Shown: piece after piece, positions 1-42,054 of the stretch
Position numbering within the stretch: position 1 is the first letter of the stretch
Layout of the letters: every line of letters starts with the position of its first letter
Source of the DNA: Candidatus Portnoybacteria bacterium
GTDB lineage: Bacteria > Patescibacteriota > Minisyncoccia > RBG-13-40-8-A
Reading direction: 5' to 3'
Length of the DNA stretch: 42,054 nt
NCBI GenBank assembly: GCA_014728535.1
Contig: WJLL01000053.1
Coordinates: forward strand, 1-42,054
The notes under the pieces: model-generated
What the model was told of the DNA's origin: nothing
The model's input: only the letters and a program-made list of their open reading frames with translations
Database searches by the model: none
Translations under genes and position numbers: made by a program

Positions 1-106
1 CTGGCTTATCTATGTTTTTTTTCTTAAAATCTTCCAGTTTCTTTTGTCCTTCCTTTGGTGGAGGACCATATAGCTTATCTATTACTTGTTCTGGTTTGAG
101 TTTCAT
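1..106 (-). CDS. hypothetical protein, 5' part only (runs off the window)
   Basis: ATG at 104..106 (reverse strand) opens a frame reading MKLKPEQVIDKLYGPPPKEGQKKLEDFKKKNIDKP. It sits where clpX is often found after tig-clpP, but it has no ClpX-like CxxC zinc motif, so it is left unnamed. Confidence 0.3.
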   Translation of the reverse strand, partial: MKLKPEQVIDKLYGPPPKEGQKKLEDFKKKNIDKP

Positions 107-194
107 GATTAAGATTGGTTAGTTTGGTTTAATTTTAGCAAGAATTGAAAGAAAAAACAATTGAGAGGTGGAGGAATAAGAACACAAAATCAAG

Positions 195-776
195 CTATCT
201 TTTCTCAATAATATTATCTACAATTCCATATTTTTTAGCTTCTTCAGCAGACATATAGTAATCTCTGTCGGTATCTTTTTCAATCTTAGAAACCTTTTGA
301 CCAGTGTGTTTAGCTAATATTTTATTTAATCTTTCTTTTATCTTCATAATATGCTTAGCAGATATCTCTATTTCAGTAGCCTGTCCTTGAGCACCGCCCA
401 TGACCTGGTGAATTAATACTTCTGAATTAGGCAAAGCAAATCTTTTGCCTTTTTTGCCGCCAGCCAAAACTACAGCAGCCCCGCTAGCAGCAATGCCTAC
501 ACTAACAGTAGAAATATCACATTTAACAAACTGCATAGTATCATACATGGCCATAGTGCCAGTAACAGTACCGCCAGGGCTATTAATGTATATCTGAATG
601 TCTTTTTTAGGGTCTTGGTTTTCTAAAAATAACAGCTGAGCTATAACAGTATTAGCTAGACTATCATCAATAGGACCACCCAAAAATATTATGCGGTCTT
701 TTAATAATCTAGAATAAATGTCATAAGCCCTTTCTCCGTGTTGTGTTTTCTCTATAACTGTTGGAATAAGATTCAT
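195..776 (-). CDS. clpP: ATP-dependent Clp protease proteolytic subunit ClpP
   Basis: 193 aa. ClpP-like throughout: [25 protein letters not shown], active-site Ser context [14 protein letters not shown], His in LIHQ, Asp in DTDRD. Sits directly downstream of tig. Confidence 0.95.
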
Positions 777-789
777 AATAAATTAAATG

Positions 790-2070
790 TTAATTAATTT
801 TTGCTTCTTTTTCAAGAAGCTCAAATGTTTTTTCATTTTTTAATATATTTCTAGTATATCCTTTCAATGCTTCAAGGTCAATCTTTTTCTTAACCTCTTC
901 TGGATTAGGATATTGCTTTAAATCTTCATTAATTTTTTCTTCAACCTCTGAATCACTAACATCAACATTTTCTTTTTTAGCAATCTCTCTTAAGCATAAG
1001 CCGATCTTAATTCTTTTACGAGCCTGGTCATCCCATTCTTTTCTAAGCTCTTCTTCTGTTTTTTTAATCTGCTCAAGATATTTTCCAAAATCTAATCCCA
1101 TATTAGCAACATTAGATTTTAATTCATTTAACATTTTTTCTTTTTCTTGCTCAACTAATGAATCAGGGATTTCAACTTTTGAATCATCTGCTATTTTTTC
1201 AATAATAGCAACTCTTAATCTTTCTTTTTCCTTGTTTTCTTTTTCTTGTAATAATCCTTCTTTAACATTTTTCTTTAAAGCATCCAAAGAACTAAAAGCG
1301 CCTAATGATTTAGCAAAATCATCATTTAAAGCAGGCTTTTTTCTTTCCTGAACTAAATTAACTTTAACTTTAAAATCAACATTCTTGCCTGCTATTCTTT
1401 TATCAGGCCAATCATCAGGAATCTTTAAAGAAAATTCTTTTTCTTCTCCAGCCTTCATTCCTTCAATTTTTTCTTCAAATCCAGGAACAAAACGACTTTC
1501 TCCCAAAACAAATGGGTGATTCTTGCTTTCTCCGTCTTCAATCTGAACACCTCCTTGTTTAATTTCAAAATCAAGCTCAACGCGATCACCTTTTTTAGCT
1601 TCTCTTTCAACAGTAATAAGCTGGGTTCTAGAATTCTGCAAATATTCTAAAGACCTATCGAGCTCTTCGTCGTCAACATCTATTTTCTTTTTCTTAACCT
1701 TCACTCCCTTATACTTGCCAAGCTCAACCTCAGGAACCAAATCAAAAATAACTTCATAAACCAAAGGCTCTCCTTTGGCTATTTTCTTAATAGAAATCTG
1801 AGGCTGGCCAACAACGTCTAAATCATTCTTAGAAATTATTCCAGGCAAGCTCTTTTGAACAGCAACATTGGCTGCTTGATTGTATAGCTTCTCAGAACCA
1901 ACCTTTTCTTCAACAGTATTAACAGGAGCTTTCCCAGGCCTAAAGCCTTTAATTTCTAAATTTCTAGACAATTCCTCAGCAGCAGTCTTAAAATATGACT
2001 CAACCAACAAAGGAGGAATTTCTACATTAATCTTAACCTTATTATCTATTTTTTTAATATCTGTTTTCAT
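790..2070 (-). CDS. tig: trigger factor (ribosome-associated chaperone/PPIase)
   Basis: 426 aa. Trigger factor signature GFRPGKAP near the N-terminus, FKBP-like middle region (GDRVELDFE...[20 protein letters not shown]). tig-clpP synteny. Confidence 0.9.
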
Positions 2071-4028
2071 AATAATGGTGCAATTATTAAGGCTATAATA
2101 GCCATTAATTTTAATAATATGTTTAAGCTGGGACCAGCTGTGTCTTTAAAAGGATCACCAACTGTATCACCAACTACGGCAGCTTTATGAGATTCTGATC
2201 CCTTGCCACCGAGATTATTAGCTTCAATATATTTTTTAGCATTATCCCAAGCAGCTCCTGAATTAGCCATTGTAACTGCTAGCAAAAACCCAGTAACAAT
2301 AGAACCAATCAACAAGCCGCCAAGAGCTTCTGCCCCAAGAACAAAACCAACTACAACAGGGACAATAATAACCAGCAAACTAGGCAAAACCATCTCTCGC
2401 AAAGCTGCTTCAGTGCTAATAGCAATGCAACGAGCATAATCAGGCTCTGCTTCTCCTTCTAGTAAGCCTTTAATTTTCTTAAACTGCCTTCTTACTTCCT
2501 GAACCATTTTCATAGCAGCCCTGCCAACAGAAGAAATAGCAAAAGAAGAAAATAAGAAAGGCATTAATCCGCCCAAAAACAAACCAATAACTGTATTAAT
2601 ATGCAATAAGTTTATTGTATTTAAATCAACAATCAAGCCATAGCTAACCAAAAGAACCAAAGAAGTAAGAGCAGCAGCGCCAATAGCAAACCCCTTGCCA
2701 ATAGCAGCGGTTGTATTACCAACAGCATCTAGTGCCTCAGCTCTTTCTCTTGTCTCTGAACCCATGCCAGCCATCTCAGCAATACCAGCCGCATTATCAG
2801 CAACAGGGCCATATGTATCAGTAGCCAAAGTAATACCTAAAGTAGCAAGCATCCCGACAGCAGCAATAGCTATACCATAAATTCCCCCAAACAGATATGA
2901 AAGAAATAGGGCGATAACAACAATCAAGACAGGAGGAAAAACACTTCTCAGGCCAAGAGAAAAGCCACTCAAAATATTTGTAGCAGAGCCGGTCTGAGTT
3001 GAAATAGCTACCTTTTGAGTTGGTTTAAACTTGTCTGAGGTAAAGTATTCAGTAATCAATCCAATTCCTATCCCTGAAGCCAAACCAACTAAAAAGGGGA
3101 TTATTAATAAGTAGCTGCCTGTAAGGTATTTAATAACAAAAACAGAAGCAAGGGCTGTAATAAGACTTGATCCAAAAATTCCAAAATTAAGAATCTTGCT
3201 TGGATTTTTAAATTTTAAAACCCAAACAAGGATATTTCCTATTATAGAGCCCACTATTCCAACTCCTGCCAAAACAAGTGGAAGGATAACTAAATTTTTA
3301 AATCCTATTAAAATACCCATAGCACCAATCACCATTGCAGCAATAATAGCATCAACATAGCTTTCAAATAAGTCAGCTCCCATGCCAGCAACATCACCAA
3401 CATTATCACCAACATTATCAGCTATTGTTGCAGGATTTCTAGGATCATCTTCAGGAATACCAGCCTCTACTTTCCCAACAAGATCAGCCCCAACATCAGC
3501 AGCTTTTGTATAAATACCGCCTCCAACACGAGCAAATAAAGCAATGGCTGATGCTCCAAAGCCAAATCCATAAATAATCTGAGGATCTTTTAATAATAAA
3601 TAAAGGGAGGAAACGCCAAGCAATCCCAAACCAACAACAGACATACCCATAACAGAACCGCTATTAAAAGCAACTCTTAATCCTTGCTTTATGCCTTCTT
3701 TTGCTTTTTCTGCTGTCCTGGCATTACTGGCTGTAGCAATTCTCATACCAATATTGCCTGCTAATCCACTAAAAACCGCACCAGCTAAAAAAGCCAGAGC
3801 AGTATTTTTACTAACAAAAAAGAACAATAAAAGGCCAGCAACAAGAATAAATAAAAAGAGTATTTTGTACTCTTTATTTAAAAATGTCATCGCCCCCCTA
3901 TAAATAGATTTTGATATTTTTTTTGCTAAATTGTCTTTTATTCTTTGCCTGGTTATATACACAGCAAGCCCTCCTGCAAAAAGCAGAGCAACAACAGACA
4001 CTATAATTGAGAGATAAATAAAAACCAT
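2067..4028 (-). CDS. hppA: membrane-integral pyrophosphate-energised cation pump (M-PPase), K+-dependent type by motif
   Basis: 653 aa polytopic protein with [41 protein letters not shown] and [14 protein letters not shown]. Ala rather than Lys in GNTTAA is the published marker of K+-dependent M-PPases. ATGA overlap with the tig start. Confidence 0.93.
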
Positions 4029-4060
4029 AAATTAAATTATTAATGGTTGATCAAAATACC

Positions 4061-5320
4061 TTATTTTTCTTCTTTAGAATCTTTTTTGGTTTCCTTTTCT
4101 TTCTTTTTAGCTTTTTTCTTTGTTTCTTTTTCTTCCTTTTTCTTAGTTTTCTTTTTAGAATCTTCTTTTTCTTCAGATTCTTTATCTTCTTTTTTTTCTA
4201 CCTTTTTAACTTCCCCTGATTCACTTTTAACATCTATTTTCCATCCAGTCAATTTTGCTGCCAATCTAACATTTTGCCCCTCTTGACCAATAGCTAAAGA
4301 CAATTGATCGTCAGGAACAGTAGCTAAAGCAGTTCTTTTTTCTTTATCTACTTTTACACTCAAAACCTTGGCAGGAGAAAGAGAATTTGCAATATACTTA
4401 GAAGGATCTTCTTCATATTCTATTATGTCAATCTTTTCACCACTTAATTCATTAATAACAGCCTGAACCCTACTTCCTTTTTGACCAACACAAGAACCAA
4501 CAGGATCAACTCCTTCTTCATCACTAAAAACGGCAATCTTAGTTCTAGAACCAGGCTCTCTTGCAATAGATTTTATTTCAACAGAACCAGCAGATATTTC
4601 AGGAACTTCAATTGCAAATAGCCTACTAACTAATTTAGGATAAGCCCTAGATAAAACAATATTAGCTCCTTTAGGAGATTGCTCAACTTTTAATATATAT
4701 ACTCTAACTCTCTGACCAATAAAATATCTTTCTCCAGGAATTTGTTCTTCTGGAAAAAGAATTCCTGTTATTTTTCCAATATCTAAAAATATATTTCTTC
4801 CTTCTATTCTTTGAACAACAGCGCTAATAACTTCGTCTTCTTTGTCTTTATACTCTTCATATACAACCTCTCTTTCTGCTTCACGCAATCTTTGGATAAT
4901 AACCTGCTTGGCTGTTTGAGCTGCTATTCTTCCATAGTCAGTGTGTGTTTCTAAAGGAATCTCTATTTCATCTTCTACTTTTACATCTTTTTTAATTTTT
5001 TTAGCTTCCTCAAGCATCATGTGCTTGTGAGGATTAAATCTAATTTTTTTATCCTCTTCTTCTCCTTCTTTCTCCTCAACTTCATCTTCTTCCCCTTCCT
5101 CTCTTAACATGCTTTCTTCAACAACTAAAAAAACCTGGGAAATCTTAACTTCTCCAGTTTCTTGGTTAAATTCGGCCTTAATATTTTGGCCCTTTTTACC
5201 ATAGTCTTTTTTGTAAGCTGCAGCTATAGCCATTTCGAGAGTTTCAATAATTTTTTCCTGAGGAATTCCTTTTTCCTCAGCAATTTGAGCCATAGCTGAT
5301 AAAAATTGTTTCTGGTCCAT
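4061..5320 (-). CDS. nusA: transcription termination/antitermination factor NusA with a Lys/Glu-rich C-terminal tail
   Basis: N-terminal domain, S1 domain (GRNIFLDIGKITGILFPEEQIPGERY) and two KH domains (VGQKGSRVQAVINELSGEKIDII; AIGQEGQNVRLAAKLTGWKIDVKS). I prefer the ATG at 5320 (MDQKQFLSAMAQIAEEKGI) over the TTG at 5344 used in the ORF track. Confidence 0.88.
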   Translation of the reverse strand: MDQKQFLSAMAQIAEEKGIPQEKIIETLEMAIAAAYKKDYGKKGQNIKAEFNQETGEVKISQVFLVVEESMLREEGEEDEVEEKEGEEEDKKIRFNPHKHMMLEEAKKIKKDVKVEDEIEIPLETHTDYGRIAAQTAKQVIIQRLREAEREVVYEEYKDKEDEVISAVVQRIEGRNIFLDIGKITGILFPEEQIPGERYFIGQRVRVYILKVEQSPKGANIVLSRAYPKLVSRLFAIEVPEISAGSVEIKSIAREPGSRTKIAVFSDEEGVDPVGSCVGQKGSRVQAVINELSGEKIDIIEYEEDPSKYIANSLSPAKVLSVKVDKEKRTALATVPDDQLSLAIGQEGQNVRLAAKLTGWKIDVKSESGEVKKVEKKEDKESEEKEDSKKKTKKKEEKETKKKAKKKEKETKKDSKEEK

Positions 5321-5327
5321 ATTTTTT

Positions 5328-5351
5328 AGAAAAGTCCGCTTCAAAGCGGAC
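5328..5351 (-). terminator. hairpin plus interrupted U-tract just upstream of the nusA start (terminator or attenuator)
   Basis: On the minus strand: GTCCGCT-TTGA-AGCGGAC followed by TTTTCT. It lies after the 5400..6245 gene and 8 nt before the nusA ATG. Confidence 0.55.
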
Positions 5352-5399
5352 CATTAATCATTAAGATTTAATCTTAATTTATTAAAAACCCTTTGTCAA

Positions 5400-6245
5400 C
5401 TATTCTTCCTTTATTTTTTCTAAAATTTCCTTTGCTTTTTCAGGGCCACCTTCTGTGTCTACATCAACCCACAAGCCTCTATGAACATATGCTAATAATT
5501 GATTTTCTTCAGCAAGCTCAGGAAAAACAACTTCTTCAACAGCAAATGAATCTGTTAATTTTTTTGACTTATATCCCTTTGTTTCAAAAACCTTTGGAGA
5601 TAAAATATAGAAGCCTGCATTAATATATCCTGAATATTGATAATCTGGCTTTTCAATAAATTCAGTTACCCTATTGTTTTTTGTCTTAACCAAGCCCATA
5701 TCAACAGGATTTTGAGTATAATATACAGCCATAGCACCCAGAATATCTTCATGAGAAACTCTTTTTCTTAAAGGAGAAACCTTTAAGGGTAATATCCTAG
5801 GGGTATATGTTTTAGAAAAGCCAGAAGAAGGAAAAATTCTAGGTTCTGAAATATTCTTTTTATAGAATTTAACAAACTTTTTTAAATTAAGATTACACAA
5901 AACATCTCCGTTCATTACTAAAAAGTCTTTTTTCAACCCCTTGGCAGCATTTCTAATAGCACCGCCTGTGCCAAGAGCCTTTGGTCCAATAATATATTCA
6001 ACCCCTGCAACTTTACCCCTTTTCTTAGAAATGTCTGCTTTTTTATCTTTTTTCTTTAAATGCTTTAAAATTTCGTCAGCCTTATGATACAAGCTTAATT
6101 TAATATCATTAAATTTGTTTTTTCTCAAAAACTCAATCTGATAATCTAAAAGAGGCCTTCCATCTATTTCAATTAAAGACTTAGCCACCTTCCTATATTT
6201 ACCCGGTAAATGGGTTTTTCCACCAGCTAAAATTATTGCTTTCAT
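5400..6245 (-). CDS. sugar-phosphate nucleotidyltransferase family protein, divergent
   Basis: 281 aa. MKAIILAGGK start, GTGGAIRNA, VMNGDVL and INAGFYIL resemble the NTP_transferase fold. The canonical GxGTRLxPLT loop is not conserved (GGKTHLPGKYRKVAKSL) and there are basic and Pro/Ser-rich insertions. Confidence 0.65.
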   Translation of the reverse strand: MKAIILAGGKTHLPGKYRKVAKSLIEIDGRPLLDYQIEFLRKNKFNDIKLSLYHKADEILKHLKKKDKKADISKKRGKVAGVEYIIGPKALGTGGAIRNAAKGLKKDFLVMNGDVLCNLNLKKFVKFYKKNISEPRIFPSSGFSKTYTPRILPLKVSPLRKRVSHEDILGAMAVYYTQNPVDMGLVKTKNNRVTEFIEKPDYQYSGYINAGFYILSPKVFETKGYKSKKLTDSFAVEEVVFPELAEENQLLAYVHRGLWVDVDTEGGPEKAKEILEKIKEE

Positions 6246-6284
6246 AAGTTTTTATGTTACTTTTTAAAAAATAACAAGTCAAGA

Positions 6285-6311
6285 AAAACAAAAAGCGCAA
6301 AAGCGCTTTTT
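6285..6311 (-). terminator. rho-independent terminator, symmetric (bidirectional shape)
   Basis: AAAAAGCGC-AAAA-GCGCTTTTT, located 22 nt after the stop of the ABC permease gene. Confidence 0.7.
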
Positions 6312-6332
6312 GAAGAATCAAAAATAAAAATG

Positions 6333-7598
6333 CTATTCATGTCTTAATGCCTCAATAGGGCTCAGCTTAGAGGCCTTTCTAGCAGGGTATATACCAAAAA
6401 CCAAACCAACCAATACAGCAACACCGAATGCTAAAATAACGGACTCTATAGGCATAATAAACTTCCAGTCTGTATTTAAAACACTGCTTAATGCAATAGA
6501 GGACGCAAAAGAAACAAGAGCCCCAATAATAAAGCCAACAAAACCACCAGAAACAGTGAGAGCAATGGACTCAAATAGAAACTGATTAAGAATATCCTTA
6601 TTCCTTGCCCCCATGGCTTTTCTTAAACCAATCTCCCTGGTTCTTTCTGTAACAGAAACAAGCATAATATTCATAATTCCAATACCTCCAACAATCAAGG
6701 CAATAGCAGCAACAGAAGAAAGAAAAGCAGTCAAAACACCAGTGATTTGATTCAACATGTCAGCAGCCTCTACCTGGCTCATTACCTTAAAATCATCTTT
6801 AGACAAATCTCCCTCCGGATTATATATCCCATGCTGCTCTCTTAAAATCAAGCGAATAACCCTAACAGCTTGAGGAACCACGTCATCATTAACAGCCCGA
6901 GCAATAATCCATTGAACATGATCTGCGCCCAATAAAAGCTTTTGAGCAGTAGTAACAGGAATATATATTATTTCATCAAGATTCTGAAACATTTGCGTAC
7001 CCTGTTCTTCCATAACACCAACAACCCTAAAGCTAACATTCTTAATCCTAATTTTTTTACCTATAGGATCCTCTTCTCCAAATAAATCATCTTTTATCTT
7101 GTATCCTAAAACAGCAATACGAGACATAGACTTAACATCATCTTCAGTTATGCTTCTGCCCAAAACAGGATAGACATCATCTATATCATTAGCATCTCCT
7201 GTTGTGCCATAAAAAGTAATCTTTTCATCTTCCCCCCTATAAACAACACGAGCAACTCCAAATGTATAAGGAGCTGCTTTGTCTATTAAAGGATCTTTTT
7301 CTATTGCTTCTGCGTCTTCAATCTTAAGAGTTTTAATAGTCATTTCTTCAATAGCACTCTCATAGCCACCACCACCAGAATGCTCTGAAGGATCAAAAGA
7401 CCCAGGCTCAATATATATATTGTTTGAACCAGTTGCTGTAACCTGGCCAACAATCAAGTTCTGAGCACCACCGCCCAAAGCCATCATTATTATTACAGCA
7501 GCTACTCCAATAACAATACCTAAAATAGTAAGAGCTGATCGGCTCTTATTGGCCTTCAAGGCAGTAGTAGAAATTTTAATTAAATCACGAAATTTCAT
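6333..7598 (-). CDS. ABC transporter permease, MacB/FtsX family
   Basis: 421 aa. N-terminal TM, large extracytoplasmic domain, and a C-terminal FtsX-type 3-TM bundle (ERTREIGLRKAMGARNKDILNQFLFES). Starts 3 nt after the ATPase gene stop. Confidence 0.88.
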   Translation of the reverse strand: MKFRDLIKISTTALKANKSRSALTILGIVIGVAAVIIMMALGGGAQNLIVGQVTATGSNNIYIEPGSFDPSEHSGGGGYESAIEEMTIKTLKIEDAEAIEKDPLIDKAAPYTFGVARVVYRGEDEKITFYGTTGDANDIDDVYPVLGRSITEDDVKSMSRIAVLGYKIKDDLFGEEDPIGKKIRIKNVSFRVVGVMEEQGTQMFQNLDEIIYIPVTTAQKLLLGADHVQWIIARAVNDDVVPQAVRVIRLILREQHGIYNPEGDLSKDDFKVMSQVEAADMLNQITGVLTAFLSSVAAIALIVGGIGIMNIMLVSVTERTREIGLRKAMGARNKDILNQFLFESIALTVSGGFVGFIIGALVSFASSIALSSVLNTDWKFIMPIESVILAFGVAVLVGLVFGIYPARKASKLSPIEALRHE

Positions 7599-7600
7599 AT

Positions 7601-8311
7601 TTATTTAAATAATCCATTTTTAGCAATTCTTCTATGAGCAACTTTGCTATCACTGACAATCCTGCCATCTTTAAGACTAATAACTCTTTCAGCCATCTCA
7701 GAAGTATATTTTTCATGAGTAACTAAGATAATTGTATGCCCTTTATCATTTAAATCTTGCAAAATCTCCATAATCTGTTGACCAGATTTGCTATCTAAAT
7801 TACCAGTTGGCTCGTCAGCAAAAATCAAAGAAGGATGATTGACTATGGCTCTAGCTATAGCAACTCTTTGCTGCTCACCACCAGAAAGCTGATTAGGCGT
7901 ATGGCTTTTTCTATGAGAAAGACCAACAGAATCTATTGCTTCTAAAACTCTCTTGTCTTTCTCTTTCTCAGGAATATTAGAATAAATTAAAGGCAATTTA
8001 ACATTATCAAAAACATTTGTTCTAGCCAGTAAATTAAAAAACTGAAAAACAAAACCCATTTTTTCATTGCGAACAAAAGCAAGCTGATCATCGTCTAACT
8101 CATCAATGCTTTGCCCTTCAAATCTACAAGTGCCAGAGCTAGGCCTATCTAAATATCCCATAATATGCATTAATGTAGACTTGCCAGACCCAGAAGGCCC
8201 CATTATTGCAACAAAATCTCCTTTATCAATATTAAAGGAGACTCCATCTAAAGCAATGGTTTTAACATGATCATTGCTATATTCTTTTCTAAGATTTTTA
8301 ACCTCAATCAT
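7601..8311 (-). CDS. ABC transporter ATP-binding protein, MacB/LolD-like
   Basis: Walker A GPSGSGKST, signature LSGGEQQRVAIARA, Walker B LIFADEPTGNLD. Start moved to the ATG at 8311 (MIEVKNLRKEY). The longer track ORF would overlap the upstream adaptor gene by 74 nt. Confidence 0.9.
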   Translation of the reverse strand: MIEVKNLRKEYSNDHVKTIALDGVSFNIDKGDFVAIMGPSGSGKSTLMHIMGYLDRPSSGTCRFEGQSIDELDDDQLAFVRNEKMGFVFQFFNLLARTNVFDNVKLPLIYSNIPEKEKDKRVLEAIDSVGLSHRKSHTPNQLSGGEQQRVAIARAIVNHPSLIFADEPTGNLDSKSGQQIMEILQDLNDKGHTIILVTHEKYTSEMAERVISLKDGRIVSDSKVAHRRIAKNGLFK

Positions 8312-9953
8312 CTTTTTTAATAAATGTAACAACCTTATCTCCTTCATTAACCCCAGAGACAATCTCAACTTCGCCATTTCTTCCTCGGATTCCAGTCTTA
8401 ACCAAGATTTCTTTATAGGACTCTTTTTCTATATTTTCAATTACTCTCAAATATCTATTTTCGTCTTTAAAAACAAGGGCACGATAAGGAACAAACAAAA
8501 CATTTTCACGCACATCAGTTCTAATAGTAGCATCCGCGCTCATTCCTGACCGTATTTCTTCACTTTCTTCATCAAATAAAATTTTTGTTTGATAATAGAC
8601 AACACCATCAATAATTGTCTCTCCAGGCTCAATTTCAACAATCCTGCCAGCCCATTCTTTTTCAGGAAAAGCATCTAAAACAATATCAACAGAATCTCCA
8701 ACATCAACTTTTCTAATATCAGCCTCAGAAATATCAGCATTAATCTGAAAACCTCCAGGAGAAATCAAGGAAGCAACTACCCTGCCTGCAGCAGTAACAA
8801 CCTCCCCAATCTTAACATCTATCTTAGCCACGATGCCATCAAAAGGAGCGATTATGCTTGCATCTTTTAATCTCTGGCTGTATTCATTCATATTTGCCTT
8901 ATACTTATTAACATCAGCCTGATAAACAGAAACGTCTACCCCTCTAGGAGGAGCCTTTAATTCTTCTAAGTCAGCAACAGCCTTTTTATACAAATTCTCA
9001 GCAGAATTAATGCTAATTTGATTTGAAACCCTCTGATCAGCAATGTTTTTTTGAGCTGAATTAATATTACTAAATGCAGCATTAGCATTAGTAATATTTG
9101 TTTCTATTCTAGTTCTGTCAGTAGAAGAAACATCTTCTCTTATAGTAGGATCACTTAATCCTTTCTTGGCATAATCCAGAGCATCAATTAATTCTTTTAA
9201 AGCAGATCTCATTTCAATTAATGCAGTATCAATATTTTCATGAGAAGAATCATCAACTGCCAGGTCTATATAATATTCTGCCCCCTCTTCATTAATAGAA
9301 GAAATTCCCCAAAAAGCATTTTCAGCCTGGTCTTTCTTGGATCTAAATGTACTATCCAAAGTACTGCTGCGATAAAAATACAGCCTCTCAATATCACTCA
9401 AATCAGCAAGAGCATTATTGTACTTGCTAGAAGCATCTATTAAATAAACTAGGGCGGAATTGTAGTCTTGATCTAAATTATTCTCTGCCTCAAGCCTAGT
9501 GTCTTCTAAATCCCTTGATGTATTTTCAACAACCTGCTCAGCTACTCTTATCTCTTCAACAGTAGCGCCAGCTAACAACTGATCAAGCTTTGCTCTAGCC
9601 TGCTCATAATTAGACTGAGCTTGAAGATACTGGCTATACAATTCTCCGCTAGATAATTGAATTAAATAATCTCCCTTTTTAACCTCATCTCCCACAGAAA
9701 CATTTATTTTATCAACAATACCGCTAGATTTAAATCTAAGGTCAACCTCCTCAGCAGACTCAACCACGCCAGTAGCAGAAACCTCTTGAATAACATCTCC
9801 TCTTTTAACTTCAGTCCATTCAAAAGAAGCTTCCCCGCCTCTAAAAGCAAGAATTCCTCCCCCTATAATCAAAATTAGGATTATAAGGAAAATAATCTTG
9901 GTTCTTTTTTTACTATTTTTAATTTTAGACCAAATTCCTTTAGATTTTTCCAT
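8304..9953 (-). CDS. HlyD/MacA-type efflux adaptor (membrane fusion protein) with a very long helical insert
   Basis: 549 aa. N-terminal TM anchor, lipoyl-like motifs (GIVDKINVSVGDEVKKGDYLIQL; APFDGIVAKIDVKIGEVV), a long coiled-coil region, and a beta-barrel C-terminus. First gene of the adaptor-ATPase-permease trio. Confidence 0.8.
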   Translation of the reverse strand: MEKSKGIWSKIKNSKKRTKIIFLIILILIIGGGILAFRGGEASFEWTEVKRGDVIQEVSATGVVESAEEVDLRFKSSGIVDKINVSVGDEVKKGDYLIQLSSGELYSQYLQAQSNYEQARAKLDQLLAGATVEEIRVAEQVVENTSRDLEDTRLEAENNLDQDYNSALVYLIDASSKYNNALADLSDIERLYFYRSSTLDSTFRSKKDQAENAFWGISSINEEGAEYYIDLAVDDSSHENIDTALIEMRSALKELIDALDYAKKGLSDPTIREDVSSTDRTRIETNITNANAAFSNINSAQKNIADQRVSNQISINSAENLYKKAVADLEELKAPPRGVDVSVYQADVNKYKANMNEYSQRLKDASIIAPFDGIVAKIDVKIGEVVTAAGRVVASLISPGGFQINADISEADIRKVDVGDSVDIVLDAFPEKEWAGRIVEIEPGETIIDGVVYYQTKILFDEESEEIRSGMSADATIRTDVRENVLFVPYRALVFKDENRYLRVIENIEKESYKEILVKTGIRGRNGEVEIVSGVNEGDKVVTFIKKDD

Positions 9954-9968
9954 TTTTTTAAAAATTAA

Positions 9969-10469
9969 TTATAAATTGTCTTTTAAGTTTAATTCTTTTA
10001 ATTTATTAATGCAATCAATCTCTTTAGCGCGCCCCTCTCCTTTTTGGCTGTCTAAATATCTCTTCAAAATTGGAATAACTTCATTACACCAAAAAGCCAA
10101 ATCCATTTCCTCCATTTCTTCTAAACTAAAAAGTCTAATCTCTTGCCCTTCTTTTAAATCAATAGAATTTATGTCCTCAAAAAATGAAGCTACATACCAA
10201 TGCCTTTCAACTCCTCCAGGAGAATAATTAATTAAAATTTTACTAATATCGTTCGGCTCAAAACCGATTTCTTCTTTTATCTCTCTAATAATAGCATCAT
10301 CAGGATCCTCTCCATCAAAACAAGCACCACCAATCAAATTCCATTGATCAGGATAAGGAATTTCCTTATTATCATCCCTAAGCTGCAATAAAATCTTCCC
10401 ATCTTTTGATAGCAAAAAACATATAGCCCCTATAACTTCGGGCTTTTTTTCTTTTTTCATTTTATCCAA
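9969..10469 (-). CDS. NUDIX hydrolase
   Basis: Nudix box GGACFDGEDPDDAIIREIKEEIGFE (Gx5Ex7REUxEExGU pattern). Overlaps the cca stop by 13 nt. Confidence 0.85.
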   Translation of the reverse strand: MDKMKKEKKPEVIGAICFLLSKDGKILLQLRDDNKEIPYPDQWNLIGGACFDGEDPDDAIIREIKEEIGFEPNDISKILINYSPGGVERHWYVASFFEDINSIDLKEGQEIRLFSLEEMEEMDLAFWCNEVIPILKRYLDSQKGEGRAKEIDCINKLKELNLKDNL

Positions 10470-11893
10470 TACTTTTCTTTAATTTTTAAATCTTCCTCTT
10501 CTTTTTTCTCCCTTATTTTTTCACGAGCCATTTTCCTTAATCCAGAAAGATTTTCTTTATCTAATTCTTTGATTCTTTTTTTCAAAATTCTCTTTTTATT
10601 CTTGCCAGGATCCTCTATAACCTCAGAAAGCAAAACATCTAGAATAGCACCCACTTTAGGGCCAGGGGAAATTCCTAAAATATTCATAACCTCATCTCCG
10701 CTAATCTTCAACATACCAACAGAAACAGGATCTTGAGAAACTTTATCAATTAAATATTCTACTTTTCTTAAACGATAAGGACGAGCCTTGGGTCTGCCCA
10801 TGCCCAAACGATCACTAATCCTAAGATTTATCAAATCAGGAATATTTTCTTTACCAGCTCTCTTAATTAAGCGTCTAGCTCCAGCTTCAGTTAATCTCTC
10901 AGGATCAGAAACAAACATATGATTCTTTACCAATAAAACAACTTTATCAATAAGCTTATTAGAAAATTTTAATCTTTTAAGGATCTTTTCAGCAAAACGA
11001 GCACCAACAATGTCATGATTATAGAAGGTTGAATCAGGCCCCTCTCCTTCTTTTGTTTCAGGCTTGCCAATATCATGAAGCAAAGCAGCCATTCTTACTT
11101 CTAAACTAAATTCTTTTTCAGCAGCTGCTCTTAAGGACCGAATAGAATGCTCATAAATGTCATAAATATGATGACGATTTTGAGAAACACCAACCCCCTT
11201 TTCTAACTCAGGAATAATATATTTAAGCAAACCAAGCTTTTGTAATAAATCAACTCCATCAGCAGCTTTATCACAATCAATGATTTTAACAAATTCATCA
11301 CGAATTCTCTCTTTAGAAATAGCATCTATCCATTTTGCATTTTTTTCTATTGCAGAATATGTTTTTCTTTCAATACTAAAATCTAAAACACAAGAAAATC
11401 TAACTGCTCTTAACATTCTTAAAGCATCTTCATTAAACCTATCATCAGCATAACCAACAGCCCTAATTAGTTTTTTCTCTAAATCCTTTTGGCCGTCAAA
11501 GGGATCAATAATTTCTTCATCATTCATAGCCATAGCATTTATTGTAAAATCTCTTCTAGCCAGATCATCTTCAACATTCTCAGCAAATTCTACTTTATCA
11601 GGGTGCCTTTTGTCAATATATCTTCCTTCCACCCTATAAGTGGTAATTTCAACCTCAGAAAGAGACTCGTCAGAAGAATCAGTTAAAACAGTAACTGTGC
11701 CAAACTTATTCTCATAAAAAGACTTAGGAAATATTTTTTTAATTTCCTTGGGCTTTGCATTTGTAGTTACATCCCAATCATTAGGATTAACTTCGCGTAA
11801 AAAGTCTCTAACACAACCACCAACAATATATGCTTGGTGGCCTGATTTTTCTAATTTTTCAAGTATTAAATTGATTTCTTTAGGAATCTTCAT
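10457..11893 (-). CDS. cca: CCA-adding tRNA nucleotidyltransferase with HD domain
   Basis: 478 aa. Class II polymerase-beta head (YIVGGCVRDFLR...DWDVTT), RRDFTINAMA, and HD motif LLHDIGKP. Confidence 0.9.
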   Translation of the reverse strand: MKIPKEINLILEKLEKSGHQAYIVGGCVRDFLREVNPNDWDVTTNAKPKEIKKIFPKSFYENKFGTVTVLTDSSDESLSEVEITTYRVEGRYIDKRHPDKVEFAENVEDDLARRDFTINAMAMNDEEIIDPFDGQKDLEKKLIRAVGYADDRFNEDALRMLRAVRFSCVLDFSIERKTYSAIEKNAKWIDAISKERIRDEFVKIIDCDKAADGVDLLQKLGLLKYIIPELEKGVGVSQNRHHIYDIYEHSIRSLRAAAEKEFSLEVRMAALLHDIGKPETKEGEGPDSTFYNHDIVGARFAEKILKRLKFSNKLIDKVVLLVKNHMFVSDPERLTEAGARRLIKRAGKENIPDLINLRISDRLGMGRPKARPYRLRKVEYLIDKVSQDPVSVGMLKISGDEVMNILGISPGPKVGAILDVLLSEVIEDPGKNKKRILKKRIKELDKENLSGLRKMAREKIREKKEEEDLKIKEKYWIK

Positions 11894-11932
11894 TTCAAGT
11901 TAAGAATAACTCAAAAACAATGTTTTGGCAAT

Positions 11933-11957
11933 TTAAAAAAGAGCTGACAGCTCTTTT
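11933..11957 (-). terminator. rho-independent terminator after the tRNA-Lys pair
   Basis: AAAAGAGCT-GAC-AGCTCTTTT palindrome. On the minus strand it is followed by a T-run. Confidence 0.65.
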
Positions 11958-11968
11958 AAAAAAACAAG

Positions 11969-12042
11969 TGCGCCGTGAGGGATTCGAACCCCCGACCATC
12001 TGCTTAAAAGGCAGTTGCTCTACCAGGCTGAGCTAACGGCGC
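11969..12042 (-). tRNA. tRNA-Lys (anticodon TTT), no encoded CCA
   Basis: Reverse complement GCGCCGT TA GCTC AGCCTGGTA GAGC A ACTGC CTTTTAA GCAGA TGGTC GGGGG TTCGAAT CCCTC ACGGCGC A folds as a cloverleaf. The anticodon loop CTTTTAA gives UUU. Confidence 0.9.
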
Positions 12043-12081
12043 ATAAAAAGAATTTTAACCCAATAAAACAAAAAAAGCAAG

Positions 12082-12154
12082 TGCGCCGTGAGGGAATCGA
12101 ACCCCCAACCTTGGGCTTAAGAGGCCCCTGCTCTGCCAGTTGAGCTAACGGCGC
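12082..12154 (-). tRNA. tRNA-Lys (anticodon CTT), no encoded CCA
   Basis: Reverse complement GCGCCGT TA GCTC AACTGGCA GAGC A GGGGC CTCTTAA GCCCA AGGTT GGGGG TTCGATT CCCTC ACGGCGC A. The acceptor stem is identical to the neighbouring tRNA-Lys. Confidence 0.9.
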
Positions 12155-12185
12155 ATATTATTTTATTAAAAAGAAAACAGGCTGT

Positions 12186-12213
12186 AATATAAAGCCTCTT
12201 ATTATTTTAACAA
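12186..12213 (-). promoter_or_regulatory. candidate sigma70-type promoter for the tRNA-Lys pair
   Basis: On the minus strand: TTGTTA, 16-nt spacer, TATATT, about 30 nt upstream of tRNA-Lys(CTT). Hand-matched only. Confidence 0.3.
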
Positions 12214-12224
12214 ATTAAAATAAA

Positions 12225-12563
12225 ATGGCAAGAAAAGTACTTGCAAAAAGATTAAAAATAAGAGATAATGAAAAGAGAAAAATTAAGGAAAAAATAATGA
12301 ATTTCGAAAAACCAAAATTTGAAAAAAAAGAAAAAGTATTAAATCAAGAAGAAATTGAATATCTTGGAGAAGATATGAAAAAATATGTCACTGCTTTAAA
12401 AGAAAGAATAGAAGAAATAGAAAAAGAGCTAGAATCAAAAACAAATGAAAAATTAAAAGTAGAACTAGAAGAATTAAGGATAGAATATGAAGAATTGAAA
12501 GATTTCACTGAAGCCATAGAAGAAGGTGATTTTGAAGAAATAACAGAGAAGGACAAAGAATAA
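12225..12563 (+). CDS. hypothetical Glu/Lys-rich coiled-coil protein
   Basis: 112-aa ORF followed by a terminator. The sequence is low complexity (EEIEKELESKTNEKLKVELEELRIEYEELKD) and contains no recognisable family motif. Confidence 0.45.
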   Translation: MARKVLAKRLKIRDNEKRKIKEKIMNFEKPKFEKKEKVLNQEEIEYLGEDMKKYVTALKERIEEIEKELESKTNEKLKVELEELRIEYEELKDFTEAIEEGDFEEITEKDKE

Positions 12564-12580
12564 AAAAAACAAACAAAAAC

Positions 12581-12609
12581 AAAAACCGCTAAAACAAAGG
12601 CGGTTTTTT
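12581..12609. terminator. bidirectional rho-independent terminator
   Basis: AAAACCGC-(loop)-GCGGTTTTTT sits between the plus-strand 112-aa ORF and the minus-strand tRNA-Arg, with A/T runs on both sides. Confidence 0.65.
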
Positions 12610-12615
12610 ATATAA

Positions 12616-12687
12616 TGCCCCCGGAGAGATTCGAACTCCCAACTTGGCGTCCGAAGCGCCACGTGTTATCCATTATACCACGGGGGC
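12616..12687 (-). tRNA. tRNA-Arg (anticodon TCG), no encoded CCA
   Basis: Reverse complement GCCCCCG TG GTAT AATGGATA ACAC G TGGCG CTTCGGA CGCCA AGTT GGGAG TTCGAAT CTCTC CGGGGGC A. There is one A.C mismatch in the D stem and a 4-nt variable loop. Confidence 0.8.
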
Positions 12688-12699
12688 TATACCACCTCC

Positions 12700-12728
12700 A
12701 TTGTATAACAGAAACAGGCGATAGTCAA
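12700..12728 (-). promoter_or_regulatory. candidate promoter for tRNA-Arg
   Basis: On the minus strand: TTGACT (12723..12728), 17-nt spacer, TACAAT (12700..12705). The -10 ends 12 nt upstream of the mature tRNA 5' end. Confidence 0.5.
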
Positions 12729-12738
12729 CTGAAAAAGC

Positions 12739-12767
12739 TTGACAGAATATATATACTATGATAGGAT
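12739..12767 (+). promoter_or_regulatory. candidate promoter for the 85-aa ORF, divergent from the tRNA-Arg promoter
   Basis: TTGACA (12739..12744), 17-nt spacer, TAGGAT (12762..12767). It is followed by the SD AAGGAGG (12778..12784) and the ATG at 12793. Confidence 0.5.
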
Positions 12768-12792
12768 ATTAATATCAAGGAGGTTCTTTAAA

Positions 12793-13050
12793 ATGATACA
12801 ATTAAATACATGGCCTTTTGGTTTGGACCTTGAAACAGTTGCTCATATACGAAGGAATGGAAAAATACAACCAATCAAAAAGAGGGATATAGTGGTTGTA
12901 AAAGGAAACAATCTTGAAGAAAACGGAAGCTGGAACGGAAAAATCCTAAAATATACAAAAGGAAAACCAATGGTTTTAGAGATATGGACAGAGTGGTCCA
13001 ATCTCAAACCTCAAAAAGCAATCGTACAAATTCACCCCTCCTCTTTCTAG
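12793..13050 (+). CDS. hypothetical small protein (85 aa)
   Basis: ATG preceded at 8 nt by a perfect AAGGAGG, and ending inside a strong terminator hairpin. The track's TTG start at 12739 is actually the -35 hexamer. No family recognised (MIQLNTWPFGLDLETVAHIRRNGKIQPIKKRDIVVVKG...). Confidence 0.55.
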   Translation: MIQLNTWPFGLDLETVAHIRRNGKIQPIKKRDIVVVKGNNLEENGSWNGKILKYTKGKPMVLEIWTEWSNLKPQKAIVQIHPSSF

Positions 13051-13065
13051 GAGGGGGTTTTATTT
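13035..13065 (+). terminator. rho-independent terminator
   Basis: CCCCTCCT-CTTTCT-AGGAGGGG followed by GTTTTATTT. The stop codon TAG spans the loop/stem junction. Confidence 0.75.
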
Positions 13066-14188
13066 ACAAACCAAACAAATAATAGAATCCTAGGCCAAAC
13101 AAAACAATTGCTTCAACCAAGGTAATCCAAACCATGGCCTTGCTTGAAGCAATTTTAATATTCATAGTCAAAACAGCAATCAAGAAAACAACAATCTCAT
13201 CCAGCATATAGAAAAATACAAAGATTGCGATATATAATAAGTAGGTCCAAACAGGCAAATTGGCCTGAGCTAAGGCGCCAGCAAAAAATACAGGAATAAC
13301 AGCAGAACAAGGAAATTCAACAACAGTAACAACAACAGCAAAAATCAAGACACTAATAAGGACACCCCAAAAACCACCAGACTCTTTAATACTCTCTTTA
13401 ACCTTTGAAGACATTTTAGAAACAACGCCAGAAGAAACATCACAGGCAGGCCCATATTTCCTATACCTAACAAACTGCTTTAAAAAATATACCCCGCCCA
13501 ATAAACCCAAAATGCCAACAAAGATATTCATGATATTTAAAACAGGAGCCAAAACATAGAACAACTGATACCATAAAACTATAAGAAGGCCGTAAACAAG
13601 AGCAGTAACTAAAATAAACAAGCCGCCAAAAACAAATATCTTAGCCCTAGACTTTAAAATCAAAACAAGGCCCAATATCAAAACAAGAGCACCTAAAGAA
13701 CAAACATTAAAACCATCAAAAAAACCAAGAATCACAGCCTGCAAAGGCAATGTATAACTACTTAAATCAATCTCCCCAACAATAGGCAAATTAATCGCCT
13801 CATCATCCTCCTTCTCTTCTCCTTCTCCCTCTAGCTGCTTCTTAATAGAATTCTCAATTTTTGCACCAACCCCTTTTTCATTATCAAAACCAAGAAAACA
13901 CTCATCACCAACAAAAGTAATAGGAACTAAGCCAATATATCTCTCTACTTCATACTCCCTGCACATATCGACCAACTTCTCCCTATTACTAGAAGACAAA
14001 TATCTATTAATCTCTACTTGAGGATATTCTTCTTCAATATAATCAAGAAATTCTTCTTCTGCTGCGCAATGAGGACAGCTATCACTATAAAAGAAATCTA
14101 TTTCTAAAGAATCAGAAGAAGCCTCAATTCCCAAAGGAATAGAAGCGAATAAAAACAATATAAAGAAAAATAAAGCAACCTTCTTCAT
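13064..14188 (-). CDS. exported thioredoxin-fold domain (CPHC) fused to a CcdA/DsbD-like thiol-disulfide transmembrane domain
   Basis: 374 aa. Signal peptide, then FFYSDSCPHCAAEEEFL (CxxC) and a glutaredoxin-like fold. This is followed by a polytopic domain with membrane-embedded Cys residues (FNVCSLGAL; VEFPCSAVIP), as in the CcdA/DsbD family. Confidence 0.55.
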   Translation of the reverse strand: MKKVALFFFILFLFASIPLGIEASSDSLEIDFFYSDSCPHCAAEEEFLDYIEEEYPQVEINRYLSSSNREKLVDMCREYEVERYIGLVPITFVGDECFLGFDNEKGVGAKIENSIKKQLEGEGEEKEDDEAINLPIVGEIDLSSYTLPLQAVILGFFDGFNVCSLGALVLILGLVLILKSRAKIFVFGGLFILVTALVYGLLIVLWYQLFYVLAPVLNIMNIFVGILGLLGGVYFLKQFVRYRKYGPACDVSSGVVSKMSSKVKESIKESGGFWGVLISVLIFAVVVTVVEFPCSAVIPVFFAGALAQANLPVWTYLLYIAIFVFFYMLDEIVVFLIAVLTMNIKIASSKAMVWITLVEAIVLFGLGFYYLFGL

Positions 14189-14229
14189 AAGTCTATATTA
14201 TAAACTACAAAGAATTAATTTTACAATAC

Positions 14230-14258
14230 TTGCTTTTATCTTTAATATATATTACAAT
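14230..14258 (+). promoter_or_regulatory. candidate rpsO promoter placed for a leaderless or near-leaderless transcript
   Basis: TTGCTT (14230..14235), 17-nt spacer, TACAAT (14253..14258). Only 7 nt separate the -10 from the rpsO ATG at 14266. Confidence 0.45.
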
Positions 14259-14265
14259 ACTTGAT

Positions 14266-14535
14266 ATGTTAACAAAAACAAAAAAATCTAAGATCGTAAA
14301 AGAACACAAAACAAGCGAAACCGACACAGGGTCGGCCAGTGTTCAAATTGCAGTACTTACTGAACAAATAAAAGAATTGTCTTCTCATTTAAGAAAAAAC
14401 CCAAAAGACAACCACTCAAGAAGAGGTCTTTTAAAAATGGTTTCAAAAAGAAAGAAACTCATGGAATGGTTGAAAAGAGAAGATGAAAAAGAATACAAAA
14501 AAATAACTAAAAAATTAGGCCTAAAAACAAAATAG
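14266..14535 (+). CDS. rpsO: 30S ribosomal protein S15
   Basis: 89 aa. TGSASVQIAVLTEQIKELSSHLRKNPKDNHSRRGLLKMVSKRKKLMEWLKRED matches S15 along its length. Start moved from the TTG at 14230 to the ATG at 14266. Confidence 0.93.
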   Translation: MLTKTKKSKIVKEHKTSETDTGSASVQIAVLTEQIKELSSHLRKNPKDNHSRRGLLKMVSKRKKLMEWLKREDEKEYKKITKKLGLKTK

Positions 14536-14548
14536 GCCCTAAATTAAT

Positions 14549-15070
14549 ATGTCAGTAATAAAGCACAAAGATCAAAGAGTGGGTGTTTTGATTGATGTTC
14601 AAAACATGTATCACTCTGCAAAGAACCTCTATAATGCTAGGGTTAATTTTAGAGAGATTCTAAAAACAGCAGTAGGAGGAAGAAAGCTAATAAGAGCAAT
14701 AGGGTATGTAGTAACAACAGAGTCGGGAGAAGAAAAGGCCTTCCTAGAAGCTCTTGAAAAGGCCGGAATAGAAATAAAAAGCAAGGAACTGCAAATATTT
14801 CCAGGAGGCATGAAAAAGGCAGACTGGGACGTAGGCCTTGCAGTAGATGCATTTGAATTAAGCAAAAAGCTAGATAGCATAATACTAGTAACCGGAGACG
14901 GAGACTTTGTCCCTTTAGTAGAATACTTAAAAGGACAAGGCCAACAAGTAGAGATAATTGCTTTTGCCAAAAGCGCATCTGGAAAATTAAAGGAGGTTGC
15001 TGATGATTTTACAGATCTCAGCAAAAGATCAAGTCAATACTTAATAAAAACTAATAAAAGAAGCAGATAA
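14549..15070 (+). CDS. NYN-domain (LabA/DUF88-like, PIN-fold) putative ribonuclease
   Basis: 173 aa. VGVLIDVQNMYHSAKNLY at the N-terminus and ILVTGDGDFVPLVEYLKGQGQQVEIIAF match the acidic-residue pattern of LabA-like NYN domains. Confidence 0.75.
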   Translation: MSVIKHKDQRVGVLIDVQNMYHSAKNLYNARVNFREILKTAVGGRKLIRAIGYVVTTESGEEKAFLEALEKAGIEIKSKELQIFPGGMKKADWDVGLAVDAFELSKKLDSIILVTGDGDFVPLVEYLKGQGQQVEIIAFAKSASGKLKEVADDFTDLSKRSSQYLIKTNKRSR

Positions 15071-15077
15071 ATTTAAC

Positions 15078-15160
15078 AGGTCTGTTTGGCGGATACGCAG
15101 ACATGGGCGGATATCCATCTTCCTGTATCTGTGTATCCGAAAACAAAACGCCCAGACCTT
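15078..15160 (+). promoter_or_regulatory. structured, locally GC-rich 5' leader of pnp (candidate autoregulatory or processing element)
   Basis: Outer stem AGGTCTG (15078..15084) pairs with CAGACCT (15153..15159). A 12-bp stem pairs CGGATACGCAGA (15090..15101) with TCTGTGTATCCG (15128..15139, one G.U). The duplicated GGCGGATA (15089 and 15106) offers an alternative partner. Confidence 0.5.
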
Positions 15161-15192
15161 CTTATTTTAAATCTGTTTTCTTAAAAAGATTT

Positions 15193-17322
15193 ATGAAAGA
15201 GAAAAACTTTAAAATGGAAATAGAAGGAAAAGAGCTTTCCATAACAACAGGAAAACTAGCAGAACAAACTAATGGTTCTGCATTAGTTAGATATGGCCAA
15301 ACAGAGGTTTTGGCCACTGCAGTAATGAGCAAGGAACCAGTAGAAAGAAACTACTTTCCTTTAATGGTAGATTATGAAGAAAAATTCTATGCTGCAGGAA
15401 AAATAAAAGGAAGTCGCTGGGTAAAAAGAGAAGGACGACCAACAGACGAAGCTATTCTCTCTGGAAGACTAGTAGACAGGGCTATTCGCCCTCTTTTTAA
15501 TAGCAAAATGAGGAATGAGGTCCAAATAGTCTTAACAGTTCTTTCTTTTGATGGAGAAAATGATCCAGTATTCCCAGCATTGATAGGAGCATCAATTGCT
15601 TTATCAGTTTCAGATATTCCATGGAATGGTCCAGTAGGAGGAATATCTATAGGAAAAAATGAAAAGAATGAATGGACAATAAGCCCAACAATAAGTGAAA
15701 AAATAGAAACAAAATCAGAAATATTTGTTTCAGGAATAGAACAAGACAATGAAGTATTGATAAATATGATTGAGGGCCACACTCCAGAAACAAAAGAAGA
15801 AGAAGCATTAAAGGCAATAGAAAGAACAAAGAAAACAATAAAAGAAATAATTGAATTCCAAAATAAGATTGTAAAAGAAATAGGATTAAAGAAAGCAACA
15901 ATAGAAATACCAGAGCTAAACAAAGACCTAAAACAAGAAGTGGAAAAAATAATAGACAAAGGACTTGAAAACGCAGTATATGAACCAGACAAACAAAAAA
16001 GATTAAACAATCTAAAAGAATTAAAAGATAGTATAGAAAAACTAATAAAAGAAAAGGCAGAAACAGAAGAAGCAGACAAACAACTAGGCCTATCATTTGA
16101 TCTATTAGATGAAAAAACAGACGAAATAGTTCACAAAAATGTTTTAGAAAATGAAAAAAGACCAGACAATAGAAAGACAGATGAAGTTAGAAAAATAAAC
16201 TGCCAAGTAAAACTATTCCCAAGAGTGCATGGATCAGGATTGTTTCAAAGAGGAGAGACTCAAGTGCTCTCAATGATTACACTAGCCCCTCCAGGAGCAG
16301 AACAGCTCTTAGACCAAATGGAGCTAGAAGGAGCAAAAAGATTTATGCATGATTACAACTTCCCTTCATTTAGTGTAGGAGAGGTGGGCCCAATGAGAGG
16401 GCCAGGAAGAAGAGAAATAGGACACGGAACTCTAGCAGAAAAAGCATTAAAGCCAATAATTCCTGACAAAGAGTCTTTTCCTTATACAATAAGGATTGTA
16501 TCTGAAGTTCTTTCTTCAAACGGATCTTCTTCAATGGCTTCAGTCTGCGGATCAGTATTAGCATTGCTAGACTCAGGAGTGCCAGTAAAAACAAATATTG
16601 CTGGAATAGCAATGGGATTGATGACTGAACTAACAGAAAAGCCAACAAAAACAAAATTCAAGGTGTTAACTGATATCCAAGGCCCAGAAGATCATCATGG
16701 AGACATGGATCTAAAAATAGCAGGCAGTAGAGAGGGGATAACAGCAATGCAAATGGATGTAAAACTTAATGGAGTAACAATGGAAATGCTAAAAGAAGCA
16801 TTCCCAAGAGCAAAAAAGGCAAGAATAGAAATATTAGAAGAAATGGAAAAAGCAATAAAAACTCCAAGACCAGAATTATCCCAATTTGCTCCAAGGGTCT
16901 ATTCTCTTACAGTCAATCCTAATAGAATAAGAGATATAATAGGGCCTGGAGGAAAAACAATAAACGAACTAACAGAAGAAACAGGAGCAACAATAGATAT
17001 AGAAGATGATGGCACTGTCTTTGTAAGCTGTGAAGACGCAGAAATGGCTAAAAAAGCAATCAGTAGAATAAAGAGCCTAACCAGAGAATTAAAAAAAGGA
17101 GAAACATTTGAAGGAAAAGTAGTAAAAATTGCTGACTTTGGAGCATTTGTAGAACTATCACCAGGACAAGAAGGATTGCTTCATATATCTGAATTAGCTC
17201 CAGGAAGAGTAGAAAAGGTAGAAGATTATCTACATCAAGGAGATACAGTAGGAGTAAAAATCAAAAACATAGATCCACAAGGAAAAATATCATTGGAATT
17301 AACAAAGCCAATTAAAAAATAA
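15193..17322 (+). CDS. pnp: polyribonucleotide nucleotidyltransferase (PNPase)
   Basis: Two RNase PH domains, plus KH (GPGGKTINELTEETGATIDIEDDG) and S1 (GKVVKIADFGAFVELSPGQEGLLHISEL) domains. Start set at the ATG at 15193, though 15214 (MEIEGKEL) is also possible. The track start at 15103 lies inside the leader structure. Confidence 0.92.
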   Translation: MKEKNFKMEIEGKELSITTGKLAEQTNGSALVRYGQTEVLATAVMSKEPVERNYFPLMVDYEEKFYAAGKIKGSRWVKREGRPTDEAILSGRLVDRAIRPLFNSKMRNEVQIVLTVLSFDGENDPVFPALIGASIALSVSDIPWNGPVGGISIGKNEKNEWTISPTISEKIETKSEIFVSGIEQDNEVLINMIEGHTPETKEEEALKAIERTKKTIKEIIEFQNKIVKEIGLKKATIEIPELNKDLKQEVEKIIDKGLENAVYEPDKQKRLNNLKELKDSIEKLIKEKAETEEADKQLGLSFDLLDEKTDEIVHKNVLENEKRPDNRKTDEVRKINCQVKLFPRVHGSGLFQRGETQVLSMITLAPPGAEQLLDQMELEGAKRFMHDYNFPSFSVGEVGPMRGPGRREIGHGTLAEKALKPIIPDKESFPYTIRIVSEVLSSNGSSSMASVCGSVLALLDSGVPVKTNIAGIAMGLMTELTEKPTKTKFKVLTDIQGPEDHHGDMDLKIAGSREGITAMQMDVKLNGVTMEMLKEAFPRAKKARIEILEEMEKAIKTPRPELSQFAPRVYSLTVNPNRIRDIIGPGGKTINELTEETGATIDIEDDGTVFVSCEDAEMAKKAISRIKSLTRELKKGETFEGKVVKIADFGAFVELSPGQEGLLHISELAPGRVEKVEDYLHQGDTVGVKIKNIDPQGKISLELTKPIKK

Positions 17323-17341
17323 TAAATTAAATTAAAAACAT

Positions 17342-18682
17342 ATGGAGCAAAACAATAAAAATCAAGAAGAAAAAAATCAAGAAGCTTCTGCTCCAGAAAA
17401 CAAGGAGGAACAAGACCTGCAAAGCAACCAACAACCAGAACCACCTAAACCAGAAGAAGAGTCTTTAGAAACAGAAGAAGAAACTGAAAACATGCCAGAA
17501 AAAGAAACAGAAGAAGAAGGAGAATTAAAAATAGAAGACAACAAAGAAGCAAGCGCTCAATCAGAGGCAGACGATGTCCTTTCAAAAGAAGATGATTCAG
17601 AGCCTATTAATGTGCTTCCAGAATACGAAATAAGAACAATGAAAAACGATCAAGCAGAAGCAGGCATTAAAAAGCTTGAAAAAGAGGCAGACAGGGAAGA
17701 ATTAAAAAAGAAAATAGAAAAAAGAGAAAGAGAATTAAGAGAAAAGAAGGAAGAAGAAAGCACTAGACCAATAAAAACAGCCCTTCCAAGCACAGAAGAG
17801 CTAATAGGCGCTTCTAAAAAACAAAAGTCAGAAAAAGTACCAGAGCCCCCAAAACCAGAAAAAGCGCCAGAACCACCTACGCCAGAAAAAACACCAGAAC
17901 CAACCAAGCCAGAAGCCCCAGAACCCCCAAAACCAGAATTAAAAAAGGAAACAGAAGAAAAACCAGAACCACCAAAGAATCTACCAACGCCAAGAAAATC
18001 AAAAAAAGGCATTTTAACTGTTTTAATAATAGCCATCCTTATTATCGGAATAGGCTTTGGTATATATTTTGGATTCTTTTCAAAAAAAGAACCAGAAACA
18101 ACACCTCCTGTCACAGAACAACCAAACCCTCCAGCAACACTAATACATGCAAACAAAACAACTATAATTGAAATAAAAAGCAAAGATTTAATAAAAGAAA
18201 AACTAGAAGAAAAAGAAAACCAAGCATTTAATCCAGGAACAATTGAAAGAATAGCCTTCTTAAAAGGAAGCACTTTCCTAACAACAACAGACATAATAGA
18301 AGGATTGAATATAAACATTCCTCCTTATGTTAAATCAGAATTTACAGAAGATCACACCCTATTCTTATACACGCAAAATGGGAAAAGACACCTGGGCATA
18401 GCAATAAGAATAGAAGGTCCAGAAAGCTTAAAAGAACAAATGAATTTCTGGGAAAAAACAATGATAGAAGACCTAAATCCAATATTCTTATCAAAAACAA
18501 CAAAAAATCCTGCCACTCAAGAATTTCAAGACAATACATATAAAAATGCAAGCATAAGATATATCAACTTTCCAGACCCAGATATAACAATAGATTATGC
18601 AATAACAAGCAATAACCTAATAATAACCACCAGCAAGGAAGCAATATATACAGCAATAGACAGAATTGTGGATAACCTGTAG
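17342..18682 (+). CDS. hypothetical single-pass membrane protein with an acidic N-terminus and PEPPKPE-type repeats
   Basis: 446 aa. About 215 aa of charged low complexity including PEPPKPEKAPEPPTPEKTPEPTKPEAPEPPKPE, one TM (GILTVLIIAILIIGIGFGIYFGFF), then a C-terminal domain of about 200 aa with normal composition. Confidence 0.6.
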   Translation: MEQNNKNQEEKNQEASAPENKEEQDLQSNQQPEPPKPEEESLETEEETENMPEKETEEEGELKIEDNKEASAQSEADDVLSKEDDSEPINVLPEYEIRTMKNDQAEAGIKKLEKEADREELKKKIEKRERELREKKEEESTRPIKTALPSTEELIGASKKQKSEKVPEPPKPEKAPEPPTPEKTPEPTKPEAPEPPKPELKKETEEKPEPPKNLPTPRKSKKGILTVLIIAILIIGIGFGIYFGFFSKKEPETTPPVTEQPNPPATLIHANKTTIIEIKSKDLIKEKLEEKENQAFNPGTIERIAFLKGSTFLTTTDIIEGLNINIPPYVKSEFTEDHTLFLYTQNGKRHLGIAIRIEGPESLKEQMNFWEKTMIEDLNPIFLSKTTKNPATQEFQDNTYKNASIRYINFPDPDITIDYAITSNNLIITTSKEAIYTAIDRIVDNL

Positions 18683-18804
18683 AAATCGCTTTATTAAAAT
18701 TATTTTATCAAGGTTTCGTCAATACTAAAAAGTTTGATTTTGAAGCTAAATTAAGAATTTTATTGACAAAAAAAGACTATAATTTTATTAAAATTCTTTT
18801 CCAC

Positions 18805-18832
18805 AAAAAAGACCGCCAAAAGGCGGTTTTTT
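18805..18832. terminator. bidirectional rho-independent terminator between convergent genes
   Basis: AAAAAAG-ACCGCC-AAAA-GGCGGT-TTTTTT. Confidence 0.75.
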
Positions 18833-18859
18833 AAATAAACAAACAATAAAATACATTTA

Positions 18860-19840
18860 TTAATAAATGTACCCTATAATTCTCCAATCATCTTTATGAA
18901 GAGTTCTTACTTTTTTAATACCATAACCAAGATGCATTTCAGATATAGTAACATATGGACCATTTACTGATTCTACATAAGCAACATGACCATAATATGG
19001 ATGTTCTCTAGTAGCTATAACAGCTCCAGGGCGAGGTTCTGATCCTGTAGCAAACCCGTATCTAGGCGCCTTATAAATCCATGTCTTTGCATGACCACTC
19101 CAAGGAATATATCTTCTCTGAGCAACATACCAAGTACATTGTCCCCAAGGAAATTGATGGCTTTGGTTTGAATAAGGCCTTGGAAAAGTATTAGCAGTAG
19201 CATATGTTCTTGTTGGATAATAATAAACAGGCTTTTCGCCATTAGGAATAATTATTTCCTGTCCAACAGCCAATTCTCCATCAGCAGGCAGACCATTAAA
19301 CTCAATGGTTTCTTCAAAGTCTCCATGGTATTTATCTACAATGCCTTGCAAGGTATCACCGCTTTTAACTGTATAACTAATACCAGAAACAGGAAGAATA
19401 ACCAACTCTTGTCCTGGCTTAATATAGTCCCAAGAACCAAGATCATTAGCCCACAATAGCGTATTTGTAGAAATGCCAAACAAAGCAGCTATCTTAGAAG
19501 GAACGTCTCCAGGCTTAACTGTATAAGTAATCTTAGCACTTCTTTCTTTTCCTAAATAAGGCAGCTCGCCAGAAGGAGAGTGAGTAGAAATATAAGCACT
19601 ACCAAGCAACACATTAGATGTTTCAAAATAACCCTCATTAACATAAACCTCTTCTATTATTGTTTCATTAGAATTTAAATACTCTGAAGCATAAACAAAA
19701 GATCCTCTCCTTATTATTTCTGTTTCTTCATCAACAGGATAAGTACCAAAACTATCAGCAATGGTTTGAGTTAATGTAACACAAACAAAGACAATAAAAA
19801 TAATTGCTACTGCCCTCCCAAAAGAGAGTTTTCGCAGCAA
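18860..19840 (-). CDS. peptidoglycan hydrolase: signal anchor, two LysM domains and a C-terminal CHAP domain
   Basis: LysM 1 is YTVKPGDVPSKIAALFGISTNTLLWANDL and LysM 2 is YTVKSGDTLQGIVDKYHGDFEETIEFNGL. CHAP Cys context is PWGQCTWYVA and His context is YGHVAYVE. The only in-frame start before the TM segment is TTG at 19840. Confidence 0.82.
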   Translation of the reverse strand: MLRKLSFGRAVAIIFIVFVCVTLTQTIADSFGTYPVDEETEIIRRGSFVYASEYLNSNETIIEEVYVNEGYFETSNVLLGSAYISTHSPSGELPYLGKERSAKITYTVKPGDVPSKIAALFGISTNTLLWANDLGSWDYIKPGQELVILPVSGISYTVKSGDTLQGIVDKYHGDFEETIEFNGLPADGELAVGQEIIIPNGEKPVYYYPTRTYATANTFPRPYSNQSHQFPWGQCTWYVAQRRYIPWSGHAKTWIYKAPRYGFATGSEPRPGAVIATREHPYYGHVAYVESVNGPYVTISEMHLGYGIKKVRTLHKDDWRIIGYIY

Positions 19841-20139
19841 TTTTTTAAATTTGTTGCTATTTCCCTTTTCTCTTATGCTTCCTTTTCTAGAGAAAAGAGT
19901 TGTTTTTTTCCTATAAATAAGATTGTCTTAACAGATAATCTAGAATAAAAAATGTTAATCTTACCGCATTAACACTAATATAAGCTTAGCATAGCAAATA
20001 TTCAATGTCAAGCCTTTTAAGCAAAAGGCAAAAAATCCAAAACACTTGAAAATTGCCTTCTCAACGGAGTTCTTAAAAGAACTATGATGTCGGGATTTTT
20101 TTATTTCACCAACTTCTTTAATTTTGCTAAAATACTATT

Positions 20140-22050
20140 ATGGATGCACTAAGAGAATTAAATCCAAAACAGAGAAAGGCTGTTCAAACAACAGAAGGGC
20201 CTGTTTTAATATTGGCTGGCCCAGGATCAGGAAAAACAAAAGTACTCACATACAGACTAGCATATTTAATGCAAAAAGAAATAAGGCCAGAAAACATAAT
20301 AGCACTGACATTCACAAACAAAGCAGCAGAAGAAATGAAGCAAAGAGTGTCAATAATCTTAAATAAAAAATCCCCTCTTCCTTTTATAGGAACATTTCAT
20401 TCTTTTGGATTAAGAATCTTAAGAAAAGAAATAGATAAAATAAAAGGATATAAAAAATCTTTTACAATATATGACGAAGAAGACAAAAAAAGACTAATAA
20501 AGAAATTAATAAAAAGACTAGAAATAAACAAAGAACAATTCAATTATAAGAAAGTAGCTGCAACAATATCAGCCCTAAAAAGCGAAATTATCGATCCAAA
20601 AGAATATGAAAGCCAGGCAAGCGAATTCTTTGAAAAAACAATAAGCAAAATATATACAGAATATCAAAAAGAATTAAAAAACAACAATGCTCTTGATTTT
20701 GATGATTTAATAATGTTTTGCGTAAAACTGTTCCAAAAAAATCCAGAAACATTAAAAAAATACCAAAACCAATTTAAATACATATTAGTAGATGAATATC
20801 AAGATACAGATATGGCCCAATACAAATTAATAAGAATGCTTTCAGAGAAACATCAAAATCTTTGCGTAGTAGGAGATGACGCCCAATCAATATATAGTTT
20901 CAGAAATGCAGATTTTAGAAATATATTAAACTTTGAAAAAGATTATCCAAAAGCAAAAACAATAACCCTAGACCAAAATTATAGATCAACTCAAGTCATC
21001 TTAGACGCAGCATCTGAATTAATATCAAGAAACACGTATCAAAAAACAAAAAACCTATGGACCAAAAACTCATCAGGACCACCAATATCACTAGTCCAAT
21101 CAAGGAATGAAAAAACAGAAGCAGAAATAATAGCAAAAAAAATAAAGGAATTTTCAAAAAAAGGATTTAATTTAAATGATTTTGCAGTATTTTACAGAAC
21201 AAATGCTCAATCAAGAGCATTAGAAGAATCATTTATTCAAAACAATATACCATATAAGCTAATAGGAGGAACGAAATTCTATCAAAGAAAAGAAATAAAA
21301 GATATTATTGCTTATCTAAAATTCATACAAAACAATGATGAAATAAGCATGGAAAGAATAATAAACACGCCAAGAAGAGGAATAGGAAAAATAACTCTAA
21401 AAAAAATACAAACCCAAGGAATAAAAAAGCAAACAAAAAAAGAAATAAAAGAATTCTATAATCTAATACAAAATCTAAAAGAAAAATCAAAGAAAACTCC
21501 CTTATCTGAACTAATAAAAGAATTAACAAAAAAAATAAAATACAAAGAATATCTAAAAAATAAATACGGAGACAGCCAAACAAAAGAGGGCGTACCTGAA
21601 TACGAAGCAAGATGGCAAAATGTGAAAGAACTAATAAACATGTCAACAGAATTTGACAAATCACCAAAAGGACTAGAAGAATTCTTAGAAAAAACAGCTC
21701 TATTTTCAGAAACAGACGAAATAACAAAAGAAAAACAAGTAGTCCACCTAATGACCCTGCACACAGCAAAAGGACTAGAGTTCCCAGTTGTATTTATAAA
21801 AGGATGCGAAGAAGGAATTCTTCCTCATTCTCGCAGCCTATTAAATCCTCTAGATATAGAGGAAGAAAGAAGATTACTTTATGTAGGAATAACGAGAACA
21901 AAAAAGCACCTATATATCACCTACGCTCAAACAAGAACAAGCTGGGGAAGTATAGAGGCAAATCCACCATCAAGATTTTTAAATGAAATACCAGAACACC
22001 TAATCACAGCAGAAACAGACGAAGAAGAAATAGATTTAATAGATTTTTAA
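20140..22050 (+). CDS. pcrA: UvrD/PcrA/Rep-family ATP-dependent DNA helicase
   Basis: 636 aa with SF1 motifs AGPGSGKT, LVDEYQDT, VGDDAQSIYSFR, DQNYRST, TLHTAKGLEF and LLYVGITRTKK. Confidence 0.9.
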   Translation: MDALRELNPKQRKAVQTTEGPVLILAGPGSGKTKVLTYRLAYLMQKEIRPENIIALTFTNKAAEEMKQRVSIILNKKSPLPFIGTFHSFGLRILRKEIDKIKGYKKSFTIYDEEDKKRLIKKLIKRLEINKEQFNYKKVAATISALKSEIIDPKEYESQASEFFEKTISKIYTEYQKELKNNNALDFDDLIMFCVKLFQKNPETLKKYQNQFKYILVDEYQDTDMAQYKLIRMLSEKHQNLCVVGDDAQSIYSFRNADFRNILNFEKDYPKAKTITLDQNYRSTQVILDAASELISRNTYQKTKNLWTKNSSGPPISLVQSRNEKTEAEIIAKKIKEFSKKGFNLNDFAVFYRTNAQSRALEESFIQNNIPYKLIGGTKFYQRKEIKDIIAYLKFIQNNDEISMERIINTPRRGIGKITLKKIQTQGIKKQTKKEIKEFYNLIQNLKEKSKKTPLSELIKELTKKIKYKEYLKNKYGDSQTKEGVPEYEARWQNVKELINMSTEFDKSPKGLEEFLEKTALFSETDEITKEKQVVHLMTLHTAKGLEFPVVFIKGCEEGILPHSRSLLNPLDIEEERRLLYVGITRTKKHLYITYAQTRTSWGSIEANPPSRFLNEIPEHLITAETDEEEIDLIDF

Positions 22051-22847
22051 TGAAAAATACAAAAGAAAAATTAAAACAATATAATATCAGGCCAACAAAA
22101 AAATTAGGCCAGAATTTTTTAACAAACAAAGATTCTTTAAATAAAATATTAAAGGCAATAGACCCAAAACAAGACGACACCATAATAGAAATTGGCCCAG
22201 GACTAGGAGCATTAACAAAGGAATTATCAAAAAAAGCAAAAAAAATAATAGCAATAGAAAAAGACAAAAGACTATACAATGTCCTCAAGCAAAATATAAA
22301 GAACAAAAACATAGAATTAATAAACAAGGACATACTAGAATATCAACCACCAAAAATAAAATACAAGCTGGCAGGCAACATCCCCTACTACATAACCTCC
22401 CCAATAATCAGAAAATTCCTAGAAGAAAAAAGCAAGCCAGAAAAAATAACCCTAACAACACAAAAAGAAGTAGCTCAAAGGATATGCCAACAACCACCAA
22501 AAACAAACCTTTTAGCAATATCTGTTCAATTCTATGCAATACCTAAAATAGAAGCACACATACCAAAAGAACATTTCTCGCCAAAACCAAAAGTAGATTC
22601 AGCAATAATAAATATAAAACCAAAAAAACAACTCCCTCTAAAAGAAAATCAAATAAAAGATTTTTTTAAATTAATTAAAATAGGCTTTTCCTCAAAAAGA
22701 AAAACCCTTTTAAATAATTTAAATTCAAAAATAAAAAAAGAAAAATCAGAAATAGAAAAAATACTAAAAAAATCAAACATAAAAAGCAAAGTCAGAGCAG
22801 AAAGCTTATCAATCCAAGACTGGCTAAATCTTTTCCACAATATATAG
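22050..22847 (+). CDS. rsmA: 16S rRNA (adenine1518/1519-N6)-dimethyltransferase
   Basis: KKLGQNFL, SAM motif IIEIGPGLGALT, and GNIPYYITSPI. There is a 1-nt TAATG overlap with pcrA. Confidence 0.9.
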   Translation: MKNTKEKLKQYNIRPTKKLGQNFLTNKDSLNKILKAIDPKQDDTIIEIGPGLGALTKELSKKAKKIIAIEKDKRLYNVLKQNIKNKNIELINKDILEYQPPKIKYKLAGNIPYYITSPIIRKFLEEKSKPEKITLTTQKEVAQRICQQPPKTNLLAISVQFYAIPKIEAHIPKEHFSPKPKVDSAIINIKPKKQLPLKENQIKDFFKLIKIGFSSKRKTLLNNLNSKIKKEKSEIEKILKKSNIKSKVRAESLSIQDWLNLFHNI

Positions 22848-22850
22848 TTT

Positions 22851-22876
22851 TTGACAATTTAATTTAATGGTATAAT
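22851..22876 (+). promoter_or_regulatory. candidate extended -10 promoter of the T4SS-like operon
   Basis: TTGACA (22851..22856) and TGGTATAAT (TGn plus perfect TATAAT at 22871..22876). The spacer is only 14 nt, so the extended -10 element would carry most of the recognition. It lies 24 nt upstream of the ATG at 22901. Confidence 0.5.
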
Positions 22877-22900
22877 AAAACCATAAAATCAAAAAGAACT

Positions 22901-23911
22901 ATGACCAAAGAAAAAGGTACAAAACTACCTATAGCAGCTATAGTGTCAGCTACATTTTTGGCTATTGCTTTAATAATTTTTATAGGAGCATATAGTGAAA
23001 AGGAGGCTTTTTCAAAAATAAATCTTTGGGGAGCAAAAGAAACAGAAATTGAATCAAGAAACAAAGACACAGACCAAGACGGATTAAAGGACTGGGAAGA
23101 AAACCTATATGACACAGACCCAACAAACCCAGACACTGACGGAGACGGCTATCTAGACGGAGAAGAAATAGATTCAGGCCACAATCCAACAGTAAAAGGG
23201 CCAGGAGATCAACTAGCATTCTATCCCCTTCCCCTAGGAGAAAAATACAATATCACCCAAAGAGTATTTACTGATTCGGAAAAAATAATAAAAAATTATT
23301 TAATCCAAAAAAGCCAATTCTTAGAAGATCACCCAGAAATAAACAGTCCAGAAGAATTCTTAGCGCAGATTGATCAAACAACACTAAATGAGCTTTTTAA
23401 AAGAGCAATACTAGAAAACCAAAAAGACTGGGCAGAAAGAGCAGAAAAAATACTGGAGGAATCTCCAGAAATATTTGAAATACAAGTTTCAGATCAAGAC
23501 ATATACATATCAGAAGACAATAGCGCAGAAAACAAACAAAAATATCTAAGCAAGCTATCAGAATACATAAACTCCCAAGACTTCTTTCTACAAGAGAGAA
23601 GTTTTTTGCTATTAAAAAACGATCTCCCTCAAAACAAATTCACCGACCTAGAAAACCTAATAAAAGAAAATGAAAGGCAAATAAGAAGACTAAGAGAAAC
23701 AGAAGTCCCCTCATCTCTAAAAGAAATACACAAAAAAGTATTAAAAATATCAATAACCCTAAGAAACATATTTATATCAGCCATAGATTATGATTCAGAT
23801 CCAATGAAGGCAGTAATAGGATTAAACAAAGCAAAGGACGCAATAAAGCTATGGGAAGCTCTATCCCCTCAAATACAAAAAGCTGCTGAAGAAAATAATG
23901 TAGAAATATGA
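22901..23911 (+). CDS. membrane-anchored protein with thrombospondin type-3-like Ca-binding repeats
   Basis: 336 aa. N-terminal TM (LPIAAIVSATFLAIALIIFIGAY), then DTDQDGLKDWEENLYDTDPTNPDTDGDGYLDGEEIDSGHNP (DxDxDG repeats). The rest is helical and unassigned. First ORF of the block. Confidence 0.6.
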   Translation: MTKEKGTKLPIAAIVSATFLAIALIIFIGAYSEKEAFSKINLWGAKETEIESRNKDTDQDGLKDWEENLYDTDPTNPDTDGDGYLDGEEIDSGHNPTVKGPGDQLAFYPLPLGEKYNITQRVFTDSEKIIKNYLIQKSQFLEDHPEINSPEEFLAQIDQTTLNELFKRAILENQKDWAERAEKILEESPEIFEIQVSDQDIYISEDNSAENKQKYLSKLSEYINSQDFFLQERSFLLLKNDLPQNKFTDLENLIKENERQIRRLRETEVPSSLKEIHKKVLKISITLRNIFISAIDYDSDPMKAVIGLNKAKDAIKLWEALSPQIQKAAEENNVEI

Positions 23912-26649
23912 AAAAATCTATTGCAATAATTTTAATTATCGCATTGACCCTGAGCCTAGGGATGAATTTTTTAATATTTAAGCCCAAAAAAGCAAATGCA
24001 GTATTAGGAATTGGAGACATAACAGTGGATATAGTAAATCAAGTAAAAGAGTGGGTCTTAGACCAGCTACCAAAAAGCCTGGCTAGGCATGGAATGGTAA
24101 GGATACAACAAGAAATAGCTAGATGGGCCCAAGGAGGATTTACCGAAGAAAACAAGCCCTTTGCAATGACTGACTGGAAAGCAGAGGTAAATCAAGCTTT
24201 AAACATTGCCTCAGGAAGGTTTATACAAGAATTTAATCTAACGCCTCTTTGTATGCCACTCCAAATAAGCATAGGAGAGCGCTTGGAGCTAAATAGGCCA
24301 TATTATTCTGTGCCCTATACTCAATATGCAGCCTGCACAATCGATCAAGTAGTAGATAATGCAGAAGCTTTTTGGGAAAACCCATCCATAAGCGTATACG
24401 GATGGGATACATGGAGTGCATTAATGAGGCCTGAAAATAATATCTTTGGAGCAACATTAATGGCAATAGAAAGAAGAGCAGAGATAGAGGAAGAAGAAGT
24501 AGAAGAAAAAGAAAAAGAATTCGAAGCAGGACAAGGATATATGAATGAAAATGAATGCATGGAAGAACAAGTATTAACAGAAGAACAATTAGAAGCGTGC
24601 AAAAACAAATGTAGAGAAGATGAGAAAGCACAAACTGACCCTATGTGGCTAGCAAGCTGCATATACAAATGCGATAGTCAAAACACAGGCATATGTCTTG
24701 AATATAGAACAACAAATGTAGGATCTAGCATTCATTCTTCTGTTGAAAAAAGCATAGGCTCAGACATTGACTGGCTAATAACAGCAGATGAAATTACTGA
24801 ATTATTAAATCTTGTTTTTTCAAGCCTCTTCTCTAAAATGATGCATGGCATAGGATTAACAGGAAGCTCTTATGCGGCCACAAGCGACATATCGAAACAG
24901 CAACTAGAATATGGCTATCATTCAGACTACAAAAAATCTTTAACATCAGCAGACATAAAAGAAGCAAGAAGAAATATATTAGAAAATATTCTTAATTCAG
25001 TTAAAAAGCTATCAACTACAAGCTATGAGTGTGACACAAAACACCAACTAGAGGGAAGGGTTTTTCAAGAAATGGTTGCAGAAATAATAGATCAAGAAGC
25101 CCAGCATCTATATTCTGTATCAGAAGGAGTAGATCTTAAACCAGACTTCCAAGTATTAGACAGCGCAGTTGCTGTAAACAACGGCTATGCAGTATATGGG
25201 CAAACATGGGATGATATTCCTTTAAGCAAGTACCCTCAAAAATGCCTAGAAACAACAGACACGCAGTGCAAAAATATAACAACAAGACTTCCATATGAGC
25301 TAAATATAAGCAACATAAACGATGAATGCTCAACCGGTTGTTTAGGAAGAATAAATGAATACAGAATAGAAGGATTCACGGACGCAGAGGCTGTAACAAA
25401 GGCAACACAAGATGGATATTGCTCAACAACAACAATAGGAACTGCCTGCATAGAAGGAGCTCATTTAATAAACAAAACAAAAAATAGATGCGAGGACTGT
25501 ATAACAAAAGCAGAAAGTATTTGCAGTACAAAAATAGGAGATGAAAGAGAGAGCTGTATAGAACTTTATTGCAGCAACTATGAAGATATATCAACATCAA
25601 TAACAAGCGCAGAAGACTTTTACAACCGCTGTGGTACTTCTATAACAAAAGAGGGCTGCTATACATGCCTAAAAGAGTACTTTATGCCTGCATATTATTG
25701 CTGGCAAATGTATGAATATGTAAACAGAGCCTTTATAAAATACCCAGCCCAAGCAAAAGAAGATTTATGGTGGGGAGGATATAATGACTTTGACTTATCA
25801 GACCCTTATTGTCCCGACAACAGAACTCCGTCAGACGCAAAAATACCAGTTGGTTTAGTTTGTAGAATATTGCCAAATTACAATATGAAAACTTTAACAT
25901 GTGAAGCGCTCTGTAATACAACAGAAGAAGAATTAAAAGACATAACAGACAATGAACCTCAAAATGTCGATTGTGCTGACGCAACAGGAGCTCCTTTGCA
26001 ATGGGATTTAGATGCCTTCCATCCAGGAGGACAATATTTAGATCATTTATCAACAAAAAGAACTAAGTGTTGTGGAGCGCTTACCGGCCACAACATATCT
26101 TTGTATTTAAAGTGCAGAGGCGAAGTAGGAGACTCGTCACAACAACACGAAACCCCAACCCCCTGCGAAGACTGGAACCCAAACTACAAAGGAGTGGGAG
26201 GACTAAGCAACATGTCTCTGGCATACCCAAATAGAAGCTTCAGCGAAGAGATATTAAAACCAGACGCTTACACTTCTGAAGCATATCTTGTTTCAATGAA
26301 AGATCCATACAGAGGAGCTACTCTATATATTAGCGAACCATATTGTGATGCTAAAAGAACATATGCTGATGGATCGGTTTCGGAATTCGATATAAATGGA
26401 GATGGGAAATTTAGTGACGAATTTGTAGATGATCCTAGATTTGAAGGACACTTTCTGGGCTATTGCAGAAACAAGACAACAGGAAACTACAAAAACCCAA
26501 CAGACATAATATGTAAAATAGATTTGTCAGAATATTCCTCTGCAGAAGAAGCATCAAAAGCTTGTCCAGAATTAGGAAATTACTCTGGAGGACTGTGGGG
26601 AACCATTCGCTACCCTAAAGGAGGAGTGGCTATATGCGTGCCAAAATAA
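23908..26649 (+). CDS. large secreted cysteine-rich orphan protein (913 aa)
   Basis: Signal/anchor MKKSIAIILIIALTLSLGMNFLIF. I counted about 38 Cys by hand, spread through the mature part. No family motif recognised. ATGA overlap with the upstream ORF. Confidence 0.6.
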   Translation: MKKSIAIILIIALTLSLGMNFLIFKPKKANAVLGIGDITVDIVNQVKEWVLDQLPKSLARHGMVRIQQEIARWAQGGFTEENKPFAMTDWKAEVNQALNIASGRFIQEFNLTPLCMPLQISIGERLELNRPYYSVPYTQYAACTIDQVVDNAEAFWENPSISVYGWDTWSALMRPENNIFGATLMAIERRAEIEEEEVEEKEKEFEAGQGYMNENECMEEQVLTEEQLEACKNKCREDEKAQTDPMWLASCIYKCDSQNTGICLEYRTTNVGSSIHSSVEKSIGSDIDWLITADEITELLNLVFSSLFSKMMHGIGLTGSSYAATSDISKQQLEYGYHSDYKKSLTSADIKEARRNILENILNSVKKLSTTSYECDTKHQLEGRVFQEMVAEIIDQEAQHLYSVSEGVDLKPDFQVLDSAVAVNNGYAVYGQTWDDIPLSKYPQKCLETTDTQCKNITTRLPYELNISNINDECSTGCLGRINEYRIEGFTDAEAVTKATQDGYCSTTTIGTACIEGAHLINKTKNRCEDCITKAESICSTKIGDERESCIELYCSNYEDISTSITSAEDFYNRCGTSITKEGCYTCLKEYFMPAYYCWQMYEYVNRAFIKYPAQAKEDLWWGGYNDFDLSDPYCPDNRTPSDAKIPVGLVCRILPNYNMKTLTCEALCNTTEEELKDITDNEPQNVDCADATGAPLQWDLDAFHPGGQYLDHLSTKRTKCCGALTGHNISLYLKCRGEVGDSSQQHETPTPCEDWNPNYKGVGGLSNMSLAYPNRSFSEEILKPDAYTSEAYLVSMKDPYRGATLYISEPYCDAKRTYADGSVSEFDINGDGKFSDEFVDDPRFEGHFLGYCRNKTTGNYKNPTDIICKIDLSEYSSAEEASKACPELGNYSGGLWGTIRYPKGGVAICVPK

Positions 26650-26655
26650 AGAATT

Positions 26656-28695
26656 ATGATTAATAAAACAAAAAAACTAAAAATATTTTTATTAACAGGA
26701 ATTACATCCTTTATAATTCCTAAAATTGTTTTTGCAGGTTGGTTTGGTCCTGGCTGGATAGTTGAATTATCTAAAGGAGTATTAAAATCATCAGCCGTAG
26801 GATTAGGACGGTCAATATTAACAGCAATTACAGAGATTTTTCTACATATTGTGTCTTTTCTTGTACAGCTATCTTCTTTTCTTTTTGAAGGAGCTCTTAA
26901 AATAAGTTTTTCAAAAAACTTGTATATAATAGAAGCAGGGTGGGAGGTGACTAGAGATATAGCAAACATGCTCTTCATTCTATTTCTTGTAATAATTGCC
27001 TTTGGAACAATTTTAAGAGTTGAAAATTATCAAGCTAAAAAACTTTTGCCGAAACTAATATTAATAGCTCTTTTGATAAATTTCAGTATGGTATTTGCTT
27101 ATGTTGTAGTTGACTTCACAAACATTACTGCCTCTTTTTTCATAAAAGACATAAAGGTAGGACCTCTTGTAGACAGCCTGAAGATGGTTAACGTTTTTTT
27201 ACCAATGGAATGTAGTGATATGGAATTAGATGAAGAAGCGCAAAGCAAGTGTGAATCGTACGTAGAAAGCCAGGGCCTAACTAATTTTTGGGGATTCATA
27301 CTGTCTATGATGTTTGGCACAATATTTCTTTTAATACTATCATTTGTTTTATTAGCAGGAACCGCTCTTCTTTTAGTAAGAACAATATTTATATGGTTTC
27401 TTGTAATACTAGCTCCTATGGCATTTATATGTTACATCCTTCCAGGTCTTAGAAAAAATTGGCAACAGTGGTTGAGCACATTTTTAAGATGGTGCATTTT
27501 CGCCCCAGCTTATGCTTTCTTTCTATGGCTAACAATAAAAGTAGCAATAGAAGGAAAAGCAAGAATGCTGACAAAAACACACAGCCCTGATTTTATGGGC
27601 GCAGGAACTATGGGTGCTCTTACAGAATCCCCTGCAATGCTTTTGCATTATATAATAATAATAGGAATGCTCATAGGATCCTTAATAGCAGCAAGCAAGT
27701 TTGGGATTTACGGATCAAACACATTAATGAAAGTCAGCAAAAAAGTAGGCAAGTGGGGGCTAAGAAAAGCAAGCAGAAAACCAGCTGATATAGCAGCAAG
27801 AGGAGTAGGTAGCGCAATGCAAAGAGTTGGACAATCAAAACTTTTTGGAGGAGAAGATACTCGCCGAGGAAGAGCCCTTATAACAAGAGGCAAGCAAATA
27901 TATCAAACGCCAGCAATGACCGAAGAAGCAAAAAGATTTAGAAAAAGAATGAATCAATTAACTGACGAAGGAAAGGTAAAGGCATTTAAACAAGCATCAG
28001 GAGGGTTGGCTATGGTAGGAGCAATGGAGTCACTAGACGCATTAAAGAAGAGCGAAGACAGAGAGGCAATCAACAAAGGAGTTGCTGTTTTAAGAGCAAA
28101 TAATAAGATAAAGGCAGCCAAAGATCTTGAAGAATTAAGATTTGATGCAATAGGAGACAAAGACAAGGCAATAAAGGCAATAACTAAGGGAATAGAAAAA
28201 GGAATTAATAAGTCATATAAAGCAGAATCTTTTAAAGACCAACAAGGCCAAATAGCCGCCAGACGCTTTGTTGAATCACTAGAAGACATATCAGAGGTTA
28301 TAGATAAAACAAAGGAGATGCCAAAAGCAACTCGAAAAGCAGAAGCAGAAGCAATAAAGCAAGAATTTACTGACTTTTCAGAAGAAGACATTAAAAGAAG
28401 AGCATCTTTCTATGCTGCAACAGGAAAATTATTAGAAGCATTTGAAGATCAAAGCGGAAACATCAATGAGTCAGAAATGAAAAAATTTGCAAACAAATTA
28501 AGACCAAAAGACTTTGCCAATATAGACATGAATGCCATTCCCGAAATAGCCGTCTCCATAACAGATCAAGGACTAGCAAGAGACATGGGCAAAGAATTAT
28601 CAGCAAAACAAAAATTAGAATTTGCCTCTAATTTCCAAAGTGATATTCGAAATGCACTAAAAGATGATAAAAATTGGAAGTCATATATTTCTTAA
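26656..28695 (+). CDS. polytopic membrane protein, VirB6/TrbL-like candidate, with a long hydrophilic C-terminal extension
   Basis: 679 aa. Multiple TM segments in the first ~370 aa with a TrbL/VirB6-like layout, then about 300 aa of charged helical sequence. The call rests on position next to PrgI/VirB4 and on topology. Confidence 0.5.
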   Translation: MINKTKKLKIFLLTGITSFIIPKIVFAGWFGPGWIVELSKGVLKSSAVGLGRSILTAITEIFLHIVSFLVQLSSFLFEGALKISFSKNLYIIEAGWEVTRDIANMLFILFLVIIAFGTILRVENYQAKKLLPKLILIALLINFSMVFAYVVVDFTNITASFFIKDIKVGPLVDSLKMVNVFLPMECSDMELDEEAQSKCESYVESQGLTNFWGFILSMMFGTIFLLILSFVLLAGTALLLVRTIFIWFLVILAPMAFICYILPGLRKNWQQWLSTFLRWCIFAPAYAFFLWLTIKVAIEGKARMLTKTHSPDFMGAGTMGALTESPAMLLHYIIIIGMLIGSLIAASKFGIYGSNTLMKVSKKVGKWGLRKASRKPADIAARGVGSAMQRVGQSKLFGGEDTRRGRALITRGKQIYQTPAMTEEAKRFRKRMNQLTDEGKVKAFKQASGGLAMVGAMESLDALKKSEDREAINKGVAVLRANNKIKAAKDLEELRFDAIGDKDKAIKAITKGIEKGINKSYKAESFKDQQGQIAARRFVESLEDISEVIDKTKEMPKATRKAEAEAIKQEFTDFSEEDIKRRASFYAATGKLLEAFEDQSGNINESEMKKFANKLRPKDFANIDMNAIPEIAVSITDQGLARDMGKELSAKQKLEFASNFQSDIRNALKDDKNWKSYIS

Positions 28696-28698
28696 ACA

Positions 28699-29106
28699 AT
28701 GCAATTTCAAGTACCACAATATACAGACATAGAAGATAAAGTAATAGGCCCACTAACCATAAAACAGTTTATGTATCTTTTGGTAGCAGGCATAATAATC
28801 TTTATCTTCTACAAACTTTTCAATTTCGCAATCTTTATTATCCTCTCGATCCCCATAGCTCTAATAGCTATAACATTTGCATTTGTAAAAATACATGATC
28901 AGCCTTTTTCTGTAATAGTAATTAATTTTTTTAGCTTTTTAAAAAAACCAGACTATTATGTCTGGAAAAGGCCAAAAGAAAAAGAAATATTGGAACAAGA
29001 AGAAGAGCCAAAAATAATAAAAAGGGAGGAGGCGCCAAAAAGACAAGAAAAAAAACCAAAAAGCAGGTTAAATGAATTAAATTGGAAAATAGAAATAAAA
29101 AAATAA
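28699..29106 (+). CDS. PrgI-family (VirB3-like) small membrane protein
   Basis: 135 aa. MQFQVPQYTDIEDKVIGPLTIKQFMYLL followed by two TM segments, as in the Gram-positive T4SS PrgI family. Sits immediately upstream of VirB4. Confidence 0.7.
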   Translation: MQFQVPQYTDIEDKVIGPLTIKQFMYLLVAGIIIFIFYKLFNFAIFIILSIPIALIAITFAFVKIHDQPFSVIVINFFSFLKKPDYYVWKRPKEKEILEQEEEPKIIKREEAPKRQEKKPKSRLNELNWKIEIKK

Positions 29107-29107
29107 A

Positions 29108-29737
29108 ATGGCAATAAATTTACCAAAAAAAGCTCCAGCAGTACAAGATTTTGTAGAAATAAAAGACATAAGAGACGGAGTGGCAATAACAAAAGACAAC
29201 AATCTAAGATCTGTTTGTATATGCTCAAGTATAAACTTCAGTCTCTTAAGTAAGGACGAAAAAGAAGCAGTAATTGCTTCATTTCAAGAATTTTTAAACT
29301 CTTTAGACTTTACTGTACAAATAATAATAGCATCTAGGCATTTTAAAATAGATTCATACCTAGACCAAATAAAAGAATTAGAAAAAAAACAAACAAATGA
29401 ATTATTAAGAATTCAAACACAGGAATATATAAGTTTCGTAGAAAGCTTTGTTGATTTTGCAAATATAATGAATAAGTCTTTTTATGTAATAATTCCCTTT
29501 GGAGCAATAGAGTCAAAAGAAGAATCAATACTAGAAAAAATACAAAATGTAATAGGATCAAAAACATCAAGCCAACAAAGCTTAAAAATGGAAAGATTTA
29601 GCCAATATAAGAAACAATTAGATCAAAGAGTGAATTTAGTAATAGAAGGACTCCAAGGAATAGGAGTAAAAGCCGTTCCTTTAAATGACGAACAATTAAC
29701 AGAGCTTTATTACGAATTCTACAACGTAGACAAATGA
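29108..29737 (+). CDS. VirB4-type ATPase, N-terminal domain encoded as a separate ORF
   Basis: 209 aa. VQDFVEIKDIRDGVAITKDNNLRSVCICSSINFSLLSKDEKEAVIASFQEFLNSLDFTVQIII matches the N-terminal region of Gram-positive VirB4/ConE/TcpF-like ATPases. Ends with TGA overlapping the next ATG. Confidence 0.65.
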   Translation: MAINLPKKAPAVQDFVEIKDIRDGVAITKDNNLRSVCICSSINFSLLSKDEKEAVIASFQEFLNSLDFTVQIIIASRHFKIDSYLDQIKELEKKQTNELLRIQTQEYISFVESFVDFANIMNKSFYVIIPFGAIESKEESILEKIQNVIGSKTSSQQSLKMERFSQYKKQLDQRVNLVIEGLQGIGVKAVPLNDEQLTELYYEFYNVDK

Positions 29738-31518
29738 GTTTATTCAAAAAGAAAAAACAAAAAACAGCAACCCCAGAAGGCTTGCCAGAAGAAGGCATGT
29801 CATTAATTGATGCAATAGCACCCTCTGCTTTGCAAATAACCTCAAACTACATTCAAATAGGAAATAAATTTGCTAAAACATTATTCGTAATAACATATCC
29901 AAGGTTTTTAACAGTAAGCTGGCTTTCTCCAATAATAAACACGGACAGAGTATTTAACATATCAATGTTTGTGCATCCAACAGACACAGGCATAATATTA
30001 AAAAAATTAAGAAAGAAATTAACTCAGATAGAGTCTCAAATAACAACAGAACAAGAAGAAGGAAAGGTAAGAAATCCTGTTTTAGAAACAGCCAGACAAG
30101 ACGTAGAATCATTAAGAGACAGACTCATCCAGGGAACAGAAAAGTTTTTCAAATATGGTCTTTATATAACAATATTTGAAGATTCTCCAGAAAAACTAAG
30201 AGAAACAGAAGAGCAAATGCTTTCTATGTTTGAATCAAAGATGGTATATATCAGACCAGCATTATTTCAACAAGAAAAAGGAATAAATTCAACTATACCT
30301 ATAGGAAAAGATAGATTACTAGTAACAAACTCAATGAACACAGAGCCTCTTTCCACAACATTTCCTTTTGTATCCTCTACTCTTTCATCAGATAAAGGAA
30401 TTCTTTACGGAATAAATCGCCACAACAATAGCCTAATAATATTTGATAGATTTTCTTTAGAAAATGGCAACATGGTCATTTTTGGGAAATCAGGCTCAGG
30501 AAAATCATATGCTGTAAAAGTAGAATTATTAAGATCACTAATGCTTGGAACAGACTGCATAGTCATTGATCCAGAAAATGAATATCAATATCTGGCAGAA
30601 ACAACAGATGGAGCATTCTTTGACATATCTCTTAGCTCCCAAGTCCACATAAATCCATTTGATATTTCACCTCCAGGAGAAGATGAAACAAACGAAGAAG
30701 TATATAAATCAAAAATAATGGATCTAGTAGGATTAATGAAGGTAGCCCTAGGAGACCTAACCCCAGAAGAAGACTCAATACTAGACAGAGCATTAAATGA
30801 AACATACGCATCAAAAGACATAACACCAGACTCTGATTTTAAAAAAATCACCCCTCCCCTGCTAGAAGATCTGCAAACAATACTAGAAAACATGGAGGGA
30901 GGAGATAGTCTAGCAAAAAGACTGCAAAGATATACAAAAGGAAGTTTTGCTGGGTTCTTAAACAAGCCAACAAATATAGATATAAACAAGCACTTGGTAG
31001 TATTCAGCACAAGAGACATGGATGATGAATTAAAACCAATAGCTATGTATCTTATTCTTCAATACATTTGGAATCTAATAAGATCCCAGCTAAAGAAAAG
31101 AATTATGGTAGTAGATGAAGCTTGGTGGATGATGAAATATGAATCAGGAGCATCATTCCTTCATGGAATAGCAAAAAGATGTAGAAAATATTGGCTAGGC
31201 CTAACAACAATAACCCAAGACATCCCAGATTTTATGAATTCTGATTATGGCAAGGCTATTATCACAAACTCTTCTCTTCAAATATTATTCAAGCAATCTC
31301 CTGCAACAATTGATGTAGTAAAAGAAACATTCAACCTTACAAATGAAGAAAAATATCTTCTTCTCCAAGCAGATGTAGGAGAAGGAATATTCTTTGCAGG
31401 AATAAAACATGCAGCTATAAAAGTAGAAGCATCATATACTGAAGACCAAATAGTAACATCCAGTCCTGAACAAATAATGAAAATCAGAGGAGCCAAGGAA
31501 GAGATAGAAGAAAAATAA
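29734..31518 (+). CDS. virB4: VirB4-family type IV secretion ATPase (middle and C-terminal ATPase domains)
   Basis: 594 aa. APSALQITSNYIQIGNKFAKTLFVITYPRFLTVSWLSPII is the typical VirB4 middle domain. Walker A is FGKSGSGKSY and Walker B is IMVVDEAWWMM, with TTITQDI near the C-terminus. Confidence 0.85.
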   Translation: MSLFKKKKQKTATPEGLPEEGMSLIDAIAPSALQITSNYIQIGNKFAKTLFVITYPRFLTVSWLSPIINTDRVFNISMFVHPTDTGIILKKLRKKLTQIESQITTEQEEGKVRNPVLETARQDVESLRDRLIQGTEKFFKYGLYITIFEDSPEKLRETEEQMLSMFESKMVYIRPALFQQEKGINSTIPIGKDRLLVTNSMNTEPLSTTFPFVSSTLSSDKGILYGINRHNNSLIIFDRFSLENGNMVIFGKSGSGKSYAVKVELLRSLMLGTDCIVIDPENEYQYLAETTDGAFFDISLSSQVHINPFDISPPGEDETNEEVYKSKIMDLVGLMKVALGDLTPEEDSILDRALNETYASKDITPDSDFKKITPPLLEDLQTILENMEGGDSLAKRLQRYTKGSFAGFLNKPTNIDINKHLVVFSTRDMDDELKPIAMYLILQYIWNLIRSQLKKRIMVVDEAWWMMKYESGASFLHGIAKRCRKYWLGLTTITQDIPDFMNSDYGKAIITNSSLQILFKQSPATIDVVKETFNLTNEEKYLLLQADVGEGIFFAGIKHAAIKVEASYTEDQIVTSSPEQIMKIRGAKEEIEEK

Positions 31519-31531
31519 TTAAAAACAAATT

Positions 31532-31969
31532 ATGGCTACAGTAACAGAGCAAGAAAAGAATAATCAGATTAGATTAAAGGAGCAAAGGGCAAAAGCAGAT
31601 ATAGAATCTGATGATAGCGGCATTACCCCAGCATCTATTATAACAGTAGCAGAGTTTGTGTTGGTCTTTGGAGCAGCAATAACGCTAGATTTAATAGACA
31701 TTTTAGACTTTACTGGCGTAGGAGCAATATTAGTAAGGTTTATAGACATACCAACACTGGGATTTATATGGCTATGGAGAATATTAAAACAACAAAAAGG
31801 CCCCAAAAAAGATCCTACGCTTAAACTTTTATCTGCTTTTCTTGTGGAAATAAGCCCTATAGGCCTTATTCCTTCATGGTCAATATTTGTCATATATGTT
31901 TTTTTCCAAGATACAAAAGTAGGCAAAAAAACTATATCAAAAGCCAAAAAAATTAAAACCAAAAAATGA
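31532..31969 (+). CDS. hypothetical small membrane protein
   Basis: 145 aa. Charged N-terminus, about 3 hydrophobic segments, Lys-rich C-terminus. No family recognised. Confidence 0.5.
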   Translation: MATVTEQEKNNQIRLKEQRAKADIESDDSGITPASIITVAEFVLVFGAAITLDLIDILDFTGVGAILVRFIDIPTLGFIWLWRILKQQKGPKKDPTLKLLSAFLVEISPIGLIPSWSIFVIYVFFQDTKVGKKTISKAKKIKTKK

Positions 31970-32730
31970 TTAAAAAAATACTAATAACATTATTAATAGC
32001 AATTTTTCCAATAACAGCATTAGCTCAAGTAGATTTTAATTTAGACAACATATTTGATACATATAATTTTGTGCCCTCTAGGGTAGAACTGCAAGGATAT
32101 CAAATGATTTGGTCAACAGACACATATACTCCTTATGAATACAAAGGAAGAGCGCTCCCTTCTATAGGAAGCGATGTAATTGTAGAAGCCATAGTCAACA
32201 CAAGTAATGGCAGCCCAAGTGATTTAAAATATAGTTGGTTTATAGATGATATATTTCAAAGAAGCAGATCAGGATACGGAAAAACAAAGCTAAAATTTAC
32301 TGCAACACGACCAGGAGGATCTTATCACTCCATAAGACTACAAATATTCAATGAAGACAGAACAATATTTCAAGAAAAAACAATAAAGATACCAATAGCA
32401 AGTCCTGAATTAAAGATCACCTCAAGCCCAGAAAACAATTATTTTTCCAGACAAGACAAAAGCCCTCTTGTTATCTTTGCTGACAAACAAAACGCTCTTA
32501 CAGCCCAACCATACTTTTTTAGCATAAAATCTCTAAGTGACTTATCTTTTGAGTGGATGTTTGAAGAAAAAAAGGTAAATTCATCAGAATACAGAGCAAA
32601 TGTATTAAATTTAAATATAACAAACAAAGACACAGAAGAAATAATTGAAAGAACATTAAATGTAAGAGTTTTTAATAAAAATAATCCAAACCAAGAAGTA
32701 TATAAAAATATAAATCTTCTTATAGATTAA
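31966..32730 (+). CDS. hypothetical secreted protein
   Basis: 254 aa. Cleavable-looking signal MIKKILITLLIAIFPITALAQ and a beta-rich composition. ATGA overlap upstream and TAATG overlap downstream. Confidence 0.55.
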   Translation: MIKKILITLLIAIFPITALAQVDFNLDNIFDTYNFVPSRVELQGYQMIWSTDTYTPYEYKGRALPSIGSDVIVEAIVNTSNGSPSDLKYSWFIDDIFQRSRSGYGKTKLKFTATRPGGSYHSIRLQIFNEDRTIFQEKTIKIPIASPELKITSSPENNYFSRQDKSPLVIFADKQNALTAQPYFFSIKSLSDLSFEWMFEEKKVNSSEYRANVLNLNITNKDTEEIIERTLNVRVFNKNNPNQEVYKNINLLID

Positions 32731-33548
32731 TGAAAAAATATAAAAACATAATTTTTATAATAATCTTCCTGGCGGTCTTAATTCCTCTAAAATTTTCTTT
32801 AGCAGAAACCAGCCTTTTATTAGACTACCCAGAAATAAAAGGAATTCAGCCAGGCACAGAAAGCAATTTGTCTGAAATAATAGCATACATATATTACTTT
32901 GCTCTTGGCATAGCAGGAGTAGCAGCCTTGGTTGTAATAATAATAGGAGCAGCTCAATATACTTTTTCAGCAGGAAATGAATCACAAATGAGTGATGCAA
33001 AAAACAGAATAATATCTGCTATATTAGGAGTAATTCTTCTTTTGGCAAGTGTCTTGATATTAAGAGTAATAAATCCAGATTTAATAGACATAGGGCTAAA
33101 CCAAGAACAATTAGGAATAGACTATAAAGGCAACATGGAATATGCCTGCGAACTAACAAACACCTCTGATTGTGACGGAACCTTTATAACAGGATGCGCA
33201 TCAACCTTAGAGGCCTGTGTTTCTTTTTGCAAAGAACAGGCGAAGAATTTAGGAGCAACAGCCTCGAAGTGTATAGAAAAAATAAAGGAAATGGGGTCTT
33301 GCCAAACAACATGTCAAGAATACTCGAAAAGAAGCTATAAATGCTCCATAAAAAATGTTCCTAGCTGCAAAATAGATGGAGGAAGTGGTCGCTATGTTCC
33401 ACAAAGCGCCTGTTATGAAACAAAAGATGAATGTAAGTCTTTTTGTAAGAATAAAGCAGAAGAATTAGGAGGAGAAATGGAAGCTTGTTATTGGGTTAAA
33501 ACTAAACGCAACTGTATAAATTACCCAACAGGTTGTGAGCAAGATTAA
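32730..33548 (+). CDS. T4SS pilin-like (VirB2/TrbC analogue) protein with a C-terminal duplicated cysteine-rich module
   Basis: 272 aa. Signal segment, then NLSEIIAYIYYFALGIAGVAALVVIIIGAAQYTFSAGNESQMSDAKNRIISAILGVILLLASVLILRVINPDL, the two-helix hairpin typical of the T4SS pilin family common in Patescibacteria. The last ~150 aa hold 16 Cys by hand count, arranged in two similar repeats. Confidence 0.72.
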   Translation: MKKYKNIIFIIIFLAVLIPLKFSLAETSLLLDYPEIKGIQPGTESNLSEIIAYIYYFALGIAGVAALVVIIIGAAQYTFSAGNESQMSDAKNRIISAILGVILLLASVLILRVINPDLIDIGLNQEQLGIDYKGNMEYACELTNTSDCDGTFITGCASTLEACVSFCKEQAKNLGATASKCIEKIKEMGSCQTTCQEYSKRSYKCSIKNVPSCKIDGGSGRYVPQSACYETKDECKSFCKNKAEELGGEMEACYWVKTKRNCINYPTGCEQD

Positions 33549-33563
33549 TTAATTTAAATAATC

Positions 33564-34733
33564 ATGAATACAAAGGTTAAAAAAATATTAATAATAGTAA
33601 TTGCAATACTAGTACTGGCTTTAGCAGCATTCTTAATTTATAATCTTCTCATAAAGCCAGAATCTTCAAAAGAACCAGAAGGAACTTCTGGCCTACCTGA
33701 ATCAGAAAAAGGAACAACACAGCCAAATCAAGAAGATGAATTTACTCCTCAGCCAGAACAAAGAGTGAAAACAATAAGCAGTGAGCCTGTAGCAAGCGCA
33801 ACACTAACTCAAGACCAAGACCAGATAATATATTACTCTCAAACAAGCGGAAATGTTTGGACAGCTAATTTTGATGGATCAGATTTAACAAAATTCTCAG
33901 AAGCAAGTCTAGAAAATTTATTAGATGTATTGTGGTCTCCAGACAAAACCAAAGTCATAACAATATTCCAAGACAATCTAGGAAAAATACAAAAATACTT
34001 TTACAGCTATGAAACAAAAAAGGCGCTCCCGCTAAGTGAATATATGAAAGAAATAGCCTGGTCACCTTCAAGCGACAGGATTGCCTATCATTATTATAAT
34101 AGCCTAAATGACATAAACACTATAAATCTATCTAATCCTGATGGATCTAATTACTCAACAATACTAAACACAAGAATGAAAGACATAGATGTAAAATGGC
34201 CAAAAGGATCAGAGGTATATATATATGAAAAACCCTCTGGCTTAGCTCAAAGCTCACTTTATGCTTTAAACACCTACACCAGAGGATTTACAAAAATACT
34301 CTCAGATATATATGGCTTTAGCCCAAAATGGTCTAAAGATGGAACAAGAATTCTTTATTCGAAAACAGACTCAAGAGGAGAAGATATAGAAATATATACA
34401 ACAAGTTCAATAGGATCTAATCCAGAATCAGCAGGAATATCAACTCTAGCTGAAAAGTGCATTTGGTCTCAAGATCCTAGAATGATATATTGCGCTATAC
34501 CAGAAAACATAGACAAGGCCAAAACCCTGCCAGACGACTTCTATAAAGGAACATTTCAATCAATTGATAAATTCTGGAAAATAAATGTAGAAACGGGAGA
34601 AAAAACACAAATCCTAGCTGACTATGAAATATTAGAAGTATATGATGCAACAAACTTATTTCTTTCCCCGGAAGAAGATTTCCTATTTTTCATAAACAAA
34701 ACAAATGGCCTCTTGTATTCTATAGAGCTATAA
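33564..34733 (+). CDS. membrane-anchored PD40/TolB-like beta-propeller protein
   Basis: 389 aa. N-terminal TM and a Pro/Glu/Gln linker, then repeated WSPD-type blades (VLWSPDKTKVI, IAWSPSSDRIAYHY, PKWSKDGTRILYS, CIWSQDPRMIYC). Confidence 0.65.
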   Translation: MNTKVKKILIIVIAILVLALAAFLIYNLLIKPESSKEPEGTSGLPESEKGTTQPNQEDEFTPQPEQRVKTISSEPVASATLTQDQDQIIYYSQTSGNVWTANFDGSDLTKFSEASLENLLDVLWSPDKTKVITIFQDNLGKIQKYFYSYETKKALPLSEYMKEIAWSPSSDRIAYHYYNSLNDINTINLSNPDGSNYSTILNTRMKDIDVKWPKGSEVYIYEKPSGLAQSSLYALNTYTRGFTKILSDIYGFSPKWSKDGTRILYSKTDSRGEDIEIYTTSSIGSNPESAGISTLAEKCIWSQDPRMIYCAIPENIDKAKTLPDDFYKGTFQSIDKFWKINVETGEKTQILADYEILEVYDATNLFLSPEEDFLFFINKTNGLLYSIEL

Positions 34734-34747
34734 AACAAAAAAAGAGA

Positions 34748-35878
34748 TTAAAAAGCCTTCTTATCAAGAAGGCTTTTGTTTATCACCATTAAGCCTAATA
34801 TAAGCCAAAATATAAAGGAAAGATCGTTTTTCCAATACAATGTATCAAAAAGCCCATGAATCAAAATATAGGCCATTCCAGACATCAATAACAAAGAAAT
34901 CTTTCCACCCTTAAAGCCCTCTCTATAAAACCACCACAATAAAATCAAAAAGCCAACAAAGCCTACAGTCCCTGCCTGAATTAAAAAGGCAAGATAAAGA
35001 TTGTGAGGCTGAGGAACCCCCCATTTAGGATAAGGAGGGAAATAGCTTTCAAAAGTGCCAGGGCCAATGCCTATAAAAGGATATTCTAAAAATACATCAA
35101 CTGCCTTTCCCCATATCAATAATCTTGCATCTATAGAAGAACTTCCTTCAGGCAAAATGTTTGATTTAAAGAAAAATAAACCCAAACAAATAATAAAAAA
35201 TAAAAGGCAAAAGAAAATAACTTCTTTTTTTCTTCCTTTTAAAAAATAAAGATAACAAAGACTAAAAACAAGAGAGCCTAAAACGCCAATCCAGGCACCA
35301 ATAGAAAAAGTAAGCAATAAAACAAAAAGATAAAAAATTACTAAAAAGAGCAAATAAGCTCTTTTTTTAAAATAAAACAATATTAAAGAAAAAATAAAAG
35401 CAGGAGCAATATACATTGCTAAAAAATTAGGAGAATTAAAAATGCCCTGCAATCTCCCCTGATGATTCCAGTCTCCAAACAAAGAAACAAGACCAACAAA
35501 AAAAGCAGAAAAAAGAAAAAAAATAATTACTTTAAATAATTTCTTTTTATCATCAACAATGCTTATTAAAACAAGAAAAAATAAAAAAGGAAGGATAAAC
35601 CACCCCTTCCATATACCAGCACTAACTCTAAAATTCCAAGAAAAAACAGTGCTTATGCTAACTCCAATAAAAAGAAACAATATTCCTAAAAACAATAATT
35701 TATTTTCCAAAAAAATCTTCTTTAAGCCGGCCCACCCTTTGCTTAAAAGCCACAAAACAAACAAAACTAATACAGAGATTTCTAAAAAATTAGTAGGAAT
35801 ATTAAAAACATCAAACCTTATTAAATACAAAGGAAAAAACAAAATAATAAAACAGAGGATATATAATAAGAAATTCAT
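34748..35878 (-). CDS. O-antigen ligase/polymerase-like (Wzy_C family) membrane protein
   Basis: 376 aa, polytopic, with a loop motif GRLQGIFNSPNFLAMYIAPAF typical of O-antigen ligase-like proteins. Confidence 0.65.
   Translation of the reverse strand: MNFLLYILCFIILFFPLYLIRFDVFNIPTNFLEISVLVLFVLWLLSKGWAGLKKIFLENKLLFLGILFLFIGVSISTVFSWNFRVSAGIWKGWFILPFLFFLVLISIVDDKKKLFKVIIFFLFSAFFVGLVSLFGDWNHQGRLQGIFNSPNFLAMYIAPAFIFSLILFYFKKRAYLLFLVIFYLFVLLLTFSIGAWIGVLGSLVFSLCYLYFLKGRKKEVIFFCLLFFIICLGLFFFKSNILPEGSSSIDARLLIWGKAVDVFLEYPFIGIGPGTFESYFPPYPKWGVPQPHNLYLAFLIQAGTVGFVGFLILLWWFYREGFKGGKISLLLMSGMAYILIHGLFDTLYWKNDLSFIFWLILGLMVINKSLLDKKAF
34751..34783. terminator. bidirectional terminator closing the T4SS-like operon, embedded in the 3' end of the convergent gene
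   Basis: AAAAGCCTTCTT-ATCA-AGAAGGCTTTT followed by GTTT. It overlaps the last codons (LLDKKAF) of the 34748..35878 gene. Confidence 0.7.
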
Positions 35879-37314
35879 ATTTCTTTTTTAATCAAAAGTC
35901 TGATTTCTTCTCTTGTTATGCCTTTTATTAAATAAAGAATTCCCCCATAAACAATAATCCCTAAGGGTATGATAATAAATAAACCGAGAGATTTAAAATA
36001 ATAAACAACCAATCCCATAATCAAGCCAGCAAGCAAACACTTAAAAACAACTCTAAAAGAACCAGCAAAATTAGAAACCTTTGCATTTAAAACAAATAAT
36101 CCAAGAGTAACAAGCGCTTCTGTAGCTAAGGTGGTAGCAGCAGCACCCATGTAAGAATATTTAGGAATAAATATTAAATTAGCAATAACATTGAATATCA
36201 TGCCTATAAAATATATCCAAGCTGCTTTTTTTTGTTTATTCAAAGCAATAATGCTCCTACTAAACAGGTTGGCCAAAAATATTACACCAATAGCAATCGC
36301 TAAAAGCTGAAGAGCAGGAGCAGATTCTCCAAAGCCCTCTCCCCCAATCAATAAAACTATGGGTTTAGCCAATAAAACTAACCCAACAACAACTGGAATA
36401 GCAAAAATAATAAGGACGTCTAGGCTTTTTTGAAAGATTCTTTTAAATTTATCACGATCTGTAAAAGCAAACTTAGAAAGAAGCGGCATTATTAAACCAG
36501 TAAACATGGCTGGAAAAAACACTAAACCCTCTAGAACCTTATAGGCCACATTATAAACACCAACATCAGCCATAGGATTTAAAGAAGAACGATTAATAAA
36601 GCCAAGAGAAAGAAATATGCTATCTATCTTAAAGTAAATCAAAGTAAGAACAATAGATATGCCTATAGGAATTGTGTTTCTAAAGATTTTTTTCCACAAA
36701 GAAAAATCAAAAGACAAACAAATAGAAATATATTTTCTTACAAAAATTAAATTTAAAATAAAAATTACAAAACTACTAGCAACCAAGGCTAAAAGAATAA
36801 TAAAAAGACTGGCTTTTATGTATATAAAGAATACAACCAGTCCTAATTGTATTAATCTACCAACAACCTCGGCTATTGCTGGCTTGTCCATTCTAAGATA
36901 TTTTTGAAAAACACCCATTAAAACTTGAGAGGCAGAAATAAAGAAATAAGCAATAGCGCCTATCATAACACCTATTTTAACTTGGCTATTATAAGGAAAC
37001 AGCCATATAGCAAGAACTGCTACTCCTAAAACAATAATCAAAACAAAAATTCTTAAAGTAAAGATATTGCTAGCTATCTTATTTTCATCTACATCGGGTC
37101 TGGAAATCTCTCTAGTCATCAAAGTATACAATCCTAAATCAGCCAAAATATTAAATGTATAAAGAAAGGCCAAGATAAGGCTATAATTACCAAAGCCCTC
37201 TTGGCCTAAATAACGAGCTATCAACCCTATACTAACCAGAGAGAGAATTACTCCAATTATACGGGCTGCAGCTGAAACTGCAGTATTATAAGCTATTTTT
37301 TTTGCAATTATCAT
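35875..37314 (-). CDS. MOP-superfamily polysaccharide/oligosaccharide flippase (Wzx-like)
   Basis: 479 aa, about 12-14 TM. The N-terminus (AYNTAVSAAARIIGVILSLVSIGLIARYLGQEGFGNYSL) is typical of Polysacc_synt flippases. ATGA overlap with the downstream gene. Confidence 0.7.
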   Translation of the reverse strand: MIIAKKIAYNTAVSAAARIIGVILSLVSIGLIARYLGQEGFGNYSLILAFLYTFNILADLGLYTLMTREISRPDVDENKIASNIFTLRIFVLIIVLGVAVLAIWLFPYNSQVKIGVMIGAIAYFFISASQVLMGVFQKYLRMDKPAIAEVVGRLIQLGLVVFFIYIKASLFIILLALVASSFVIFILNLIFVRKYISICLSFDFSLWKKIFRNTIPIGISIVLTLIYFKIDSIFLSLGFINRSSLNPMADVGVYNVAYKVLEGLVFFPAMFTGLIMPLLSKFAFTDRDKFKRIFQKSLDVLIIFAIPVVVGLVLLAKPIVLLIGGEGFGESAPALQLLAIAIGVIFLANLFSRSIIALNKQKKAAWIYFIGMIFNVIANLIFIPKYSYMGAAATTLATEALVTLGLFVLNAKVSNFAGSFRVVFKCLLAGLIMGLVVYYFKSLGLFIIIPLGIIVYGGILYLIKGITREEIRLLIKKEI

Positions 37315-37781
37315 TAAGGATAAGGCCTAATTATTATTTTCCTATTAGGCTCCTCTCCACTGCTTTCTGTAATAATGTCAGGTTGTTCTGCTAATTTCAT
37401 ATGAATTAATCTTCTCTCATAAGCAGACATTGGCTCTAAGCTTAAAGCTTTCTTCTCTCTTCTTACTTTTTGAGCAACTTCTAATGCTTTTTCTTCTAAG
37501 ACTCTTTTTGCTTTTTGCTTATGCTTATTGATGTCTAAAACAAGAAAGGGTCTATTTTTAATATCTTTAAAAAGCACCAATCTAACTAAATGTTGCAAAG
37601 CCCTCATTCCCATAGCGCTTTCGTTAAGAAACCACTCAGCGTCTTCTTGATTTAAACTAATATCAACATCAATCAATTCCTGATCTTTTTTTGAGGAATT
37701 ATCTTTTTTTGTATTTATTTCTTTAGGCTTAATGCCCATTGAAGAAAATATTTCTTCAATTCTTTTTTTGATCTTTTCCAT
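37314..37781 (-). CDS. jag: Jag/KhpB-type RNA-binding protein (KH-like plus R3H)
   Basis: 155 aa. C-terminal R3H region LEPMSAYERRLIHMKLAEQPDIITESSGEEPNRKIIIRP. Conserved position after yidC. The start is uncertain: 37781 overlaps yidC by 26 nt and ATG 37739 is the alternative. Confidence 0.8.
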   Translation of the reverse strand: MEKIKKRIEEIFSSMGIKPKEINTKKDNSSKKDQELIDVDISLNQEDAEWFLNESAMGMRALQHLVRLVLFKDIKNRPFLVLDINKHKQKAKRVLEEKALEVAQKVRREKKALSLEPMSAYERRLIHMKLAEQPDIITESSGEEPNRKIIIRPYP

Positions 37782-38472
37782 TTTTTTTGAATAAATAATT
37801 TTCTTGTAAAAAACCTATAACCGTACTTACAATCCAATAAAGAGGCAATCCTGCAGGAAAATTCCAAGCAATAAAAACAGTAATAACAGGCATGATATAT
37901 ACCATTTGCTTGCTCATTACTTGCTGCATTCCTTTTTGATTTCCAGGCTGAGGAGAAGGCGAGTGCTTCATCATTATTTTTGAATAGAAAAACTGTGAAA
38001 CGCCTGCTAATATAGCCAAAACAGCACTAGGCGCTGATAAATCCATTAATCCTAAAAAGGAAGGATTTATACTGCCAGGACTAGAAACAAAAGGATATAA
38101 TAATTCTAAGCTTCCAGGCTCTAAAACATTAATCAACACCCTATAAAGAGCAATTAAAATGGGAAGCTGAATTAATATAGGCAAACAGCCAGATAAAGGA
38201 TTGATGTTATGTTCCTTATAAACCTTCATCAATTCTTTAGTCTGCTCTTCTTTTTCCTTAAATTTCTTTTGAACCTCTTTTATTTTAGGTTGCAATTTGG
38301 AAAGTTCTTTTCTTGATTTAATCGACTTGTATGATAAAGGATATAATACAAAGCGTATTAAAATAGTTAACAATATAATGGCTATTCCAAAGTCTGGAAT
38401 ATTATTATATATAAAAACCAATGCATTTAATATTGGTCGATATAAAATTTCATTAAAAAGAGTTGCTAGCAT
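37756..38472 (-). CDS. yidC: membrane protein insertase YidC (short, Gram-positive-like form)
   Basis: 238 aa. YidC/Oxa1 core motifs ([58 protein letters not shown]). Confidence 0.9.
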
Positions 38473-38684
38473 GGATCATATCCTCCTTTATTAAAAGGAT
38501 TGCATTTAATAATTCTCTTAATAGACTTTAATCCCCCCCTTAATAAGCCATATTTTTGAATTGCCTGACAACTATACTCAGAACAAGTTGGGTAAAATCT
38601 ACATCCAGAATTAGGCATAAAATAATGTATTATAGGAGAAATTATTTTTTTATACCCCTTTATAATTTTAATAACAAAATTCAT
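38466..38684 (-). CDS. yidD: membrane protein insertion efficiency factor YidD
   Basis: 72 aa. [37 protein letters not shown] is the YidD signature. Confidence 0.9.
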
Positions 38685-39022
38685 TTATGTAAATCAGCTT
38701 TTTTAAATAATTCTAAAACCTCTTCTTTTATTTCATTAAAACTTTTATCAACAACCTGAGGCTTAGCAATAATAACCATATCAAGCCCACTTTTTATATT
38801 ATCCACCTCTTCTTTGACAATAGCCCTTAGCCTTCTTTTAATCTTATTTCTAACAACAGCTTTTTTAGAAACCTTTGAGCTTACAATAAATCCAAATCTT
38901 TTTTCATCAGATTTATTTTTTGCTTTTTTAAAAAAAACAAACCTTCCGGCTATTGTTTCCCCCTTCTCAAAAACATTCTGAAAGTCTTTCTTCTTTTTAA
39001 GCCTGTATTCTTTTTTTAACAT
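38681..39022 (-). CDS. rnpA: ribonuclease P protein component
   Basis: 113 aa, basic, with [25 protein letters not shown] (RNR-like motif). Lies between rpmH and yidD. Confidence 0.88.
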
Positions 39023-39168
39023 CAGACTGTTATTTTTTTCCTCTTTTTATTTCTTCTTCTACTCAAAACACGCCTTCCCGCTTTTGTTTGCATTCTTTTG
39101 CGGAAGCCGTGTCTTCTTTTTCTTTTTCTTTTTTTGGGTCTATAGGTTAAACCTTGTATTTTTGGCAT
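39022..39168 (-). CDS. rpmH: 50S ribosomal protein L34
   Basis: Absent from the ORF track because it is under 60 aa. Hand translation of the reverse strand gives [48 protein letters not shown] followed by TGA. This matches L34 and the stop overlaps the rnpA ATG (TGATG). Confidence 0.92.
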
Positions 39169-39366
39169 ATTATCTTATCTTAGTTTTTGTTTTTTGTATA
39201 ATTAAAGATTATCAATAAAAAATTATTTGGTCAAATTGGAAAATTTGTTTTTAAAATAATTCCACAACTCATCAACAATTTATTAACAAAAATAATTCTT
39301 GACTCTTATTTATCCACATTTTTCTTTGTGTTAAAATATTAAATAAGAACAAACTAAAGAATAACT
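39169..39366. other. rpmH-dnaA intergenic region: candidate oriC part / dnaA control region
   Basis: Very AT-rich. Perfect DnaA box TTATCCACA at 39310..39318, a TCCACA core at 39261, and an extended -10-like TGTTAAAAT ending at 39337, so the box sits about where a -35 would be. Confidence 0.6.
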
Positions 39367-40731
39367 ATGAGCAATCAAGAGCTTTGGAAAATTGCATTAG
39401 GAGAAATCGAACTATCAATATCAAAAGCAAATTTTATTACTTGGTTTAAAAACACAAACATAGTTTCTAAAAAAGGCAAAAAAGTAACAATAGGAGTGCC
39501 TAATGGCTTTACAAAAGAGTGGTTAGAAAATAAATATAATAAGATTATATTAAAAGCCTTAAGAAATACAGACAACTCAGTTAAAGAAGTGGTATATACT
39601 ATTGGAGGCTCGAAGAATCAAAACCAAAAAGAAACCAAGAGGAAAAATAAGAAAAATAATATTGATATAAAAGAACAACTCGATTTTCAAGAATGTCAGG
39701 TTGATAAAAAAACAAACCTGAATCCTAAATATAATTTTGAATCATTTATAGTAGCTTCATTTAATGAATTAGCTCACGCAGCATCTCAATCTGTAATAAA
39801 GGATTTAGGAAAAACATACAACCCCTTATTTGTTTATGGGGGCGTAGGTATTGGAAAAACACATCTTATTCAGGCTATTGGAAATAGTGTTCTGATGAAA
39901 AAAGCAAATACAAGCTATATTTCATCAGAAAAATTTACTGCGGATTTAATGACTGCCATATCAGAAGGAAGCGTGGAAAGATTTAAAAATAATTATAGAA
40001 AATATGATGTTTTAATTATTGATGATATTCAATTTCTGTCAGGAAAAGAAAAAACACAAGAAATATTCTTCCATATATTTAATACCTTATATGAAAATAA
40101 CAAACAAATAATATTAAGCAGCGACAGACCACCAAAAGCAATACCAACACTAGAAGAAAGATTAAGATCTAGGTTTGAAGGAGGTATGATTGCTGATATA
40201 GGACAACCAGATTATGAAACTAGATTGGTTATATTAAAAAGAAAAGCAGAAAGCTTGAATATAGAATTGAGTGATGAAATTTTTTCATATATAGCCTCTA
40301 ATATACAAAAAAACATCAGAGAATTAGAAGGCGCTCTAAATAGAGTAATAGCATTTATTAGATTAAACAACTCAATACCAACTAAAAAAGAATTGGTTAA
40401 AATATTAAAAACAATAATATCAAATCCAAGCAAAAGAACTAATTATAAGAAAATAATAAAGACTGTTGCTGACTTTTATGATATTGATACAAATGAATTA
40501 ACAAACAAAGGAAGGAGAAAAGAAATAGTTAAGCCAAGACAAATAATTATGTATTTAATGAGAGAAGAATTAAAAAGCTCATATCCCTTTATAGGAAATA
40601 AGGTTGGTGGTAGAGATCACACAACAGCAATGTATGCTTGTGAAAAAATAGAAAAAGAAATTGATAATGATAATAATTTAGAGCAAGAATTAAATCTAAT
40701 AAGAGAAAGAATATACAACACCAACATCTAA
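39367..40731 (+). CDS. dnaA: chromosomal replication initiator protein DnaA
   Basis: 454 aa. Walker A YGGVGIGKTHL, Walker B LIIDDIQFL, sensor and box VII regions, and a C-terminal DNA-binding domain (GGRDHTTAMYACEKI). Confidence 0.95.
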   Translation: MSNQELWKIALGEIELSISKANFITWFKNTNIVSKKGKKVTIGVPNGFTKEWLENKYNKIILKALRNTDNSVKEVVYTIGGSKNQNQKETKRKNKKNNIDIKEQLDFQECQVDKKTNLNPKYNFESFIVASFNELAHAASQSVIKDLGKTYNPLFVYGGVGIGKTHLIQAIGNSVLMKKANTSYISSEKFTADLMTAISEGSVERFKNNYRKYDVLIIDDIQFLSGKEKTQEIFFHIFNTLYENNKQIILSSDRPPKAIPTLEERLRSRFEGGMIADIGQPDYETRLVILKRKAESLNIELSDEIFSYIASNIQKNIRELEGALNRVIAFIRLNNSIPTKKELVKILKTIISNPSKRTNYKKIIKTVADFYDIDTNELTNKGRRKEIVKPRQIIMYLMREELKSSYPFIGNKVGGRDHTTAMYACEKIEKEIDNDNNLEQELNLIRERIYNTNI

Positions 40732-40973
40732 TAAGTTGTTGATTAATATGTTAAATACTCTGTTAATAAACATATAATAAAAATAGGATAAAAAATTAGC
40801 AAAAATAAAAAGAAAAATTATATTCAATTAACCAAGGTTTTATCCCCAGCTTTCTAAACAAAAAATACATTTAAAAATAATAAAATTTAAAGTCAAAAAA
40901 CAACTTTTCCACATTTTTCTTAAGTATATTAGTTATAATATATTTAAATTAATTAAATAAAATATAAAATACT
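40732..40973. other. dnaA-dnaN intergenic region: candidate oriC part with DnaA boxes and an AT-rich unwinding stretch
   Basis: One-mismatch boxes TTATCCCCA (40840..40848) and TTTTCCACA (40905..40913), flanked by long A/T runs (40861..40900 and 40921..40970). Confidence 0.55.
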
Positions 40974-42054
40974 ATGAAAATCATTTGTCTTCAAAAAAAT
41001 TTAAAGAAAGGATTAGATATAGCACAAAATATTGTTGGAAAAAATTTAACTCTTCCAATTTTAAATAATATTTTATTAAGTGCAGAAAAAAAGAAACTTA
41101 AAATATCAGCAACAGATCTAGAAATAGCAATAACTACAAATATACCCTGTAAAGTAGATAAAGAAGGGAGTATTACAATTCCATCAAAAACACTAGTAAG
41201 TTTTGTAAATTATCTACCAGATAAAAAAATAGAAGTAAATGTAAAAGGAAGTGATGCTCAATTAAAGTGTGAAAACTATAAATCAAACATAAAAGGCTTA
41301 AATGCAAAAGACTTTCCTATTATTCCAAAAATAAAAGGAAAACCAATTTTGAAAATTAAATCCTCTACATTTAAAAGTGCATTAGATCAAGTAATTAATT
41401 TTGTTTCTTTTTCAGATATTAGACCAGAAATTAGCGGAATTCTTGTTAATTTTAATAAAAAATTAAAATTAGTTGCTACAGACAGCTTTAGATTAGGAGA
41501 AAAAATAATAGAACTTAAAAAGAATAAAAGCAAAGATTCTTTTTCTTTTATTCTTCCCTACAAAACAGCTCAAGAATTAGCAAGAATATTAGATGATGAA
41601 GATGATGAAATAAGTATAACCGTAGAAGACAATCAAGTTTTATTTGAATTATCAGAAACAAAAATAATATCTAAATTAATTGAGGGGAATTATCCAAATT
41701 ATCAACAATTAATTTCTAAAGAATTTGAAACAAAAATAAGTATAGATAGAGAAGAATTATTAAAGGCAGTTAAATTAAGTAGTTTGTTTAGTAGTAAAAT
41801 AAATGATGTTAGGATTAAGGTTGACCCTAAAAAATCAAAAGTAGAAATTTCTTCACAAGACGCTGATTTGGGAGAAAATACTTCTAATATTGATGCGGAA
41901 GTAAAAGGAAAAGACGTTGAAATAATATTTAATTATAGATATATTCTTGAGGGTTTAAACAATATTAATTCAAAAAAAGTTTTTCTAGGATTTAATGGAA
42001 GTGAAAGTCCGGGAGTAATAAAGCCAGAAACAGATTCAACATTTACCTATATAA
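40974..42054 (+). CDS. dnaN: DNA polymerase III beta sliding clamp, 3' partial
   Basis: Absent from the track because there is no stop in the window. Hand translation gives MKIICLQKNLKKGLDIAQNIVGKNLTLPILNNILLSAEKKKLKISATDLEIAITTNIP..., the typical beta-clamp N-terminus. dnaA-dnaN synteny. Confidence 0.9.
   Translation, partial: MKIICLQKNLKKGLDIAQNIVGKNLTLPILNNILLSAEKKKLKISATDLEIAITTNIPCKVDKEGSITIPSKTLVSFVNYLPDKKIEVNVKGSDAQLKCENYKSNIKGLNAKDFPIIPKIKGKPILKIKSSTFKSALDQVINFVSFSDIRPEISGILVNFNKKLKLVATDSFRLGEKIIELKKNKSKDSFSFILPYKTAQELARILDDEDDEISITVEDNQVLFELSETKIISKLIEGNYPNYQQLISKEFETKISIDREELLKAVKLSSLFSSKINDVRIKVDPKKSKVEISSQDADLGENTSNIDAEVKGKDVEIIFNYRYILEGLNNINSKKVFLGFNGSESPGVIKPETDSTFTYI

Follow-up and report, generated by a model that had tools for sequence, protein, structure and literature searches.

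The window analysed here is a whole contig of 42 kb from a Candidatus Portnoybacteria MAG. According to its ORF listing, ten ORFs on the plus strand span positions 22901 to 34733. Neighbouring ORFs overlap by four nucleotides at ATGA junctions (23908, 29734 and 31966) or by one nucleotide at a TAATG junction (32730), and the remaining gaps measure 6, 3, 1, 13 and 15 nt. Reading of the junctions placed this block, referred to below as the cassette, and its overlaps exactly where an earlier note on this DNA had put them. The cassette and its control and neighbouring elements are as follows.

18860-19840, minus strand: LysM-LysM-CHAP peptidoglycan hydrolase (Pfam LysM and CHAP), outside the operon, at a distance of 3 kb upstream
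22851-22876, plus strand: promoter candidate read from the sequence, with TTGACA at 22851-22856, a 14-nt spacer and an extended -10 element TGgTATAAT at 22868-22876
22901-23911, plus strand: ORF1, 336 aa, N-terminal membrane anchor (aa 6-33), TSP3 repeats and a 220-aa all-helical domain
23908-26649, plus strand: ORF2, exported protein of 913 aa with 38 Cys, its N-terminal domain (about aa 30-320) conserved and its C-terminal part Cys-rich
26656-28695, plus strand: ORF3, polytopic membrane protein of 679 aa with about 6-7 predicted TM segments in aa 8-352
28699-29106, plus strand: ORF4, 135 aa, PrgI/VirB3-like, two TM segments
29108-29737, plus strand: ORF5, 209 aa, TrsD-like, equivalent of the VirB4 N-terminal domain as a separate gene
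29734-31518, plus strand: ORF6, 594 aa, VirB4 ATPase of the CD1110 / MPF-FATA type
31532-31969, plus strand: ORF7, small membrane protein of 145 aa with about 3 predicted TM segments
31966-32730, plus strand: ORF8, 254 aa, exported domain behind a signal peptide
32730-33548, plus strand: ORF9, 272 aa, VirB2-like two-helix pilin core (aa 45-118) between a signal peptide and a 154-aa C-terminal tail
33564-34733, plus strand: ORF10, 389 aa, membrane anchor at the N terminus, then a low-complexity linker and a beta-propeller (TolB/PD40-like) candidate
34751-34777, no strand assigned: bidirectional intrinsic-terminator-like hairpin, AAAAGCCTTCTT-GAT-AAGAAGGCTTTT, 12-bp stem and 3-nt loop

The promoter candidate, an extended -10 element also proposed in the earlier note, lies just downstream of the rsmA stop codon (22845-22847). 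It is missing from the list produced by the consensus scan because its -35-like hexamer is too near (14-nt spacer versus the canonical 17 nt); the scan itself returned 38 promoter-like sites in the window versus 48 in shuffles, fewer than in shuffled sequence, and so speaks neither for nor against the candidate. At the other end, the hairpin is preceded by an A-run and trailed by a T-run, in line with the strong bidirectional terminator described before, and it overlaps the final codons of a convergent Wzy-like ORF (34748-35878, minus strand). Pfam/HMM annotation of the contig ORFs confirmed housekeeping genes on both sides: the left flank encodes PNPase, PcrA/UvrD and RsmA, the right flank Wzy, Wzx, Jag, YidC, RnpA, RpmH and DnaA. 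Positions 39310-39318 form a perfect DnaA box. The PNPase gene is located 5.6 kb upstream of the cassette, a position kept in relatives.

The core of a type IV secretion system (T4SS) is encoded by ORF3 to ORF6 and ORF9. ORF6 scored 379.9 bits on the CD1110-family VirB4 model NF045971 (cutoff 325), matched Pfam P-loop_TraG (E 9e-29) and the VirB4 structure PDB 4AG5 (E 3e-42), and retains intact Walker A (GKSGSGKS, aa 251, 30484-30507) and Walker B (IMVVDE, aa 457, 31102-31119) motifs. ORF5 aligned in NCBIfam with positions 2-144 of the CD1110 VirB4 and 105-249 of the Mbov_0397 VirB4, as well as with TrsD/TraD NF041427 (E 9e-6), and its orthologs contain PF26593 (TraC-like). This division of VirB4 over two genes, which had been noticed earlier as two halves, is conserved across all loci. 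Sequence identity of VirB4 amounts to 75-77% with close Patescibacteria loci and 48-60% with distant metagenome loci, and to 29-35% with the best plasmid VirB4s, from Firmicutes and Actinobacteria. ORF4 (Pfam PrgI, 39.2 bits, cutoff 27) and ORF9 (Pfam T4SS_pilin, 38.7 bits, cutoff 26.6) likewise exceed their thresholds, so that the VirB3 and VirB2 assignments of the earlier note hold together with that of VirB4. Its VirB6/TrbL assignment for ORF3 stays tentative. TrbL is the sole recurrent family, matched by four of 40 ORF3 family members; the ortholog in locus L005 reached 25.4 bits on TrbL/VirB6, just under the cutoff of 25.9, and ORF3 itself matched TraJ, the Bacteroides VirB6 analogue, with an E-value of 0.004 (NCBIfam). 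With a charged C-terminal domain of 324 aa and a gene that immediately precedes PrgI-VirB4 in all of 25 loci, ORF3 is probably an extended VirB6/PrgH-type channel subunit, on matches that are weak and sub-threshold but recurrent.

The pilin ORF9 also resembles the Mbov_0395 pilin-like protein (NCBIfam, E 6e-6). Its core is conserved among relatives (mean identity 60%), and its tail carries 16 Cys in two copies of an 8-Cys module (internal duplication, E 7e-7). In relatives, the tails range from 0 to 154 aa and are poorly alignable, always with an even number of Cys, which by sequence comparison marks the tail as hypervariable and predicted to be disulfide-rich. Some close relatives have tail-less pilins of 122-124 aa; the tail is therefore not essential to the machine.

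The five other ORFs are fixed members of the operon in this lineage. By topology prediction, every non-ATPase ORF has a membrane anchor, several TM segments or a signal peptide. ORF1, the first cassette gene throughout the close relatives, has two Ca-binding TSP3 repeats (DTDQDGLKD at aa 56 and DTDGDGYLD at aa 78; Pfam TSP3_bac 31 bits, cutoff 25) and homologs of about 335 aa in at least 512 clusters, marking it by sequence as a conserved accessory component; its AF2 model (pLDDT 75) found no fold match in PDB. For ORF2, no match was obtained in Pfam, NCBIfam or PHROG. A profile search collected 3,491 representatives (about 3,500 protein clusters), mostly matching positions 1-320 only. This N-domain keeps its slot in the cassette even in distant loci and had no match among 72,556 plasmids, by which ORF2 is classed as a T4SS-linked component specific to Patescibacteria. 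The C-terminal part varies by lineage, with PKD, Ig-like, TIG or lectin-like domains in some family members, and the AF2 core of aa 320-740, confident and helical, had no PDB fold match. As the predicted folds match no solved structure, the roles of ORF1 and ORF2 are read from topology, position and conservation. ORF7 matched no family in Pfam, NCBIfam or PHROG; its orthologs in loci L001 and L004 are 45-46% identical, and it was not detectable in distant loci. The exported domain of ORF8 matched no Pfam or NCBIfam family, its orthologs being 40-47% identical; among the distant long loci, 12 of 17 have a detectable copy. The C-terminal region of ORF10 is probably a TolB/PD40-like beta-propeller: it matched TIGR02800 TolB with an E-value of 1e-7, well under the model cutoff, and three of its orthologs, which are 46-56% identical, weakly match several propeller families.

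The synteny survey suggested by the earlier note found the ten-gene order and the chromosomal site identical in eight relatives (the genomes of six GTDB species, one contig of 626 kb and one Logan contig), in the shared context pnp-hyp-LysM/CHAP-pcrA-rsmA, cassette, wzy-wzx. A distant set of 80 metagenome loci was assembled by means of the distant ORF2-type N-domain. Among these, the VirB6-like gene and PrgI were present in 25 of the 25 loci with at least 6 kb downstream, VirB4 in 17 of the 18 with at least 8.5 kb downstream, and pcrA and rsmA in all 36 with at least 3.5 kb upstream. The LysM-CHAP gene, which falls beyond the coordinates considered in the earlier note, lies upstream in all but one of 26 long loci; its position is conserved among close relatives, while LysM+Peptidase_M23 occupies the slot in distant ones. 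HMM searches of all contig ORFs of at least 100 aa found no relaxase, T4CP, VirB11 or integrase domains, as had been claimed, and neither att-like features nor a VirB8-like scaffold were found on the 42-kb contig. The description as minimal and T4CP-less applies to this contig; other contigs of the MAG may carry a T4CP or a relaxase, and VirD4-like genes are reported away from virB4 in most Patescibacteria genomes (PMC12102498).

The cassette is a chromosomal, relaxase-less T4SS of the Patescibacteria clade. Novelty, as implied by the earlier note, was an overreach, because relaxase-less, origin-proximal, pilin-bearing T4SSs of Patescibacteria have been published (PMC12102498, PMC10633639, PMC12857230). 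That clade is described as derived from monoderm conjugation machinery, relaxase-less, and provided with TrsD, PrgI, VirB6 and VirB2-like pilins near dnaA/ksgA/rnpA/rpmH (PMC12102498). The cassette agrees with the account of Quinonero-Coronel et al. (2025, PMC12102498) in a VirB4 nested in the MPF-FATA class with a separate TrsD-like gene, in PrgI/VirB3, VirB6-like and VirB2-like pilin genes near virB4, in having no relaxase or T4CP near virB4 and, as in Paceibacteria, in adjoining ksgA (rsmA), rnpA, rpmH and dnaA. It differs from what is reported there and for Southlakia epibionticum, whose essential T4SS cluster is SEML1_0006-0019 (Wang et al. 2023, PMC10633639), in a single pilin gene instead of the arrays of 2-11 in Saccharimonadia and Microgenomatia, in a pilin with a 154-aa Cys-rich tail, and in a LysM-CHAP gene that lies on the opposite strand, 3 kb upstream, instead of peptidase and lysozyme genes directly downstream of virB4. 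The TSP3 protein, the ORF2 family, ORF7, ORF8 and the propeller are not named in the available portions of PMC12102498 or PMC10633639.

Among monoderm systems, the MPF-FATA T4SSs share PrgI and the CD1110 VirB4 model (CTn2) with the cassette, ORF5 resembles TrsD of pGO1 (Trs system), and ORF9 resembles the Mbov_0395 protein of Mycoplasma ICEs. The prgH-prgI-prgJ order of pCF10 (Prg/Pcf) corresponds to the VirB6-like, VirB3, VirB4 order seen here. Unlike these conjugative and mobile systems, the cassette has a fixed place in the chromosome and lacks a relaxase, a T4CP, a PrgB-type adhesin and any VirB8-like protein (PrgL/TcpC) that could be recognised. Its VirB4 is far from the plasmid homologs, and its ORF2 N-domain occurs in none of the plasmids searched.

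We consider it highly probable that the cassette is a Patescibacteria T4SS that arose from monoderm MPF-FATA machinery, and lost DNA mobilisation; it would serve attachment and macromolecule transfer at host contact. In such an apparatus, PrgI would anchor the cytoplasmic VirB4 ATPase (ORF5 and ORF6) to the membrane, where it would cooperate with the channel subunit resembling VirB6. Jointly, these proteins would pull the pilin out of the membrane and build from it a polymeric tube or pilus outside the cell, with the hypervariable tail decorating the exterior. ORF1, ORF2, ORF7, ORF8 and ORF10 most likely form wall-spanning and host-contacting parts, ORF2 presumably joining a widely conserved machine-associated N-domain to a variable surface domain. 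The LysM-CHAP hydrolase may open the wall as a candidate supplier of a VirB1-like function; in Paceibacteria, VirB1-like hydrolases are reported in association with virB4 (PMC12102498).

A domesticated or decaying ICE, still moving DNA through a relaxase and coupling protein encoded elsewhere, is very improbable. The nearest named relatives of VirB4, TrsD, PrgI and the pilin do belong to Firmicutes conjugative elements and Mycoplasma ICEs, and Patescibacteria genomes commonly have T4CP-like genes at other sites (PMC12102498). Against this, the site between rsmA and wzy/yidC is constant in all relatives while VirB4 identity falls from 77% to 48%, the contig lacks integrase, relaxase and att-like features, just 109 relaxases were found in 3,035 Patescibacteria genomes, seldom near virB4, and in S. 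epibionticum the T4CP homolog is not essential whereas the T4SS is. The chromosomal organelle of the earlier note is strongly supported, since the pcrA-rsmA site is occupied in every relative examined. A pure adhesion organelle, with a VirB2-type pilus whose variable tails tether the host without transport, seems unlikely, if less so than an ICE. Hypervariable disulfide-rich tails and the PKD, Ig-like, TIG or lectin-like domains of the ORF2 family show a variability typical of adhesins under host-specificity selection; however, type IV pili already serve attachment in these organisms (PMC12857230), some close relatives lack the tail, and the full VirB4/VirB6/VirB3 translocon is kept.

As to the transported material, export and import are both possible, each on a tentative footing. 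Injection of proteins to manipulate or permeabilise the host bacterium, as by pathogen T4SSs, corresponds to the commonest non-conjugative T4SS role, is speculated upon for Saccharibacteria (PMC10633639, PMC11665869) and needs no T4CP in Ptl or Brucella VirB. No candidate effector, chaperone or T4CP was found in or adjoining the cassette, though, and the accessory ORFs all carry Sec-type signals or anchors and therefore would reach the surface without the T4SS. A dedicated import machine, a specific version of the preferred reading and not in conflict with it, would pierce the host envelope with its pilus or tube and draw in host RNA or DNA through the VirB4-VirB6 core, after which PNPase and kinases would convert it to nucleotides. 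Uptake systems need no relaxase or T4CP: Helicobacter ComB and archaeal Ced, the latter also using a pilus, combine a VirB4-type ATPase with a membrane channel. ORF6 weakly resembles CedB and CedD (E 2e-12 and 1e-7), but only at the generic level of VirB4 ATPases (46 and 31 bits, where the models require 700 and 600). Neither CedA nor components specific to ComB were detected, nor was a nucleic-acid-binding domain found in any cassette protein. The PNPase synteny fits import but may merely reflect conserved housekeeping order. In a cultured patescibacterium, tubular structures reach the host, host RNA is taken up and PNPase has a central role (preprint 10.64898/2026.06.21.733656, which itself leaves the uptake mechanism undecided), and the T4SS has been proposed as a candidate route of nucleotide acquisition (PMC11665869).

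To the known kind of system this locus adds a ten-gene order and site shared by eight relatives, a core found in 17 of 18 long metagenome loci, an ORF2 N-domain family outside the Pfam models and the plasmids searched, and a hypervariable pilin tail. The saccharibacterial counterpart, including its pilins, is reported as essential for epibiotic growth (PMC10633639). As a T4SS of monoderm descent, the apparatus would act where the cell contacts its host, in attachment and macromolecule transfer, be it effector export or uptake of host material, and not in conjugation.

The ten plus-strand ORFs of the cassette, ORF1 to ORF10, run from 22901 to 34733 and were exactly those of the ORF listing. The tight junctions claimed in the earlier note were borne out by the junction read-out: ORF1/2, ORF5/6 and ORF7/8 overlap by 4 nt (ATGA), ORF8 and ORF9 by 1 nt (TAATG), and the remaining gaps measure 6, 3, 1, 13 and 15 nt. 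None of the ten starts is preceded within 20 nt by a Shine-Dalgarno-like motif (22881–34733), and their leaders are A-rich. Upstream, a TTGACA hexamer (22851–22856) lies 4 nt past the rsmA stop, followed, with 14 nt between, by TGgTATAAT (22868–22876). The extended −10 element of the proposed promoter was thus recovered, but the −35-like hexamer is too near for canonical spacing. At the other end, a hairpin with a 12-bp stem (34751–34777), flanked by A-runs and T-runs, overlaps the last codons of the convergent wzy-like gene and can terminate both this gene and the operon, as proposed for a bidirectional terminator.

Domain scans also agreed with the reading of both flanks as housekeeping regions, giving PcrA and RsmA on the left and Wzy to DnaA on the right. 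The left flank comprises ClpP, trigger factor, H+-PPase, NusA, a MacB/HlyD ABC exporter, the CCA enzyme, three tRNAs, S15, PNPase, a LysM-CHAP hydrolase (minus strand), PcrA and RsmA, with rsmA immediately upstream of the cassette. On the right, Wzy, Wzx, Jag, YidC, RnpA and RpmH (all minus strand) are followed by DnaA; rnpA, rpmH and dnaA lie 4–4.6 kb downstream of the cassette. Rfam detected three tRNAs in the window and no other RNAs. The exporter operon (6333–9953, minus strand) is of the MacB type, with an FtsX/MacB_PCD permease, an ABC ATPase and an HlyD-like adaptor, in an organism thought to be monoderm. A 374-aa ORF at 13064–14188 (minus strand) shows a strongly negative local GC skew and falls in no Pfam or PHROG family.

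HMM searches supported the assignments of VirB2, VirB3 and VirB4. ORF9 is a T4SS_pilin (PF18895, 38.7 bits against a cutoff of 26.6), which also resembles Mbov_0395, a pilin-like protein from Mycoplasma ICEs, and ORF4 is a PrgI/VirB3 protein (PF12666, 39.2 bits against 27). ORF6 is a VirB4 of the CD1110 family (NF045971, 379.9 bits against 325) with intact Walker A and Walker B motifs. Its closest solved structure in a PDB search was the C-domain of Thermoanaerobacter VirB4 (4AG5, E 3e-42), and its FtsK_SpoIIIE and SXT_TraD matches are marginal P-loop matches. Identity of this VirB4 is 48–77% to Patescibacteria loci and 29–35% to the best plasmid VirB4s, indirect evidence that it may belong to the monophyletic Patescibacteria clade of the VirB4 tree. 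An exact-sequence look-up with this VirB4 retrieved no record. ORF5 aligned to positions 2–144 of the CD1110 model, within the N-terminal 145 residues of VirB4 models; it matched TrsD/TraD (NF041427) at E 9e-6, under that model's cutoff, and its orthologs were already annotated as TraC-like (PF26593). ORF5 is the N-terminal domain of VirB4, encoded as a gene of its own, TrsD-like and adjoining virB4. In one related locus (L001, JAHJST010000017.1, 7594–11367) the virB4 ortholog encodes 1,257 aa instead of the usual ~595, with an intein splicing domain carrying a LAGLIDADG homing endonuclease inserted just ahead of the P-loop domain.

ORF3 spans the membrane several times and ends in a charged C-terminal domain of 324 aa; its topology and cassette position fit VirB6. 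This identity is probable, short of proven, because its own best match was TraJ (E 0.004, NCBIfam), its ortholog in the related locus L005 scored 25.4 bits against a TrbL/VirB6 cutoff of 25.9, and TrbL, the sole family matched recurrently, was hit by 4 of the 40 members of the ORF3 family. Against PDB profiles, ORF3 and the 40-member VirB6-like alignment gave no sequence match, returning coiled-coil noise only. Every non-ATPase product of the cassette carries a signal peptide, an N-terminal anchor or several TM segments, as expected for an envelope machine.

The window is a whole contig, 42,054 bp long, of a Candidatus Portnoybacteria MAG. Domain scans of its ORFs of at least 100 aa detected no relaxase, coupling protein, VirB11 or integrase domain, in agreement with the earlier note on these four. 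The locus differs from the conjugative T4SSs and ICEs of the MPF-FATA type in having no relaxase domain in the 42 kb, no second FtsK/VirD4-type ATPase as T4CP and no integrase, and in an insertion site that is constant among relatives. As to a VirB8-like scaffold (PrgL/TraM/TcpC, NTF2-like fold), ORF1, ORF7 and ORF8 gave no family or PDB sequence match, and the AF2 model of ORF1 is all-helical, not NTF2-like. The archaeal Ced system is also distinct, with ORF6 scoring 46.3 bits against CedB (cutoff 700) and 30.7 against CedD (cutoff 600); no further Ced or ComB components were detected in the window.

The closest counterpart was found in the literature. In a survey of 3,035 Patescibacteria genomes, with Portnoybacteria included under Paceibacteria (Quinonero-Coronel et al. 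2025, PMC12102498), Patescibacteria VirB4 forms a monophyletic clade nested in MPF-FATA, TrsD is the commonest virB4 partner, and PrgI/VirB3, VirB6 and VirB2-like pilins occur near virB4. The same survey describes relaxases as nearly absent and T4CP homologs as mostly distant from virB4, and places the T4SS of Paceibacteria and Microgenomatia near dnaA, dnaN, rnpA, ksgA and rpmH. The window matches this description with an MPF-FATA-type VirB4, a TrsD-like gene, PrgI/VirB3 and a VirB2-like pilin, and with virB4 near dnaA/ksgA/rnpA/rpmH and no adjoining relaxase or T4CP. The saccharibacterial genes SEML1_0006-0019, pilins included, are reported in a Tn-seq study to be essential for epibiotic growth and to lack recognisable coupling or relaxase proteins (Wang et al. 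2023, PMC10633639). The interpretation of the earlier note, a chromosomal relaxase-less T4SS or pilus-like apparatus of unusual composition, stands in a near point-for-point match with the literature, but the system belongs to a kind already published. Patescibacteria T4SSs are presented as a new branch of the T4SS superfamily in a 2025 FEMS review (PMC12857230), and their role has been called completely unknown (PMC11665869); no experimentally assigned function was found for this gene set.

Relatives were collected by a scan with an ORF2-family profile over one genome per GTDB species, which gave six loci. In all six, as far as the contigs extend, the gene order is pnp, a hypothetical gene, LysM-CHAP (minus strand), pcrA, rsmA, ORF1 to ORF10, wzy (minus strand) and wzx (minus strand). 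The same ten genes were found on OZ246412.1 (a 626-kb contig) and on one Logan contig.

Identity of cassette products to those of the window in the six GTDB loci
ORF6 (VirB4): 75–77%
ORF5 (TrsD-like): 64–67%
ORF4 (PrgI/VirB3): 53–57%
ORF1 (TSP3 protein): 48–55%
ORF10 (probable propeller): 46–56%
ORF8 (254 aa): 40–47%
ORF7 (145 aa): 45–46%
ORF3 (VirB6-like): 30–36%
ORF2 (913 aa): 29–52%

A more distant set of 80 metagenome loci was retrieved with the profile of a sub-family alike in the ORF2 N-terminal domain alone. A VirB6-like gene and PrgI follow in order in 25/25 of these loci with at least 6 kb downstream, and VirB4 is present in 17 of the 18 with at least 8.5 kb downstream, its median distance to the ORF2-like start being 5.9 kb. 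In the sole exception (L071, 16808–19268) the cassette breaks after TrsD, and ArgRS stands in place of VirB4. Upstream, pcrA and rsmA were present in all 36 loci with at least 3.5 kb, and the LysM hydrolase in 25 of the 26 with at least 7 kb. The insertion site is identical in the eight close and dozens of distant loci. This single site and conserved order mean that the cassette has been inherited vertically, at the same place in the chromosome, throughout a wide clade. The view of a chromosomal organelle rather than a conjugative element was thus sustained, by the same site in relatives and the lack of mobility genes on the contig. What is added here is that the five orphans, ORF1, ORF2, ORF7, ORF8 and ORF10, are all fixed members of the cassette.

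Small unrelated genes sit within the cassette in two of the related loci (L004, 15777–16157; L010, 15767–16296, 17533–17892 and 20680–21798) and leave the cassette order undisturbed: a 23S_rRNA_IVP four-helix-bundle gene, a YafQ-like toxin with a DUF6364 partner, and an AAA_14/DUF4143 ATPase. In three others (L005, 7281–8921; L007, 8307–9947; L008, 2792–4432) a gene for apolipoprotein N-acyltransferase (Lnt) lies between rsmA and ORF1, a position without Lnt in the window. In relatives, PNPase and the next ORF, of 446 aa and without a family (15103–18682), show synteny with the T4SS cassette. This may be just conserved housekeeping order; it is of interest given a preprint proposing PNPase-based use of host RNA.

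A candidate wall hydrolase accompanies the cassette:
18860–19840, minus strand, LysM-CHAP hydrolase, outside the operon, upstream of pcrA, position kept in relatives
This slot holds LysM+CHAP in the window and LysM+Peptidase_M23 in distant relatives (L010, 5245–6207; L011, 4283–5167), as would fit a conserved requirement for an enzyme that opens the wall. According to PMC12102498, the association of VirB1-like hydrolases with virB4 is specific to Paceibacteria. The LysM-CHAP protein is a putative VirB1-like enzyme; such enzymes serve ordinary wall turnover too.

The rpmH gene (48 aa, minus strand) and a perfect DnaA box, TTATCCACA (39310–39318), were found just upstream of dnaA (region 39022–39367), the box within the rpmH-dnaA spacer. 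GC skew was dropped as origin evidence: it tracks the coding strand and shows no clean origin switch, so that origin proximity rests on the rpmH-dnaA synteny and this one box. If the origin lies at rpmH-dnaA, transcription of the T4SS operon runs toward it and meets replication head-on.

The accessory proteins were examined for families and folds. With the ORF2 (GF387_02825) profile, 3,491 matches at E ≤1e-3 and 2,257 at E ≤1e-10 were found among 1.84 billion representatives; only ~20 are full-length and the rest are confined to profile positions 1–320. This N-domain has no Pfam model, no PDB sequence relative (coiled-coil noise only in the profile search) and zero tblastn matches among 72,556 plasmids. 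With no plasmid members, this large, uncharacterised family is tied to the T4SS slot. The C-terminal part is a Cys-rich helical core in this clade, with 38 Cys, many of them invariant; elsewhere in the family PKD, Ig-like, TIG, EF-hand or lectin-like domains are found. The AF2 model (pLDDT 63, with aa 320–740 alone confident at 80–95) gave no Foldseek match in the PDB (best E 1.4).

ORF1 combines an anchor with a pair of TSP3 calcium-binding repeats and a helical domain, in a family of at least 512 clusters of uniform length. Its helical AF2 model (pLDDT 75, pTM 0.72) has no PDB fold match (best E 0.7, Plasmodium RH5), and a PDB profile search gave a weak match to the trigger-factor C-terminal domain (E 0.0026). 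A PrsA/SurA-type extracytoplasmic chaperone and a VirB5-like helical tip protein were both considered for ORF1 and dropped, because the model gave no supporting fold match. ORF2, ORF7 and ORF8 matched no Pfam, NCBIfam or PHROG family. ORF8 gave only coiled-coil noise against PDB profiles, and the idea of two repeated Ig/PKD-like domains was abandoned after a non-significant self-comparison (E 0.067). For ORF10, beta-propeller matches were weak but repeated. None of the accessory ORFs matched PHROGs, which leaves no phage link.

The pilin family of ORF9 has a conserved core (aa 1–118, mean identity 60% among relatives), and, after a conserved INPDL motif, poorly alignable tails of 0 to 154 aa, with 27% identity in forced alignment. 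The Cys count of the tails is always even (8, 10 or 16); the tail in the window is an 8-Cys module duplicated internally, and one distant locus has a pilin of 299 aa. A kinship of the tail with the Cys-rich region of ORF2 was rejected, as comparison showed no similarity. That pilins of this lineage bear hypervariable disulfide-rich tails is a further addition made here. In F-type and VirB2-type pili both pilin termini point to the filament exterior. The tail would decorate the pilus surface, if this rule applies here.

In the proposed mechanism VirB4 (ORF5 and ORF6), docked by PrgI on the VirB6-like channel, would power assembly of a VirB2-type filament or tube. ORF2, ORF1, ORF8 and ORF10 would supply wall-spanning or host-contact parts, and the variable pilin tails and ORF2 C-domains may tune host specificity. 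The machine would mediate host contact and macromolecule transfer, not conjugation. A still-conjugative element is highly improbable; vertical inheritance at a single chromosomal site is the opposite of ICE behaviour.

As to what passes through such a contact machine, import of host nucleic acid is possible, if rather unlikely; a cultured patescibacterium has been described with tubular structures reaching the host and with host RNA uptake, the mechanism being left open (2026 preprint 10.64898/2026.06.21.733656). Export of effectors is entertained just as tentatively. An organelle for adhesion only is rated below both, as improbable. An equally doubtful, more specific proposal is that the accessory half forms an undescribed host-penetration and specificity module on a conjugation-derived core, the whole machine importing host RNA or nucleic acid for a nucleotide economy based on the syntenic PNPase. 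Parts of this module would be the ORF2-family protein and the VirB2-like pilin, whose tail is hypervariable and disulfide-rich.

Patescibacteria account for a large part of bacterial diversity and subsist by exploiting other cells; in the single species tested, the T4SS proved essential. The locus brings no new kind of system but a clean example of the Paceibacteria type, whose ten genes, the five orphans among them, are all fixed, vertically inherited parts. The cassette-bound N-domain of ORF2 and the pilin with variable Cys-rich tails provide handles for experiments on host specificity and passage.

Follow-up and report, generated by a model that had tools for sequence, protein, structure and literature searches.

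A conserved, cysteine-rich exported protein of a Patescibacterial T4SS locus is a candidate for host contact

RESULTS

A T4SS gene array with a large ORF ahead of its VirB6-like gene

The window analysed here, a 42,054-nt stretch of DNA assigned to Candidatus Portnoybacteria, carries an array of T4SS genes on its plus strand, with overlaps or gaps of 0–15 nt between neighbors. Within the array lies a gene for a 336-aa bitopic protein (22901..23911) that has a transmembrane (TM) segment at residues 11–29 and TSP3 calcium-binding repeats (Pfam TSP3_bac, E 2.3e-7). The next gene (23908..26649, stop codon included) starts with ATG, encodes 913 aa and is the subject of this work. A sequence-only reading of the same DNA had described it as the largest component of the operon, translationally coupled to the TSP3 gene through ATGA; it is indeed the largest ORF of the plus-strand array, and its ATG (23908–23910) overlaps the upstream TGA (23909–23911).

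Six nucleotides past the stop codon of this gene begins the one for a 679-aa polytopic membrane protein (26656..28695), with at least seven predicted TM segments and a soluble C-terminal half. BLASTP aligned this product with an L103 protein bearing Pfam TrbL_3 (E 4e-43), a TraJ match was weak (E 0.0038), and hhalign to R388 TrwI gave an E of 0.004, against 0.046 for a reversed control; we refer to it as VirB6/TrbL-like. It is followed by PrgI, which is VirB3-like (28699..29106; Pfam PrgI, E 1e-9), by a TrsD/TraC-like protein similar to the N-terminal region of VirB4 (29108..29737; NCBIfam TrsD and VirB4 N-terminal models, with Pfam TraC-like matched in orthologues), and by a CD1110-type, MPF_FATA-like VirB4 ATPase (29734..31518; NCBIfam conju_CD1110, E 2.4e-113, above cutoff; Pfam P-loop_TraG). 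Two conserved uncharacterised proteins come next (31532..32730), one of 145 aa with three predicted TM segments and one of 254 aa with a signal peptide; both are syntenic in relatives and neither gave a family match. The array continues with a 272-aa VirB2-like T4SS pilin (32730..33548; Pfam T4SS_pilin, E 1.1e-9, residues 45–114) that has a Cys-rich C-terminal extension, and ends with a syntenic, membrane-anchored, TolB-like beta-propeller (33564..34733), which has a TM segment and a match below cutoff to the NCBIfam TolB propeller model (E 1.1e-7). A terminator-like palindromic hairpin of 12 pairs (34751..34777) separates the array from a convergent Wzy-like gene and is likely a bidirectional terminator.

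Pfam and NCBIfam scans of the locus revealed no relaxase or coupling protein, and the locus lies near dnaA and ksgA/rsmA. In these respects, and in its PrgI, TrsD, VirB4, VirB6-like and VirB2-like pilin genes, it resembles the T4SS described in Patescibacteria (PMC12102498; PMC10633639). That system has its relatives in the Gram-positive conjugation systems of the MPF_FATA class (Quinonero-Coronel et al. 2025, PMC12102498; Wang et al. 2023, PMC10633639), and the available parts of PMC12102498 report it without a coupling protein or relaxase.

The array order was kept in close relatives and also in a distant clade, in which the N-terminal module of the 913-aa protein is about 25–29% identical and VirB4 about 57%. 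Each distant locus has one gene for this module. A VirB6/TrbL-like gene lies directly downstream of it in all 36 distant loci that extend 2.5 kb or more downstream; PrgI, TrsD and VirB4 follow in all 18 that reach at least 9 kb. Further contexts agreed with this arrangement. The upstream slot holds a 250–340 aa N-terminally anchored ORF in all loci, and almost every long locus examined also has a divergent hydrolase gene, LysM-CHAP or LysM-M23, on the upstream side. All contexts of the module that we saw were T4SS loci, as found by searching with the protein itself. The placement ahead of a VirB6-like gene, from which the sequence-only reading had argued for a part in the apparatus, thus recurs in every related locus examined and ties the protein to the T4SS gene block. 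UvrD, RsmA and LysM peptidase genes are just as syntenic as the T4SS genes, so that conserved position alone is no proof of a functional link.

An exported protein of a widespread, unnamed family

The 913-aa protein begins with MKK, followed by a 20-residue hydrophobic stretch and KPKKANA/VLGIGD, where the slash marks the predicted cleavage site. The signal peptide (residues 1–31; 23908..24000) was assigned from sequence, hydropathy and the conservation of A29 and A31, both at least 90% conserved among homologues, and distant family members share the pattern P-(K/R)-x-A-x-A before GIGD. The N-terminal signal proposed earlier is borne out, and an extracytoplasmic location is supported. Its C-terminus (...GGVAICVPK) has no LPXTG motif and no hydrophobic segment that could serve as an anchor.

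The description of the protein as an orphan proved wrong, except in that the family has no name. We found more than 30 full-length homologues, 34–53% identical and all from Patescibacteria, and a profile search returned 3,598 cluster representatives, most of which match only residues ~1–325. As that reading had anticipated, the protein could not be placed in a known family: it had no Pfam or NCBIfam match at E up to 0.01, and remote homology and fold searches, which the reading had suggested, matched no enzyme family or characterised fold. The DUF4215 Cys-rich repeat family (PF13948) was rejected, the protein having neither a Pfam match nor, by self-BLASTP, internal repeats. PF13948 is recorded for a truncated relative, P0032, and hits to it came from 2 of 66 other family members.

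Three regions can be distinguished. The N-terminal module (residues 32–325; 24001..24882), delimited by the profile search, core cysteines, regional identities and a structural model, is the most conserved part (55–60% identity within the subfamily). Its core cysteines persist in distant members: C115 and C143 in 66 of 66, C217 in 65 and C263 in 54. Its low-confidence model (pLDDT 66.9, pTM 0.38) shows mainly helices and a single beta hairpin; the module had no Pfam, NCBIfam, PDB or fold match, the best Foldseek hit to this weak model having an E of 3.1. The invariant columns include no conserved Asp, Glu, His, Ser or Lys, which argues for a structural rather than a catalytic role. Set between the strands of the modeled hairpin (strands 213–222 and 261–270, helical part 225–256) is an insertion with two CX3C motifs (residues 225–256; 24580..24675; C231x3C235 and C251x3C255), recognized from its motifs and predicted secondary structure. 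Most members of the wider family lack it, C231 being present in 13 of 66 distant members. At the level of the motif, two CX3C pairs on consecutive helices resemble the twin CX3C/CHCH hairpins of small Tim proteins; here they are inserted into an extracellular protein of a bacterium, and we claim no homology.

The central domain (residues 326–740; 24883..26127), defined by the model and by Cys conservation, is lineage-specific. It is all-alpha, contains 24 Cys and was modeled with confidence (pLDDT ~80–95 over 325–740), with no fold match in the PDB or in BFVD (viral); in the profile search it was found only together with the N-terminal module. The tail (residues 741–913 and the stop codon; 26128..26649), set apart by identity, cysteines and pLDDT, is beta-rich, has 6 Cys and a low pLDDT, and is on average only 22% identical to homologues, versus 44–60% elsewhere in the protein. 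Beyond the N-terminal module the family varies by lineage, and some of these parts are glycan-binding or Ig-like: we found CHB_HEX_C_1/Fn3_assoc, F5/8 type C, PKD, fn3, Ig-like, Laminin_G_3 and cellulase-like domains at the C-terminus, recognizable binding domains being limited to about 10 of 132 scanned members.

One polypeptide combines the upstream bitopic protein with the N-terminal module protein in each of two family members, P0120 and P0182, and by phmmer its first ~300 residues match the bitopic proteins that other loci encode separately (E 6e-8 to 3e-4). A third, P0160, has a similar N-terminal anchor followed by the module at residues 265–559; its N-terminal part gave no phmmer match to the separate bitopic proteins. 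Fusions in three lineages are easier to reconcile with a subunit that stays in place than with an outward-moving tip.

Conserved cysteines in even numbers

The protein contains exactly 38 Cys (4.2% of 913 aa), in agreement with an earlier hand count of about 38; the first 32 residues have none and all 38 follow the signal peptide. Thirty other large ORFs of the window, a background that leaves out this protein and the pilin, contain 50 Cys in 11,254 residues (0.44%), and the binomial probability of at least 38 in 913 residues is 2.5e-24. The sole other Cys-rich ORF of the window is the T4SS pilin (32730–33548), with 16 Cys in 272 aa. All motifs quoted earlier were found, at residues 527 (RCEDC), 583 (GCYTC), 720 (KCC), 231 (CKNKC), 251 (CIYKC) and 194 (EEEEVEEKEKE). 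The last of these had been taken for an acidic linker, which it is not: it lies inside a long predicted helix (179–207) that aligns with a family-conserved helix.

Comparison with homologues, another check proposed in the sequence-only reading, showed that Cys positions are conserved: 34 of the 38 recur in 26 or more of the 32 homologues, and of the four that are not conserved, three sit in the C-terminal tail. Isolated, widely spaced cysteines are as conserved as paired ones. Counts among homologues range from 36 to 70 and are even in 29 of 32 (binomial P 1.3e-6), and pairs are lost together (C217 with C263, C375 with C635, C474 with C505). From these patterns we infer that the cysteines form disulfides, about 19 in all. 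A multihaem cytochrome was rejected, as the protein has no CxxCH haem-binding motif.

We consider it very improbable that the cysteines instead bind a metal such as zinc, although many Patescibacteria live in anoxic water without quinone-linked oxidases. Two CX2C and four CX3C motifs would suit metal binding, as would the lack of a Dsb-like gene within the 42-kb window and the reported absence of a respiratory chain in Patescibacteria (PMC10633639), which together leave the oxidation of about 19 disulfides unexplained. Against this, the isolated cysteines are conserved equally, losses occur in twos and not in fours, and 38 is not a multiple of four. The paired motifs also lie within predicted helices (CX3C 231/235 and 251/255; CX2C 528/531 and 584/587), an arrangement that belongs to helical hairpins stapled by disulfides rather than to zinc knuckles.

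DISCUSSION

With moderate confidence, we propose that the 913-aa protein is a Sec-exported, disulfide-bonded subunit of the T4SS at the cell surface, whose distal part recognizes the host. It would be exported by Sec, lose its signal peptide and become an extracytoplasmic part of the chromosomal, dnaA-proximal T4SS. The N-terminal module (32–325) may dock it on the outside of the machine, where its neighbors would be the membrane-anchored TSP3 protein, encoded by the preceding gene, and the VirB6/TrbL-like platform, encoded by the following one; docking is put forward here as a possibility only, given the low confidence of the module's model. The central domain (326–740), probably stiffened by about 12 disulfides, and the fast-evolving tail would be displayed outward and could bind the host-cell surface.

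Such a role would resemble that of the T4SS adhesins VirB5/CagL, F-plasmid TraN and PrgB, without homology to any of them. TraN of the F plasmid is likewise a large, exported, T4SS-associated protein; it has many conserved cysteines, and partner-cell binding is attributed to a variable part. It differs in being an outer-membrane protein of diderms, whereas the organism studied here is regarded as monoderm, and F-type TraN was rejected when Pfam and NCBIfam scans of the protein matched no TraN model. PrgB/Asc10 and PrgC of pCF10 are comparable as surface proteins that are encoded with an MPF_FATA T4SS and mediate cell contact. The sortase-anchored adhesins (PrgB, PrgC, TraO) were rejected, as the protein has no LPXTG or C-terminal anchor and hhalign values were low (PrgB, 0.1% with either profile; PrgC, 0.2% with the N-terminal module and 9.3% with the full-length profile). 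In their available parts, PMC12102498 and PMC12857230 report VirB2-like pilins but no adhesin for the Patescibacterial T4SS, the former stating that adhesins such as PrgB were not detected, and we found no description of the present family in those of PMC12102498 and PMC10633639. The Southlakia T4SS locus, the sole one tested genetically, lists no obvious counterpart.

Several alternatives were weighed against a retained host-recognition subunit. The protein could be the counterpart of VirB5, a pilus-nucleating tip protein that sits on the VirB6-like platform and is pushed out on the VirB2-like pilus with a host-binding head. Like VirB5, TrbJ and TraC of pKM101, it is Sec-exported and mostly helical, may be adhesive and is encoded next to virB6: its signal peptide ends in AxA, and 6 nt separate its gene from the VirB6/TrbL-like gene downstream, near the virB5-(eex)-virB6 order of R388. 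The mature chains of many members open with an (I/V)PV.D..N-like sequence or GIGD, as do the VirB5 proteins collected, and the available parts of PMC12102498 and PMC12857230 report VirB2-like pilins but no VirB5 for this T4SS type. Sub-threshold matches were obtained to DUF4141 (4 of 66 members, best E 1.1e-4, residues 17–56) and to TrbJ (2 of 66, best E 3.4e-4). Profile–profile comparison nevertheless gave hhalign probabilities of 0.6% with a nine-sequence VirB5 alignment and 0.8% with TrwJ alone; the N-terminal module by itself scored 19.1 versus 16.4 for the reversed control, which we counted as no better, and Foldseek of its weak model returned no VirB5 or TraC structure. With no Pfam or NCBIfam match and no hhalign probability above 0.8%, homology to VirB5/TrbJ was rejected at the profile level. 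The module of ~290 aa, with two conserved, probable disulfides, is also larger than the collected VirB5 proteins (about 210–260 aa) and carries 100–600 further residues, and anchor fusions in three lineages suit a retained subunit more than a traveling tip. On balance we regard a true VirB5 counterpart as decidedly unlikely. A somewhat better chance, still a low one, is given to the possibility that the N-terminal module is the missing outward adaptor, doing the job of VirB5 while unrelated to it and carrying interchangeable, lineage-specific heads that set host choice. The Patescibacterial T4SS is the only single-membrane T4SS type known with VirB2-like pilins. Such an adaptor would sit on the VirB6-like platform with its bitopic partner, and the heads would decide to which host the cell attaches and on which it feeds; in the protein studied here, the head would be a new, disulfide-stapled, all-helical fold.

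A chance smaller than that of a VirB5 counterpart is assigned to secreted cargo. On this view the protein would be an effector or resemble a toxin and, like pertussis toxin, would be exported through Sec before the T4SS releases or delivers it. The Sec signal, a variable C-terminus recalling polymorphic toxins, the lack of a C-terminal anchor or LPXTG, the cellulase-like C-terminal domain of one relative and a locus that, as the literature reports (PMC12102498), has no coupling protein or relaxase would all be compatible with cargo. Yet there is one copy per locus, in a fixed place within the structural block, with the ~290-aa module conserved in all lineages; no immunity gene was identified among the neighbors, and no toxin or enzyme family was matched. 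We favor a retained surface subunit over cargo because of this fixed place and of the fusions to the membrane-anchored upstream protein in three lineages. More doubtful again is an envelope scaffold that replaces VirB8/VirB1 and builds or widens a channel through the wall without touching the host. VirB8 homologues were rarely detected in Patescibacteria according to the available parts of PMC12102498, and the protein is extracytoplasmic, conserved and adjacent in gene order to the VirB6-like protein. Its model, however, lacks the NTF2-like alpha+beta fold of VirB8, neither PrgL, PrgK nor any other pCF10 Prg protein was matched, the N-terminal module has no conserved catalytic-type residue, and a LysM-CHAP or LysM-M23 hydrolase gene is already present upstream in nearly all long loci. 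The swapping of the distal half for lectin-like domains would also be unexpected of a scaffold.

A large fraction of uncultivated bacteria are Patescibacteria, which live attached to other microbes, and in the single species tested genetically the T4SS is needed for epibiotic growth. The unnamed family described here, with thousands of members, is a fixed part of the Patescibacterial T4SS loci examined. Its Cys-rich form raises the question of how some 19 disulfides would be oxidized where a respiratory chain is reported to be missing. A base that is conserved and outer domains that can be exchanged, some resembling lectins, are what a host-recognition subunit would be expected to show, which makes the family a concrete candidate for host contact and a marker with which host specificity may be compared across lineages.

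The cysteine-rich ORF and the surrounding T4SS array

The target ORF, described in the sequence-only reading as a large cysteine-rich protein, runs from an ATG start codon through 23908-26649 (+) and encodes 913 aa. The earlier hand count of about 38 cysteines is exact (38, 4.2%), residues 1-32 contain none, and all of the quoted cysteine motifs are present. Leaving aside the target and the pilin, cysteine makes up 0.44% of the window's 30 other large ORFs; at that rate, the probability of finding at least 38 in 913 residues is 2.5e-24. The proposed N-terminal signal is likewise present, with MKK, a hydrophobic core and KPKKANA-VLGIGD, whose two alanines each show 90% conservation or better among homologues. 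We found no CxxCH haem motif, internal repeat or LPXTG motif in the target. The acidic stretch EEEEVEEKEKE, previously taken for a linker, is part of an extended helix in the prediction (179-207), which lines up with a helix conserved across the family; it is not a linker. As proposed, the stop codon of the TSP3-repeat gene upstream and the start codon of the target overlap in the sequence ATGA, and 6 nt separate the target stop codon from the start of the downstream gene. A promoter scan was uninformative (57 sites found, 62 expected).

The + strand array begins with the bitopic TSP3 protein, the target, a polytopic 679-aa protein and PrgI, continues with a TrsD/TraC-like protein, VirB4 (CD1110 type, E 2.4e-113) and two proteins of unknown function, and ends with a VirB2-like pilin and an anchored beta-propeller protein. 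The window is a piece of chromosome that also carries housekeeping genes for ClpP, trigger factor, H+-pyrophosphatase, NusA, PNPase, UvrD, RsmA and DnaA. This array matches the published description of Patescibacterial T4SS, which are MPF_FATA-related, lie near dnaA and ksgA, lack a relaxase and use VirB2-like pilins (PMC12102498; PMC12857230). We assign the 679-aa protein to the VirB6/TrbL family because it is homologous by BLASTP (E 4e-43) to a protein of a related locus that bears the Pfam domain TrbL_3; its weak direct matches point the same way. VirB4 is split into a TrsD/TraC-like gene (29108-29737) and an ATPase gene (29734-31518, +) that overlap by 4 nt; the separate TrsD/TraC-like protein resembles the N-terminal part of VirB4, in agreement with the published T4SS type.

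The pilin, encoded at 32730-33548 (+), has a T4SS_pilin domain at residues 45-114, a C-terminal extension of about 160 aa and 16 cysteines (5.9%); its orthologues are 120-499 aa long and contain 2-11 cysteines. VirB6-like proteins mostly contain 7-9 cysteines in the cysteine-rich lineage, compared with 0-5 in the distant clade. Taken together, these counts suggest that the outer face of the machine as a whole is enriched in cysteine in the lineage of the target. The similarity between the target and the cysteine-rich extension of the pilin is insignificant.

Cysteine conservation among close homologues

The target had been called an orphan, a view that the first search overturned by returning 31 homologues at 34-53% identity. 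All organism-labelled entries among them are Patescibacteria, and all 31 are without a protein name. Scanning of a genome collection with the close alignment gave matches in only 6 species genomes. The conservation of cysteine positions that the sequence-only reading had proposed to examine was borne out, as 34 of the 38 are kept in at least 26 of the 32 aligned sequences. The only variable cysteines of the target in this alignment are C853, C869 and C886, in the tail (residues 741-913), and C505 is the least conserved of the remainder (26/32). Each sequence has 36 to 70 cysteines, an even number in 29 of the 32 (binomial P 1.3e-6 for sequences that are related to one another); of the three odd counts, one belongs to a short protein (819 aa) and one to a protein without the usual N-terminus. 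Cysteines are often absent from a protein as pairs (C217 with C263, C375 with C635, C474 with C505), as expected if they form paired disulfides.

This form with 36-70 cysteines is restricted to the subfamily of the target, and distant members have 4-16. Mean identity to the target within the subfamily is 55-60% in the N-module (residues 32-325), 36% in a twin-CX3C insertion, 44-47% in residues 326-740 and 22% in residues 741-913.

A widespread N-module with variable distal parts

A search of 1.84 billion cluster representatives with the 32-sequence profile matched 3,598 proteins at E <=1e-3 and 2,382 at E <=1e-10. Only about 20 of the 3,598 are full-length; most are proteins of 400-700 aa that cover profile positions ~1-325 only. 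The N-module that they share has no Pfam or NCBIfam model. Its core cysteines are retained in 66 distant members (C115 66/66, C143 66/66, C217 65/66, C263 54/66), together with W73, P84, F155, W166, N177-N178, G181 and G210. Asp, Glu, His, Ser and Lys are missing among the near-invariant residues, which argues against an enzyme. At residues 270-272 (window 24715-24723), the target has NVG in place of T-P-G, a motif present in 61-65 of the 66 distant members and among the best conserved in the module.

Beyond the N-module, a few of the 132 members scanned carry CHB_HEX_C_1/Fn3_assoc, F5/8 type C, PKD, fn3, bacterial Ig-like, Laminin_G_3 or cellulase-like domains. The remaining distal parts have no recognised domain.

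Gene order across lineages

The whole T4SS array is kept in close relatives. A distant clade was examined by scanning metagenome contigs with 14 aligned N-module proteins, which share ~25-29% identity with the target. The scan yielded 80 loci, whose VirB4 and UvrD are ~57% and ~42% identical, respectively, to the window proteins. Each distant locus has one N-module gene. The VirB6-like gene follows it directly in all 36 loci that extend 2.5 kb or more downstream, and VirB4 lies further on, after PrgI and TrsD, in all 18 that extend 9 kb or more. Additional contexts showed the same gene order. In every case, the gene ahead of the N-module gene encodes an N-terminally anchored protein of 250-340 aa, and TSP3 repeats occur in this protein in some lineages only (17/87). 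A tblastn search of plasmids with a distant N-module member gave no match. UvrD, RsmA and the divergent LysM-CHAP/LysM-M23 gene are equally syntenic, so that position alone is no proof of function.

The uvrD and rsmA/ksgA genes (20140-22847, +) keep their place beside the array as strictly as the T4SS genes do, across clades in which UvrD identity is only ~42%. The intergenic gaps are small, with 0 nt from uvrD to rsmA and 53 nt from there to the TSP3 gene, and co-transcription with the T4SS genes is possible. Divergently upstream of uvrD, a LysM and CHAP gene (18860-19840, -; LysM and M23 in other lineages) occupies a slot that is filled in nearly all long loci examined (L001-L012, L014-L093, L103 and L105). 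Its product is a possible VirB1-like wall hydrolase for the T4SS, though uvrD and rsmA lie between it and the T4SS genes. After PNPase, 17342-18682 (+) encodes a 446-aa protein without a family match, which lacks cysteine, is very acidic and rich in Glu throughout its N-terminal half and has one central TM; in L001 and L003, this slot is filled by unannotated ORFs of 352-375 aa.

In several loci, the interval between the VirB6-like gene and VirB4 holds small selfish-looking genes (GIY-YIG, NYN, PDDEXK_3, 23S_rRNA_IVP), at 15239-15529 in L001, 4707-5219 in L004 and 14348-14755 and 15366-15740 in L103. The VirB4 reading frame of L007 (~7600-11364) is 1,257 aa long, compared with the usual ~600, which suggests an intein or inserted element. 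Genes for a Wzy-type O-antigen ligase-like protein and a polysaccharide flippase (34748-38472, -) converge on the end of the array, and the Wzy-like gene is in the same place in L001, L003 and L006. Towards the final segment (39367-42054), dnaA lies ~4.6 kb from the array end, cumulative GC skew is lowest at ~38-40 kb and G+C drops to 24% past 40 kb; the replication origin probably lies at this end of the window.

Fusions with the upstream anchored protein

In three relatives, P0120 (894 aa), P0160 (790 aa) and P0182 (963 aa), an N-terminal anchor comes first and the N-module begins around residue 265-355, and no separate upstream gene is present at the P0120 and P0182 loci. When the fusion N-termini were compared by phmmer with a 78-sequence set, the first ~300 residues of P0120 and P0182 matched the separate bitopic proteins of other loci (E 6e-8 to 3e-4), and the N-terminal part of P0160 had no match to bitopic proteins of this set. 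A Gly-rich linker without a hydrophobic segment joins both parts of P0182. P0120 and P0160 retain the junction AHA-(F/I)(W/F)GIGD; the stretch before it is weakly hydrophobic in P0120 and TM-like (283-301) in P0160, which would complicate the topology of the latter. Such "Rosetta stone" fusions indicate that the bitopic and N-module proteins share the outer side of the membrane and act together.

Structure models and comparison with known families

AlphaFold2, run on the target with the 32-sequence alignment, gave high confidence (pLDDT about 80-95) only at ~325-740, which is modelled as all-helical with 24 cysteines; the N-module and the tail were poorly modelled. A separate N-module model built with 66 distant sequences is of low confidence (pLDDT 66.9, pTM 0.38). 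It is helical with one beta hairpin (213-222/261-270) that carries C217 and C263 on its two strands, and a twin-CX3C helical hairpin (C231x3C235, C251x3C255) is inserted between these strands. Foldseek found no match for the full-length model in PDB (best E 1.4) or BFVD (best E 0.16), and the best PDB hit of the low-confidence N-module model had E 3.1. Since the predicted central domain is modelled with confidence, its missing PDB and BFVD match can be read as a real negative for that model. PDB sequence searches with the full-length and N-module profiles returned only coiled-coil noise from the C-terminal parts of relatives.

Membership of a known enzyme family, for which the sequence-only reading had suggested a remote-homology check, found no support in Pfam, NCBIfam and PHROGs scans of the target; the Pfam and NCBIfam scans likewise returned neither TraN nor any other family. 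The target resembles VirB5 in gene order and in its first mature residues, and a few relatives have sub-threshold DUF4141 and TrbJ matches at residues 17-56. By hhalign, the probability was 0.8% against R388 TrwJ and 0.6% against an alignment of nine VirB5 proteins collected from plasmids, and the score did not exceed that of the reversed control. On present evidence from sequence comparison, the target thus does not appear to be a VirB5/TrbJ member. The pCF10 Prg/Pcf proteins (PrgA-PrgM, PcfA) showed no homology to it by hhalign. The fusion pattern favors a retained surface subunit over a released cargo protein. A position at the pilus tip is unlikely.

Proposed role of the target

The target has a signal peptide and an even number of cysteines, both conserved, and joins a conserved base to a variable distal part; its gene is fixed between those of the anchored partner and the VirB6-like protein and is sometimes fused to the former. 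We are confident that it is associated with the T4SS, and it is probably extracytoplasmic and disulfide-bonded. It would form about 19 disulfides, and a respiratory chain is reported to be missing in Patescibacteria (PMC10633639). Judged by annotation only, the family may be absent from Saccharimonadia, the sole group with genetics. The T4SS type was already known; the component, its family and its central fold are undescribed in the literature that we searched on Patescibacterial T4SS, and searches on DUF4141, CPR disulfide systems and cysteine-rich proteins in Patescibacterial T4SS returned nothing relevant.

We propose that the target is exported by Sec and its signal cleaved, after which the N-module would lie at the outer face of the T4SS in association with the anchored partner and the VirB6-like platform. 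The disulfide-stapled helical domain could then provide a rigid head or spacer, and contact with the host surface would be made by the fast-evolving tail. In Southlakia, the T4SS is needed for epibiotic growth (PMC10633639). Binding of the host by the target is a plausible role, with chances that we place just short of even.
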